Assembly: GCA_002189035.1 (NCBI GenBank)
Contig: NEEC01000004.1
Location: 2,852,001-2,916,000 of the forward strand
Direction of reading: 5' to 3'
DNA: 64,000 nucleotides
DNA from: Utricularia gibba
Taxonomy: Eukaryota > Plantae > Magnoliophyta
In this document: positions 1 to 64,000 of the stretch, piece after piece
Position numbering within the stretch: the first letter of the stretch is position 1
Layout of the letters: each line of letters begins with the position of its first letter
Made by a program: the position numbers and the translations under genes
Notes under the pieces: generated by a model
The model's input: only the letters and a program-made list of their open reading frames with translations
What the model was told of the DNA's origin: nothing
Database searches by the model: none

Positions 1-688
1 TGAGACCAACCTTTGATTCTCTCACACTCCCTTTGGGTTATGTGATACTAAAAATCACGTTGGTAAAGAGAACGTTGCGAAAAACAGAATCAAACCTCAA
101 TTTAAATGTCGAAAAATATAGTCAAGTAGTCACACGTGCAGGACTTGCGCAAGCAACGCTACACAGCAGATCCTCATCCGCAAACGCCTATACGCGCAGA
201 CTCGACTCTAACATGAAAATAGACAGGAAAATAGGAAAGATACAAAGGAAAAGTGGTCAAAGACGTTTTTAATGGTTGAGAGGGTGGGGTATTTATAGGT
301 GAGTAGATCCAAGTCTTCGTATTGGACTTGTTTGATGAGTTTGGATAAGATGTTCTATCTAAATCTTTTATCTAAATCTTTGAAGATCATCTTCATATCT
401 CTATCTTATGCATGAATTTTGAACCAAATCTTTATCGTTTGACCAAGTCTTAGGCTGAGATTCGTGGCCCATCAAGTCCATAATTTGGTGGGTCTTGATT
501 TTTCCTCAAATTTATCCACAAATACCCTAAAAATCCATAAAATACACTTTCTGTTCAAAAAGATCAAAGTAGTATGAAAGATACAAAATCAAATGAAAAT
601 AATGAGAAAGTGGGATCTAAGATAAGTAAAAACAATATTCAAGAGTAGTGGAAGAACATGTTTTGGAATGATGTAAAATCACTTATCA
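1..688 (-). mobile_element. Partial LTR (window family B), cut by the window edge
   Basis: Reverse complement starts TGATAAGTGATT at 688. Positions 1-210 are the reverse complement of ~52170-52375 (e.g. GCGGATGAGGATCTGCTGTG, CTTGCGCAAGTCCTGC, GAATCAAAGGTTGG). Confidence 0.7.
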
Positions 689-2169
689 AACTTTTCATTG
701 GATATAGCATATACTACTTGATTGAATTTTTTCCTCAGTCTTTCATTATAAAAAATAGTCAAAAGATTGGAACATAGATGTCGTATAGAATGGTGATGAC
801 ATTCACCATATTTTTATCTACAAGGCAACACTTAAAATGATGTTTTTTAATTGATTACACCAGATACATCTCTTATCTAACAAGATTCATAATATGATTT
901 AAAAAGAAGAGAAAAAAATATACTTTACTCGATAGAATGTTCAATATGATAATGATTACAGTGAAAAAGGACAAGAAACCTACTAAAAAGAGGATGTGGT
1001 TCATTACTTATTTGATATTAATAAAAGATATGTATGTAAATATATTAATTATTCCAAAATTTGTAGATAAGTAAAAAAAAATTGTAAATGTTTATTAGCA
1101 ATAAAACTTGGTCGTAACTCTAGATTTCATCTGTATTTTATATTATTTAAAAATATAATTTTCTATAAATTTTGAAAAATTAAATTATTATAAATTATTG
1201 TATTTAAAATTATGTAAAATATAATAATAAATTTAAGAAAAAGGTTACAATACTGTTTATATTCTTCAATATCTTGTATAGCACTATTGAAATTGAAATT
1301 GAAATTTTGATTATTTTCTTCTTCAATGGTTGGTGTGGCATCAACAAATAAATCAAGCCCTATTGCGACATGCAATGGGTTGAAAATATATAGCAAATTA
1401 ATATTAGATCCAAATCTCATTAGTCTAATAAATTTCTATTTAATGTTGATCGATTTGTAAACTACAAAATGATGATATTTGACTCTTCAATTCATGAAGC
1501 TGTAATAACGATTGGAGTTTAATCATATGCCCAATATTCATTGTGATTTCTAGTATATTTTCACCCAATAAATTTGTGCTATAACTGATTGAAAAGTCAT
1601 ATTGATGAAAGTAACACAATATGTTGTGAATGCATTTTTAAAATGATGACAAAATTTCTTTTTAAATAAATGAAAAAAAAAGAATAATCGAAGTAAAGAA
1701 TATAAAAATTAGGAAAAATATGTTTGAAGATAAAGAATAAATAAATAAATAAATAATATTTGAATATAGAGAATGAAAAAAAAAGAATTTTTAAAATAAA
1801 GGATAATGCCAGTTTTTTTATAAATTGACTAATTTTTAAAACATTGAAAAATATTTGAATTAATACAAAATTTTTTAATTATACTATATTTTAAATCTAA
1901 ATTGTATTTCTTATTAAAAAATATATATTTATTTCAATAATAAAATAAGAAAATAGAACATAAATATTTTTTTATATTTATTTGTGTACTTATTATGTAG
2001 TAAAATGTTTATTAAAATTATTTATTTATGTTTGCATATAAATAATAAAAAAAATTGTATAAAAAAATTTTATTTATTGATTTATAATATATCATTTTCT
2101 TCATCTATGTACATAAATCATTCAACACAATAAGTTATAAATCATGAAAAATCCAATTGTTGTATACAA

Positions 2170-4700
2170 GAGTAGGTATCGTGGTTATAATAAAGATTCA
2201 ATAGCTTTTTACAATTATCAATGTGATTCAACATTTGCAAATTTGAAGATATAACTCTATGAATTGCTAGATCTTGATCCATTGGAGTACGCTCTCAATA
2301 TTTCTACATGTACATAGATCTAACATCAGATTATGATGTTATGTTTCTACACCATTCCAATCACTATGGAATGAGCTTTGATATATTTGCTTTTAGTGAT
2401 GCGCATATAACACTAACGATGGGAATATTCAATCTAAACTGATCATATGCTAGCTATTCTTATGAATACAAATACTTGATGTATGGATTGAGTAATACAA
2501 ATTCATTGGGGATGATATAATGTATTCTACAGGAGAGTATCAAGCTATTTACAATGGTGAAAATCATAGCTCAGAAGAATCTCACCATTTTGAAGATCAT
2601 ATGATGGATAGTTTTGCCAATTGTGATCATGATTGTCATTTACAAGGAGAAGAGCAATCATACCATTGGGTTCCAAACGAATTTGTATGAAATGTAGCCA
2701 AAAACGTATATGCTTAGAAGGATGAAAATGACGAGATACTATATCAATTGGTGAAAGTCAATTATTTCTCGACAAAGAATCATTCCGGTTGGTTGTTCTT
2801 GATTACTCTTGATAGATAGGTCATGAATTTCATGTTATAGATAGTGATCCCACACATCTTGAATTACATTGCTCTCTAGGAGCAACCCAAGACTGTAAAT
2901 GAAGAGTTCGAGCAGGATGATCCAAAAGATATATGACATAGAAAATCTCTACTCTTGAAAAGTTTTACACATATAGATATCTCGGCCCTAGTTTATTTAA
3001 CCATAGAAATATTGGACCAGAATATATAACAAGAATAGCAATTTCTTTTCTCACAAAGAATATACGAACGAATGTCATCCCAATCCAAATAACAATTGAT
3101 ACATACACTGATTGTGCTATTCTATATCATCAAGTATAGTATGGAGTATGACGAGGATTTGAATTATTATATAGAACTTGGGAGTCATCGGTACAAAAAC
3201 TCCCTACTTTTCTACAAGAGATAATGATCCATAATTTAGGATCAATTGTTAAGTTCTAGAATAAGCCTAAAGACATATTACATTTTGTTTTTTGGTCCTT
3301 GCATCAACGCTTATCAGTGGTACTATCGAGTTATATCTGTTGATGCAACTCATCTTTATAGAAAGTACAATCACAAAAAGTTAATTGAGGTTACAATAGA
3401 TGCAAGTGGTCTTCTAATTCCATTTGCTTTTCGTAGTTGATGATGGTGAAAATGACAACTCATGGTTATTGTTCATTGATTTTTTAGCATGCTGCATTAT
3501 CATAAATAGAGTAACTTGTCTTATTTCAATTGTTGCTCTTCCATAATGGAAGCAACAAAACTTGTACCAGATTTCAATTGGCAACTTGAAGGATGAAATC
3601 GACATTATTTACAGCATTTATGACAAAATATTTATGACAAATAGCGAGCCACAACAATGAAGTATTTTTGTTGGAAGGCATGAACTGCAACATCTATATC
3701 AAAATTAGACTATTATATATCATTATTAAACGAACACAATGAATGAGTTTGGAACAATCTAGCTAAAATACTACTTGAGTAGTGACCTCTATCGCATGAT
3801 AGTGGTAAAAGATAAATAATTAATAAATTAAATTACAAATAAAAAATAATTGCTGCAACTCCTATTCGATAAAAAGTAATTTTTTTAATTAAAACTTGCA
3901 TTTTCTCTGTTAGATATGATACAATGATTATCAATCAAGTGGAATGTATGAATGATATTCTTTTAGGAAATCAACATATTTCTATTACAGTTTTAGCACA
4001 TGTATAATGTAAAATGAATTTTTTATGATTTATTGATTTTTAATATTAAATATATTATTTTCATCCTTTATAGACAACATTTTCTAGGTGTTAAAAATCC
4101 TTTTTTGATCCATTAGCCAATGCAGTCTCAAAAGAAACGTAATATTTGATATGTTGATAAACCAAGAAAGCTTTTACAACTTTGGGATAGAGCAACTTTG
4201 GAATAGAGCAAAATACATTGGTGCTCCAAAAAATACATCGTTCGAATACATGATAGAACTTGTGAGTATAGAAAATAACAAAATTATGAAATTCCTTGTT
4301 CACATGCACAATAGGTATATTTAATTATTTGAATATCTTGATATAAAAACTTTATAAACAATTTTCTTATTTTGAGATTTAGGCATGCAAGAAATTGGGG
4401 GTTGATGCTATTAATTATGTTGACCAAATGTTTGAAATTGATAGGTAAATCTCCACTTATTAAGAACAATTTGCACTTTCACATTTGGAGAACTAGTGGG
4501 CTGCATCCCCTTTGATACTTGTATATGATCCAAGCATAAAAAAAGTGGTATATCCTAACGTTTAAAGGTATATATGATTTCAAGCCACTTCTTTTTATCA
4601 AGATGCAGAACCAAGTTTCTAACAACCGCGATCATCAATACAAAAGGCCATCTCAATGATGGAATTATGTAGCTGATATCGCAGGACCATCAACACAACC
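2170..4700 (+). mobile_element. Decayed MuDR/Mutator transposase remnant
   Basis: VISVDATHLYRKY..KLIEVTIDASG..IPFAF (3330-3435) matches the MULE DDE motif. It is followed by a GENDNSW-like block and a SWIM-adjacent ACKKLGVDAINYVDQMF block (~4380-4440). Many stops; TIRs not found. Confidence 0.7.
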
Positions 4701-5599
4701 AATCTAACAATAATTGATTTTCAATAAACTTTTTCCCGAGTTTGGGCAGAAATTTTAATGATGGTTTAAGGAGTTTATATCTAAAAATAATTTATAAATA
4801 AAAAATATTTCCAATTTGCTAATAATGGCAATTCAATTCAATAAAGAAAACAAATAAATTTTTAGGCATACTTCAATATCCATTAGGATTTTTTAGTAGT
4901 GAATATAGTTTTATAATTTTTGAGGTAAAAATAAAAATATGTTGAAATACTAAGTGCAATATTTATAAATTTGTGAAGTAGTTTGGTAGAAGTACCTATA
5001 ATTCAATTAATTATATTTTACTCTCATATTTGTGAATTCATAATATGGATTTAGCATTACTTTTTTATATAATAAACTAGTAAATTGTATAAGTATGAAA
5101 GTTAAACATTGTCAAACTAATATAAATGTTTATATAAATATTTACAAAAGATAATAATGTTTTCTTTCATATGAATAGAAAATTATGATTTCTTGACATT
5201 TTGATAATTAAAATTAATTATTCTTCATATCATTATCTTAAATAATCTGATATATTTCTTTTATAATCAATAATATAATAGTATTGTTTCAAATTTTTGT
5301 AAAAAAAACAACAACACGAATTACATGTGTAATATAGTTCCTACATTTATTTAGCATATGACATTTGTAATTCTTGATTTTTTTTCATATCTAAATTTAT
5401 ATAATAAGGATAGAAATATAGTTACATTATAATATAGTCTAATTTTTTAAAAATATATTCCAAATACAATTAAAATAAAACTAATTCAATAAAATAAAAT
5501 TAAAAATAAAAGATATATAAATTGTCACATAATATATACAATTGTCTACTTTTCTAAAATAACTTTTTAGTAGTGTCTATATTTTTACTTGATCCAAAA

Positions 5600-6935
5600 A
5601 AAAAACTCCTACAAAAAAAGAATACAATCAATAACCTTAAATAGGCACAACTCAACAACAAAAATGGTATTGGCATCAATGTGAATGTTGAGTATGGGAT
5701 GACTTGGAAGTTGGATCCTTCCTCAACATCTTCAACAGCCTCCATCAAGTTAGGGAAGACAAAGTCCCTTTTGACTTGGAGCTTGTGGCATTAATTTTTT
5801 GGAAGACGTTCAATTGGATTAATAAGCTCCCCCATGAGCGTTTTCATGTCCACTAGGCCAAGCATATCTCTCAAATTGACAGAGAGGCAAAGCCTTTGTA
5901 AATATATTAGCACTTTGCTCTTCTGAGGAACAGTATACAAAGTTTAATTCCTTGTTTTTCTATCTCTCACTAATGCAATGATTCTTGACAGAGATGTGTT
6001 TTGTTCTTCCATAGAACAACCAAGACTTTGATCATTGCAATTGCACTTTTTGACCATCTCACAAAGCTTCATTGCTTGAAGATATGCTGCTCTTTGGACT
6101 GCCCATATGACGTTGTCTTCACCATTAAACTTCCATATCGCACCTGATTGGCACGAAGCTTTGATATCACTTGACAATTGGAAAGGATGAGATAAATCAA
6201 AGAATCACTCATGAGTTTTGCAAATATTCAAGAAAACATACTGGTTTGGGACAGAAAATGAGATAAAAATCTGACGTTGTAAGAGAAAAAAGCTACTGTA
6301 AAATTAAATACATTCAATGGCCTTAAATAGACACAACTCAACAATTGAGAATAAGTGCGAGAACCAAAGGATTTCTCCTAAGTAACTTTTTCGCATTTTA
6401 CACTATAAACTCTCCTTGATAATAAGAAAAAGTAGCCTTTGAGCTTCTCTCTTTGGATGTTGCATTGGTCTCCATTTCATTCCTCACCATACTCGTCAGA
6501 TCAACTAGGACGCATCGTAATTGTAGCTTAGTCTCAATAAAGCCTTGGTGCTGCATTTGCATCCGAGGATCACTCAATACTCATTCCAAAGCTTTTTGCA
6601 AAGTTGCCTGTTTGTGGAGTACTTCATCATATAGTGACGGATATCTTCTTTGAGTGTACCTCCAAGATCCAACCAAGAATCCTTCCAGAATTGCACTTGT
6701 GATCCATCCCCCATGAATGTTCAAACCATTTGTTGATATTGGTGCATCGTGCTCTTCCCTTATTATTTCCTGTAAAGAGGCTATTCGGCCCCCTCCTTTC
6801 TCACAAGAGGTCATAATTGCTCTAGCATTTTGTACACATATATTGGTACCTGAAAAATTGAGAAATGATAGCCATGCTTAATAGACCAAGTCCCTTTTCA
6901 CGTGAAATCGTGGCATTAATTTTTGGAAGACAATG
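5600..6935 (-). mobile_element. Internally deleted, decayed Ty1/Copia derivative
   Basis: Degenerate tRNA-Met PBS (AGTGATATCAAAGC, ~6157-6171) after ...TGTCA. RNase H tail motifs KSAIAMIK, YGRTKHISVK and EEQSANIFTKALP at 5860-6060; polypurine GGGGGAG at ~5826-5833. Shared LTR-like blocks at 5762-5806/6888-6931 and 5636-5660/6321-6345. Confidence 0.5.
6480..6860 (-). mobile_element. LINE (L1-like) ORF2 C-terminal fragment
   Basis: MGDGSQVQFWKDSWLDLGGTLK matches the plant LINE post-RT motif (GxGxxxxFWxDxW) and resembles 19330-19450 of the LINE in this window. Confidence 0.55.
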
Positions 6936-7264
6936 CACAACAGTTAAACGTGAACGGTGCCCTCCTTCCTGATTTTCATGGTACGATTCTTGATGTTGGA
7001 GAAGAAGTTGGCGGTAGCTAGTCTTGCAACGGCACTAGTATGATACACCGCGTTATGTGTGTCAGATCTGTTTACGAATTTGGGTTTCTGTACAAATCTT
7101 GCATAATCAAAACCATTTATCCTGGATTCCACCAATCAGCATGTAACACAGGTGACACTGAGGGGAAGGCAACAAACATCCCAACACCACACGAAAACCC
7201 AAATGCAGAAATGAAGCAAAGGAAAGTGCAAAGTCGGGTAAGCGAAAACAAGGCAAGTCGGCAA

Positions 7265-8597
7265 TCAGCAAACAAATGAAGAATCAACGTAATCATCACT
7301 GCAATAGAGACCAGGTCGCTGACTGAAGCCTTGACTCTTCAGCAGCTCCCTTGCCTTGGTAACCAGCTCTTGGTTGCTCACTGCCCCATTCGATTCCGCA
7401 ATTATCCTCTGAATCGCATTACTCAGAGCCCCATAAGCTTCACCTCCAGATGGTTTAGCATCAGCTGATGTTTGATCAGATTGGCACCCACTGATCAGAA
7501 CCCCACAATCGGGTAATCCCCTTTTCGTGGCACCAGCATATGCTTCTTCCTTCTTCCCAACCGGCGTTTCCAATGCAGGTTTCACATAACCTCCATCGTT
7601 GTCTTCCAGTTTGCTCTGCAAAAACTGCATAGCTAATCCACCCCATCCCATCATCCCAACGCCACCACTTCCCTGACCACCACCATCTTGACCCTGTAGC
7701 TTACTGAAGATGAGGTTCATGAATTTCTTTACTTTAGGGCTCGCTTCGTCCCCGAATGCATCAAAGAGGGTAGGTCGCACATTGCCCACATCTATATCAT
7801 CTTTACCTGTTTTTTGCTTGAGTAGGTCGATTAGAGTTGATAGTGGGAGAGATTTATCCTTAATGTGGTACCCTTCTGGTTGGTGTTGTTCCTCGTAGTA
7901 TTCTTGTTGCTGGTGACGCCTGTGGTGATGGCTATGCCCCAGCTCCGGTGGAATGTGGACACCGCGAGATTCGATTGCGTCGGTGACGGTTTTACGAAGA
8001 AAGTTACCGAATCCGAAAGCGGATTCGCCACCTCCTCCATCCGATTGCTTCGTGCTGTGACCGATCTGCTCCTTGGCTTCATCGATCAGTCCTCCACTGT
8101 GACAAGAATCGGAAACAATCGTGATCTTGCACCCTTCCGGCACCTTCTCCACAAGATGTCTGAAATCGTCATCTGTGCAAAATGCCCAAATTCAGATAGG
8201 ACAATCTCCAATGCCCTAAATCTACAAATCAGGCAATATTTAAAGATTTACCGGTGATGAGATTCATGTCAGTGGGAACAATGCACTCATCGTAGCCTGT
8301 ATCATCATCCTCGCCGCTCTCCGCCGGGAGACGAGTGCCGTGTCCACTGTAGTGAACGAAGAGAAAATCTCCGGAGCGTGCGGATTCGACGAGATCAGCG
8401 AGAGCAGCGCGGATGTTCCGCCCGGTTGGCTGCGTGTAGGAGTCGTCGGTGTCGATGAGCACCTTGATGTCCTCCTCGGCGAATCCGTAGCGCTGGACGA
8501 GGCAATCGTGCATACGGCGGACGTCATTGATGCAGCCGCGGAGCTCGGCCTTGGTCCCCGGATAGTTGCAGCCGATGAGAACCGCCTTTCTCGCCAT
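7265..8597 (-). CDS. MC4: Type II metacaspase (AtMC4-like), 2 exons, 417 aa
   Basis: Exons 8597-8252 and 8172-7265; 79-bp GT-AG intron; 1254 nt. Begins [26 protein letters not shown]. Catalytic His (HYSGHG) and Cys (SDSCHSG), KDKSLPL autocleavage site, LISGCQ and QRPGLYCSD motifs. Symbol denotes the clade, not proven orthology. Confidence 0.97.
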
Positions 8598-9089
8598 CCG
8601 TTCCGACGAGCTCCGAGAGGAGTGTCGTCTGTAAAGTGGATGGTGGATATACCTTACGATTGATTGCGCCAACCGATAAGCTGTTAAAAACTGAACACTT
8701 TTTTGTGTTCTATTATTTTTTATTTTTCTAAAATAAAATATCTCATCATCCACACCGAAATATTTCTTCTGCTTCCATGACAAAGATATTCTTTTTTTAG
8801 GCTAATAAATTTGGCATAAATGCCATTCATTTTCAAAATTGAATACTCTTAAATGATGGGTGGATTTTGCTCTTCCTCCAATCGCCACCACACACGTCAA
8901 CACGCTTTAATAAAAAAAAGCCATAAATGTAGTCGATTCATTTTTTCTATACAAATATTATAAAAAAAACACAAATTGACCGTTTTTTTGTATAATTTAC
9001 GTAGATTATGATAGTGGGTGGTTATGATAGGTAAACATGTCTAAATGGGTTTTTTTTAATATGAAATTTAGTTTAAGAAAATAAAAGAG

Positions 9090-9420
9090 AGCTCATCAAT
9101 GGCCGAAGCTCATCTTGTATGAAGCACAATGAAGGATGCTGCCATTGCAATGAAAAAAAGAAGCATACAAAAGACAGTTTATTGGGGGCCGATCACGAAA
9201 CAGGCAACCCTTGTGATGAAAAACACTTGGCAGGCATGGGATCAGCTGTGGTCAGGCTTCTTCCACGGCGTCGAGCATCAAGGTATCGTCGATTGGTTGA
9301 ATGTCTCCGATTTGGAAGCGCCTAGCAGGAAGGCCTTCGTGCCTCATTCTTCTGGTGTAGAAATAATGTGCGGGATCCCTGGAATAAGCAGCAAGTATGC
9401 GTATGCCCAGGCCTGATAGC
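9090..9420 (+). other. GC-richer island; possible LINE RNase H-like (RVT_3) 3' remnant
   Basis: The spacing MAEAHL..AM...IQKTVY..QAW..GIVDW..E..RKAF loosely resembles the end of some plant LINE ORF2s. Weak, from memory only. Confidence 0.25.
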
Positions 9421-10525
9421 ACCGGGAAACCGATGGCGCATCCACCGGATCGCACAGGAAGCCCGAGGACACAGCCGTTTCCGGGATCAGCGACGCAACA
9501 GTCCATCGCCAGCTTGACTAATCGAGAAACTTCTGACACCTCTTAATCACCGATGTGCCTCTAGTCTCGAGACATGGGGTTTATGGAGTTAAGATCCTCC
9601 CTTATTAAGGAAACTTTCCTAAATTCAGCTCAATATGAAACTTTCCATCTTTAAATAAGCATTGAATATATAGAAATTCATATAAGGATTGGATTTATTA
9701 GACTCTACATCAATGTTTTAAAAACAGGTTAAATCTATTGAACTATTTAGTTCTGGATATGAATTTAACCATTTTTAGAATGAATTGAATTGAGTTTATT
9801 AATTTTGAATTATATTTATTACAATATTAGAATATAATTATAACATTATTATTTAATTCATCAAAATAGTGAAAATATAAAAAATTAAAAATATATTTAT
9901 AAACATTTGATATAATTACGTTAAAAAGTTTTATCAAAACCATATTTATTATATTATATTTCATTTAAATGATGTGTAATTTAAATACGAAGGAGTATTT
10001 TTTTATTATCAATTTAAATAAATAAATAAATATATGTATAATTATTAAAAATTTATTTAATAATATATATATATATATACATCAAATATTTATAACATAT
10101 TTTATATTTGTTTTTAACCATCTTCACTAGGTAAATAGTAAAAAATTAAAAAAAATAACAATAAAATAATGGTTCGAATCTTACCCCGTGCAACCATGGG
10201 TTTAACCCATGTTTTTAAAACACCACTCAACATCTTCAACTTCAAATAATACGATATTGATTGCATGTATTCAAAAAAGTGTGATTTGTCGAATTTTTAA
10301 AATAGAGAAATGAAGTATTATTTTTTAGATTTATCTTAAGTAACCCAAATTCATAAAGGCACATAGATATTTATTTTGTTTATTTTTCTGGCCCAATCGT
10401 CGCGTCTCGGAGCAAGGGAATTGCAGAACACCACCCAAGAGGAGCTTAGGGCTTGGGATCCATACCGAAGCTTTCGATTCTACGAATTGAAGATCGCTGA
10501 AGAAACTTGAGAATCCTTGAAAGGT

Positions 10526-12565
10526 ATGGCGTTGAAATTCTTGAACAAGAAGGGCTGGCATACGGGAAGTCTCCGCAATATCGAAAATGTGTGGAAGGCG
10601 GAGCAGAAGCACGAAGCCGAGCAAAAGAAACTAGAGGAATTGAAGAAGCAAATACGTGAAGAACGAGAGCGTGCGGGATTTCGCCAGCTACAGGAGGAAG
10701 CAGGCCTCATCTCGTAATATCTCCGCTTCGTTTTCAAGTTTTTGTCTTTGTTGGTTCTGGTTTAATTGAGGGGGCGGCGGGGGGAAAAGGAGCGGGGAGT
10801 TCCACGCTTTATTTTTCAGAGTTCTCGAATTGGGATTTCACTCTCGGCAAACAAATGCATTTAGTTAGGGTATTTGAAATTTGGAGCCTAAGTCGATTTT
10901 TGCTTTTCTTCATGTTTCTGGGATATTGACAATGGATAAGTCGGTATTGAATTAATTTTTTTTCTGTGTAGAAAGCAGGAGCGTTTGGAATTTTTGTATG
11001 ACTCTGGGCTAGCTGTTGGAAAGAGTTCTGGTTTCAAGACGCTAGAGGCTTTGCCTAAGACTGAGCAAGAGGCTACTCCATCATCATCTGCTTCTGCAAA
11101 GGTTCTTCATTTGATGGATGCTTTGCATTCCTAGAATTGTTGGTTATATTTTTGTAGTTTCTTAAAAGATTTACAAATTTTTTTCTTTATGGCAACAGGA
11201 GTCAGCGGGGCCGGGTGCTTTGTTTGAGGAGAAGCCACAGTCATCTAATGATGCGTGGAGGAAACTTCATTCGGATCCTCTGCTTTTGATTCGTCAGAGG
11301 GAACAGGAAGCACTTGCTCGTATAAAAAATAACCCTGTCAAGATGGCCATGATTCGAAAATCCGTAAGCCTCTGTGTACCTAACCTCGTAAAATCTACTG
11401 CCTTGACTGTTGCTTGAGTTCTGCTCAACATAGTTAAAAACATTTAGTTCACTTGAAACCTTGAAGTTATGAAATGTCTTCATTTGTTGTTAAACATGTT
11501 TTCTAAAGCCCCGTCACATCACCATATTCATCTGTTTATTCATGTCGTTCCAGTGTTTCTTGTTCATGGTCGTGCTGAATTTCTGTGTGGTCCAGGTTAA
11601 TAACCAGCGAGTGAGGTTTAAAATCTGGTTTTTCTAGAATATTATAGACTGGAATCATTATAAGGAGCTACTAGATTCTATGATTTTGTGAACTATGTAT
11701 TTGGTTTTCAAATTCAACCAGTACCTTCCTGTGAGTGTGACGTGACAGTAAGGTTTCTCTTCCCGTAGGCACTTGTGATGCTATCCATATTCTCCTTAGC
11801 TTGTACATTCATTTTAAATCTGATTCCATTTTACAGTCCGGATGTCCTTCTGTACAGCTTATCTTATCTAACTTTTGGAAGTTTCTAACTGATCTTCAGG
11901 CCGAATCAGAGATGGGAAAGAATAAAAAAGAGAAGAAAAGGAAAAAAGATGGAAAAAAATCATCGAAACATCGAAAACATTCATCTTCAGAGAATGACTC
12001 AGACCATGACTCCAGAGATGCCTCGCGGAGACCAGAAAAGCGAAGAGATGTTCATCCTGAGAAGCTTGAGAAGCACTCCCATAGGTTATCCCGCACATCA
12101 GATGATGAGGTTACATTGAAGCACCACGAGAGGGAGTACAGAACTGGAAGACACGGAGGCTATGCTCAAGATGAGGATCGGCAGAAAAGCAAGGGTAGCA
12201 GTGACAAAGACAGCCGTTATGGCACTTCTGCTAAGCCACCACAGTACGAGCCCAGAAGCACGCGCCGAAATCCAGTACAACTTTCAGAAGAAGAGAGAGC
12301 TGCTAGACTGAGGGAGATGCAAATGGACGCTGAACTTCACGAGCAACATAGATGGAAACTGCTGAAGAAAGCGGCAGACAAAGACAAGCAGGAGGCAGTC
12401 CATGATGAAGTTACCCGAGGTAGGAATTTCCTCGATGCTGTGGAGAAGAGTGTGTATGGAGCTGAGAAGGGCGGAAGCTTGACCATTGAGGAGAGTGTTC
12501 GCCGGAGAACACACTACTCCCAGGGGCGATCTGCAACCGAAACCAATGCTTTTCGGCGGTCTTGA
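10526..12565 (+). CDS. CWC25: Pre-mRNA splicing factor CWC25 homolog, 4 exons, 382 aa
   Basis: Exons 10526-10713, 10972-11101, 11199-11363, 11900-12565; all GT-AG; 1149 nt. Cir_N-type start MALKFLNKKGWHTGSLRNIENVWKAEQ, then QERLEFLY and WRKLHSDPLLLIRQRE, and a Lys/Arg/Ser-rich tail. Confidence 0.93.
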
Positions 12566-14085
12566 TCTGCGCACGAGAGATCCTTCAGATGTACCATTAA
12601 TATCTTTACCGTGGAATGGTTCGAACATTACTTGTTTGCATGGATGCGTACATGTAGACGCTTGTCTGGCGAATATGGTGGTGTTGAGCATCATTCGTTT
12701 GTCGTTTGAATAAGTTAGTGCCTTGGTTCCTCCTGTAAAAGGCAATATTATCATAAAGCTGCCAATCGGATATCCTTAATATTATCTTGCCTACAGCCGA
12801 TGACAAGGCACGAAGTGTAACAATGGCGTAAAACTGCACATATAACAACGCAAACTGCACATCTACAGCCTATGCGCACAAACTGCACATATAACAGCAA
12901 GTGCAGTATCCCCTGCCGCCGGTGGATGCCTTCCTCGTGATTGATTCTCATCAGAAACGAGAGATTCTGAAGAATGGACCGGGGCCGGGCGCTCACAGTG
13001 CATGTGATGGTGAGCTCAAGCTCGATTCAAGCATATCGTTCATGGGAGCTATACATGGGTTTCCGAATCATTGCTCGGACGTTGCTTTTTTGTGGGCCTA
13101 GCAGTTGGGGTATCGGAATCAGAGGTAAGGGGCAGGATTCGTCCACAGATTGGCTATTCTTGCCAGGGGCAAGCTCTTTCGAAGGAATGTCCATGGGAGG
13201 AGATTCAGATGTCGGGACAGGCGTTGGTGGATCCATCATTTGGGAGTCAAGCAGCCTGTATCCGCCCCTAAGCCTGGTGCTTCGGAGAGGAATCCACTGC
13301 GACGTTATTTCTCTTTGATTACCTTCTTTAGGTACTTTCCTTGAGCTTCAATTCACAGTTGTACATGTCTTTGTACCTTGATATGCGATTTAAAGTAATC
13401 ATTGGAAGACTCCGTAAAAAACTAAAGCAATCATAAAATTGTGCGATATCCTTCATTTGACATGGAGGAGATTTGAAGGGCAACTCTCAGCACCTACATT
13501 TCAACTCATAATGTAATGGAAACTTCTTTGGAGAAAGTGAAAATTATTGAAAGGCTTAACTCCAATTTTTCATGAAGCTGTTTTTGAACCTCCAAATGTA
13601 GCTTGAGGGCCTCGGTTATTTGCATACCATTATAGGGAGAAAAATCAAGTTAGCCTTCAATAGATTATAATAACCACCATTGCTACGAAAGTATGCACTG
13701 AAAAATGCTGACTGCAGATGGTGCACACAAATAATCCAAGCTAATAGTTGAGGCACGTGAACAAGCAAAAAAAAAAAAAAAAAGGAAAAAAGAGAAAGAA
13801 ATACCACTTATGATGAGCCATCAATTGTACAAAGCAAATCTCCAAATTTTGCTTTTTCAGCCTCCTTCCCTAGAACATGTTTTTGATTCATAACTAGTTC
13901 TTGACTTGGGATCAAAAAAAAAAAAAAATCACATGCTTTATTGGAACATCAAGCAAGGAAGATATGATACCAACCTTCATATGAAAAATCCGGAAGGTAC
14001 TTTGTAAGACGGTACTTCTGATCACAACAATAAAATTAGTGTGGGCATGATGAAGGGCAAACACATCAAGGGGTTTCTAGCATGG

Positions 14086-17000
14086 AAAACCAAGAAGCTA
14101 GGCAATGGAATGCCAAAGTGCAGTTGGCCTTGGGGATCCTTGAAGAGAGGGTATGGGCAGCGCACTAGGTTGTATCAAGGAACCTTTGGGTAAGTCTCTT
14201 GTGCGAATCACCATATTCTTCTACATCTCCACATTTCCGATGATGTGGGGTGCCACCGATCTAAGGAAATCATTTTCCGATTGTGGTAATCTAGTAGATG
14301 CATATGTGAGATGCTGCCAAAACAAGCAAGGACAACCGTTTGGGTTCCTACGTTTCAGCTGCTTCCAAGAGAAAAAGTAGCTAAAGGCAAGAGTGAAGGA
14401 GAATGCAAAGGCTATCGAGAATATATTTGTAAGGGAGTGATAACACATATTTTTAAGTGATTGAGTGCATGGAAAATATTTATATTGTGATTTAGTCTCA
14501 ACCTTCTAATAGTTTTACTTGAGCAATGCAGTGCAGGTCGCAACACGAATCCCAAGGAGCCGAATATGCACAGTGTAGTGGCAGAAGATGAGTCCAAATG
14601 TCTTAAAAGTGGTACACACAAAATCCAAGGAGGAAAAAGGGAGATTTTGGACAAAAAGGGAGAAAAGATGAGAGAGAAGGTAGATCTCCCCTTGGAGACT
14701 CACGAACACATTTTCTGGGGAGAAGGTTTTCTGGGGAGGAAGAAGAAAGAAGACAAACAGGAACGAAGCTGAAGTTCAAGATTATTTTCTGTCTTCAAAG
14801 AATATTACTCCTAGCTAAGAGTAGCTAGTGACGTTTTTCAGTTTTTGTTGACACTTCACATTACTTGCTTGTTTGCTTTCTAGTATTTGACTGTGAAATG
14901 AGCACACTATGGGTGATGTTTTCTTTTCCACTTTCGTTTACCTTAAGCATGAGTGGCTAAGTACTTAGGGGGGTGCCTTGGGGTAAAAAGGGGAGAAAAA
15001 TGTTAATCAACCTTTAGATCTAAACACCCATGAGTCACGCTACTTCCTTAACAAACCAGGATAGATCTAGGAGAGGGAAGTAGTGAAACCCAACTTAACA
15101 ACCCTAATTAGAGGTAGACCAAAGATTAGGGGGAAAAACAAGAATCCGGGTAGACCTAGATCTTGTGAGTTAGTTGTATGATTTGTGGTTTGTGTGAGTT
15201 TGTTTAGTGATGAGCATACATCCCCTAGGAGTCCCAAGGCATCACCCATTCCATTCCAGAAACAACCGAACTCTAGAACTTATTACTTTTCTTTACTGTA
15301 TTTTGTTTAGTTCTGCTTTAGTCCTAGTTAAAACCAATTTTACCAACGTGACATTGATTCCTTGCATTGACCTTCACATAGCAAGCACCTAGCTCCTTAT
15401 GTTCGACCCTAGTCCACTATGCTCATAATTGTTTTATGCTTGAATGTGTATTAGGTTATAAATTTATTTGATAGGAAAGTTTACATTTACGACGTGTGAA
15501 TTTTTCGTTTATCAGGGAGTTTAGAAATGACAACAAATCCACTCATAATTTCAAAGGAAATCGTTGGTCTCAAGGGAAGGAATCTGCTCAACAACACAAC
15601 AACAGACTTGGATACTCTTATGTATAGATCATCCGAGGATTGGAATCACAAACACGTAGGGATGCTAAGCTTGTGAAGACAATAGTTGACCTCACTTAGA
15701 CAGTGCAACTAGGAGCATGGGTATCGAAATTTGTGCTGGGAGATTTAATGATTCAAGCTTTATACAAGGATGTGTATAAAATGCTAGTAGGTACAAGCTT
15801 CCTAGATGTGAAGGTGACACAAATTAGAGGTTTAAGAGTTTTACTCAAGTTTGTATCTGAGGAAGTTAGAGAATTGTCCATGGAAGCAGGAAAAGAGTGG
15901 TTCATTAAGCATTTTGAGTGGTAATGCAAGTGGAGTTTTATAGTTCATCCAAAGATAGATAGGCTTGGATTGATATCAAAGGAATACCTTTACAATGCTG
16001 ATCTACAAATATTTTATTGCAATTGGCCAATAATGTGGTAAGGTGATAGTATTTGATGATACTACCTCATCGAGGAGTATGATGATTGACGGAAGAATTT
16101 TGAGTAGAACCTCAAAAATAAATTGGTCAATTGCAAGTATCTTGGGTAAGGTATGGAGATGAAAAATCGATGATGTGGGTCTATGAAGCCTCTAACCATT
16201 CGATCAACCTTCTCCTATATCATAATAGTGATAGCATAATGTGCGATGGGACAATGAATGAGATATCCTCATTTTGCAGTGTAGATGGGAGAAGATGATA
16301 GTGATGGTGAATTTTTCTTAGAGATTCCTAATCTAATATCAAAAGAGGGGACAACAAAAACAACAGTTGACATTCCTTCTTTGGATAGTGCTCAACCTAT
16401 AGTGTAGCATTTAATCAGGAAAAAAATAGAGTGCAAAAATGCTCATTAATAACAAGGGCAAGGTGTGAAGGGGAGGTTGTGAGGATCCCATAGGATACTT
16501 TGGCTCCCACAAATAACTAGTGGCTTACCCATAGAAGTTAAATGTCACTGAGAAAGGAATAGTAGGAGAAGAGACCATATCTACACCTTCTTGTTCTGCT
16601 ATCGACATGGGGATTGATTCTTTTCCAAGATTAGCTTAGGCAGTTGGTGTGAGGTTATTGTAGAATAATCAAAGGGAGGTTCAACAGTATCATGTTAAAC
16701 ATCCTTCTTGTGAATATTAGAGGCATGAAAAGTCAAGAGAAGAAGAGAGCAGTCAAAGGTACTATGACTCATGAAAAATTAGATATTATAGTAATACAAG
16801 AAACGCAAATACAAGAGATCATCACTAGACCAGTAATCTCTATTTTGGGGCACAACATAATGTAGTTTCAACTTTTGAATGTCCAATAGAAGATCTAGTG
16901 GGCTACTGAGTATATGGGCATGAATAGGGTGGAGGTTGATGCTTATGCGTAGGGGTGAGGTGGCAAAAACTTTGATGCAAACTTTTATCCTTGGAGGAAA

Positions 17001-20000
17001 TATTCGAGGTGTTCAATATCAATGATTCACACTCGATGGCACAAAAAAGCGAATTTTGGGGAATGATGGGAAGCTTATTACAAAATCAAATGATGTCTTT
17101 TCTTATAATTGATGACTTCGTCACCTCAAGGGCATCAGAAAGGTGAGGCTAATCACGTCCTGAGACAAATGAACATAGAATTTTGTAAGATTTCATGGAA
17201 AAGGCAGAGATGATAGATGCATGACTAATTTATAGTATTTATAAATGTTTCTCATTGCCAAAGTTTATGCACTTCAGCGAAATGTAGCTAATCACTGTCC
17301 AGTGCTATTTAGTTTTCAATAGAAGAATGATGGACCTAAATCCTTTAGATTTCAAAATAAGTGGTTGCAAAGACCAAAATTACAGGAGATGTTGAAAGAG
17401 AAATGGTCATGTAAGTGGTCAAGTGAAACCATCTACAGGAGGCTACAACTTATGAAGGTGGAAATCAAGGAATGGAATAGATCAGAATATGGTAAATTAG
17501 AGAAACATATTAGAGTACTTGAAGGAAAAACCAAGATGCCAAAGTTGAGAGTAGAACAACAAGACCTTTCAGAACATGAGATTGGTGAATATTTGGAAGT
17601 TAAAGTAGAACTTCACAATAAAGGACAAAACTGCAAATCCCCCTTGAGATGGCTAGAACTAGAGGATGAAAACTGCAAGTTTTTTCACAGTGAATCGAAA
17701 GCTTTTAAAGTTGAACTAGGTGGAAGGCATAATGATTAATTGTAGGTGGATTACATATGTAAATAGTTTGAAAAAGGTAGCAGCAAATCAATTGAACTCT
17801 ATTTTCTCACTTTTTGATACTAAATGTGGTACAATGGATTTTAGTGGAATCAAAAGTTTAGATGAAGATCAAATGTTCTTTTTGGATACTCCAATTGATG
17901 ATGAAGAAATATTCGAAGCTATCAAAGAGTGTGGGTGGGATGAATGTCCGAGGCCGCATAGTTTCAATATAGAGTTCTTTTCAAAGTTTTGGGATATTAT
18001 TGATAGTGATATAAGAGATCATATCTTTATTCCACTTTTATCAGTTTTATATCAAAGAAACTGAATCTTACTGACTTAAGTGAATACTGGTCAATAAGTC
18101 TAGTACATCGCTTTATAAGATGATCACAAAAATTTTAGTGAGATGGTTCAAAAAGGTGATACCATGTCTCATTTCTTTGGAACAATCTGGGTTTATCCAA
18201 CGGAGACAAATAGTTGATGGGGATTTTATAGCTAATGAGATTGTAAGTGAAGCCAAGTGAAAGAAGCATAAAATGAGTCCACTAAAAATTGATTTTGAAA
18301 AAATATTTATGATTAGAGCCATGGGGTTCAATATGAAATGGTCCTTCATTCTAGACATAATGAGGTCATGGGGTTCGGTGTGAAATGGCTGACATGGATA
18401 CGAGTATGCATATCCCAGGTTACCACATTGATTTTTATCAATGGATTGGCATTTCCTCAATTTTCATCGAAATGCGGACTACAGCAAGGGGATCCTCTAT
18501 CTCCTTTCTTCTTTTTCATCATTGGAGAGGGTCTACACACCCCAATAACTAGAGCACTTGCAATATGCTGATGACACCATATTGTTTGTTGAGTAGGGAG
18601 AGCAAAATCTAAGGAATTTCTCCAACATTCTTAAATGTTTTCATCTTGTTTCAGGTTTATAGGTGAATTACCATGAGAAAAAGCTTATCAGTGTTAATGT
18701 GGGAGCTAAAGAGATGACAAGGGTAGCAACGATACTTGGTTGTATCAGAGGTTCCGCACCATTTCAATATATCGGGTTGCTAGAAGGGAAAAATATAAGA
18801 AGGGTCTCAACTTGATCCTCCCTGGTGAAAAAGTTCAAAAACAATTACAAAGGTAAAGTAGCTAATTCTTGTCTAAGGGTGGATGCTTGACATTATGTAC
18901 GGTGGTTTTAGACAACCTTTCAATATATTATTTCTCATTATGTGAAGTTCCATGATTGATATTCAAACAACTCGAAAAAATTAGAATGAAATTTTTTTGG
19001 AATGAGTCTAATACCATGAAGCAGAGGATCATATGGGGGCATGGGGACAAATCAAAAATGCATATGAGAGAGGGGGGCTGAATGTTGCAAAGTTTTAAAA
19101 CTCGAATATATCATTGCTAGTAAAGTGGTGGTGGTGACTTAAGAAGGAGGGAGAGGGGAGTGAATTATGGCAACAAGTGGTGATATCCATTTATGACCAA
19201 GGGGTGGAATCAATTGTAATTTGGGTTCCATATTGTATAATATTACATGGGGTAGGATAGCATATCTGTCAAAAAATTTTAAGGAAAGATTGGCCAAATA
19301 TTGACATTCATAGGTGGTTCAAGTACATATGAGGAGATGGATTGTAGGTCATAGTTTGGAAGAACTCTTGGGCTGATTTAGGGGGGACACTTAGAAGTCG
19401 AAATTCGGGGCTTTATGGAGTAGTGTTGTATAGACAAGCTACATTGAGTGAAGCTTGGGAATAAGAGGCAAGTGACATCATGGAACAATAGCATCATCAA
19501 GAGCTTACATCAGCAGCCTTGTGGATAGATTAAAATTTTTAGCAATGATCTGAGATTCAAGAAATGAGCGGGAAAATAATTCTCTATTGTATTAGAAGAC
19601 TGTTGAATTGAAGCAAGATTCATCTACTTTAGTGGGGAGTATTCAACCAAAAATATCAAGTAACTTCTTAGACCTCCGGTAGAACATACATCATCCTCAC
19701 CATTTTTCTTTGGGTGAGGATTTTTCTATGACTATTGATCCAAGATCGGTTACCAATGAGAGATAACTTGATGGCGAGAAATGTAGAATTGAGTGATGCT
19801 ATGTGTAGTAATTGCCATAGGTTGAAGGAAATTGGATGTCATATCGGGTTCTAATGTGGAGGTGCTTAAAGGTTATAGATTGATATATTCAATTGGCTTG
19901 AAAGCAATTATTTATCTATTCCAAATCCCTAGAATCAAAGGTTGGAGGATTGTTTGGAAGGCAATGATTGCTTCTACTCTTTGACTATAATGGAAGGCTA

Positions 20001-20150
20001 GAAATCATAATATATTTAGGGTTTTAATGTGACTACTAGTGTTGGCATTAACATGGCTACAAGAGAGAATATGACGGAAGAAAATCCTAGTTTTCTTACG
20101 GCTGTAGTTTGCCCTTTTTTTAATGAATTGAAGTTTGCTTAAAAGAAAAC
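14086..20150 (+). mobile_element. Near full-length decayed L1-type LINE (~5.0 kb without the nested LTR)
   Basis: ORF1 RRM (FFYISTFP..W...DL..SF...G.LVDAYV...PFGFLRF, 14210-14380). Endonuclease start (NIRG..EKKRAVK..IQET, ~16715-16805). RT motifs (KIDFEK, GLQQGDPLSPF, YADDT, 18280-18580); post-RT W motif; A-rich tail 20141-20150. 11-bp TSD TTCTAGCATGG (14075-14085) / TTTTAGCATGG (20151-20161). Confidence 0.88.
14438..15514. mobile_element. Solo LTR (window family A, Gypsy-like), 1077 bp, nested in LINE ORF1
   Basis: Termini TGATAAC...TTTATCA; perfect 5-bp TSD GGGAG at 14433-14437 and 15515-15519. Confidence 0.9.
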
Positions 20151-22266
20151 TTTTAGCATGGTGCTTGCAAGTGACTCTTCATATGGTAAATAGTAAACTC
20201 TTGAACACCCATACTTCTAAGAACACTTTTAGGAGTAGTCCTTATATAACAAAAAGATCATAATTATACCAAGTTAGTACCTATTTCTAGGCGGATTCTC
20301 ATGGGGATATGCATTATAGTGATCTCACAATTCACACTCCAACAGAGAAGGCATGTATAAAATAGTTTTGGTCAAGTCTATTACCTTTTACAATTTCTTC
20401 TTTGTGAATCCCATCATTCAGTATGCTTTTAATATAGGTAATAATGTAGCCAACTACATTGATCAATCTTCCTATCCTTCGACCAAGGCACTCTTCCAAT
20501 ATGATTTCGAGATCTGAAAGGAAAGTATTAAACTCTCTAAACCCATGGGTTTGGTAAATAAATCTGCTATTTGCTTCTTTGTTTCAATGTATTCTAGTTT
20601 GATCACTCCGTGTTTGTAGGATTTTCTCACAACATGACAATCAACAACAATTTGCTTTGTCCTCTTGTGTTAGATCAAATTCCAAGTGATTTGGATTGCG
20701 GCTTTGCTATCACAAAATAATAGCACCACTTCTTTTGCATGAAATCCAAGCTTTGTTAGAAGGTAATGTAACCATTTAATTTCACAGTTCTTCATAGCCA
20801 TATTTTAGTACTCTACTTCTATGGAATACCTTGATATTGTGGATTGTTTCTTGGTTTTCCAAACAAATAGTGGTGAACCAAAGAAAATGACATACTCCGT
20901 TAAGGATTTTCATGCCAATGAACAACATGCTCAATCGAAGTCAAAATATTCCTTCAAACTTAGTTAACATCCTCTCGGGTAAAACAAACCTTTTTCTACT
21001 ATTTCCTTCAAACATTTTGCAACTTATGATGCTGTTTGCTAATGCTCTTTGCAAGTATTCTCCATAAATTGACTTAAAAGTTGTGTTGAATAAGATAAGT
21101 CCAGTTTGAAAAAACTAAGATAAGGAGACACCTAAGATAAGTTTTGTATATCGTGTAGGATTTGGTAATGTTTTACTAGAATGATTTGAAAAATTGAAAT
21201 GGCATGATAATGATGAATCTAGAGGCAATTCATCTAGAAGATTAAGATTAGTGATTACCTCTTCTACATATGCCCTTTGACTGAGAAAGAAACCCTTATC
21301 AAACCTAAGAATCTGAAGTCCCAAGTAATATTTGGCCTCTCCAAGATCTCTAATCGTAAAACACTCATCTAATGACTGTTTCACTATGTTGACTTCATCT
21401 AGGGAAGTTTCGATTAGCAACAAGTCATCAATGCAAATGAAACAACACAATCATGTCCCTATTGTTGCTATTAAAGAACAAGAAGATATCATGTCGACTT
21501 TGTTTCTATCCTAACATTGATAACTTAAAGGTGAGTTTTTCATTCCATTGCCCTGAGGCCTTTTTAAGCCTGTATAGTGACTTCATGAGCTTGCATACCT
21601 TTCCTTGTGTGGGTTATCCCTTTAGTGGATTCATGTAGATGTTTTCTTCCAAATGACCATGTAAGAATGCATTATTCACATCGACTTGGTGCAAATGCCA
21701 GTTGTAGGTAGCTGATAAAGCAAGAACCAATTTGATGCTAGTTGCTTTGTGAAAAAAAAAAATCTTTGTAATCTTTTCCTTCTTTATGAGAATATTCTTG
21801 TGCAACTTATCTTGCCTTCCTCTTAGACAAGGTACCATCAAGGATGGGTTTAATTTTTTTGTTCCATTTGTTGCCAATCAGATTGCAGTTATCTGTGGAT
21901 TGATCATGATCTATGTCCCATTGCATTCTAGTGCATCTGTTTCAAGATCCATTGTTTTACACTAACTTGGATCTTTGCTAACCTCTACAAAATTTGTTAG
22001 TTCAAGTTATGATGTTCTACATTCATTGATAGAATATATATAATCTTTCATTCAAGTTGATTGTGTTTTATGTCTTTTACTTCTTGCTACAAGCTCTTAC
22101 AAGGTAATTTTAGGAGGAGTAAAATCAAATGTATCTTGAAACTCAAAATCTGGCTCATCAACTTATAATGGTGTGAGAGCAAGTTCTCCAACCCCATTAG
22201 AGACAGATGTCTCATTCCCTGATTCTTCAAAACCATATTAAAACATTCCAGTATCTAAATCCCTTG

Positions 22267-23223
22267 GGGCGCATTTGGTTGGGGGGTTTGGTCTAAACCC
22301 AGGTTTAGTTTATTTGGGTTTAAATAACCCGATTTCATGGGTTTAAAGGGTATAATCCGTGTTTGGTTGATGGGTTTAGATTATTTGGGTTTAAGATGAA
22401 TACACTTTTGGTACGTGGGTTTAAAATTAGGTTTGTGATGATTTTCATATGAAATTACCAATATACCTTTTAGTTAATTAAAATAAATTATCATATATTT
22501 TATTTTTCTATATCAATTTATAAGTTCAATCAAGCATCGCATAACATAAATTACGGTGCTTGGTTGAAACTTTATTTTATAACATAAGTTCAATCAATTT
22601 CACAGTAATAATAGACGCGGTGCTCGTCTTTAAAACGAAAATTTATATTTTACAGCAAGCACCGGATAATAATATACGCAGTGCTCGTCTTCAAAACGAA
22701 AACTCACATTCAGCACCAAAAATGAAAATCCACAATATTAGACATACTATTATTACTTTCATCTTTATTTTTTTCTTTGTCTTTATCTTTATTTTCTTCT
22801 TCTTCTTCTTCTTCCTCTTCCTCTTCTTCTTCTTCTTCATTTTCTTCTTCTTCCTTTTCTTCTTCTTATTCTTCTTCTTCAATAGATTTGAACAGATCTG
22901 AACAAATCTATTACAGATCTGAATAAATATGCTATAGATCTGTAGGAATTTTAACTTTCAAAAAAATTGGTAAACAGATCTGTGCATCTGGTTTCTGGCA
23001 AATCTGCATTCAAATGTGGTTCACGCAAGGGCAAAAGTGGAAGCGCCGAGGTGGGTTTAGCTAAACCGACCTCCCCCCTGGGTTTAGCTAAACCCAATTC
23101 CACGGGTTCCCACCCGGTTTATGATCATAAGGTGGGTTTATTACCTGAAACCCACAAACCAAACGTGGGTTTTTGTCTAAACCCACGCCGCAACCCACCT
23201 AAACCCAGCTACCAAACGCGCCC
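22267..23223. mobile_element. PIF/Harbinger (Tourist-like) non-autonomous element, 957 bp
   Basis: TIRs GGGCGCATTTGGTT ... TACCAAACGCGCCC; 3-bp TSD TTG on both sides; Copia sequence resumes on both flanks; ~200-240 bp terminal blocks shared with 56499-60817. Confidence 0.85.
22790..22880. repeat. (TTC)n microsatellite inside the MITE
   Basis: Imperfect TTC run; it explains the poly-Phe and poly-Lys ORFs. Confidence 0.9.
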
Positions 23224-23509
23224 TTGTTGTGTTAGTTGCAGAACTATAGAATTTGTAAGGTAAAGTCCATTCATGAAAAAATAACATCTCTTAAGATAAT
23301 TATTTCCCTGGAAATCAAATCAAACACTTTGGATTCTTTCTTTCCCTTAGCATACCCAACAAAGATCCCTTTCTTTCCTATTTCATCAAATTTATCCATA
23401 TGATTCAATGGATTTGCAAAGAAACACATGCTATCAAAAGGCATGTACATGCAACATATCAAGTTTCCTTTTGAATAACACCCCATAAAAATCTCGATGA
23501 TATTTTCAA

Positions 23510-24600
23510 CATATTCTAAAAAAAATACTAATCATGCATTGTTAAATTGTTGCTAGTGCATTGTATAATAAAAAAGTCATTTTATAGTAAGCAAAAGTAC
23601 TAAAAGGGAAAACAAAAACAACCTTTGCTTGGTTTTCAAGTGCTATGGGTATTTGATGGAAATCAGAGTAGCCATCTAAACAACAATAGTGGCTTCTTCC
23701 AGCAAGTCTCTTCTCCATTTGATCTATGAAAGGAAGGGGGTAGTGGTCCTTCTTGGTAACTGTATTCAATTTACGCTAGTCGATACACATTCTCTAGCCA
23801 TTCTACACTCTTGTAGGGAGGAGTTCCCATTTGACATTGATCATGACCGTGATGCATGTTTTCTTCTAGATAATCATCATAGAGGTAACCCACTCATTAT
23901 CATAAATGGGATACATTATTCCTTTGGCCAATAATTTCAAAATCTTCTTCTTGACCACTTTAATCATGGGAGTACTTAATCTTCTTTGTGGCTGGTTAAT
24001 TAGCTTTGTTCCCTCCTCCAAATAAATGCAATGAGTACATATGAAGGGACTTATTCCTTTTATATCTATCAATGTCCATTTGATTGCTTGTCTATACTTT
24101 TAGAGCATACTCTTGAGTTTTTCCTCATATTCTAAAGTTAGTGTACTAGAGATAATAATAGGTAAAATCTCATTATCACCAAGGAACAAATATTTTGAAG
24201 TGTCTAGTCAAAATTTTTATCTCTAGTGATGAGGCATGAATAATAGAAGTAATCAACTGTTTATCAAGTATTTCTAAATTCAAAAATTTAATATTATGAA
24301 ATTCGGATTTTTTAGACAAATACATCATCAACTCTTCCATGAGGCTTAATATGTTATCGTCATTTTTTTCACCAGCAAACTTAAGGAGTGTCTAAAACAT
24401 ACATGGGTGCAACTCAAAGTCCTCCTCTCCATCGAAAATGATGCAGAGTAGTTGGTCAGCACGGTTTGCGACTACTTCTTCTTTAATCGTACTTAATGCT
24501 AGTCCGTGATTAGTGATCGGGAGAGTGGAAAAGTTTCAGCGTGTTGTTACTCTTATTCTCCTTGAATTGTGGGGACATCAAGAGGTAGCTAAACATCCAT
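23510..24600 (-). mobile_element. Athila-like Ty3/Gypsy RT remnant
   Basis: DIKGISPFICTH..QPQRRLS..VVKKKILKLL..GIMYPI and KDHYPLPFIDQM..RLAG..HYCCLDGYS.FHQIPIA match Athila-type RT. Confidence 0.85.
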
Positions 24601-24689
24601 TTCTCTACCAATATATGAATAGGAAGTTTGTTCTTTCTTTTTCATTAGAAATGTGCGCTTGATCTACGACTTTGATAATGATTTGATCA

Positions 24690-25331
24690 AGAGGTACCTA
24701 ATCACTCATGATTGATAATGATGGATTTGATTAATTAAAAGTTAATTAATAAATCCATTATTATGACTTTGATTGAAAAAGCCTATAGGGTCACACACAA
24801 TAGTGGAGTTACTCATCGATATAAAATAGAATGACACAATTAAATGAGATGTAATTGGTAAAGTGGATAAATTAAATAGAGAGTTATTTTGAAATTAATA
24901 TTTATTAAACTCAAAATAAAGGATCTGATATAGATAAAATTTGGAACATATATATATCTCTACAAGATAAGATCTTTATAGAGATTTGATTTGATTTGAT
25001 AAGATCTTATATAGATAAGATCTACAGATCTACACACATCTTCGTTCTCTTTGAGATTGATCTGCAAGAGGGCGATTTTCTCTACTAGCACCTGAGGGGA
25101 TTGACCAGCATTCTGCTACCTTGAGAAGGTTATCAATGGAGTGCTTCATGTGTGGATACCATAGAGGTTGTCTGCTATTGGTGGTTGGTGAATAACAGAG
25201 TGCTCTGAAAGGTATTCGTAGTATCTCTTTATCTCACGTATACCGTATTCTAAAATCTGTGTTTGGGATTTCTCAAAAAATTTTAAATTATGCTGCACTG
25301 AGGACATAGGATGTCCACGAGAAACCAAACA
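24690..25331 (+). mobile_element. 3' part of an LTR (window family C, Copia Angela-like)
   Basis: Reverse-complement homology to 57182-57830; ends GAGAAACCAAACA. Confidence 0.75.
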
Positions 25332-25453
25332 ATAACTCCCTGTCAATGGAACCAAAAATTTGTTATGTGTCATTTCCTTAATAAATTTTAATTAGAAAAA
25401 CGTAAAGCACAATTATGGGTAGTGCAAGTGTCAATCACATGGATGTGAGTTTC

Positions 25454-26613
25454 TGATAGGTGTTTTCTATTTGTGCTTTTATGATTCTATTATGTTGGTT
25501 TTGCATTTTTTCTATTTTATTTTTCCTATTTTTTTTGATAAATTTTATATCTTTCATATTACTTTAATCTTTTTGAAGGGAAAGTGTGTGTTGTGAATTT
25601 TTAGGACGATTTTGGTTTAGAGGAAATTCTAGGTGACCTTAATTTAGGCAAAGAATAGATTATCCGAATGAAATCAATCAAAGATTATCGAATAAAATAA
25701 TATTTACATGTTATCTTAGAAGATTTAGATCTTATCCTAGGAGATTCACATCTTATCCTATAAGATTCGAATAGAAGATTTGATTCAGGGCTATGAAGAA
25801 AGCCAAACAAAGCTAGGCACCCTTATATAAGGACCTCAGTACCAAGCTTTTGGTAGAGACCAAAAGTCTTTGAGTAAGTTTAGGAATATAGAGTCAAGTG
25901 TTGCACCTTTGGATACATTTTATGTCATTTTTCATCAATTTTTGTGCATTAAATTCAAGCATGCATGTGTGAGTGCTTGTAACTAAGGATCTACGGTAAA
26001 GCCTTGTTTGCACAAGTCCTATGTGTGTGATTGTTTTACCATATTCTTCAACATTTAATTTGGGGTTTGATTATATTTTTCGTAATATTTTTTTTTTTAC
26101 TAATATGTTTTTTAGTACCATGTAACCTTAAGGGAGTTCAAACCTTAAGAAAGTGTAAAAGAATTTAAAATTGACCTCAAGCACCTAAAAAAAAGGATTC
26201 GATCAGATATTGTTGATAAGGCGCATGTGTGAGGTATGGCGATTAGGTTTGAATATGAGGAAAACATAGATTATCACAAGAAGTGAAATGACTTTGGTGG
26301 TATGGATGATTCTATAATCTTATTAAACGAGGGATAGTGCTATAACAATTATTGAGTAACACTATTTTAGAATAACATACTCAAAACTTGCATAAATGGG
26401 TTAGCACTCAAAGTTTACATACATACACATAAGCAAGTTTTAAGCAAGGTGAATTTTACATCTAAAGCTATTTTTCACATTGTTTTTAAAACCTGTTTTT
26501 TTACTTTGTTTTTGGTTATTTTTGAGTCATAATTTTTAAGAAAATTAATTTTCTATGGATATAATCTAATTTATTACTGTGACGATTTATATGCACTTGT
26601 AGAATCACCATTA
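25454..26613 (+). mobile_element. LTR (window family B), probably solo
   Basis: Starts TGATAGGTG and ends GAATCACCATTA; collinear with 51646-52836. Flanks do not form a TSD. Confidence 0.7.
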
Positions 26614-26789
26614 GAGAGAGATTTTTGATAAACGAAAAATTATGCAACGTTGTTAAATTGTAATTTTACCTATCAAATTAATTTATAACCTAATACACAT
26701 TAAAACATAAAATCATAATATATATGAACAGGAAGTTTGTTCTTTCTTTTTCATTAGAAATGTGCGCTTGATCTACGGATCTAATGGAA

Positions 26790-27625
26790 ACACTCCCTGG
26801 CTAGAATGTTTGTAAAATGAGGATATCACAAATACGGATAGGCTGAGTTCCCTAAACTGTTTAGGCAATGGTTCTCACAATTGATGTTATGAGATTACTA
26901 AAACCTATGTGTGGGTGTCGATTAGATAATCGATTCACTGGATGACTCGTCTTCGAGATGCTACTATGGGAAGCTAACCAAGTATCAGTAGCACGATCTC
27001 GAATATGACAGCCGTGCAAGTAAGCTTAGACTTGAGGTCAACAAAGTTATCTTGATCTTAAGCTCACATTTTCACTCATTACTAATGGGAGCCTAACCAT
27101 GGCTTGCCTAGTATAGATGAGTAGGGATGTGACTCCTTAAGGTTGGAGATAGTTGATTGATCAATAAAGGATTCATCACTCATGTTAGCGATGAGATCAT
27201 ATCTCAAGTAATTGCATCAAAGACTAACAGTAAGTCCTGGGCCCAAGGTAATGACACTCGAATTGTTTGAGTAGGTCATTGAGTGTTAGTATTTGAATGC
27301 AATTATAAGTTCGATACATCAAAAAGACACACACCCATGTTTTGATATCGAATAGGATACAAGTATGATGAAAGCTATTGATTACATGGTGGTTGGTCAT
27401 AAAAAGGCTCAATCAGTTTAACTGATTATTCTTTAATCTTCTGCTATTGAAACCATAGAGACTGTCTGCTATTGGCGGTTGGTGAACAACGGTGTCATCT
27501 GAAAGGTATTTTGAACATCCCTTCGTTTGATGTATACCGTATTCCAAGATCTGCGTTTGGGGTTTCTCAAAAAATTTTAAATTCCGCTGCTTTTGAGACA
27601 TACGATGTCTACAAGAAAACCAACA
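26790..27625 (+). mobile_element. Internally deleted LTR (window family C)
   Basis: Reverse-complement homology to 57870-58500, then a jump to 57182-57350; ends AAACCAACA. Confidence 0.75.
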
Positions 27626-27877
27626 AAAGGTACAGGTTAGAAGGCTTCAGATCGAACCCTCCCTCCGTTATGATTTCTTCTATTTATAGGGGAGGTCGAC
27701 CCGACCGAATCATGAGCTCCGCAGGTGTCGGCTACCTTTCTGCACTTGTGTTGTGATCTTGCTTTTCAGACAATCGTTGCCCACCCTGCCGTGACTCGGC
27801 AACTCTTGAGACTGTGCCATACCGCTCTTGTCAGATCTCTGACATATATCGATCTATCGACAGGCATTGTTTCATCA
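27626..27877 (-). mobile_element. GC-rich LTR 5' fragment (Tat-like?)
   Basis: Minus strand starts TGATGAAAC and contains a TATA-like CTATAAATAG. Lineage is a guess. Confidence 0.4.
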
Positions 27878-28479
27878 AAACCCCACTTGGCAGCCTTTTA
27901 GAAACTGATTATCCTCAACCGATTTGTATCCTATCAATCATGTAGACTTTGACAGATTATAAGGCATGGGTCATGGACAATATCAGTTTTTTGCCCACCA
28001 TGGATTCAGGTTACATATAAGTTATGAAATGACATTTTTTATTTCTAGAAGCCTCTTGCTACACTTCAACATTGTTTTCTATAATTTTTAGATGAAAGTA
28101 CATGAAAACACAAAACAAAATTGTACACAAACATAATAATAATATTTTTTTAATAAAAATATAATATTTATTAATAAAACTTCTAATTGAGCTACTTAAT
28201 TTTAATTTAACACTTAAATATATATCTAATGACACTTAGCGCTTTTTTGTTAGTTACTATTAGTCTTAGTTAAGAATTATTATCAAAATTAATATTTCAA
28301 GATGTATGATCTTATCACATAACAAGCATCTGAATTTTGAATTCAATCATGAAACCACTTTACATTTTATTTTGATTTGTAAATTGTGAGCTTTCTGGAT
28401 TAGAAATTTTATTTGTATACAAAAACTTTAATTTTATAATGATAATGAAATTTTCACTTATCAGAAGTAAAGAAAACGA

Positions 28480-29150
28480 AACAAGAATAGATTCCAACTG
28501 AAGAACATGTGCTTTCTAATGGTTTGCAAACAATGATACGAAAAACAAGAATCGATTTAAGCTTGAATTTCATAGTTCTTTGGAGTTGTTCGGCAGGCAA
28601 CAATTCCCAAAAACTAATTTGAAGGTAAACCCTCACATCTAATCTTAGGTAGAATCATGAAAGTAAGAATATTAAAGATCAATAGACTTATTTTTGTGCT
28701 TTGTAACAGGTTTTACTTTTATTATTAAGATGGTTGAAAAAACTAATAAATTTTGGTTGGAATTGCAAAAAGTTTGTGATCACTTTGTTCACATATATTT
28801 GTTCTTAGTTTTTTTTTAAAAAAAAAATCTCATTCTTTTGTTTATATTATTTTTCACTCTATGAAAATGAATTGAAAATTTTGGAAATGATCGTCTGACC
28901 AATAAGAGAGCAATGGGCATCAGAGATGAACCAACAATTGGCTTAAATGATGCAAATATAGGGTGGGTTAAGGGATGACTCACAAAGCGATTATTGGTAT
29001 AGAGCCATTAAGTGTTCATTCTATGCCAACATTCTAATGGTCAATCCAAGGAATACCAGACAAGAGTGAAGAATGAAACAGAGTAGCACATGATGATGAA
29101 GATTTCATTAAGAAGCTTCATAATATGACCCATGACACCAATACTAACGG
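28480..29150 (+). mobile_element. PIF/Harbinger Myb/SANT-like ORF remnant
   Basis: EEHVLSNGL..NRFK..LE..FPKTNLKVNPHI resembles Myb_DNA-bind_3; a FGNDR-like motif lies near 28880. Confidence 0.6.
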
Positions 29151-29699
29151 TTTCTTATATTGACTGTTTTTGAAAAAGTCTGAGATGGTGTCGTACGTGT
29201 TGAATGATCATCCATAGAATTATGGAACGCTTGAAATAGTGGATGCAATCTATTTTTCATTTAAAATGTTATTCTACATTATTTGTTGAAAAATGCGTTG
29301 ATGTTAGAACTTTGTTTGTACCTCAGATATTAATGAATGTTTTGACTTACGATTTGAATGGCTTTTGATTGATGCAAAATTATATAAACATGGATTCATT
29401 CAATTATGTTGAGTTGAGAAAAAAAACTTTAAGTAAATCATTACATGAGTGTTTTATTTGACTTGTATATAATTAATTTATCAGTATAATTAAATTTAAG
29501 AAAATGAGGTTGTTTCATTTATTTATATATAAAAAATAAAATTAATTTAATGAGAAAATAACTTCTAAATCAAATGACAGTTGTCCGTATTCCAATAAAT
29601 ATGCAGGGACAAATATTGATTTAAAAAATCTACTCATTTCAAACATGCAAGGCAATCTCTATAATCATTCCATTTATAAGTGTTTTCAATTAATAACAC

Positions 29700-30900
29700 A
29701 CTCTTAGAGGCATCAAAATTGAGGTTTTCACATTTATAGAGCAGAATGAGGGAGAATGCAACAAAACTCACTTTTTTTTCATAATTCCCCAAGTTTTTTC
29801 AATGATATTGTATACCTTTGCATTTTGCATATTGAATAACTCCTTTTTATTTTGAGTTATTTGAGCAACTTCACCCTTAATCTTTTGATCGTATCTTACA
29901 CCTTTATATGACGTCAAAATGTTTTTACAATTCATATATATATATATATATATTAGTCCGCCAAATAGTAATAACATACAAAAACCATGAATAACAATTT
30001 CTAAAACATAGCAAAATCTAAGAAACTTGGTATACCAATCCACCTGCATTGTGTGAAATGGATTTCTTCATTCACGTGCATTGTGCGATACTCATCCACC
30101 TGCAGTAGTATAGCAGAGCCTTTTCATCCCACTAATACATATGAAACACATGTTATCATTGCACACCCCAACATATTAGTTGATACTGATCCTTTCCATG
30201 TCCAATAACAAGGCTCGTCCACCCCTTTTATTGTGATGTTCACATAAATTTTATCTAATGCCCCTAAATAATTCTAGCAACATCAACAAGTACTAAAAAA
30301 AATTTATAACTAGGAAACATGTCAACGAATTCCCAACTAAACATATCCCATAGAAATATTGATTTTATTTTAACATTCAACAACAACAAATATTTATTGA
30401 TAGAAAAATAATAATACTGAATTAATAATCTAAAATAAAAGAAGACTACAAAGCACGTTTTAGCTCAAAAAATTTGAAGCTTGATTTATGCTTGTTTAAA
30501 TGGGCTTCGGCTTAATTTAAAGTTTATCATGAACAGATTTGGGAATTTGGTTAAAATAAATGCTATATATATATATATCAATAAAAGCTTGTCTTTTAGT
30601 GTGGATAGTGCAATACTTTCTTCAATCAAGACCCACCTGCATTGTTGTGAGCCAAAGGATATATAGTTGACTAAAGACATGTTGACTCAATCACAAATTC
30701 TTGGCAGGGTTACTTACCAAATGGCGCATATATCTTTCCTGGTGTGGTCGTGGAAACAATGTGGTGCTTTTTTAGTGTTGCGTGTCAGTGCACACAACAA
30801 CCTAATTGTAGCATAACCCACTGAATTGCAATAAGTATTACAATCATGGAAACAATACAACTTGTTGGATGTGTGGCCATTCTGCGTTCTGAAAGAAGAA
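29700..30900 (-). mobile_element. PIF/Harbinger DDE transposase remnant
   Basis: YKGVRY..NKKELFN..NIIEKTWGIMKKK and RYWTWKGSVSTNMLGVC match the HARBI1-type core. Convergent with the Myb-like remnant. Confidence 0.8.
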
Positions 30901-32097
30901 GGGTGTAAAAAAGAATTTTAAAAGGTAATTTTGATATAAAACAAATATTATTAAGTAAATTAAGGAAAATGTATGAATTTAAATTAACATAAATCCTTTC
31001 AATTTAAATTCTATTAATCCTATTCTCCATTCTTAATGGAAATATTTTTTTATTTTTTTAGTAATATCAAATTAATAGTAATAATTTAAATTTATACTTA
31101 CAATATTATATATCATAATTTTTTTAGTGATATCAAAGTACATTAATTTATAATATTTACTTCCAGTCTTATTTGGATTCCATTCATAGATCACCCCAAT
31201 AAAAGTAAGCAGTGCTTGGACAAATTTAAAGTTTTTCTACTTTCTATTTATAATTCCGCTCTTTTTTAAAAAAATTGTTCTCGATATTTCGAGTCGCTAT
31301 TAAGGATGGATTCAACTTTCTTTTTGTTGTTGTTTAAATTTTTTAGATATTATTTATTCTCTACCTTGTTGTTGTATTTCCCAGGCCAATTTTCATTGTT
31401 AATGGTTGCTGATTGAAGATGAAAAATACAAAATTAACTGGCATCCAAATGAGCTGATCTTAAACCGGATTAACTTCAAGACTTAATGAGCCACGATTCC
31501 CTAATCCTTAACTCATCCACCGACTTGGATCCCTTTATTCATTTATTTATATTTATATCTAAAAAAAGGTTTGAACCATTCATTATACAATAACGCAGGT
31601 AAAAAATGTTTGCAAACTAGAAAATCAAATCTCTACTTTATTAAATTATTTTGGCACCTTTTGGGAATACAAAATGGAGATTCCATTTGAATGGTTGAAA
31701 GGTGATTGTTGTTATCAGTTTTTAAAAGCAATTTTAAACAAACCAGAAACATAATAGAAAAATTGTTTTCTAAACGCGTGCATTTTTTTTAAAATACACG
31801 ATAGAATTTTAATCAAATGATTCAAATATCAAAATATAATCAAGGGATTGTTAATCTTTGATCTAAAAGACTTAAACCAAAACAATGTGTTGAAAAACTG
31901 TTAAGCTGAATTGCAGCAGGAAGGTTTGCTGATAACAACTGACAGAGGATGAGAAATGAAAGGGAAAGACAGGGAAGTGGATCCTGAGAGGATTGGGTCT
32001 GGAAACAACAATCACAGATAAAGGTTGATCAGCAACCACAGTACACACGATGAACAAAAGAATGCTCTCTCCGCCCTCCGGGATTCACTCTTTGATC

Positions 32098-33892
32098 TCA
32101 TGCATCGTCTACTTGAGAGTGGAACACAAAGCTGGGGAACGTGGTGGTGATGTCTCTGAGACACAGACCAATCCTTTCAATACCCCAAGAAACGTTTAAA
32201 CTTAAAAAGAAAAGGGTCAAGGCTTTTAGGCAACTCACTTGAGATACTGGAGCGTCATGTTTTTAAGGAGTGAAGGGTGCTGCATCACGAGGTTCCTCCA
32301 TTCTTCCTTGTCTATCTTCCCATCATGTTTTGTGTCCGCCTCCTCGAAAGTCTGAACTCAGATGGTGTGTGTTCATGAGCAAACAGCTGAAATACACAAC
32401 TCAATTGGATAGCGTGATCAACCACCTTATCAATGATGCTTTCGATCACATCGTCTGCAAGGTTGAGGCCAGATTCAGCCAGCGTTGCAACAACCATTTG
32501 CTTAACCTGAAACAATCCCAAGGGTCTTAGTTGTTTACTCCGACAACGAACAAATCAATCAAGGGATCGAAAAGGGGAACCGAGTGATGTGCTTACCTCT
32601 TGTCTTTCAATGAATCCTTGCCGTTTGAGATCATACAACTGGAATGAAACTGTGACAATCAAAAGTATGTTATCATCTACGACCACTTTCAAGTGTCTAT
32701 ATGGCTGTGTCTTGTTCTCCTATAAACGGATTGTTTTTAAGGTTCCTTCTTTAACAACAACTAATCCCAACAGAGACTGTTTAACAGAGAACTATGAAGC
32801 ATATATGCTCTTTGACTTAGTCACAAGGCTAAGTTTAAGCTCATCAATCCTCCATTGGATTTAACTTACAATCAATTTTCTCTTCAATTGGAGCGCTGGG
32901 ATGAAACACTGAAAGAGCACGAGCAAACTCTTCAAAATCAAGCATCCCACGGTGCCTTGTATCAAACAAGTCAAAAACCTAAAGAAAAACAAGGGTCCGC
33001 TTTCCTCAACAAAAAAAAAAAAGAAAGAAAGAAAGAAAGAAAGAAAAGAAAACAAAAAACTTATGCATCAGTTTGCAGCAAAAGTCCACAAGAAAACCGG
33101 GAAAAGTTGAAGCAGTTGGCTGTGAACTGGCTCGTTAAACAAGCACTCCCCGAAAAGCTTAACAACCTTGCAGGGTGCGATTCATGAGAACTGAGAACTA
33201 ACCCTTTCTGCAAATAAGCTCCCTTTTTTGTTGGTTTTGAATAAGGCAAGTTGGAATTCTTCCTGTCAATACAATGTCACCAAATGCCACTCCGTTAAGA
33301 AAATGCAGATAAGCACATCAGCACACTTGCAATGTCTGTCAAATGGCACTGCATACCTTGTGAATCAAACCGTCATCAAACACACCGGTGCTGATCTTTT
33401 TATACAGTTCATACAAGGCTTCGATTTCACTAACACTGACTGCATCAGGAAGGCCAAAATGGCATTTAATAGCTAGTAAATAACCTAGAAATGCAGCCTG
33501 ATATATGAAAACCAAACTATTGCTTATGCTGACACCAAAGAACTACGAATGCCCATTGCATTACGTATTAAAATGTCACATACGGCTCAGTCTGAAGTCA
33601 AGGGATCTTTCTGTATATGAATGAAAGAAGAAAGTGCAAATATACCTCCCCTAGACAAAGCTAGCTAGGTTATATAACGACACAGACGTTTCACTGTATT
33701 ACATGAGTCTAAAAACAGCAGTATCCCTAGGCTTCAAGTGGCAAATATTAAAGGAATAATGTCCAACATACACACTGTCTTGCTTGCTAGAGCTTCAGGA
33801 TTCCGCAGGCCCCAGGGTAGCCTATCATATTCACCACAATTAATAAAAGCTACAAGTAGGTGTTTCACTCCTTCCAAGCACTTGAGCATCAT
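32098..33892 (-). CDS. CBL2/CBL3: Calcineurin B-like Ca2+ sensor, CBL2/3 clade, 8 coding exons, 225 aa
   Basis: Exons 33892-33772, 33439-33357, 33262-33203, 32978-32870, 32649-32597, 32506-32426, 32351-32239, 32155-32098 (121/83/60/109/53/81/113/58 nt, all GT-AG). [36 protein letters not shown] and [15 protein letters not shown] motifs; acceptor at 33896-33897 implies a 5'UTR intron. Confidence 0.97.
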
Positions 33893-35814
33893 CTCCTACG
33901 GGAGTCAAAACACTCCATGTCTGTATTAGTCAACCCAGAAAATTCTGAAAGAGAACCTGGCGGATAAGAATACGAACCAAAATGTTAATTCTTAAACTTA
34001 CTTACATATAAAACCGATCCCAATGAAAACTTGGAACTTCAACAGGCGAAAAGCAAAGAACTCAAGAAAAAAAAAAAACACCCAGATTCCATATAAACTT
34101 GAATTGCTGAAACTGGTAAGAATTCAATTTCAATTCATAAACAATCTCAAAAAAAAAAAAACTTTCTTGGAACACATAAAACAAATGATTTAGACGATAC
34201 GCAGCAAATCAACAACTCCAGGAAACTCGTTAGGCTGCCTAAGCGAGAAAAATCAGCAACCATATCTTCTTTCAGCATACAGGGATCAAACCCTCTTCCA
34301 AAAACCGATAATCTTTGTTGCTAGATACATGAAAATCCATCGGCAGACACATACATGTAAGACAATGCGATTGCAAAATTGCGAGCGCAAAAAAGGAGAA
34401 CTTTAAATCAAATTTACAGAAAGTAGAACAATGGAATACGCACTGATTAACGGAGACAACTTGAGGTGCTCAAGATTGCAAAATGGGTACGCTGAGGAGT
34501 GTGGGTGGAATCTGAATTCCTTCCTTTTTCCTGCCAAACCAAACTTACAGGAAACCTTTAAAAAGCTTTCAAATGATTAGTCCCATGGAGTGACCATGAA
34601 AATGCGAATAATTGAGTATTAAATGAGACCAACTTTTTATTTAATTAAAAATGAATTAAATGGCTTGTTAACATTTTTGTCTTCTTTTCTTCAGTAAAGT
34701 TTGCTTCTAGATAATATGTAAAAATAAATGTATTTAATATGATAAAATCATTGTTTTGGAATTCACAATCCTTTTGTGGAGGGAGTGGTGTACGGTATCC
34801 CAAAGCGGTGGGTCCCACTGACAATTGAATAAAAAAACACACGCAGGACCTTCCTTTTTGAAGTACATTGAGTTGGGGTGGTTGTTTTTTATATTTGGCA
34901 TAAGATATTCTGGCAAATTACATATTTAGAAATGTCTTAAGTCCTTAAGAACAAGCAGAAATAAGAGCACCGAATTCTCTTTTGCACTCCAATTCTGACA
35001 AACCTTTGGGAAGATAGTTTATTTTTACTCATATTTTCATATAAATAATTATAATTATTATATTCTTTAAATAAATTTTAATTTTAATTTTCTTATCAAT
35101 CTATTTAAATTGTAATAATCATATGTGATTAATGATAAATATAAAAAAATATGTAAATTATTTATAAAAATACTTTTTATTTAATTGAAGTATAAACATA
35201 TTCAATTGTATAATAATAATAATTAGCAAGGAAATTATAAACATATGTCCATTATCTTTTTGGGGAAGAAGGCAAGGCATGATATTAACACGGAGCTGTG
35301 GAAATATTTTATTCTCATGCCAGATTTCGCAGGATGGGTGTTGATGTGCGGTAAGGGTTCTTAAGTTGATTGTGGTGGTGTAATGTAGTGTGTTTTTTGT
35401 CTGTATTGGGAGTGTTTGTTACCTGGATATAGGTGGAAATTAAGGTAAGTTTGCCAGTAAACCTGTATTTAGTATGTGAATTGCAGAGGGTTCTTTAGAA
35501 ATATAACTACTGTCCAAATTTAATTTTAGAAAAATACCTATTGTATGTAATTGAGTGATAAATTTACCAATTCTTCTTTTTTGTAAATTTTTGTTATCTT
35601 ATAAACAATAAAATTATTTTATTTTTATCATTTATCAATATACAAATAATGATTTACAATAATTAAAAAATATATGTTATAAAATATGTATATTAATGAA
35701 CAAAATAGATGTATCAATTGAAAATAAAAAAAATAGTATGGGCTCAATGAAAAAATGGATTTTCCATTAAACCGAGTGCATTTTTTTTTAGGTATTATTT
35801 GATATTATTTTTAA

Positions 35815-36185
35815 TTGAATATATATTTTTTATTTTAAATTTACATTATCACTCAAACCTTAGATATAATTTGAATTAATATTTTTTTATTTTAAATTTT
35901 TTTTATGAACACTCGATCCTTAACTACAATTTAGATTGAAATCATATTTTATATTTTAATTTTTATTAGTACTAAATCATCATATGCAATTTAGATTGAC
36001 AGCATATTTTTTATTTTAAATTTTTATCAATACTAAATCCATAGGTGCAATTTAGATTGAATATATATATATTTATTTTAAATTTTATTAACATTCGATC
36101 ATTAGATACAATTTGGATCAATTTCATATTTTTTATTTTAAAATTTATACTAATACCCGATACTTACATGCAATTGAGATTGAGA
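35815..36185. repeat. AT-rich minisatellite, ~60-bp unit x6
   Basis: Recurring CATATTTTTTATTTTAAATTT...CAATTTAGATTGA at ~60-bp period. Confidence 0.8.
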
Positions 36186-36714
36186 AGTTCCCAATTTCGA
36201 CTATGGAGGAGAATCCAACAAGTTGCATCTCTAACTAACATATGCACTCTCTATGCCACCATAAGAAGGTGTCTTTCCAATTCTTTCACCACTAAATTTT
36301 ACTAAAAAATATGAAATTGATTTGCCTTTTTAGGATTGATTTTATTAATTAAATCCGATATTAGTTTTATGAATTCATTGTCATGATGAGGAAAGTCAAC
36401 CCTAAAGTAGCATCAAATCTGAAAAAAACGGCCAAGCCAAGTCTTCACTCCAAATATTGAAGAGTTTTGCTCTGAACTTTATCAAAACAAATAGATCTAC
36501 CATGGAGGCGTAGGAGTTAAGCCTTCAACACATGCAATTTTGATCCTAACGTCATCCAAATGTAGGTTAATAATTAATAAGAGCATCTCTCATACATAAA
36601 TCATATTAATATTACCTTAAACCCTAAACTTTAAAACTTAAACCCTTAACCCTAAATCCTATCATACTAATTATAAGGACAAAATTCATATAAAACCTAC
36701 GTTTATATGGTAGT

Positions 36715-37951
36715 TGATCACATTTTTATCTTGAGATTTATTGATGATATAATTTATCTTCATTTCAAATTATACATTTTTATAAAATTAATATTACTAC
36801 ATTAAAAATAATTAATTAGGTAACTGAAAATACTTAATATTTATTTAATTATAATTTTAGTAGTATTTGATAACATATATTTTGAATGTTTAAGAATATG
36901 AAAATGACTAATATTTTTCTACATAATTTTGATTTTATTGTATATTTCTATATTTTTGTAACTAGCACTACCTTTGTGAGTAATTGACACATATGTCAGT
37001 AATCCAAATTCCAATGAACTTAAAGATAATAGTGTGAAATTACAGAAGATATGGATAAAACTTAAAAGGAAATATACCAAAATCTAAGAAGATAAAAAGA
37101 TAGATTTTGGGCATTATGAGGGGAAAAAAATATCTCCAAGACTTTAAACAATACGCCACAAACTTTTGGAGGGAAGATCTGGAAAAATTTACAGGAAGAA
37201 TGAAAAACACGAACCAGAAACCAAGTCCTCATTTGAAGACTTTTTTTGCTTATAAAAAACATTACTCATAGTTGAAAATAGTTTTAACTTTTTCGTGAAA
37301 GTCTTTACGATTCTAATTATTGTTTATTTTGTTATTTCTTTTCTTGCTTTTAAGTTGTAGAGTGGATACGGTTTTCATTTTATGTTATGAAAATATTTTA
37401 TTTTACCTTAGTATGAGTAACTAAGCAGGTGTCTTAGAACCAAAAGAAGATATACAAATCATTCTTTTGATCTCATTAACCATAAATCACACCATTTTTT
37501 TAATAAACTAAGATGAGGGGGAGGTAGAGACACTCATCTGAAAAAGTTTTCATTAGAGGTAGTCCAAAAATAGGGAAAATCAAAAGTTTGGATAAACCTA
37601 CACTTTTGCTTGTTAGATGTATTATTTGTGATTTAAGTGAGATTATTTTAGTGATAATTATGTAACCTCTGGAAATCCCACCTTAATTAATTTTAGATAC
37701 ATATTTGCTTTTATCAATTTACTGTTTTTTTATATATTATTATCGTACTACCTTAATTTTAATTTAGATTAAATATCTTAACTGTAACAAAAACAACATG
37801 TATCAACCTTCACATAACAAACATATAATTTATTATGTTCGACCTTGATCTATTATGCTCATATTTTTGTATGATTGGTTGTAAATTAGGTTATAAATTT
37901 ATTTGATACGTGAATTTATATTTAACAATGTTGCAAAATTTTGGTTTATCA
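36715..37951. mobile_element. Old solo LTR (window family A)
   Basis: 3' end GGTTATAAATTTATTTGATA...GTTTATCA shared with 14438-15514 and 55755-61492. 5' boundary and TSD (GTAGT/GTATA) are uncertain. Confidence 0.6.
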
Positions 37952-39693
37952 GTATAATAATGTCAATTTTTACAAAAACATGTATTTATGTTTTAAATTT
38001 TTAAGAAAATATTATTTGAGATAAACATGAATTGAACCCCTGATTTTCCACTCCAAAATATCATAGTAACTAAGTATGAACATAAATTATACAATTTATG
38101 CCGGTGTTTACATATTTAACGCACACAGAACTAGTTTCGGTATAAATGATACTCGTGTGTACAAGCGACGCCCGTGTATGCATCACAAAGCCACACAAGT
38201 GTGACTTATGCGTAAACCGTGTCTGTATGCTTCGTAATGTATACATGAGCATGGCTTAGAGACAAATCACGTCTATATGATTGTATTATGCACATAGCTT
38301 AATTAGTATATTTTATCTTTATTTAATACTTTGATCAAATATTCGATTCTAATTCATCACCAATTGTATATTTTTATAAAATTATAATTAATTAAATTTT
38401 GAAATTACAATTAATTTACATTAATTACAATTTTTGTATGAATAATAATATAAAATTAAAATATCAATTATACATATATTAATTTTTTATACATATATAT
38501 ATGTATTTTATAATATAATTTTATTAACTATTACATATTATTATTTTTATATTAACAAATGATTATAATTCACCAATTTATTTATTATAAATTAACAAGT
38601 ATTTGAAAAAAAATAAGTATGGATAGATTTATCACACAATTACACACAATGAATAGATTTCTAAAATTAATTTTTGGCATTGGGGAGATTTCTGATAAAC
38701 TAAAATTTAAGGTAGGTAAAATATATATCCATCTACTATTCACAAACCTAGCAAACACTCATTAGTCACAGATTTACATAATTTGAGGAGGAGGGTTCAA
38801 TTTACATAAATATTTTTGCATCTTTTTATTCTATCCTTAACCTGTTTTTTTGAAAATTGAATTTATACGATAGTTGTTATAAAATACAGTTTCAATTAAG
38901 CATTATGATTCATGCTATTTGGTACTTGATTACTTATGAAATGATACATTAAATTATATATGTAATAATTAATTTTAATTGACTAAAAGTGTATATGAAT
39001 AATTTTATATAAAATTGAATAAAAGTCATACTTTTACACCCACGTGTTAAACATGTTTTGCTTTTAAATTCAAATAAACAAGAATTATCTTTTAAACCAA
39101 TCAATTGTGTATATCTAACTCCAAATAAAATAAATACAGATTAAATCCAAACCCTTGTGCTAAGGGTGTAATTCTCTTGAAAAGAAGACAAACTGAGGTG
39201 GGCAGACGGTTCGGTATACCGAATACGGTGCCAAATTTTGGCTATTTTTCGATATCCTGAATCGGGAACGGGATCAAGCAGACTGCTGCAACGCACTCTG
39301 CCTTGTTTAGCCTGTTCCAGCTTGAGAATGAAAGCCAGGCGTGTGCTGATTAACACTGATGATGAAGTCACCTTTATTAAAGTTGTTCGCAACTGGGGAA
39401 GTCATAAACAAGGAGGGGCGGATTGTTGTAACTGGTATGGAAAAGGACATTTGGGATAGTTCCCTTTACAGTACATGAAGGTACGCATGCCTGTGAGTGC
39501 AAAATTTCTTGGCAACTCGTGAGCCAAAGGTTCGATGTGGCGCGGTAGATGGATGAAGTGCAGCAACAGGATACTGAGGGAGAGCTTTCTTTGTACAACA
39601 CACCCGTAACAACCTTCGAATCTGAATAGAATATGTATGCTCAAATTTATGATGAAAAAATTGCACTGAATGCCGACTAACTTTGTGCGCTCG

Positions 39694-41630
39694 CTACCTC
39701 TTTTTCCCAGTCTCACTCTCTGATTCAATCGAATCTCTTACTTTGAAGCTTAACTCTTTCCTTATCTGCTGCCTCTTGTTTTCATGAACTCTGCTGGTTC
39801 CAGGTTCAGAAGTTATACTCTTGGGTTTGCTGGAGCCCACTTTCAGCAATTCTCTACTTCTCTCATGTTCATAGAAGAGAATTCGGATGACAGTTCGAAG
39901 TGGTAAGAGTTCGTTTCTTGCAGCATCAGCTCGTACTTCTTCCGACAGCTTTTGGCAATCTAAAATCCCACAGAGCTGCTTCTTATCAGCTTTGCTCAGG
40001 TCTGGATGCCCCTGTAACCCCATGAAGTGAAACTGGTTGGTACTTCACTCAAAATCAAACTGAAATTCATGTTTCAAACTGTTTTTACTCTTTAACCAAT
40101 TCGAAGAGAAAAAAAATTAAAAGAGAGCTAGAGAAGTGGTTGACAACATCTCTTGTGCTGTGAATGTAACAGATTACCTTGAGATAGATGTTTATTGCTT
40201 TGTAGAGATCATTATGTTGGGGCCTGGCTATTTCAGGTAATGTTTCAGCAAGAGATACCATTTGTTGAACCTGCAAATTATCTTCCTTCGCAACAGCTTG
40301 CAAATACAAATCTAGCAGCTTACCAATATTCACTAAGGTCTTCATTGATTCTTCTTCATCTCCAGTATTTTCTCTATTCCGCAAACTCAAGTAACTCTCC
40401 AAAACTTTCTGAACTAATTCAATCCCTTTGCCAGATTCGTTTACCAGCAGCAAATCTTCCAAAGTTGCCTCATCAAATTTTAATCCTGTAAGTCTCAAAA
40501 GTTTTTCTTTTGTCACAGGAGAAATTGCAAGTATGTTCGCAATCCGAAGGAGTCTTAGCAAAAATCTAGCTGAAACTGCACCTCTATCAGCAGGTAGAAG
40601 GCTAACAATGGTTTCAAGTACTGTTTTCTTATTTTTTTCCTCACGAGTTGAGCTACTTCCTGTTGGTACAATTTCTGGTATGAACAACCACCGTGTTGCA
40701 TAGACATGTAACGCCTCACCAATTAGCTGCTGTTGCAACTCACTTCTAGATTCAACAGCAGAAATGATCCATCTGAATGTTTCCTGGTCAAGAAAAGATA
40801 AGTCCTCTGTCCACCAGTCTTTTGGCACAGATCTTTGCACCTTTTTCTCATATCCTGATCTGGTGTATGTAAATGACCATGTGACCTGAGCGACAAAAAG
40901 CAGTTGTATGGCACTTAATCTCGAGAGGGACCTAAAAAAGAAAAAGATTTCTCTAACCTTGTTGGTGGGAGTCAAAATTTTGTCAGCAACTGACTCCAAA
41001 CATCTTCTTACAATCCCAAGATTTTCGGACCAATCCGCAACTCTAGGGGCCGTCTGTAAAGCAAGTATGGTATCCTTCCACCCCTGAAGAATGCAAGAGG
41101 AGAAGAACGAATCCAACTTGGACACAAGGCTTTCATTTTCTATTTCTTCAGTCATTTTTAGGAACCTTGCAGCACAATAGCAAGGTACAAAGTTTTGGGC
41201 ACTGAGATTGATTGTGATCCCATAGCAGAACTTGGCACATAGCTCAAATGCTTCTTCTCCACCTGGTATGTCATGCATCTCTATTCTGACATTTTCGGAG
41301 TCATCAGATTTGGCCAAAAGTTGCTTTAATAAGCCACATTTTGGAAGAAGAGCATGCTGTAACTAGGTAGTAAAGAAACCATTCTTCAGTTCTGGTTGAA
41401 AAAATTTATGTTTTCCTTTGTCAGAAACTGTACCTTGTGAAGAAGATAGTTGACATTGTTTATCTGAATGACTATATCGCTCGGAACATCGGCAGTCACA
41501 ATTCTAGGAGAACTGAAAAGGATTAGCTTGTACTACAGAATTTGAAATAAAACATGGTGTTCTTTTTTTACCTTGTGGCTTCAGCAGTTTGGAATGTGTC
41601 TGGCCTTGTTCCAAGTTTCATGAACTTCAT
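39694..41630 (-). CDS. BTB/POZ-NPH3 family protein (At5g47800-like), 5 exons, ~517 aa
   Basis: Exons 41630-41572, 41503-41434, 41356-40958, 40885-40178, 40011-39694; 1554 nt. MKFMKLGTRPDTF, DIPGGEEAFELCAKFCYG, VPKDWWTEDL, LYKAINIYLK and LDCQKLS..NELLPLRTV motifs. Confidence 0.93.
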
Positions 41631-43194
41631 TTTCAACAGCCAGAAGCTCAAAACTTGAAACAGATCAAATATAAACACTTCAATAATGCCTCCAACAATA
41701 AACTTCCAAGCATAAAGAAGTGGCTTTTCGCCTAGATTCTTCCCAGCCAATTCCAGAATACGCTGTCAATGGTAATTACGCAATCCGGAAAGGCACCATC
41801 ATGTCAGCGGTAAGTGATCTGCTGCAGATGAAAATGTTGGCCTCTGTGATTCCTGGCAACTTTAGAATCTCAGTCAAAAAAAGGATGATCCTTTCTGAAA
41901 ATATCGATATGATGGTTGTGTTAAAACAAACCTAACAACAGATTGAAAAATAAGCATGTGGTTACTGAATATGAAAAAGCGGCTTGCTTTTGATATTCAG
42001 CAAAAGAGGTGAATCAAAGCCGCTGCACACTTTCAACATCGCTCACCATTCTCCTTTGAAATCATATAAACCATAAAGCAGCTCACTGATGTCAGTTGCA
42101 GCTTTAAGATAACACAAAGATTTGGGACAAGCCGCTGAAGCAGCAGCTTGGTCCAGAGCAGAGCCTCTAAGATGTGAAAACCAGCCCCTACAAATCACAG
42201 AAGGTGACATACAGAAGATCTGAGAGAAGGAAGCTAATGATTGTAACCTGGAAATGGGAAGAGGCAGACAAGCGTCAGTTGCTTTCATTGAAGAAAAATT
42301 CAGAGAATGATTACTTTATGGGCAAATGCTGATATTGGCATCACCCACTCTGTTAATGGTAGTGGGAGAAAGGCGGGCCTATTGCAGTTGCAAATGCTGG
42401 AAAAAGTTTCATGATATGGGGACCATATGCAGAGATCGTGTTAACAAGTGATTTTGATTCTAGTCCTTGTTGCCTCTCACCTCCGCTGAGTATGACACTG
42501 GGGTTCTTTTCCGGTTGGCCTCTGCTGTACTGTGAAAGCAGCATCTCATCCAAAACCTAGACTTGATACAAAGTTTACAAATCTGATTTTGTAAACTTCA
42601 TTCACAAATGAATCAAGTAAACATTCTTATTCTGTAGAGCAAACATCAGATTTGATGAAGGTTGCCCAAACACTCTTAAGTCCATTTTGCTACCAACCAC
42701 AATCATCTTTCAGCTGCAAATCACAATTAGCAAGGAGTTTTAGGATGACGGAGTGATTAAAAAAAAGTTGGTCACATGATGATGATTGGTGTAAAATGAT
42801 ATCATTCAAACAAAACTGTTATCATAAAAATTATAAATTTATAGTATTATTATCAAGTTGACACCATTAAAAAATAAAAATTTTATTAGAAAAACGTAAA
42901 TTACGCTACTCAATAGGAAATCCTAGGTAGGTCACTGGTTTAGGGCTTATGCGCACTGATTATGTTGGGATGCACCCATGTGGCATGTTGTCCTTACAGC
43001 TATTGCAAGATAAACCGTAGATGTCTCCATCACTTACACACACATTAGAAAATGGTATAAATCACTGGGGATGAGACAGGTTGGTTGAAGTGGGAACAGT
43101 TGCATTTCCAAAACGTATTTATTTGAAATGTCCTGAGCAGCACAGCATTCATTTCTCATTCAAGCTAACTCGAAAGCCATACCGGAGTAAATTG

Positions 43195-44338
43195 GAATTT
43201 ACTTTGCAAAGTAACTAAATTTACTACAACATTTGCAAAGTAACTAAGTTTTCAAAAAACATTTGTAACTAATATTATATTAGAATTAATTATCAATGTT
43301 ATTTTTATGAATTATTAAATCATTTCAAAATTTAAAAATACTCATTTGTGTACGAAAATTTTAATTTAATCTTAAAATAAATAAGTAAAATATTTTTGAT
43401 ATATAATAAAAATATGTAAACTAAACAAATAATGCATATTTACGTAGAATATTTGAAATTATTACTAAATTTTATTAATTTTTTTAAAACTAAATAAATA
43501 ATATAAAAAATAATACTCACACTCAATTATAATTACATAATCATAACGAATGCATTTCATTTGGACATTGAATAATCCAAAGTACCTGAAAAATGATTAC
43601 TAAATTATTTTAATGGTTTTTGGATAATTCTCAAATATTATTATAAAAAAATCACACTTGATGGTAATTAAAATATAAAGTTGAGTGCCAATAATGTATA
43701 CATGCATATGTATAAGTAACTTAGTTAATTTGCAAATACCATTTTGAAAGTCAATTAGTTCACAAATGTTAAACCAAACTCGGTTATTTTGCAAATAATT
43801 TTTACTTACATTAGTTATTTCATCAATTTTCCTGACACTCAACTTCATGTTTTAATTACCATCAAGTGTGATTTTTTTATAATAATATTTGAGAATTATC
43901 CAAAAAACCGTTAAAATAATTTAGTAGTCATTTTTCAGGTACTTTGAATTATTCAAGTGTCCAAATGAAGTGCATTCATTATGATTATATAATTATAATT
44001 GAGTGTGAGTATTATTTTTTATATTATTTATTTAGTTTCAAAAAATCATTATAGAATTTAGTAATAATCTCAAGTATTCTACTTAAATAGGCATTATTTT
44101 TTTAGTTTATATATTTTTTTATATATATCAAAATATTTTTTTTTATTTATTCTAAGAGTAATTTAAAATTTTCGTACACAATAATAGTATTTTTAAATTT
44201 TGAAATGATTTAATAATTCATAAAAATAATATTGATAATTAATTGTTGTATCATATTAATTATGTTACAAATGTTTTTTGAAAACTTAGTTACTTTGCAA
44301 ATGCTGAAATAAAATTAGTTACTTTGCGAAGTAAATTA
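43195..44338. mobile_element. Long inverted repeat (foldback, probable Mutator-like MITE): ~490-bp arms, ~145-bp spacer
   Basis: The left arm (AATTTACTTTGCAAAGTAACTAA...GTTGAGTG, 43195-43687) is the near-perfect reverse complement of 43834-44338. No clean 9-bp TSD found. Confidence 0.85.
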
Positions 44339-45082
44339 CACTGGCACAGCTATTTTGCCAATTTAGCCAGAAATACCGTGTCAAATGAGACGCCAAAGGA
44401 CAAACGGTGCAACTTTTTTTTTTTCTTTATCCTGACAAACCGTAAGGTAGACACAGGATATGTTCAAAATGCTCTTCATCTGCCGTGCCCTGATTCTATC
44501 ACATGAGTCACGACTTCTTTTATTCCATCCTTACCGTGAATCAGTTTCAAAAAAGGCAATGGCGTTAGGAGCTGCTTGTTCATAGAATTCTGGAAGCAGG
44601 CAGTCAAGTTGTTTTTTTTTTTTTCGTTTTTGTCAATCAGTACTCGTGGCTGCTAGTTTCCCTCCCATGTGATCCCTGTCACCTCCTTTGCGGAAAGGCC
44701 GCTTCTACCAACTGTCCTTACGGATTATCTACCAGCGCAGCGCAGCACTTGCGGCACAAAGAGATGCACATAAACTAGCAGACTGACAAGTAGTCTTCAC
44801 TCCTGTTTTTCTTTTAATGACTACTTGGATCAGATTGAACTAACCTTCAAATGATTGAGGACGCATGTGTGACATGTGATTTCCCCTCCTAAGGATCAAG
44901 CATCTCTAGTCAATGGCAGCTGCATCCAACTTTGTGTTGCTTCTGAATGTTTGCCAACGCAGGGATATTTTTTATTGTGTTCTCTATTTGTGTAATGGAA
45001 TGAGCATTGCATTTCCAGTGAGCCTTGGTCATGTCGAGAAAACGAGCCAGCGAAGGAACAGGAACGATACAGAAGATGATCT

Positions 45083-48000
45083 TTACGTTCGTGGTTTGCC
45101 GTCTCGATATTCTTCTTGCAGGGAGGATAACATGGCCTTCAGGCGTCTCTCGAAATTCAATCTGATGTTCGTTGTTATTCTTTTGTTATGTTTGGTGTGC
45201 CTCAACCACGCAACTCCAATGGAAACTTGAACGTTGCAGACTCCCGGTTTTGATGTCGAATCCTCGACACGATACCTTACGTGCACCTGAAACTCATTCA
45301 TCCAAGTTGTCAGTGGCTGGCAACGAAGAGAATGAGGAGGAGAAAGGGGAGAGCATACGTTGAAGTAGTCCCAAAATGGGACATCATGGAGCGTAATGAC
45401 CTCGTCTAGGAGCCAGCCGTTTCCGGCCATGAGACGGGACTTCTGCTGAATGCTTGTAACTTCTCCCCTGTAAGGGGAGACTGGCCTGTCAAACTTGTAA
45501 TACAGTTGCCTCTGTTGCACTTGTTGTGGCTTCTCTGCTTCCCAAGGGGTGTGTGAATAGTTCAAGCCTCCTGCTCTCTCCATGCACTGGTGATCGATTT
45601 TGCCTCCATTAAACAACTCCATGAAGAAACTTGTCTACAACACAAGACAGTTACCTCCTCAGCAGAAATACAAGACTCATTCAACGTGGACGACCGAAAG
45701 ATGGTACTCACCGGAAGCGGAAGAGCCGACGAATAGATAACTGACATTTTAACATCCTTGGATCCAACAGAGGGAATGCTCCCCTCAGAATGAAGAGCAC
45801 TGGGCTCAGAAAGGTCACCAGATGATGCTGCTGCATCCGCAGCATTTGTTTCGTGTTCATCCGGCTCAGCTTGTTGCTCTGCAATATTTGCTTTCTGTGC
45901 AGGGGCCAAGGATCTCGCCCTCCACAGTGCCATGATGGTCCGGTGTGCGACATTGAAGGACACGAAAGAATGGAAGTGATACTCCAACCGGCAGTCGGAA
46001 TCCAAGCACTTGGCTCCGTGGAGACTATCAAGTCCACGCCCTGGCCTCAAGGTCATGACAATAATTGGACTGCCGATCGACGACAAAGTCGGGGATGTCA
46101 CGCTTATGTCTTCTATATCTTCCCAGAGAAAGAAGAACTTGGTTTTGTTGCCAAACAGATCTCCATGGAATCCGATAACTCTTGCGGACAGATACATACG
46201 CCCCTGTTACCAGCTGAAAAGATGAGTTACTATGTCTAAAAGATAGCTTTCCAAATAAGCACAACTGCACGAGTTAGTGTTGTACCCTGAGAGGCATTTT
46301 TCTCTTCAAGTGACACACGAAGTCATTCACGAGAAGCTCTTCAGAGGGGAGCCCAAAAAGCTTCTGGAACGCTGAATTAGTTTGAGGGGACCGCAGCTTG
46401 ATCTGAGCAAGTTTTAAACAAGTTACTTATGTGAAGCAGAACTCGAAAGCCGAAATAGCAGCATACTACCTTTTTTCCAACCTCCTTCTCCATCTTAGAT
46501 ATGAAGTCCTTGTACACTGTTGGACCCATGTTATTGTTCAAGAAAACTCTCAAATGTAACTTGGATTGGCATGCCTGAGCCAAGTTACCCTCCAGAGGAA
46601 TCCAGATATCCGAAAGTCCAGAAATGTTCGATCGCAAGAAGTTTATTTCAGCAGATCCAAGAGATGTAGCCTCACCGAAAGGGCCATCGAATTCAAAAAC
46701 TTCAACAATAAGAACAGAGGGAGGCTCCTCCATGGCATCAAACTCAAATATTTCTGCAAGAGGGCAACTAACTATCAGAGAAAAGCCTTTCTTTTGTTTT
46801 CCCAACATGAAACACAGAAGAAGATGGGAAGGATTGCAAATACCATTCCATACAGGATCAGATTTCTGAAATTTTACTGAACTAGTCCTTGTTTTCCCTT
46901 TGCATGTAAAAACAACGTAAGGATCAGAGAATCGTCTTGCGTTCACTGCCGCCAAGCTGTTTCCTTCAATCAAGGCTACTGTCAACAACCATCCATCGCC
47001 CTGTGCTTTGACACCATGATCGCCACCTATAACCATCATAGTAAAAAGCAAATAACAAATTCATATTTGCTTAGTGCGTTAGATACATCTTGTGATATTG
47101 GAATAAACAGTTCTATCTCAGTGTTAGAGACCATGCTTGAGTAAGGTGATTCAAGCTAATCCCTGACTCAGAAGTCGTGGGAAATTTTATGAAGCAGGCA
47201 GTGAACTTACTCCTTCCTCTAGTGGATTAACTCAAGCTCGAGAGCATGAAACAAAGGTGATAACTTCAACGTCTTAGATCAAGTTTTATATATTGAAAGA
47301 AGCAGGATAACTTATCACTGCAGGCATGTTATCCACTTGAATACCTTTTTGAGACCGGGCCTGCATAAAGCGAGACAATAGCTCCAGGAATCTCTTCCCT
47401 TGAAGAAACAGCAAACCGCTTATAAAAAATTCCCCAAGAGAATCGGGAAGGTCCAAACCACCAAACTCAAGACCATGAATTGTACTAGGCATAGCCAGGC
47501 ATATATGCATTAGTACATATAAGCCGACCAAAATGGTGAATAGTACAGGAAAATTTGCAAAATATTGAACTGCTAATTTCCAAACAGACTGTCTTTCCAT
47601 CGGAACTGATCCCAAAACTTGATCCTTCTCCATATTCTCAAGATCAAGTGGCTCTACCTTTCGAGATAGCAGACTCTTGTACTGGTCAAAGCTTTCTTTT
47701 ATACCTTGTTTTGTTCCACCTTCAATCATACTCTTCATAATGGAGCTCTGTAAAAAGTTAACTCGCCATGAAACTTCTAGTCGTGAAGAGATATCTTCAG
47801 ATGGGAGCTCAGGCCCCGGAGTTATGCAGTAAAGCACTTCAACCTTGAATGTTTTTCCATATGGAGCATCTGGAGTTGTCACGGTCGATAATATAGCAAA
47901 AGCCTTCCCATCCACTTTGAGATACGCTTGCTCCTCTGTAGTTTTGAGTGCTTTAATCAGTTTACTTGGAGCTTTAGTATACGAAACCACTCTCTTCAAG

Positions 48001-49466
48001 ATCTCACCATTATTTTCAAATTTCCATTGTCCTATCTGGAGATCTGATGATCCTTCAATCTCCGCAAGTGAGTTCAAGAAACCCGAATCGGATGAAAAAA
48101 GTAGCAAGTTCAACTTTTTAGGTGCCAAACCATACAATTGGTTGATAACTATGCCTCCAGATAAAGCAGCTGGCACTTCTACCCCTCGATCTTTCATCTC
48201 CATATTTTTCAGAAGTTCCTGAAAATCAGATGTTGAAGGATTTTTCTCTTCGGAGCCCTGCTTCCCATCTACCACACCCACGGTTTCAGGTAAATCACAG
48301 GCATTACTAGCTACTACATAGCTTGCAGAAGATGCATCCACATTCTTATTAAAAAGTTGAGCAACCCTATTAGCTAGAGTTGGCAAGTAGGGCTTTTCCT
48401 CCTCGGGCGAGAACATTTCTTCCGCTCTTGAAAGAGAGAGGTCTGTAGGAGATGAAGGCGCTGTCAGTGAATCCACTTGTATCCGGCCATGCATCCCAGG
48501 TACTAGTATGCAACGATCAGCAGGATTCGTCAAGTCAGTCAATGTGTTACTTTGCAGAAAACAAATTGCCAGGCGGATTTCACCTAATCAATGCACAAGC
48601 AAACCAGAGCCACCTCATGTTCCTTGAATGATTAACATCTATTACTCAACAAGCAACATAAACTATGTAGCACATACTTCAATCAGACAGTGGAATGGAG
48701 TAAATGCTCTAGCCAGTAAGCAGGAAATTAGCTACAAAAACGGTATGAAGTATTAAAACCTAACAGCAGCATTGAAGGAATCATCTTTATACAGAGGGAA
48801 CAAAATCAAGCATTGTAAAGCGAATCAAATACTTGGAAGTGTTCTACAATGCTTTCTGGAAAAAGCCTTCTCCTAAGTCCAATTCCGCAGTATCAAAATC
48901 ATAGCACACTGAAATAGCACAAGTACAATTGAGCTTTTAGACCTAAAAATCCGCAACTCTCTGAGAGACCGTCCAAAAAAGAGGTACCATTTATAAGAAG
49001 TGACGTTCTAAAATTCTTTAATATTTCTTAAATCTTTTGCATCTATTTACCATTTAATTAGATTTAAAAATTAACAAAGGTGCAACATCATCGTTATGAA
49101 AACGCAGATGAAAGTGATACCACAGTCCTTGTTCTTGGACTTGCTGCTTTTTGGCTGCAAAATATACCAATTAGTACCAAGAGATTTGTCTGTAGCCTCA
49201 AGAACTTGATAAACGGGCACTTTTATCTTGCCAGCAAAATCGTGATGATACTTGTCTTCATCAAGAACAGATATGCGAAGCTCTTCCTCAACGCTATCAA
49301 CTTTAAAAACGAACTCTTCACACCAAGATGGATTCAAACACTTCTTTGTAACCTTGGTTTTGAACTTTTGCCTTCCTAATTGCAGCTTTACATACGGATT
49401 ACAGAACCCATTTGTGTCAACGGCGGGTAACTTTCTTGCTTCGATCACGCGAACAAAAAGTTTCAT
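45083..49466 (-). CDS. C2 and GRAM domain protein (C2-VASt-TM-C2-GRAM-VASt, At1g03370-like), 8 exons, ~1046 aa
   Basis: Exons 49466-49121, 48583-47345, 47026-46844, 46753-46470, 46402-46286, 46203-45712, 45634-45359, 45286-45083; 3141 nt with consistent phases. Motifs MKLFVRVIEARKLP, APYGKTFKVEVLYCI, DHGVKAQGDGWLLTVALIEG, RSPQTNSAFQKLFGLP and FHSFVSFNVAHRTIMALW. Confidence 0.95.
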
Positions 49467-51645
49467 TTCCTCGTTGAAATGTCAAAATCTGGGAAGAAAA
49501 TGAAACTGAAATCAGAAAGGAAAAAGTTTGGAGGCCAAAAGTATGGGGAGGTCAATCAGAACAGAGACTGGAATATGAAAAATCGAAATTTAGAGTAAGA
49601 ATGAAGACCCCGGGAATGAATGGCGATGACAAGCTCAAGGGCAAAAAGTCCACCATAATAACTGGTTTAATGCCATAGGATGGGCACGGCACACCAAGGT
49701 CACATTTTCATATACCGAAAGGAAAAAAATTCATTTCAGTTGTGAAAGCCATGCAGACTTTTCTTCTCTGTATTCCAAAGCACGTAATGGAGTTTCGAGT
49801 TTACGATTTCAAGCTTTCCGAAGTCGTGTGTCCTCCGACAGCACAGTGATGCCCAAGTGGAAAGCGGTCGCGGGTCCCTTATCCTGTTTTGTCGCACCTC
49901 GTCTTTGGACATACCGGATTCCTAATATTCTCATAATAATAATATATTTTGAATATTAATTAAATTTCACTTCCATCTTTGAATTTAAAAATCAACAAAA
50001 CCAAGTAAAATGCGGGTTAGTGTTTTGCAAAAAGGTAGCAAAAGTGAATATAAAAGTATTCCCACTCCCCAGATCTCCTAAATAGCGAACAAGAATATCC
50101 ATCAAAGGATGCCGCTTCCTTTTTTTTTTTTATTTAAGTTAGGCATTTAATGGAATAATTATCTAAATTTTATATTTCAACTTCACATTAATTTTTTATT
50201 TTATTAAAATTTAATACAATTTTACGTTGTCGAAATGCCATTTAATTTTCGGCAAAAATTGTATTTACATAAATTTAATCCTTTTATATGGCAGGGTTAC
50301 TTATTATTACATAATTTAAGTATGAAGGATAAAATTGTAATCTAAATATTAATAAATTAATTTTTATTTGATACAGAATATATTTTCAATTTATATTTAT
50401 TTCTGAAATTACATATATTTTCTCATTCTATTTCTATTTTCTATTCTCATTCTGTTTTCTTATTTTCATTTTCCAAAAATTTATTTTCAGAAAAATGCAT
50501 AGCTTAGGATTGACTACTAAAGGAATATAAATAAATAATTTAGACAGATACCCAAGGCAAAAAAAAAAAAAGTCAAGTTCAGAAAATTATTTATCTCAAC
50601 TTGACATCTATAAAACTATCTATCTCATCACTATTTGCAGCTAGCGAACCACACTGAACCTCATACTTTTTCTTTGTTTAACTCATTTGAAGTTCAACAC
50701 TACTCTATTAGATGCATTAGACCTTCTTGAAGTTAAAACTATCTATCTAATTCTTCATTATTTGTAATACAAGTCATCAAAGTTGTACGGATTCTCAATC
50801 CCCCAAATTCAAGGGTTAACTTTTTGAAGTGCTCAAATGTTCGAAAAAATTATTTTTCAAAAGGTTTACAAAAGAAAGTAAATACATTCAAGACTTAAAA
50901 AAATAGAAAGTAAAGAAAAGCAATTAAGAAGCATACATACATAGAAAAAAAAATTATTAAAGGTGCTTGTAAAACAAACCAAAAAATTCAAACACCAAAA
51001 TAAAAAGAAATTCGTAAAGCATTATAAAAAATTTCAAACATAACCTAATTAAGTTGACAATAACTGAATTATAAAGGAAAAAATTTGAAAGAATTAAAAA
51101 GAGAAATCTAGGTGCCAACAATATCACATGGTGCACTGCTTGGAAAAAAAATAAAAAAATTGTAAAACTTTAAAAAAAAAAAAGTAAGATAATGATACAT
51201 CGAATAAAAAAATGGAAAATTTTCAAAAAGTAAATAAACAATAAAATTCGAAAACTTTTAAAAAAAATTTCATGCGCATTAATTACGTTGACAATGTCTG
51301 TAGTTTAAAAAAATTGAAAATTTTTTAAAAAATAAGTCCAATCATTATTAACATAACTCTATAGTGCTTGAAAAATAAAAAAATTAAAACTTAAAATATT
51401 TTCCAAATATTGTTCAATTAGATTGATGATGTCCAAGAGTGTAAAGAAAAAAATGAATAAAATCATAGAAGTTCACCTTGATAGCACCATTTGATTAAGT
51501 GTTGAGATAATAAATTAAAGAATTTTAAAAATTTTCGGTCCCCATCTAATTTTTGAAGAGATGCGTGGGAGTGTAAAGAAAAAAATTAAAAATTTTAAAA
51601 AAGTTGTCTAAGCACCGTCAACACCATTTGGTAATGTGTGAAAAT

Positions 51646-52836
51646 TGATAAGTGATTTTGTGTCACTTATATTTGTACTTTTTAGGACTCAATTAGATGA
51701 GTTTTTACATTCTTTTTATCCCACTTTCCTTATGTTTTTAGAAGAATTTTATATCTTTTATACCACTTTGATTTTTTTGGAGTAAATGTGTGTTTTGTGA
51801 TTTTTCAGGACAATTTTGGTACAATTTGGAGGATTTTCGAGTTGACCTTGATGAAGTCAAAGATTTGATCTATTCGGATGAAGACTCAATCAAAGACTCT
51901 TGGATAAGATAAGATTCGTATCTTATCTTAGAAAATTTGGACTTTATCCTAGAAGATTTGTATCAAATCTTAGAAGATCTGGATAGAAGATTTGATGAGA
52001 GCCCATTAAGGAAGCCCGACAAATCCCTATCATTATAAAAAGATCCAAACAAGAAGACCTAAAGGAGGAGTCAAGGGTGGATGGCCAGAGAGTCAATTTA
52101 GGGTTTAGAGTCGAGTCTAGCATGTTTTGGATTCTTTTCCCTTCGTTTTTCATCAACTTTTGTTGTTTAGAGTCCAACATGCAATTGTGAGCGCTTGCGG
52201 CTGAGGATCTGCTGTGAAAACTTGCGCAAGTCCTGCGCACATGACTGTTTTACTATGTTTTTCAGCATTTAATTTGAGAATTGATTCTGTTTTTCGTAAC
52301 GTTTTCTTTACCAACATGATCTTTAGTACCATATAACTCTAAGAGAGTGTGGGAGAATCAAAGGTTGGCCTCAAGCACCTAATAAGAAGAGATCAATCGG
52401 ACATCGTTGATAAGACACATTCTGTCTAATCTGTCTGCGAGGTGTGAGGTGCAGGAGTTAGATGTGGGTGTGGGGAAAACATGGGTTATCACAAGGGGTG
52501 AAATGGCTCTGGTGGCGTGGTTGATTCCATAATCCCACAAAACAAGGGGCTGTGCTATAACGGTCACCGAGTAGCACTATTTAAGCATAACACTTCCAAA
52601 GCTTGCGCAAACAGGTCAGTTCTCAAGGTTTGCACACACGCAAGGGCGAGTTTCAAGTAAGGTGGATCTTAGATCCAAGTCCACTTTTCTTATTGTTTTC
52701 AAAAATCAAATCTTTCTTTTGCTCTCAATCTTTTTTAATCTTTGTTTTGAAAAGAATATCCCAATAACAATTCACTGTGGATACAATCTTATTTTATTAC
52801 TTTGACAGTTTCTATTCACTTGCAGAATCACCATAA
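51646..52836 (+). mobile_element. Solo LTR (window family B), ~1.19 kb
   Basis: Starts TGATAAGTG and ends GAATCACCATAA; AAAAT on both flanks (weak, since the context is A-rich); homologous to 1-688 and 25454-26613. Confidence 0.75.
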
Positions 52837-53373
52837 AAAATAAACAAAGAGAATTTGAAATTTTTTTTTTTTCAAAAATCATCTATTTGATCTATTTGAT
52901 AAATGATCACTTATTTATTACATTATTTGAGAAATGAAAATCCTTTCAAAAACCTATCAAGAATGATCATCTTTATTATTTAAATTTAAAAGAAATACAT
53001 AAAATATGAAATATCAATTTACTTTATATTTTTTATTTGTATATTTCATATATTTATAACTATTTTTTATTAATATTTTAAAAAATAATGATAAAGCTAA
53101 TTATTTATATTGTTATAAATATTTCATAATGATAGTAAATATGCATCAAATTAAATATTAAAAAATACATAAGTATTTATTCAAAATCATTATCCCAAAT
53201 ATTTTTAATTAAATTTTTTTAACCCAAATTTTTTTTTCATGTATCGCTAAATAATGTTCATGATATTTTGGGAGCAACTTTTCATAACGAGCAATGTTCA
53301 TATTTGAGCACTACTTCGTATTGCAAGCTGTTTTCAAGACATTATTATTAAGAATATGTATAATTAGGTAGAG

Positions 53374-54703
53374 TGACATAGTTTTGATTCTATAATAGAG
53401 AGATAAATAACTCGAGAGCTCGTTTTAAAAATATTTCCATCAAATAAAAGCACAAAATTTTAGATTCAAGATAAAACTACAGATTTGAAATAAATTATGT
53501 TAGTTTCTAACCAAGAAGACAATCAAATGTATATCACACGAATCAAATATAATACGTCCGAAATAAAAATTATAGTCATCTCCTAATGTTTCAAGATAAA
53601 ACTTGAGCAAGGAAACTTTAAGATAAACTACATAAATGAACTTACACGATGAACATTAAGAGATATTCTTCAGATTGGAATCCTATCTAACTATGTTCGT
53701 TAGATCTCCACTTTTCTTTGCATCTCTCAAATACTCAGTTATGGAAATAAGAAATTGCCTACATTTTCTTACATTCTTTTACAAGAGGAACGAGAATAGC
53801 TTGATATTACTCCTCTTTAGATGAACATAAAGATAAAAGGTCGAACCATCGTTACCCTCATGATTGAATTGTGCGTGTGTGCTTAAGTGTTTTCAATGAC
53901 CTAATGAGTCTAGAATGAGATCATTATTAATCCATTGATCCTGAAATACGACCACATACAAAACATTGTTTTTTTCGAGCCAAAAGGATGTGAGTTGATA
54001 CTTTCCATCTTATTTCTCTTCAAAACTCATAGATAATGGTCAGCTAACTATTAATCTTTAATAAGGGGTTGTTATAGAAAAATTTTAATATAATCACATG
54101 GAAACATATAAAACTCGATCAAATTCAAAGAAGAAATAGAGATTAACTAATGAAACGTAGAGTTGGGAGTCTCCCGACTCAAAAACGAGGATTTCTAGCC
54201 ACAAATAGCCATACAAAGTAGGAAAACGAAAACAAAGTTCTATAAAAAAGCTAGAAGAAAATCTTCTAAAGAGATAAATAAGTTTAAACTGAAAACTTCA
54301 ATTGAAAGTCTCTTTTGTCTTAATTTCATTTTCCTCTAATTCTATAATGATTTTGAGTAACTTGCAAGAGACCTCCTACTCTAACACTATCGTCATCATG
54401 ATTTCTTATGTCAAAAGCTCTCATGTACTGCACATCAAGACTCATCATTAGATGTCCACAATCTTTTGAAAATCAAGAAAATGCCAATTTGAGATCTATT
54501 TTATCGCTATTTGATCCCGCTTTTCTCCTTTTCTTGCCGTGTGTTCACCTCTAACAAAGTTTCAACAAAACTAGATTAAAATATTAGATAAAGCACATTA
54601 ATTAAGATAATTATCTTAATCTAAATAAAACCTAAAAACTTATATTATAAACTATTAACTAAAAAACTTTATTTATACTTAGACATATAAAATTGTTCAA
54701 ACA
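53374..54703 (-). mobile_element. Decayed LTR-like sequence
   Basis: TG...CA-compatible ends and LTR-like composition; no TSD and no second copy in the window. Confidence 0.35.
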
Positions 54704-57181
54704 CTACTGGTAGCTTTTTGTGGTGCAATATTCATAGTGAATCCAAACACTAGTTTAGCAAATCACCGGAAACCATGAAACGTGGTGTTAAGGTGAACAT
54801 ATTGTCCATCTAAGTTCTACCTAGTACTAGAAACGTGTTAACCAATGCTTGGTTGAGGTTTCATTGCTCTTTCATTAAACCAAGCATCAAGTCACCCTCC
54901 ATCTAGTGCTTTTACTTGATTCATACAATGTTCATGTAACAAATCCACTACAAGGTATAATAAGGTACCCTTGTAATGAGATAGTAATCTATCTAGCCAA
55001 CTCATGAAAACGCATATTGTCATTTATGGAATGCAATAGCACTGTAATGAGATACAAATGTATGCATAATAAGACATTGTCACCTAGCGGCATTGTGAGT
55101 TGTGACCGAATCTTTATACATTACTTTAACTAGCTCATCTCATCAATTATTCCATGCTTGGTTGGAGCCGAAAAAAAGGTACACTTGTCATCTATGTTAA
55201 TGCTATGTTCGATTTCATTTTGGAAGTCCAAGAGCACCTCATCCTCTAAGGAATTGACAATCATCTTCTTCCAAATGAGGTTGTGGAGCAATGTACATAT
55301 TAATATTATTTGACTCAGCATACTTATGGAATAGTATCTAGTAGATTGAAGTATACCCCATCATATCTTCATTAATCTCCATGCTTGTTCGATCATATTT
55401 CTGATTGATGCATGACAAATGTTGAAGAGCTCTTTGGGATTTTGAGGTACTTGGCTTCTTTGTTCTTGATCCTTCAAGTGATAATGCACACATTGGTATG
55501 ACGTCAAGAATACTTCCTTGTTAACATATCCATTATCGCATAAACAGAAGGTCCCTCTATCATCAAATGTGATGTTAAACCATTAAACCAAATAATGACA
55601 ATCACATGAGGCCAAACACGTTGAATACTTGAGCATGTGCAAAGCCGTGTTACCTTGAAAGTGCATCTTTTAACGTTAGGATGTTTGTTCCACATTACTT
55701 AAATTCAACAAACATAGATATAAATTTCATCTTCTCATTACACACTAAGAAAATTGATGACACACATTTTTTCCTAAATTTCAAACTGCAAAATGGTTAT
55801 ATTTTATTATGGTTTAGGTTAGATAAAGGTGATTTTTCATGCTTTAGTGGTGTTTATGTTAATACTATGTGATTATGTTGAAAAGTGGACTAAATCGTTT
55901 GATTTAGTCCACAACTCTTGTTACTGATGTTTCAGTAAGTTTAGCAGGGAGATGAGCCGAAAATCAGACTTGCAAGCGTGTAAAACAAGCGAAAAGGGGC
56001 GCAAAATCCGAAGAAGGACAAAGGGCATTTTTCTGCTGCCACCGCAGTCTGCAAGTTCAGGCCAAGAGCTGTACTGGCGGTCAGAAACAATATTGGCAGT
56101 CAGGAACAGTGCAATGGAGTGAAGCAAAAGGGAAAAATTATTTTCGAAGAGGAGAGCGGGAAGTTTGAAAAAAAGATAGCAGGGGGGTGCAAGGGGTCTT
56201 CTTCCCCAACGAGAAAAACACAAACCAGAAGGGGGAAGGAAAGCCTTCATCACCAAGAGTAGCACCGGAGCCGAGTCCAGCGCTGCTGTTCCGAGCGGTG
56301 AACAGTAGCTAACGGGCGGAAGAACAATCTTTATATACTTTCCATTTTCTGAACATTTAGAGTTTTTGCATTTGACTTGTTTACAATGTTTCTGCCATTT
56401 TGGTCAACTTACATGAATGAAATCGTGTTTTATTTCCCAAGCATGAGTGGCTAGAGTCTTAGGGATGCCTTAAGGTGAAGTGGTGTGGTGTGTGCTTAGG
56501 GCATGTTTGGTTGCTGGGTTTGGCCTAAACCTAGGTTTAGTTTATTTGGGTTTAGGAAACCCGGTTTTGTGGGTTTAGTTTCTGTAAATCATGTTTGGTT
56601 GATGGATTTACATTATTTGAGTTTAAATGAACCCACGTTTGGTAGGTGGGTATAAAATTGGGTTTATACACAATTTTCATGGGAATTTACCAATATAGCC
56701 TTTCATACTCATCCACCGGCTTTCACACCGACTTTACCCATTCATACATATTCCTCTTGATTACCATTACCCCATTCGTCCACCGATTTTCACAGTTGGT
56801 TGTTGCGGTGCTGCCAGTCGACGAGATCTCTCGTTTTCACAAGTAATTGAGAGTGAAGAGCCATGGGTTAAGTCCAGTTTGTATACTCTCTTAGTTGTGC
56901 AGAGTTTCTCGTTTGAAATCCGTTGAATTTTGAGTGAATTTTACGGTTTACTTGTCGTAGTGTTCGGTGTAGGTGCTTTTTTCTTACTGTTTTCTTTCCT
57001 CCATCACAGATTGCAGGTATGCATAGCCCAAACGTGGTGGAAGAGTCTCACAAAAAAACGAAATGCGCCTAGAAGCCGGATTGCCCTCTGGACTCGGATA
57101 GCACTGGACACGATATTAACTTCTCGTATGCTGACACACCTTGTGACCCAACTGGTTGTGCTGTAGAGGGTGTGAACATCA

Positions 57182-58682
57182 TGTTGGGTTTCTCGTAGAC
57201 ATCGTATGTCTCAAAAGCAGCGGAATTTTAAAATTTTGAGAAACCCCCAACGTAGATCTTGGAATACGGTATACATAAGACTAAGGGATGCTGAAATACC
57301 TTTCAGATGACTCCGTTGTTCACCAACCGACAATAGGAGACGGCCTCTATGGTATCCACACGTGGAGCACTCCGTCGATAACCTTCTCAAGGCTCTTGAA
57401 TGCTGGTCGATTTTCTCAGGTGCTAGTAGAGAAAAACGCCTCCTTGTGGATTAGTCTCTAAGAGCACGAAGACCCTTGGAGCATCTATTCAAGATCTAAA
57501 TCTTTTAATAGATATATGGTAACATATCAAATCATATCTTCGTAAAGATCTTATCTTGTGGAGATATGTATATGTTCCAAATCTTATCTATATATGATCT
57601 TTTATTTTGAGTTTAATCAATATTAATCTCAAAATAACTCTCAATTTAATTTATCCACTTTACCAATTACATCTCATGTAATTGTGTACTTCTATTTTAT
57701 ATCGTTGAGTGACTCCACTATTGTGTGTGACCCTATAGGCTTCTTCAATCAAGGCCGTAATAATGGATTTATTAATTAACTCTTAATTAATCAAATCCAT
57801 CATTATCGATCATGAGTGATGTCTAGCAACATATCATGATCCCCAAGATGTAAGAATAATCAGGTGAATTGATTGAGCCTTTCCATGACCAGCCACCATG
57901 CAATGAACAGCTTTCATCATACTTATATTTCATTTGATACCAAAACATGGGTGTGTGTCTTTCTGATGTATCGAACTTATAATTGCATTCAAGCACTAAC
58001 ACTCAATGACCTACTCAAACAATTCGAGTGTCATTACCCTGGGCCCAGGACTTACTATTAGGCTTTGATGCAATTACTTGAGATATGATCTCATCGCTAA
58101 CATGAGTGATGAATCCTTTATTAATCAATCAACTATCTCCAACCTTAAGGAGTCACATCCCTACTCATCCATACTAGGCAAGCCATGGTTAGACTCCCAT
58201 TAGTAATGAGCGAAAATGTGAGCTTAAGATCAAGATAACTTTATTGACCTCAAGTCTAAGCTTAATTACACGGCTGTCATATTCGAGATCTTGCCACTGA
58301 CACTTGGTTAGTTTCCCATAGTAGCATCTCGAAGATGAGTCATCCAGTGAATCGATTCTCTAATCGACACCCACACATAGGTTCTAGTAATCTCATTACA
58401 TCAATTGTGAGAACCATTGCCTAAACAATTTAGGAAACTCAATGTGTGCCAGCTTATCCGTATTTGTGATATCTTCATTTCACAAATACTCTAGTTAGGG
58501 AGTTTTTAACTTGATCATGAGTGCTTGAAGAATCTCACATTATGATCTCATCATAATTTCTATAGCACATAGATCAAGTAGAGGATTTTATCAATGATAT
58601 AAATTTGATCACAATTCAAAGTAAATATCATAAGATAAGATTTGCCAATGAGTTGATTGTCTCTAGAACACATACACTAACA
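57182..58682 (-). mobile_element. Solo LTR (window family C, Copia Angela-like), 1501 bp
   Basis: Termini TGTT...AACA; perfect TSD CATCA at 57177-57181 and 58683-58687. Lineage name is from recalled LTR start sequence only. Confidence 0.92.
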
Positions 58683-59511
58683 CATCACGCCTAGTAGGGA
58701 CTCCGAATCACACAATAGCATCGACTCGTCGCGGTGGATTGGACGAAGCGGCAGGGGACCGAGGGGATTCAATGATGATGTGCAGTTTATCACAGAAATG
58801 AAAGAGTTTAACCTGCGCACATGCAAAGAGCTACGTCACTTGGGATTAACAGTGGTGCAGCAAGCGCGGGAGTTGGTGGATAATCAGCGTCAGGCAGGGG
58901 ACGAGTAGTTCCAACCCTGCGAGGTTGCGCTATTTCCTTGTCTCTAGGGACTGTGAAAGAGAGCTTATTGTGCGTGGTTTAGTATCCGAACGTAGATCTT
59001 AAATCTGTTGTATGGTGCTCCGCCTTATGTTGGACTCATGGACTAGGTGTATTTCATCTTCTAATCATCCTTTAAACTAATATGAGCACTGCAAAGGATA
59101 GACAGTGTTCTGACTTTGTATGTGGAAGCACCGTGTATGAACAATTGCGGTGCTTCGTTGTTGAGCACTCTTCCGCAAACACCGTATTGCAACTATCGTC
59201 ACATTCAGAGCGGTGCTATCGAGTAGTGATGGACTAGCACCGCGTTGGTGTTGCATATTACGAAGCACCACGTCTAGACACAAGGTTTCAAATCCAGTGG
59301 TGGCACCGGATGTTACAACATGCGGTGCCACCGTGATCAGTGATCGATTAAAAACTAACAAGGTCAGCATACGATAGTTCACGCGAGATCCATATAGTAA
59401 GATTCATATGACAAAAAGTGAAGACATTCCCGCTGCAAAAAGTTAAAAAGAAAAACAAATTACAGCTCTGATCACCTTACGTTCATCATTACATGAAGTT
59501 CAAAGATCTAC

Positions 59512-60439
59512 CTTCAAAAGGATATTTAAATTTGTGTCATAGGCCAAGAATATAGAATTGGAATCCTCAACTTGAGAATCATTGAATCTATCAATTTTAT
59601 TGGGTATCCTACCACCTGAAAACGGCGCAAGATCCCGAAGTAAAATATACATAAAACCTAGAAAGTGCATTAGCATATTAAAAAATATTCTTACTGCCTC
59701 AATAGTGCCAAAAGCAAAAAAAAATCTTGCATCCATCATTCTCCATTGTCATTTGACACATTAAAGGGAGCAAAAAGGATACACAAGAGAGATTGCTGTC
59801 AAACACAAAGAAAAAATTAAGCTTGGCTACTCAAACTGTCAAGGAAAAAACTACTGGACTGTTGCAGGTCTAACTTTAACTCATCCTACCCCTGAAGCGT
59901 CAACATATAACCAAGAAGTTCTTCAACCTTCTCTTTGCATGCAAGGGGTGCTTCAGCAAGATAACTGAAACCAAAGTCCTACAACATTTAAAAAAAATAA
60001 TGTCTATCATAAAGCCTTCCTACAAATGAAATTACTACCTAATATGATGCAAAAACATAAAAAAAAATTCATAAATTTAGTATGATAAAGCATTTACAAA
60101 TAAAAAAAAAACTACTAATTAGTAGAGATGGGAGAAAGAAATCACCTCCCAGCTATCCTTACACAGCCTAAAAGGTCATCCCCTTTTCTCCTTTTATGGG
60201 CCTGCGGAAAAACAAAATCAGCAACACAGCTCACATATGAACTAGAGAATGAGATGGCGTGTTCCACAATGAGGATCTTACCTTTGCATCTAGCAAATAA
60301 TCAAGGACAGCACTGATTGTCTCATCTAGCGCAGAAATGATCTTTGTGAAAGTGCTTTCACTAATAACGTCAATTAACCCAGAATCTGCTATATCTTCTT
60401 TAGTTCTTCTGATGGTTGCTAGTGGAGTTGTTGGGTGTT
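59512..60439 (-). pseudogene. Captured neurochondrin-family gene fragment (5 exons with introns) inside the PIF element
   Basis: Exons ~60439-60282 (ESTFTKIISALDETISAVLDYLLDAK), 60201-60146 (AHKRRKGDDLLGCVRIAG), 59964-59875 (YLAEAPLACKEKVEELLGYMLTLQG*DE), 59795-59695 (SFLLPLMCQMTMENDGCK), 59615-59512 (IKLID..NSIFLAYDTNLNILLK). GT-AG introns; order matches the C-terminal third of plant neurochondrin (At4g32050, from memory). Confidence 0.85.
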
Positions 60440-62999
60440 CTTGGAAGCCCAGACCCATTCACTTGTTTGAAACACAATTTCTAGAAAATGGGGTAGCTGC
60501 ATACTTACCGAAAGACCCACCCTCTTGCGCTCAAAGAACAGGCGACGCCACTGGAAAAGCACGAATGAATTCTGGGTTGTAGACCTGCGTTCAAATGCAG
60601 TTCACGCGAGGGCAAAAGTGGAAGTGCCGAGCTGGGTTTAGCTAAACCGACCCCCCCTCCCCTCCTGGGTTTAGCTAAACCCAGCTCCACAGGTTCCCGC
60701 CTGGTTTATAGTCAATAGGTGGGTTTATTTTTACCCACCTGAAACCCACGAACCAAACGTGGGTTTATGACCAAACCCACGCCGCAACCCACCTAAACCC
60801 AGCAACCAAACGCGGCCATAGGGTTGTAGATGAAATTTACGTGTATTCCTTAACTCTTGTTTCTAACAAACCATGGGTAGACCTAAGGAGGGAAACAAGT
60901 AGTTTCACAATTTAGATGATTGGTTTAGAGGTAGACCAACAAACCAAGACGTGAGCAGTCGGTGTTAGTCCAGGGTAGAATCAGTAGAACCGGGTAGACC
61001 TAGTTCTATATGCCTTGCATGTGGGTAGACCTAATTGCAACGTTGGTTATGATATTGAAGACTAGCTTAGCCGAAAATATGGTGAATAACCTGGGTAGAC
61101 TTAGGTTATTTGAAGTTGTGAGTGTAGGAAGAAAGTAAAATAAGTTAGGAACCTTAGCATTACACCACCTACAGATCCTTAAAGCATCTTCGTATTAGTC
61201 TGAGTCAAAACCAGTACCTGGTACCTTAGCATCAAGACCTGATATTGCTTACCTACCTTGTTTGTTGAACTTGTTTACCACTGTTAGTCCGAGTTTAGAC
61301 TAAGGCCTACTGTTATCCGAAATTATGCATGTATTAAAACACTTAGCAAGCACAAGCTCTTCGTGATCGACCCCGATATCCACTATACAAGTTTTCCAAA
61401 TTTGTATTTTGTGTAGATTAGGGATTATAAATTTATTTGATACGGATTTTCTATTTTTATTTGCAATGATATTAGGAAATTTCCGTTTATCAAAAATATT
61501 TATTGATATCACACATTTTCAATTTCTATTCTTTGTACTTTTAGATACCTTTATTTCTATATTGATGTATTTATCATATGTGGCCCTAGCACAATTATAC
61601 ACATATATAATGAACATTAGCCACATTATCAAAATCATTTATAAAAATTCTAATTCTTGGAAGTATTTGAATCTTCCATAGATGTAGACTCACCAACAAC
61701 TATTAGTGTCTCTAATAAGACATTGTGGTATCACATGCATCACATGTTGGAAGTACTACGAAAAAGTCTTGGTGCTTCTCTTAGCAAAATTCTGTTGCAC
61801 TATCAATTTTTTATGTTAGACATAGAATTCCCAAAAATATGCAATCCTGGCATCATGACATATCTCCTAGTTCTCAAATCCTAATAATTTTTCAAGAGAC
61901 ATGATATATCAAAAATATTTATGCTAATTTTCAAGTTCTCTATTGATACCTTATTCATATCACTAATCAACTTACTATATATTTCACTTATTTAGGAAAC
62001 TTATATGTGAGAGAATACTTGCATTCCACCCTATACCCCGCATGGTAATATTTTGAATACAAGTATATTAACACAAGCTAATGCTTGTCTTTTATAATTT
62101 CCAGCAAATTTTAAGCATGCAAGTAAAGTTTCTTATTTTAAGAATGGTGTTGTAGTATTTATCTCATCCTATCCCATTTACCACATGTTATGAAAAAAGT
62201 TTCATTCATACATGGACCATGATCAATGTTAGTAATTAATTTTAAGGTGATAATACTTTTTCATCATTGCCATATTTTTTACTTAAACTTTTTTATTTTG
62301 GGGGTGTTGCCTATTGTCAATTTGAAATTTATCTAAAATAAATAAAATGAAATCAAAAGACACATTAATACAGATATTTATATTTCTTAAAAAAATATCT
62401 AATCACTTAATCTAACGTCTATACTTATCATTAAGTATAATAAAAATAAATAAATTATGAGATATTGATATTCTATGGATAGAGACTAATCATTCCTATT
62501 TTATAGGTTTGGATCATGGTCTATTCGTGTGAGATCTTGTCTTATGGGTAGAGTGAAAAAAAGGATATGGTTATGAAGATTATATATTTCTCCCAAAATG
62601 TGGCCATCTTTTGAGAAGGCTCTGAAATCAGGCCTAGCCAAAAAATAAGCCCATCCCCACTGAAGCTAAACATGATATGTCCACGGATTTCTAAGCTGCA
62701 ACAGTCGAAAACTGTGAAGGCCTTTTGGGAATTGTCTAGAACTTTTGTCTATGGGAGATAGTCTGCGTTTAACATATCCCTTTCACTCGTGTACTGTGAT
62801 TTACACCTCCTTCGTTTTTCTCCTTTGCATATGCTAATTTTGGTGAGTTATGGTATTCCCATTATTGTGAGGTGCTTGTGAACATTGCTCTTACACATAA
62901 TTCATTTCAAGGTTTTTGTTGATGAATTCGATGTTAGTTAGAAAATCAGTGTTTGTTTATTGCGCTAAATTTTCGTTCATTCAAGAGTTGTGCTAAATT

Positions 63000-64000
63000 T
63001 TCAGGTTTATCAACTACTTTCTAGACGTCATGCTTCTCTATCAATGCCACCTCTTCCTATGTCGACTTGCTCCATTCAGGGTCTCTCAATGCTTCCTAAG
63101 TGATGATCGGTTCATATATCAGAAAACACCTTTCTAGAATATCTCTAACATTTTTATACTTTGGCATGAGTGGTCGGCCACCGGCTTCGTGATAATCTTC
63201 ATTTGTTTCAAGGCTCACTTCCATGAAGTGGGGGGTGTATCTGGAATAGAGGTGTCGCTCTTCATCGGTTTCGTCCCCTAGAGTCTCAGAATAAAAAATT
63301 TCTTGCAGAAGCCTTGGGACAATGCCAATGATGATGTTTTGGTAGTCTGTATCATTGGTGTCATCATTGAATTCAGAGCCTTTTGATCCTTCAGTGATGT
63401 GTTGTGAATAGTCTTCCTCATTGACTTCATATGTGCTGCAGCTTTCAGGTTCCTACAGAAGACTACTACCTTGTAAGTTTTCAACATGAGGATGTTTGGG
63501 CCTATCTTATTGGCTTGGATATTATGATAGTAGTCCGTTCCGTTGTCTGAATTGGATAAGAGTGGAGACAGATGGGAACCTCCTTGTAAGGAATCCGGTG
63601 AGTTGGTAACATGATGTGGCTCGGGTTGACGAAATTGATTTTCCTCCTCAATGTTGGGAAACAATGTTGAGAGTGTAGAGTAGTAGTTAGGGTCGGTTGA
63701 TGCAAGGGTTGATTTTTTCCAATCATAAGCCTTGTTTTCATCTACTGTTACATCCCTGCTTAGCTCTACTCAGTTGGTTCTCAGATTTAAGACCCGGTAG
63801 GCTTTGCAGGTGTCTCCATAACTCAACAGGATTCCCATGTCAGATTTCATATTTAATTTGATCCGTTTTTCCTTGGGAATGTGAATGATGGATCTGAAGA
63901 CTCTGGTGTGTGCCAAGTCAGGAACTCTGTCATTCCAAACTTCATAAGGTGATCTTTCGTCTTTGGTGCTTTTGGAAGGTAAGCAGTTTGGAAGATAAAC
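63000..64000 (-). mobile_element. Ty1/Copia pol fragment (integrase end to RT start), runs off the window
   Basis: PYEVW..PDLAH.RVF..HIPKEKR.KL..KS..GI..YG...KAYRV..SRDV.VDE, then EP...EAL.DPEW....EE...IEK; truncated near 63000. Confidence 0.8.

Follow-up and report, generated by a model that had tools for sequence, protein, structure and literature searches.

The stretch of Utricularia gibba DNA analysed here, 64,000 nucleotides in length and referred to below as the window, carries an apparently intact gene for the splicing factor CWC25 on its plus strand and, on its minus strand, the remnants of exons 2-6 of a PHL7-like MYB-CC gene, lying in order (Table 1). The two are arranged tail to tail with their 3' ends about 340 nt apart, and CWC25 serves as an anchor for synteny. 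The five exon remnants comprise the second half of the MYB domain, the SHLQKY motif (SHLQ at the end of exon 2 and KY at the start of exon 3), the coiled coil with LHEKLE at the end of exon 5 and a PHL7-like tail, all of which had been recognised in the first-pass annotation. A degenerate retroelement occupies most of intron 2, and a fragment of a copia-type retrotransposon lies directly upstream of exon 2.

Table 1. Features of the PHL7 remnant and its surroundings (positions in the window)
Feature	Position	Strand	Description
CWC25 splicing-factor gene	10511..12565	+	Apparently intact; Pfam Cir_N 58.8 bits, CWC25 46 bits; homologs named CWC25
Exon 6 remnant	12905..13376	-	472 nt (3' end approximate); rest of coiled coil and PHL7 tail; acceptor intact
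Exon 5 remnant	13560..13629	-	70 nt; first half of coiled coil
Exon 5 donor, GT to TT	13559-13558	-	
Exon 5 acceptor, AG to AA	13631-13630	-	
Exon 4 remnant	13812..13869	-	58 nt; linker; acceptor intact
Exon 4 donor, GT to AT	13811-13810	-	
Exon 3 remnant	13975..14017	-	43 nt, KYRLTKYLPD...; acceptor AG and donor GT both intact
Intron 2	14018..20164	-	6147 nt vs 88-95 nt in intact orthologs; exon maps, alignments
Degenerate retroelement	14046..20134	+	Antisense to the PHL7 remnant; boundaries approximate
RRM-type ORF1 of insert	14144-14377	+	RRM_1 E 0.004, sub-threshold
Endonuclease-like stretch of insert	16653-16862	+	ExoIII-like E 0.17, sub-threshold
Reverse-transcriptase stretch of insert	18317-18568	+	RVT_1 E 0.03-0.04, sub-threshold
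Exon 2 donor, GT to GC	20164-20163	-	
Exon 2 remnant	20165..20241	-	77 nt; second half of MYB/SHLQKY domain; DNA alignment with four Lamiales orthologs
Exon 2 acceptor, AG to AA	20243-20242	-	
Copia-type retrotransposon fragment	20335..21877	-	Immediately 5' of exon 2; Pfam RVT_2 E 4.5e-10 and 5.7e-11; without 3' LTR

Full-length natural PHL7 proteins, compared with the window by tblastn, aligned collinearly with the exon remnants, as would be expected from the initial assignment. The main query was a natural PHL7 of 300 aa (L013:271-1170), the closest intact relatives of which bear the NCBI name PHL7. It matched the last exon in four HSPs distributed over three frames (PHL7 residues 121-262, summed E 1.3e-17), exon 2 with E 1.9e-7 (77-81% identity to residues 43-68), the 14 residues of exon 3 with E 0.003-0.05 (75-85% identity) and exon 5 with E 5.8e-7; exon 4 was detected by tblastn with E 0.001 (50-55% identity over 20 aa) and was also seen in the DNA alignment. 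Exon 5 scores 33.1 bits against positions 1-23 of the Pfam profile Myb_CC_LHEQLE (PF14379, cut-off 29.1 bits), and the remainder of this domain is recognisable in exon 6, interrupted by a TGA stop. The SHLQKY-type MYB domain is incomplete, being represented by its C-terminal half only. Searches of the PDB matched exon 2 to residues 28-51 of the PHR1 MYB domain (E 2.3e-5) and exon 5 to the PHR1 coiled coil (E 6.9e-6); exon 3 and the start of exon 6, pieces too short for the purpose, gave no meaningful match there. Patches typical of PHL7 (TPxPTSESP, KKQR and LESSL) persist in the tail, and a 106-aa tail ORF returned no match among 1.84 billion representative proteins. A homology search with a 47-aa piece of exon 5 likewise yielded no candidate protein within the length limits applied.

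In a DNA tree of the last exon, the remnant groups with five Lamiales PHL7 genes, apart from ten non-Lamiales sequences, with an SH-aLRT support of 100, its branch being very long and its exact placement uncertain. The PHL7-like identity proposed earlier is borne out by this grouping and by the NCBI-named relatives. The minus-strand remnant is very probably a non-processed, intron-bearing pseudogene of PHL7, a class-II MYB-CC member of the PHR1/PHL family, situated in the Lamiales block of PHL7 and convergent with CWC25.

The four intact Lamiales PHL7 genes that were mapped have exons of 208-220/77/43/58/70/537-540 nt, and their second intron measures 88-95 nt. Exons 2-5 of the remnant, with 77/43/58/70 nt, are equal to theirs in size and phase, and DNA alignments place all four introns at orthologous positions and phases. 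A processed retrocopy is ruled out since the four introns are retained, in agreement with the initial view. Some details of the initial map require revision: of the exon sizes given there (76, 43, 58, 70 and about 380 nt), the three central ones stand, while the first exon measures 77 nt and the last 472 nt (537-546 nt in the intact genes). The 76-nt version of exon 2 had started at a cryptic AG located one base inside the exon, the true acceptor having been mutated to AA; exon 4 is repositioned to 13812-13869; and the feature, which had been taken to end at 12993, extends to near 12905.

About 30-40 nt of ancestral sequence are left at either end of intron 2, the rest being the inserted 6.1-kb retroelement. 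The insert is probably a non-LTR LINE as judged by its motifs and by the order of its domains, the matches to which are all sub-threshold. A target-site duplication was looked for around the insert and was not found.

Judged from its sequence, the remnant locus cannot encode a protein. Mutations affect five of the nine splice sites retained (Table 1). Exon 6 contains two in-frame stops, TGA at 13353-13355, which interrupts the coiled coil, and TAA at 13305-13307, which falls in the tail. It has also suffered deletions of 11, 8, 16, 24, 7 and 14 nt (just after 13264, 13234, 13127, 13112, 13069 and 12983, respectively) together with a 3-nt insertion (13156-13158) and a 2-nt one (12930-12931), making a total of six frame-breaking and two in-frame indels. 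Together with the missing exon 1 and the retroelement insertion, these stops, frameshifts and splice-site changes support the pseudogene status assigned at the outset.

The remnant shares 66-68% DNA identity with its orthologs as against 83-91% among the orthologs themselves, and its last-exon branch measures 0.66 substitutions per site as compared to 0.04-0.12 in the intact relatives. In the columns on which all four orthologs agree, the remnant differs at 19%, 22% and 36% of codon positions 1, 2 and 3, respectively. The higher proportion at third positions than at first and second positions (36% vs 19-22%, p 0.002) suggests that the gene was for some time subject to selection on this lineage. 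The branch length and the change at about 20% of the invariant first and second codon positions point to an inactivation long ago, followed by drift. The GC donor after exon 2 and the cryptic AG just inside this exon are usable in principle, which would favour a still functional gene with unusual splicing, or else defects that are artefacts of assembly or sequencing. However, the locus shows many types of lesion that are independent of one another (two stops due to substitution, indels of 2-24 nt, changes at five splice sites, the 6.1-kb insertion and the missing exon 1), and residues invariant in the relatives are replaced throughout, a pattern that read errors do not give, so that either explanation is scarcely credible. 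The PHL7 remnant is a genuine yet ordinary pseudogene.

Regular expressions, tblastn and a profile HMM revealed no exon 1 in the 64-kb window; this exon encodes the N-terminus and the beginning of the MYB domain up to its middle, with RLRWT...LGG. The profile, built from 119 PHL7 N-termini, gave a best match of E 5, and none of the tblastn matches lies in a plausible place. The expected site of intron 1, exon 1 and the promoter is occupied by the copia-type fragment; no LTR pairs were found within 20.2-32.5 kb. The coincidence of the 5' break with retrotransposon debris would explain the disappearance of exon 1, which may have been lost through insertion and deletion during retrotransposon turnover.

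The genomic context was compared with that of PHL7 in other plants. The CWC25 gene of the window matches the Lamiales CWC25 loci exon by exon (tblastx) and has a branch of 0.55 against a median of 0.11. In Penstemon, CWC25 on the plus strand is followed by two WD40 genes and by PHL7 on the minus strand, CWC25 and PHL7 being 23 kb apart; in Sesamum alatum, the two are convergent in the same manner at a distance of 33 kb. In Juglans, Populus alba, Citrus and Penstemon, the locus tags of CWC25 and PHL7 indicate a spacing of 3-6 genes. A check of CWC25-PHL7-CBL synteny in relatives had been proposed, and linkage of CWC25 with PHL7 was seen in them. Direct adjacency was not, the two being separated by 2-4 genes and never direct neighbours in the relatives examined, nor was a CBL gene, none being seen in the 10 kb upstream of PHL7 at five Lamiales loci. 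That interval instead holds an annotated tandem MYB-CC paralog at four of the five loci and an uncalled MYB-like match at the fifth; this paralog is absent from the 64-kb window. Remnants of NHX, QWRF, Asp protease, WD40, His_Phos_1 and hydrolase genes were not found in the window by tblastx, exon matches being confined to CWC25 and PHL7 and the other matches listed being short HSPs linked by sum statistics. The flanks in the window are a metacaspase and a CBL gene in place of the block genes of the relatives. Local gene order is conserved only for the two anchor genes, the convergent linkage of which is common to the window, Penstemon and Sesamum alatum; the intervening and flanking genes differ. 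A candidate PHL7 relic 3' of CWC25 in Orobanche minor was rejected as a chance match (one match of 46 aa, E 0.006-0.03, with the other exons unsupportive).

Decay of the gene within its ancestral block is the best reading of the locus, because the introns are kept and the orientation tail to tail with CWC25 is that of Penstemon and Sesamum. The earlier proposal that the gene died in place is supported by this convergent linkage and by the locus tags in Juglans, Populus and Citrus. With only two anchors, the juxtaposition may conceivably have arisen by chance after rearrangement. The remnant might also be a partial DNA-level copy of an intact PHL7 (exons 2-6 with their introns), moved by segmental duplication or by a capturing transposon such as a Pack-MULE, Pack-Harbinger or Helitron and never functional at this site. 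A partial copy would show exons 2-6 without exon 1, as is the case here, and the local gene order is unlike that of the relatives. However, the ancestral convergent orientation beside CWC25 would rarely be reproduced by random landing, the excess of third-position changes speaks for past selection on this lineage, and the loss of exon 1 is explained by the retrotransposon debris at the 5' break. No inverted repeats flank the remnant between 12.4 and 21.5 kb, the best arms (18-28 nt, 74-83%) being located inside the insert, which weighs against capture by elements with terminal inverted repeats; Helitron-type capture involves none. A moved copy is, on balance, very unlikely.

Since the ancestral block genes (NHX, QWRF, Asp protease, WD40, the hydrolase and the tandem MYB-CC gene) are missing and CWC25 is fast-evolving, the window is most likely one copy, now eroded, of a block that had been duplicated, and the genome probably retains an intact PHL7 at another site. 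If the remnant were instead the sole PHL7 locus of the species, PHL7 and the neighbouring tandem paralog would truly be gone from the lineage, and both the position of the remnant in the ancestral block and the absence of the tandem paralog fit such a loss. Against it, the missing NHX, QWRF, Asp protease and WD40 genes, some of them likely indispensable, probably lie in another copy of this block; Sesamum possesses two PHL7 paralogs (85% identity), indicating that block duplication occurs in Lamiales; and the long CWC25 branch is as expected of a redundant copy. A unitary loss is consequently considered unlikely, and it is rather doubtful that the relic is a trace of the ancestral CWC25-WD40-PHL7 block having collapsed in its entirety, with true loss of PHL7 and the tandem MYB-CC paralog from the lineage.

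The main value of the observation lies in annotation, in which the locus is best entered as a PHL7 pseudogene rather than predicted as a short MYB-CC protein. The relic also illustrates the erosion of a block in a compact Lamiales genome, with the 5' exon lost to retrotransposon turnover, many deletions of 7-24 nt and decay of splice sites. It would gain biological weight only if the genome held no intact PHL7 elsewhere, in which case it would record the loss of a regulator. In other plants, PHL7 has been connected with phosphate homeostasis, with the turnover of seed oil and with tolerance of salt (PMC10933727, PMC12903457, PMC13140452), and work on rice, Arabidopsis, tea and wheat implicates it in phosphate, lipid and salt regulation. 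A true loss of PHL7 and its paralog would amount to a rewiring of such regulation specific to this lineage.

Among known systems, the closest are the intact Lamiales PHL7 genes of the At2g01060 type (Handroanthus P0086, Paulownia P0068, Sesamum alatum P0071 and Penstemon P0111), with which the remnant shares the sizes and phases of exons 2-5, the intron positions, the collinear MYB, coiled-coil and tail regions, the position in the last-exon tree and, in the case of Penstemon and Sesamum alatum, the convergent CWC25 linkage. It differs from them in the absence of exon 1, the stops, frameshifts and mutated splice sites, the retroelement in intron 2 and the absence of the block neighbours. PHR1 and PHR2 belong to class I and have a long region at the N-terminus, and the dimerising coiled coil of PHR1 binds SPX proteins. 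In comparison with PHR1/OsPHR2, for which solved domains are available (6J4R, 6TO5, 7D3Y), exon 2 of the remnant aligns to that half of the PHR1 MYB domain which contains the third helix, and exon 5 to the start of the PHR1 dimerising coiled coil; unlike PHR1 and PHR2, the remnant is a member of the PHL7 clade, as shown by its tail and the tree, and is non-functional. The non-processed pseudogenes, duplicated or unitary, left by fractionation after plant genome duplication differ from the remnant in that its flanking block genes are gone too and its 5' exon is lost, but resemble it in the occupation of the ancestral slot, the retention of introns and the accumulation of small deletions and transposon insertions.

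The window DNA is of plant origin, and five minus-strand pieces between about 20241 and 12905 were found to encode consecutive parts of one MYB-CC transcription factor. Exon 2 aligns with the MYB domain in the PHR1 structure (6J4R residues 28-51, E 2.3e-5), and exon 5 matches both Pfam Myb_CC_LHEQLE (33.1 bits, curated cut-off 29.1) and the PHR1 coiled coil (6TO5, E 6.9e-6). The remnant is a real, previously hidden and non-processed PHL7 pseudogene, and its description and reading in the first-pass annotation were essentially right, the coordinates being slightly corrected here.

Comparison proteins were sought in JGI metagenome contigs by means of a degenerate DNA pattern covering the conserved beginning of the coiled coil, which retrieved 30 plant MYB-CC loci. 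Three of them (L013, L003 and L026) are transcript contigs that lack introns and have a complete reading frame each; their natural proteins served as full-length PHL7 queries for the window. Such intron-less plant PHL7 transcripts occur within metagenome/metatranscriptome assemblies. Relatives of the 300-residue protein of L013:271-1170 in dozens of eudicots carry the NCBI name PHL7. In tblastn searches, this natural PHL7 aligned to the window in strictly collinear order, as the first-pass reading required, residues 43-68, 68-80 and 99-123 matching exons 2, 3 and 5, respectively, and residues 121-159, 161-208, 215-237 and 244-262 matching the last exon, spread over three frames (summed E = 1.3e-17). 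The protein match of exon 4 is weak (E 0.001); its homology is plain in the DNA alignment.

Gene structure was compared with that of the PHL7 genes of Paulownia, Penstemon, Handroanthus and Sesamum, whose proteins were mapped exactly onto their genomic loci. The coding sequence of all four orthologs is split into six exons of 208-220, 77, 43, 58, 70 and 537-540 nt, separated by introns of 556-655, 88-95, 124-175, 141-264 and 99-395 nt. Exons 2-5 of the remnant have the same sizes and phases; therefore its introns lie at ancestral positions and a retrocopy origin is ruled out, as had been proposed. The exon sizes first reported (76, 43, 58, 70 and ~380 nt) hold for the middle three, while exon 2 is 77 nt, the shorter value having been read from a cryptic AG that lies 1 nt into the exon of the orthologs, and homology of the last exon extends to 472 nt.

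Features of the remnant and its surroundings (window positions)
Feature	Position	Strand	Remarks
Metacaspase	7265-8783	minus	Two long exons; Peptidase_C14
CWC25	10511-12565	plus	Pfam Cir_N and CWC25; named homologs
Last exon (6)	13376 to ~12905	minus	Rest of coiled coil, then Ser/Pro-rich tail
Stop TAA	13305-13307		Last exon
Stop TGA	13353-13355		Last exon, inside coiled coil, at conserved Arg codon
Exon 5	13560-13629	minus	Coiled-coil start, ending in LHEKLE; acceptor AG to AA, donor GT to TT
Exon 4	13812-13869	minus	Linker; donor GT to AT
Exon 3	13975-14017	minus	Opens with KYRLTKYLPD
Exon 2	20165-20241	minus	Second half of MYB domain, ending in SHLQ; acceptor AG to AA, donor GT to GC
Copia RVT_2 among nested, truncated retrotransposon pieces	20335-24100; 25144-27626	minus (20335-24100)
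Retroviral SH3-like integrase piece	23274-23531		Within the debris upstream of the remnant
CBL2-like calcineurin B-like calcium sensor	32315-33542	minus	Exon pieces vs PDB 1UHN, E 1e-7 and 4e-7
NPH3-family gene	39697-41317	minus	Pfam NPH3
C2-GRAM-VASt lipid-transfer-type gene	45083-49466	minus	Pfam C2, GRAM, VASt

The pseudogene call is borne out by lesions of several kinds. PHL7 residues 1-42, the N-terminus and first half of the MYB domain encoded by exon 1, have no counterpart in the entire 64 kb, as searched with a regex, tblastn with 119 N-termini and a profile HMM (best match E 5). Relative to the four orthologs, five of the nine retained splice sites are altered, and the last exon carries two stops, six deletions (11, 8, 16, 24, 7 and 14 nt) and two insertions (3 and 2 nt). 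Intron 2 has grown to 6147 nt against ~90 nt in the orthologs, with ~30-40 nt of ancestral sequence left at each end; the remainder is a degenerate retroelement that runs antisense to the gene; we infer it to be a LINE, as RRM, endonuclease-like and reverse-transcriptase matches, all of them sub-threshold, follow one another as in a LINE. Lesions so many and so varied exclude both an artefact of assembly and a functional gene.

Retrotransposon debris occupies the DNA immediately 5' of exon 2: a copia fragment that has no 3' LTR, and further pieces that include a 189-nt direct repeat (78% identity) and no intact LTR pair. A purine/pyrimidine-rich low-complexity tract at 22545-22957 produces long Lys/Glu or Phe/Ser ORFs on both strands.

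CWC25, the apparently intact left neighbour, is convergent with the remnant, ~340 nt separating their 3' ends. Block order was read from L034/L037 (Penstemon), L041/L042 (Sesamum alatum), L043 (Erythranthe), L039 and L040. In Penstemon, NHX, QWRF, CWC25(+), two WD40 genes (-), PHL7(-) and a tandem MYB-CC(-) follow each other on one chromosome, with CWC25 and PHL7 23 kb apart; Sesamum alatum has an equal layout, with an Asp protease, an unknown gene, WD40 and a hydrolase in the intervening 33 kb. Parts of the block also occur in Erythranthe, Sesamum angolense and Handroanthus, and in Juglans, Populus alba and Citrus the locus tags of CWC25 and PHL7 differ by 3-6 genes. The Lamiales-wide block comprises NHX, QWRF, CWC25, Asp protease, an unknown gene, WD40, His_Phos_1/hydrolase, PHL7 and a tandem MYB-CC paralog, of which the window retains only CWC25 and the PHL7 relic. 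This shared linkage and convergent orientation point to an ancestral arrangement and support the earlier suggestion that the remnant decayed in place. The suggested CWC25-PHL7-CBL synteny was recovered for CWC25, the CBL part not being confirmed. In place of the block genes, the window has a metacaspase, head to head with CWC25 over a GC-richer 1.7-kb spacer where other Lamiales have QWRF, and the CBL2-like gene, upstream of the remnant past ~11 kb of transposon debris. A transposon capture or partial segmental copy would account for the missing exon 1; however, no inverted repeats flank the remnant in 12.4-21.5 kb, its ancestral neighbour and orientation speak against random landing, and the debris at the 5' break is a simpler cause of the loss.

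Over exonic DNA columns, identity between the remnant and the four Lamiales genes is 66-68%, compared with 83-91% among those genes. Where all four orthologs agree, the remnant has changed at 19% of the first, 22% of the second and 36% of the third positions of codons (p 0.002); as third positions changed most, the lineage seems to have been under selection for a while before a long period of drift. In the last-exon DNA tree, the remnant joins five Lamiales PHL7 genes, with an SH-aLRT of 100 for their split from ten sequences of other eudicots. Its end branch measures 0.66 against 0.04-0.12 for the others, a length that makes its exact placement uncertain. The window CWC25 falls inside core Lamiales on a branch of 0.55 (median 0.11), which belongs to its last exon, ~50-54% identical to the closest homologs over most of its length and ~73% in the conserved half. 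Either relaxation of a duplicated CWC25 or fast evolution of the lineage may explain this. An apparently matching PHL7 relic in Orobanche minor turned out to be a chance similarity.

The simplest reading is that the window is a fractionated copy of a duplicated block, in which case an intact PHL7 probably exists elsewhere in the genome. The PHL7 proteins of Sesamum alatum (P0071) and Sesamum angolense (P0113) share just 85% identity and differ in their gene context (hydrolase vs His_Phos_1/WD40); judged by sequence and context they are paralogs, so that Sesamum has two PHL7 loci and such duplications do happen within Lamiales. PHL7 is an already studied gene and the remnant would be notable mainly if the species were without any intact PHL7; plant genomes commonly contain such pseudogene relics.

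Follow-up and report, generated by a model that had tools for sequence, protein, structure and literature searches.

Pack-MULEs of rice and other plants carry intron-containing gene fragments with a decayed reading frame, and each cargo is present at low copy number. For the PIF/Harbinger transposons the closest described elements are the Pack-PIFs, a kind of Pack-TYPE transposon known in maize and rice (Gisby and Catoni 2022, PMC8903248) and defined by the PIF cores GGCCTCGTTTG (rice) and GGGCCCGTTTG (maize) given in Tab C of S1 Table of that work. Elements of the maize Pack-PIF cluster #18 have an average length of 535 bp and hold a 163-bp gene piece, and according to the capture model of the same authors two neighbouring insertions are mobilised as one (PMC8903248).

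Here we analysed a window of 64 kb (64,000 nucleotides) of Utricularia gibba DNA, in which positions 56499-60817 probably represent one non-autonomous PIF/Harbinger "Pack-PIF" with a genomic neurochondrin fragment inside. PIF/Harbinger gene capture, considered much less documented in the original prediction, does have a precedent in the Pack-PIF elements of maize and rice (PMC8903248). The element is like these in being non-autonomous, in its terminal repeats with the GGSC..GTTTG core, in its putative, imperfect 3-bp target duplication, in the host gene DNA between its ends and in an interior less repeated than the termini. Compared with maize cluster #18, the cargo amounts to 1.1 kb and comprises five whole exons and five introns, and a nested solo LTR is present too. 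Tourist MITEs have the same terminal sequences and a 3-bp target duplication, as is putative here, whereas this element, with 2.8 kb without its solo LTR and with host gene DNA, is too large for a miniature element. With the Pack-MULEs it has in common DNA-level capture with introns, a decayed frame and a low-copy cargo; it differs from them in its putative 3-bp duplication and short Tourist-type ends, where Pack-MULEs are generally known to have 9-11-bp duplications and long Mutator repeats. The element is thus an ordinary though well-preserved gene capture of an already described kind, which stands out only by its large multi-exon cargo and its well-mapped borders. As a clean multi-exon PIF/Harbinger capture with both breakpoints mapped (the right one within a few bases), it could provide a test case for the pick-up of DNA by such transposons.

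Results and discussion

Contigs of four public runs with the same species label (X1 and X6, DNA; X8 and X10, RNA) were aligned to positions 55700-61500 of the window. The features deduced from the sequence and from these contigs are collected in Table 1.

Table 1. Predicted features of the putative Pack-PIF and of its sister element (positions in the 64-kb window; strand given where assigned).
Feature	Position	Strand	Basis
Left flanking triplet TTA, putative target-site duplication copy	56496-56498		Sequence; empty-site contigs hold a single TTA, then GGG
Left terminal inverted repeat, start GGGCATGTTTGGTTGCTGGGTTT	56499-56523	+	About 21 of 25 bases equal the reverse complement of the right end
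Left terminal block, common to the sister element	56499-56703	+	80-81% identity to 22274-22470
Internal non-coding backbone, left part	56704-57176		Depth about 220-290 (X1), 1500-1900 (X6)
Nested solo LTR, 1501 bp, TG...CA, 5-bp duplication CATCA at 57177-57181 and 58683-58687	57182-58682		Sequence and contigs
Internal non-coding backbone, right part	58688-59393		Depth about 215-255 (X1), 1360-2060 (X6)
Exact 12-mer AGTTCACGCGAG, possible templated-repair trace	59376-59387	+	Again at 60599-60610 in the right block
Cargo: low-copy neurochondrin gene fragment with introns, 1107 bp	59394-60500	-	Depth drop; mRNA contigs match only inside
Neurochondrin exon F, first 39 nt only, ends at capture breakpoint	59394-59432	-	RNA piece 59394-59432; no GT after
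Neurochondrin exon E, 1 nt short relative to mRNA	59512-59615	-	RNA piece 59512-59615
Neurochondrin exon D, extra T in T-run 59716-59724	59695-59795	-	RNA piece 59717-59795; Pfam positions 428-449, E 0.015
Neurochondrin exon C, in-frame TAG at 59886-59888	59875-59964	-	RNA piece 59878-59964; Pfam positions 382-405, E 0.026
Neurochondrin exon B	60146-60201	-	RNA contig piece 60146-60200 and joints; GT-AG borders
Neurochondrin exon A	60282-60384	-	RNA contig piece 60281-60387; Pfam PF05536 positions 336-362, E 0.0097
Stretch 5' of exon A: parental intron or second captured piece	60389-60500	-	X8 record 23; two X6 DNA contigs
Right subterminal block; 60585-60817 common to the sister element	60501-60817	+	85-90% identity to 23004-23223
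Right terminal repeat, ending GCGGCC	60793-60817	+	Minus-strand reading GGCCGCGTTTGGTTGCTGGGTTT from 60817
Right flanking triplet ATA, putative target duplication copy, one mismatch to TTA	60818-60820		Sequence
Cargo-free sister element, 957 bp, TIRs GGGCGCATTTGGTT and GGGCGCGTTTGGTA, perfect 3-bp duplication TTG	22267-23223	+	Shared terminal blocks

Carrier element

The carrier has a length of 4319 bp, or 2813 bp without its solo LTR, and a PIF-type TIR core (GGSCNNGTTTG) was found at both of its ends. The core of the right TIR, GGCCGCGTTTG, is one mismatch away from the rice PIF core and that of the left TIR, GGGCATGTTTG, two mismatches from the core of maize PIFa. The triplets flanking the two ends (TTA on the left, ATA on the right) match in two of three bases, the PIF/Harbinger duplication being 3 bp long and typically TTA or TAA. 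Outside the shared terminal blocks, the internal 530 bp of the sister element are unrelated to the backbone of the large element. No transposase was detected in the five backbone ORFs scanned (at least 35 aa, right part of the backbone at 58688-59393), which gave no Pfam match at E ≤0.01; the ORFs in 56499-57181 are at most 78 aa long. On the sequence features, the assignment of 56499-60817 to a putative non-autonomous PIF/Harbinger (Tourist-like) transposon is supported. As had been predicted, the cargo (59394-60500) lies wholly between the TIRs of this element (56499-60817) and adjoins its right terminal block.

Several DNA contigs pass over the element altogether, joining position 56496 to 60819 (two contigs of X1) or 56498 to 60822 (two contigs of X6) and skipping 4322-4323 nt; a skip of 4322 nt corresponds to the element plus 3 nt and leaves one TTA. 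Furthermore, in ten X6 contigs position 56501 is followed directly by a variant of the right flank, and the left flank is present in an X1 contig at 60822. Since the summed word depth of both element flanks reaches hundreds to thousands, the joining contigs stem from further copies of the host repeat, without the element, and the precise joins across 56499-60817 indicate that the element and its triplet are a single insertion into TTA.

These joins bear on the possibility that two independent Tourist insertions came to flank neurochondrin sequence already resident here, be it a pseudogene or the gene proper, for which one could cite the different flanking triplets (TTA and ATA) and a cargo that adjoins only one terminal block. 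We regard this as extremely improbable, as the paralogous host-repeat contigs link the outer flanks precisely and with one TTA, the sixth exon is cut without a donor site, the mRNA sequence next to it is missing from the 64 kb, and both flanks are high-copy repeat and not genic DNA. Two separate insertions around a resident pseudogene had been named beforehand as one finding that would overturn the capture, and the paralogous contigs that join precisely across the element are taken to rule them out.

The host of the element (55700-56498 and 60818-61500) is itself a high-copy repeat. To the right of the element, many loose contig ends occur at 61130, 61399 and 61442 and hint at additional borders of nested repeats.

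Identity of the captured fragment

The translations of exons A, C and D each gave the Neurochondrin family PF05536 as their sole Pfam match, in the order of the profile (605 positions; Table 1). Each match scored 13-15 bits against a gathering score of 22. As three peptides chose the same one of 24,736 families, and in profile order, chance is negligible despite the sub-gathering scores. Two RNA contigs, X10 record 10 (2081 nt) and X8 record 22 (1592 nt), each align to the window in six collinear blocks with GT-AG joints (60387-60281, 60200-60146, 59964-59878, 59795-59717, 59615-59512 and 59432-59394). The cargo differs from these mRNA contigs by 17 substitutions in 471 nt (about 96.4% identity), with 2-4 differences per piece. 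Beyond the cargo the mRNA contigs run on for more than 250 nt, both past 60387 and below 59394, and are unlike the window there; even when as many as three mismatches were tolerated, the 30-nt mRNA continuations at both cargo ends were absent from the 64-kb window. Judged by the Pfam fragment matches and the mRNA contigs, the cargo is part of a neurochondrin gene, and by the same sequence comparisons the window copy is a fragment and not the whole gene. The neurochondrin match proposed at the outset is thus upheld by three ordered PF05536 matches and a spliced mRNA contig of about 2.1 kb at about 96% identity.

Broader searches added no relatives. When exon A was compared by phmmer with 1.84 billion representatives, the only matches were three spurious ones, to RCC1 or repeat proteins, and none was a plant neurochondrin; a search for homologous proteins with the 75-aa ORF, whose length window leaves out full-length relatives, returned nothing. 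No matches came from metagenome scans, whether for the peptide of exon A or for a DNA pattern of the right block, the ESM Atlas gave only HTH matches at chance level for exon A, and plasmid BLAST gave no match, as expected.

Three DNA contigs (X1 record 7 and X6 records 17 and 18) are 95-98% alike to the cargo and span introns as well as exons. As the introns are retained in the window and spanned by DNA contigs, the copy was derived from genomic DNA and not from mRNA. The DNA-level capture put forward in the original prediction agrees with the presence of introns, with the divergence of the mRNA at both cargo ends, one of them inside an exon, and with the absence of the neighbouring exons from the 64 kb.

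Exon and intron structure

Between 59394 and 60384, RNA contigs and sequence together define five complete neurochondrin exons and the first 39 nt of another, all on the minus strand. The introns between exons A and F measure 80, 181, 79, 79 and 79 nt, and all five have GT-AG borders. The ordered exons with GT-AG introns are therefore as first described; of the count of five, the five whole exons stand, and a truncated sixth exists below 59512. The start of exon A had been set at 60439, a position that did not hold: its acceptor lies near 60384, and the open frame upstream of it is intron-like sequence. At the other end, the minus-strand sequence that follows below 59394 is ATGGATC and offers no donor site, which places the breakpoint within the sixth exon or right at its border.

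The stretch 5' of exon A can be read in two ways. An RNA contig (X8 record 23, 363 nt) matches the window at about 97% over 60389-60500 only (112 nt) and is unlike it on both sides. The match is bordered by the right end of the cargo and by a site 4 nt upstream of where the acceptor of exon A lies. In two X6 DNA contigs, 60389-60500 seems to be covered jointly with exon A. This part is either parental intron that has undergone a small deletion by the acceptor or a second captured piece.

Decay of the window copy

No intact reading frame was found in the fragment, which holds about 165 of about 600 codons and is interrupted by a TAG and by +1 and -1 indels. In the spliced frame the TAG (59888-59886, exon C) falls within a motif that otherwise reads ...LQG-DE...; the parental codon at this site is inferred to be GAG, as the mRNA contig spans the site and the position is not among the differences listed. 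The T-run of exon D contains nine T against eight in the mRNA, and the contig has 21 letters between its aligned pieces where the window has 22. Exon E, with a single gap, measures 104 nt in the window and 105 nt in the mRNA contig. In the spliced sequence, about 30 nt separate the +1 indel (exon D) from the -1 indel (exon E), and a TGA falls between them. The stop and small frameshifts reported earlier were thus found in part: the TAG, one extra T and one missing nucleotide are present, but the B/C junction is in frame with the acceptor at 59965/59964. Among the RNA contigs of the public runs aligned to 55700-61500, none was at least 99% alike to the window copy. Transcription of this copy, siRNAs against the parental gene and a general transduplication of host genes by the family, the last two suggested in the original prediction, thus find no support here. 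The cargo is a dead piece of a gene without demonstrated function, and for annotation a neurochondrin-like gene model at this place corresponds to a pseudogene fragment.

This decay also argues against an assembly chimera of transposon sequence and neurochondrin gene: a difference of about 4% from the parent mRNA, together with a stop and indels of its own, points to a distinct old locus and not to the mis-joining of a live gene, and X1 contains 54% of the sampled exact words of 59400-60900. Among the contigs listed, none bridges 59393/59394 or 60500/60501 independently, and the window variants at 59706 and 59711 are in none of the contigs listed there, as a chimera would have it; on balance, such an artefact seems most improbable to us.

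Copy number and nested solo LTR

The backbone is far more abundant than what it carries. Over the bins 56670-57057, 58804-59385 and 60550-60743 the depth is about 160-290 in X1 and 1290-2060 in X6, the right block having about 160 (X1) and 1290 (X6). Over the cargo the depth is 6-37 (X1) and 50-87 (X6), so that the backbone is 20-30 times more abundant, and the low-copy part ends near 60500. This contrast indicates a many-copy backbone family and a cargo present in few copies, the parent being counted among them.

The two parts of the backbone are separated by the solo LTR and are contiguous in other copies, in which 58688-59393 continues from 57080-57178 (X8 record 21). Contigs of both DNA and RNA runs skip 1506 nt at the solo LTR, and dozens of loose ends occur at 57182 and 58682. 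The solo LTR was inserted after the element was in place. Its family is very high-copy, with a summed word depth of up to about 30,000 in X6, and inverted, fragmented relatives of the LTR are found 30 kb upstream at 24701-25331 and 26788-27625.

Route of capture

In the reading that we favour, a backbone of this family would earlier have gained about 1.1 kb of neurochondrin genomic DNA, comprising five whole exons, as many introns and the beginning of exon F, most likely through error-prone double-strand break repair with template switching. The cargo-bearing element would then have sat in, or jumped into, a TTA site within another high-copy repeat, and may have been mobile after the capture. 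Later, a retrotransposon would have been inserted in the element and collapsed to the solo LTR, and the cargo would since have decayed, acquiring a stop codon, a 1-nt indel at each of two places and substitutions amounting to about 4%.

The exact 12-mer AGTTCACGCGAG ends 6 nt left of the cargo and recurs in the right block. Chance alone would produce a pair of this kind in about one of ten comparable regions, but where it lies is suggestive of templated filler. The capture model for the maize and rice elements (PMC8903248) finds no support at this locus, as there are no vestigial internal terminal repeats beside the cargo. Their absence and the duplicated 12-mer favour a repair-based capture over the fusion of two neighbouring insertions. 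The composite of two neighbouring insertions was rejected because no TIR-like motif (up to 3 mismatches in 14) was present in 56513-60750 and the backbone beside the cargo had no homology to the terminal blocks. A nested carrier of the MULE, hAT or Helitron type is likewise unlikely, since no collinear inverted repeats or target duplication surround 59394-60500 and the two weak inverted pairs found there are wrongly ordered.

Repair could also have taken place at this very locus. The cargo might have entered an already immobile element by local break repair with filler DNA, and the element would then never have transposed as a Pack element. The 12-nt word near the left junction and in the right block resembles such templated filler, the depth of the cargo corresponds to only a few copies, and a 62-nt probe over the left junction of backbone and cargo, of which only three words were sampled, listed no public run. 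Two different X6 DNA contigs span the cargo introns besides the window version, which suggests more than a parent and one copy and weighs against a capture confined to this place; we consider the latter rather unlikely. Among the contig joints listed, no cargo-free family member was contiguous across the capture site.

For the favoured Pack-PIF capture, a further consequence could be imagined, namely that the cargo-bearing element is still mobilisable, resides at several loci and yields transcripts (readthrough from the neighbouring repeat, or antisense) feeding 21-24-nt siRNAs that dampen the parental neurochondrin. We give this very little credence. If true, such dampening would parallel, for a PIF/Harbinger element, the regulation that certain Pack-MULEs have been proposed to exert.

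Other features of the window

Elsewhere in the window, Pfam matches mark a metacaspase-like gene with Peptidase_C14 in two exon ORFs (7268-8783, minus strand), an NPH3-family gene (40088-41317, minus strand) and a C2-GRAM-VASt gene distributed over several exon ORFs (45086-49466, minus strand). With these ordinary host genes, the window is genic and not pure repeat. An AT-rich tandem array at 35809-36146 consists of five to six copies of units of about 60-61 bp with 61-78% identity. Moreover, a near-perfect palindrome of about 1.15 kb occupies 43193-44340, with its centre near 43760 and inverted-repeat arms of 85-95% identity, and could represent a foldback element or give rise to hairpin RNA.
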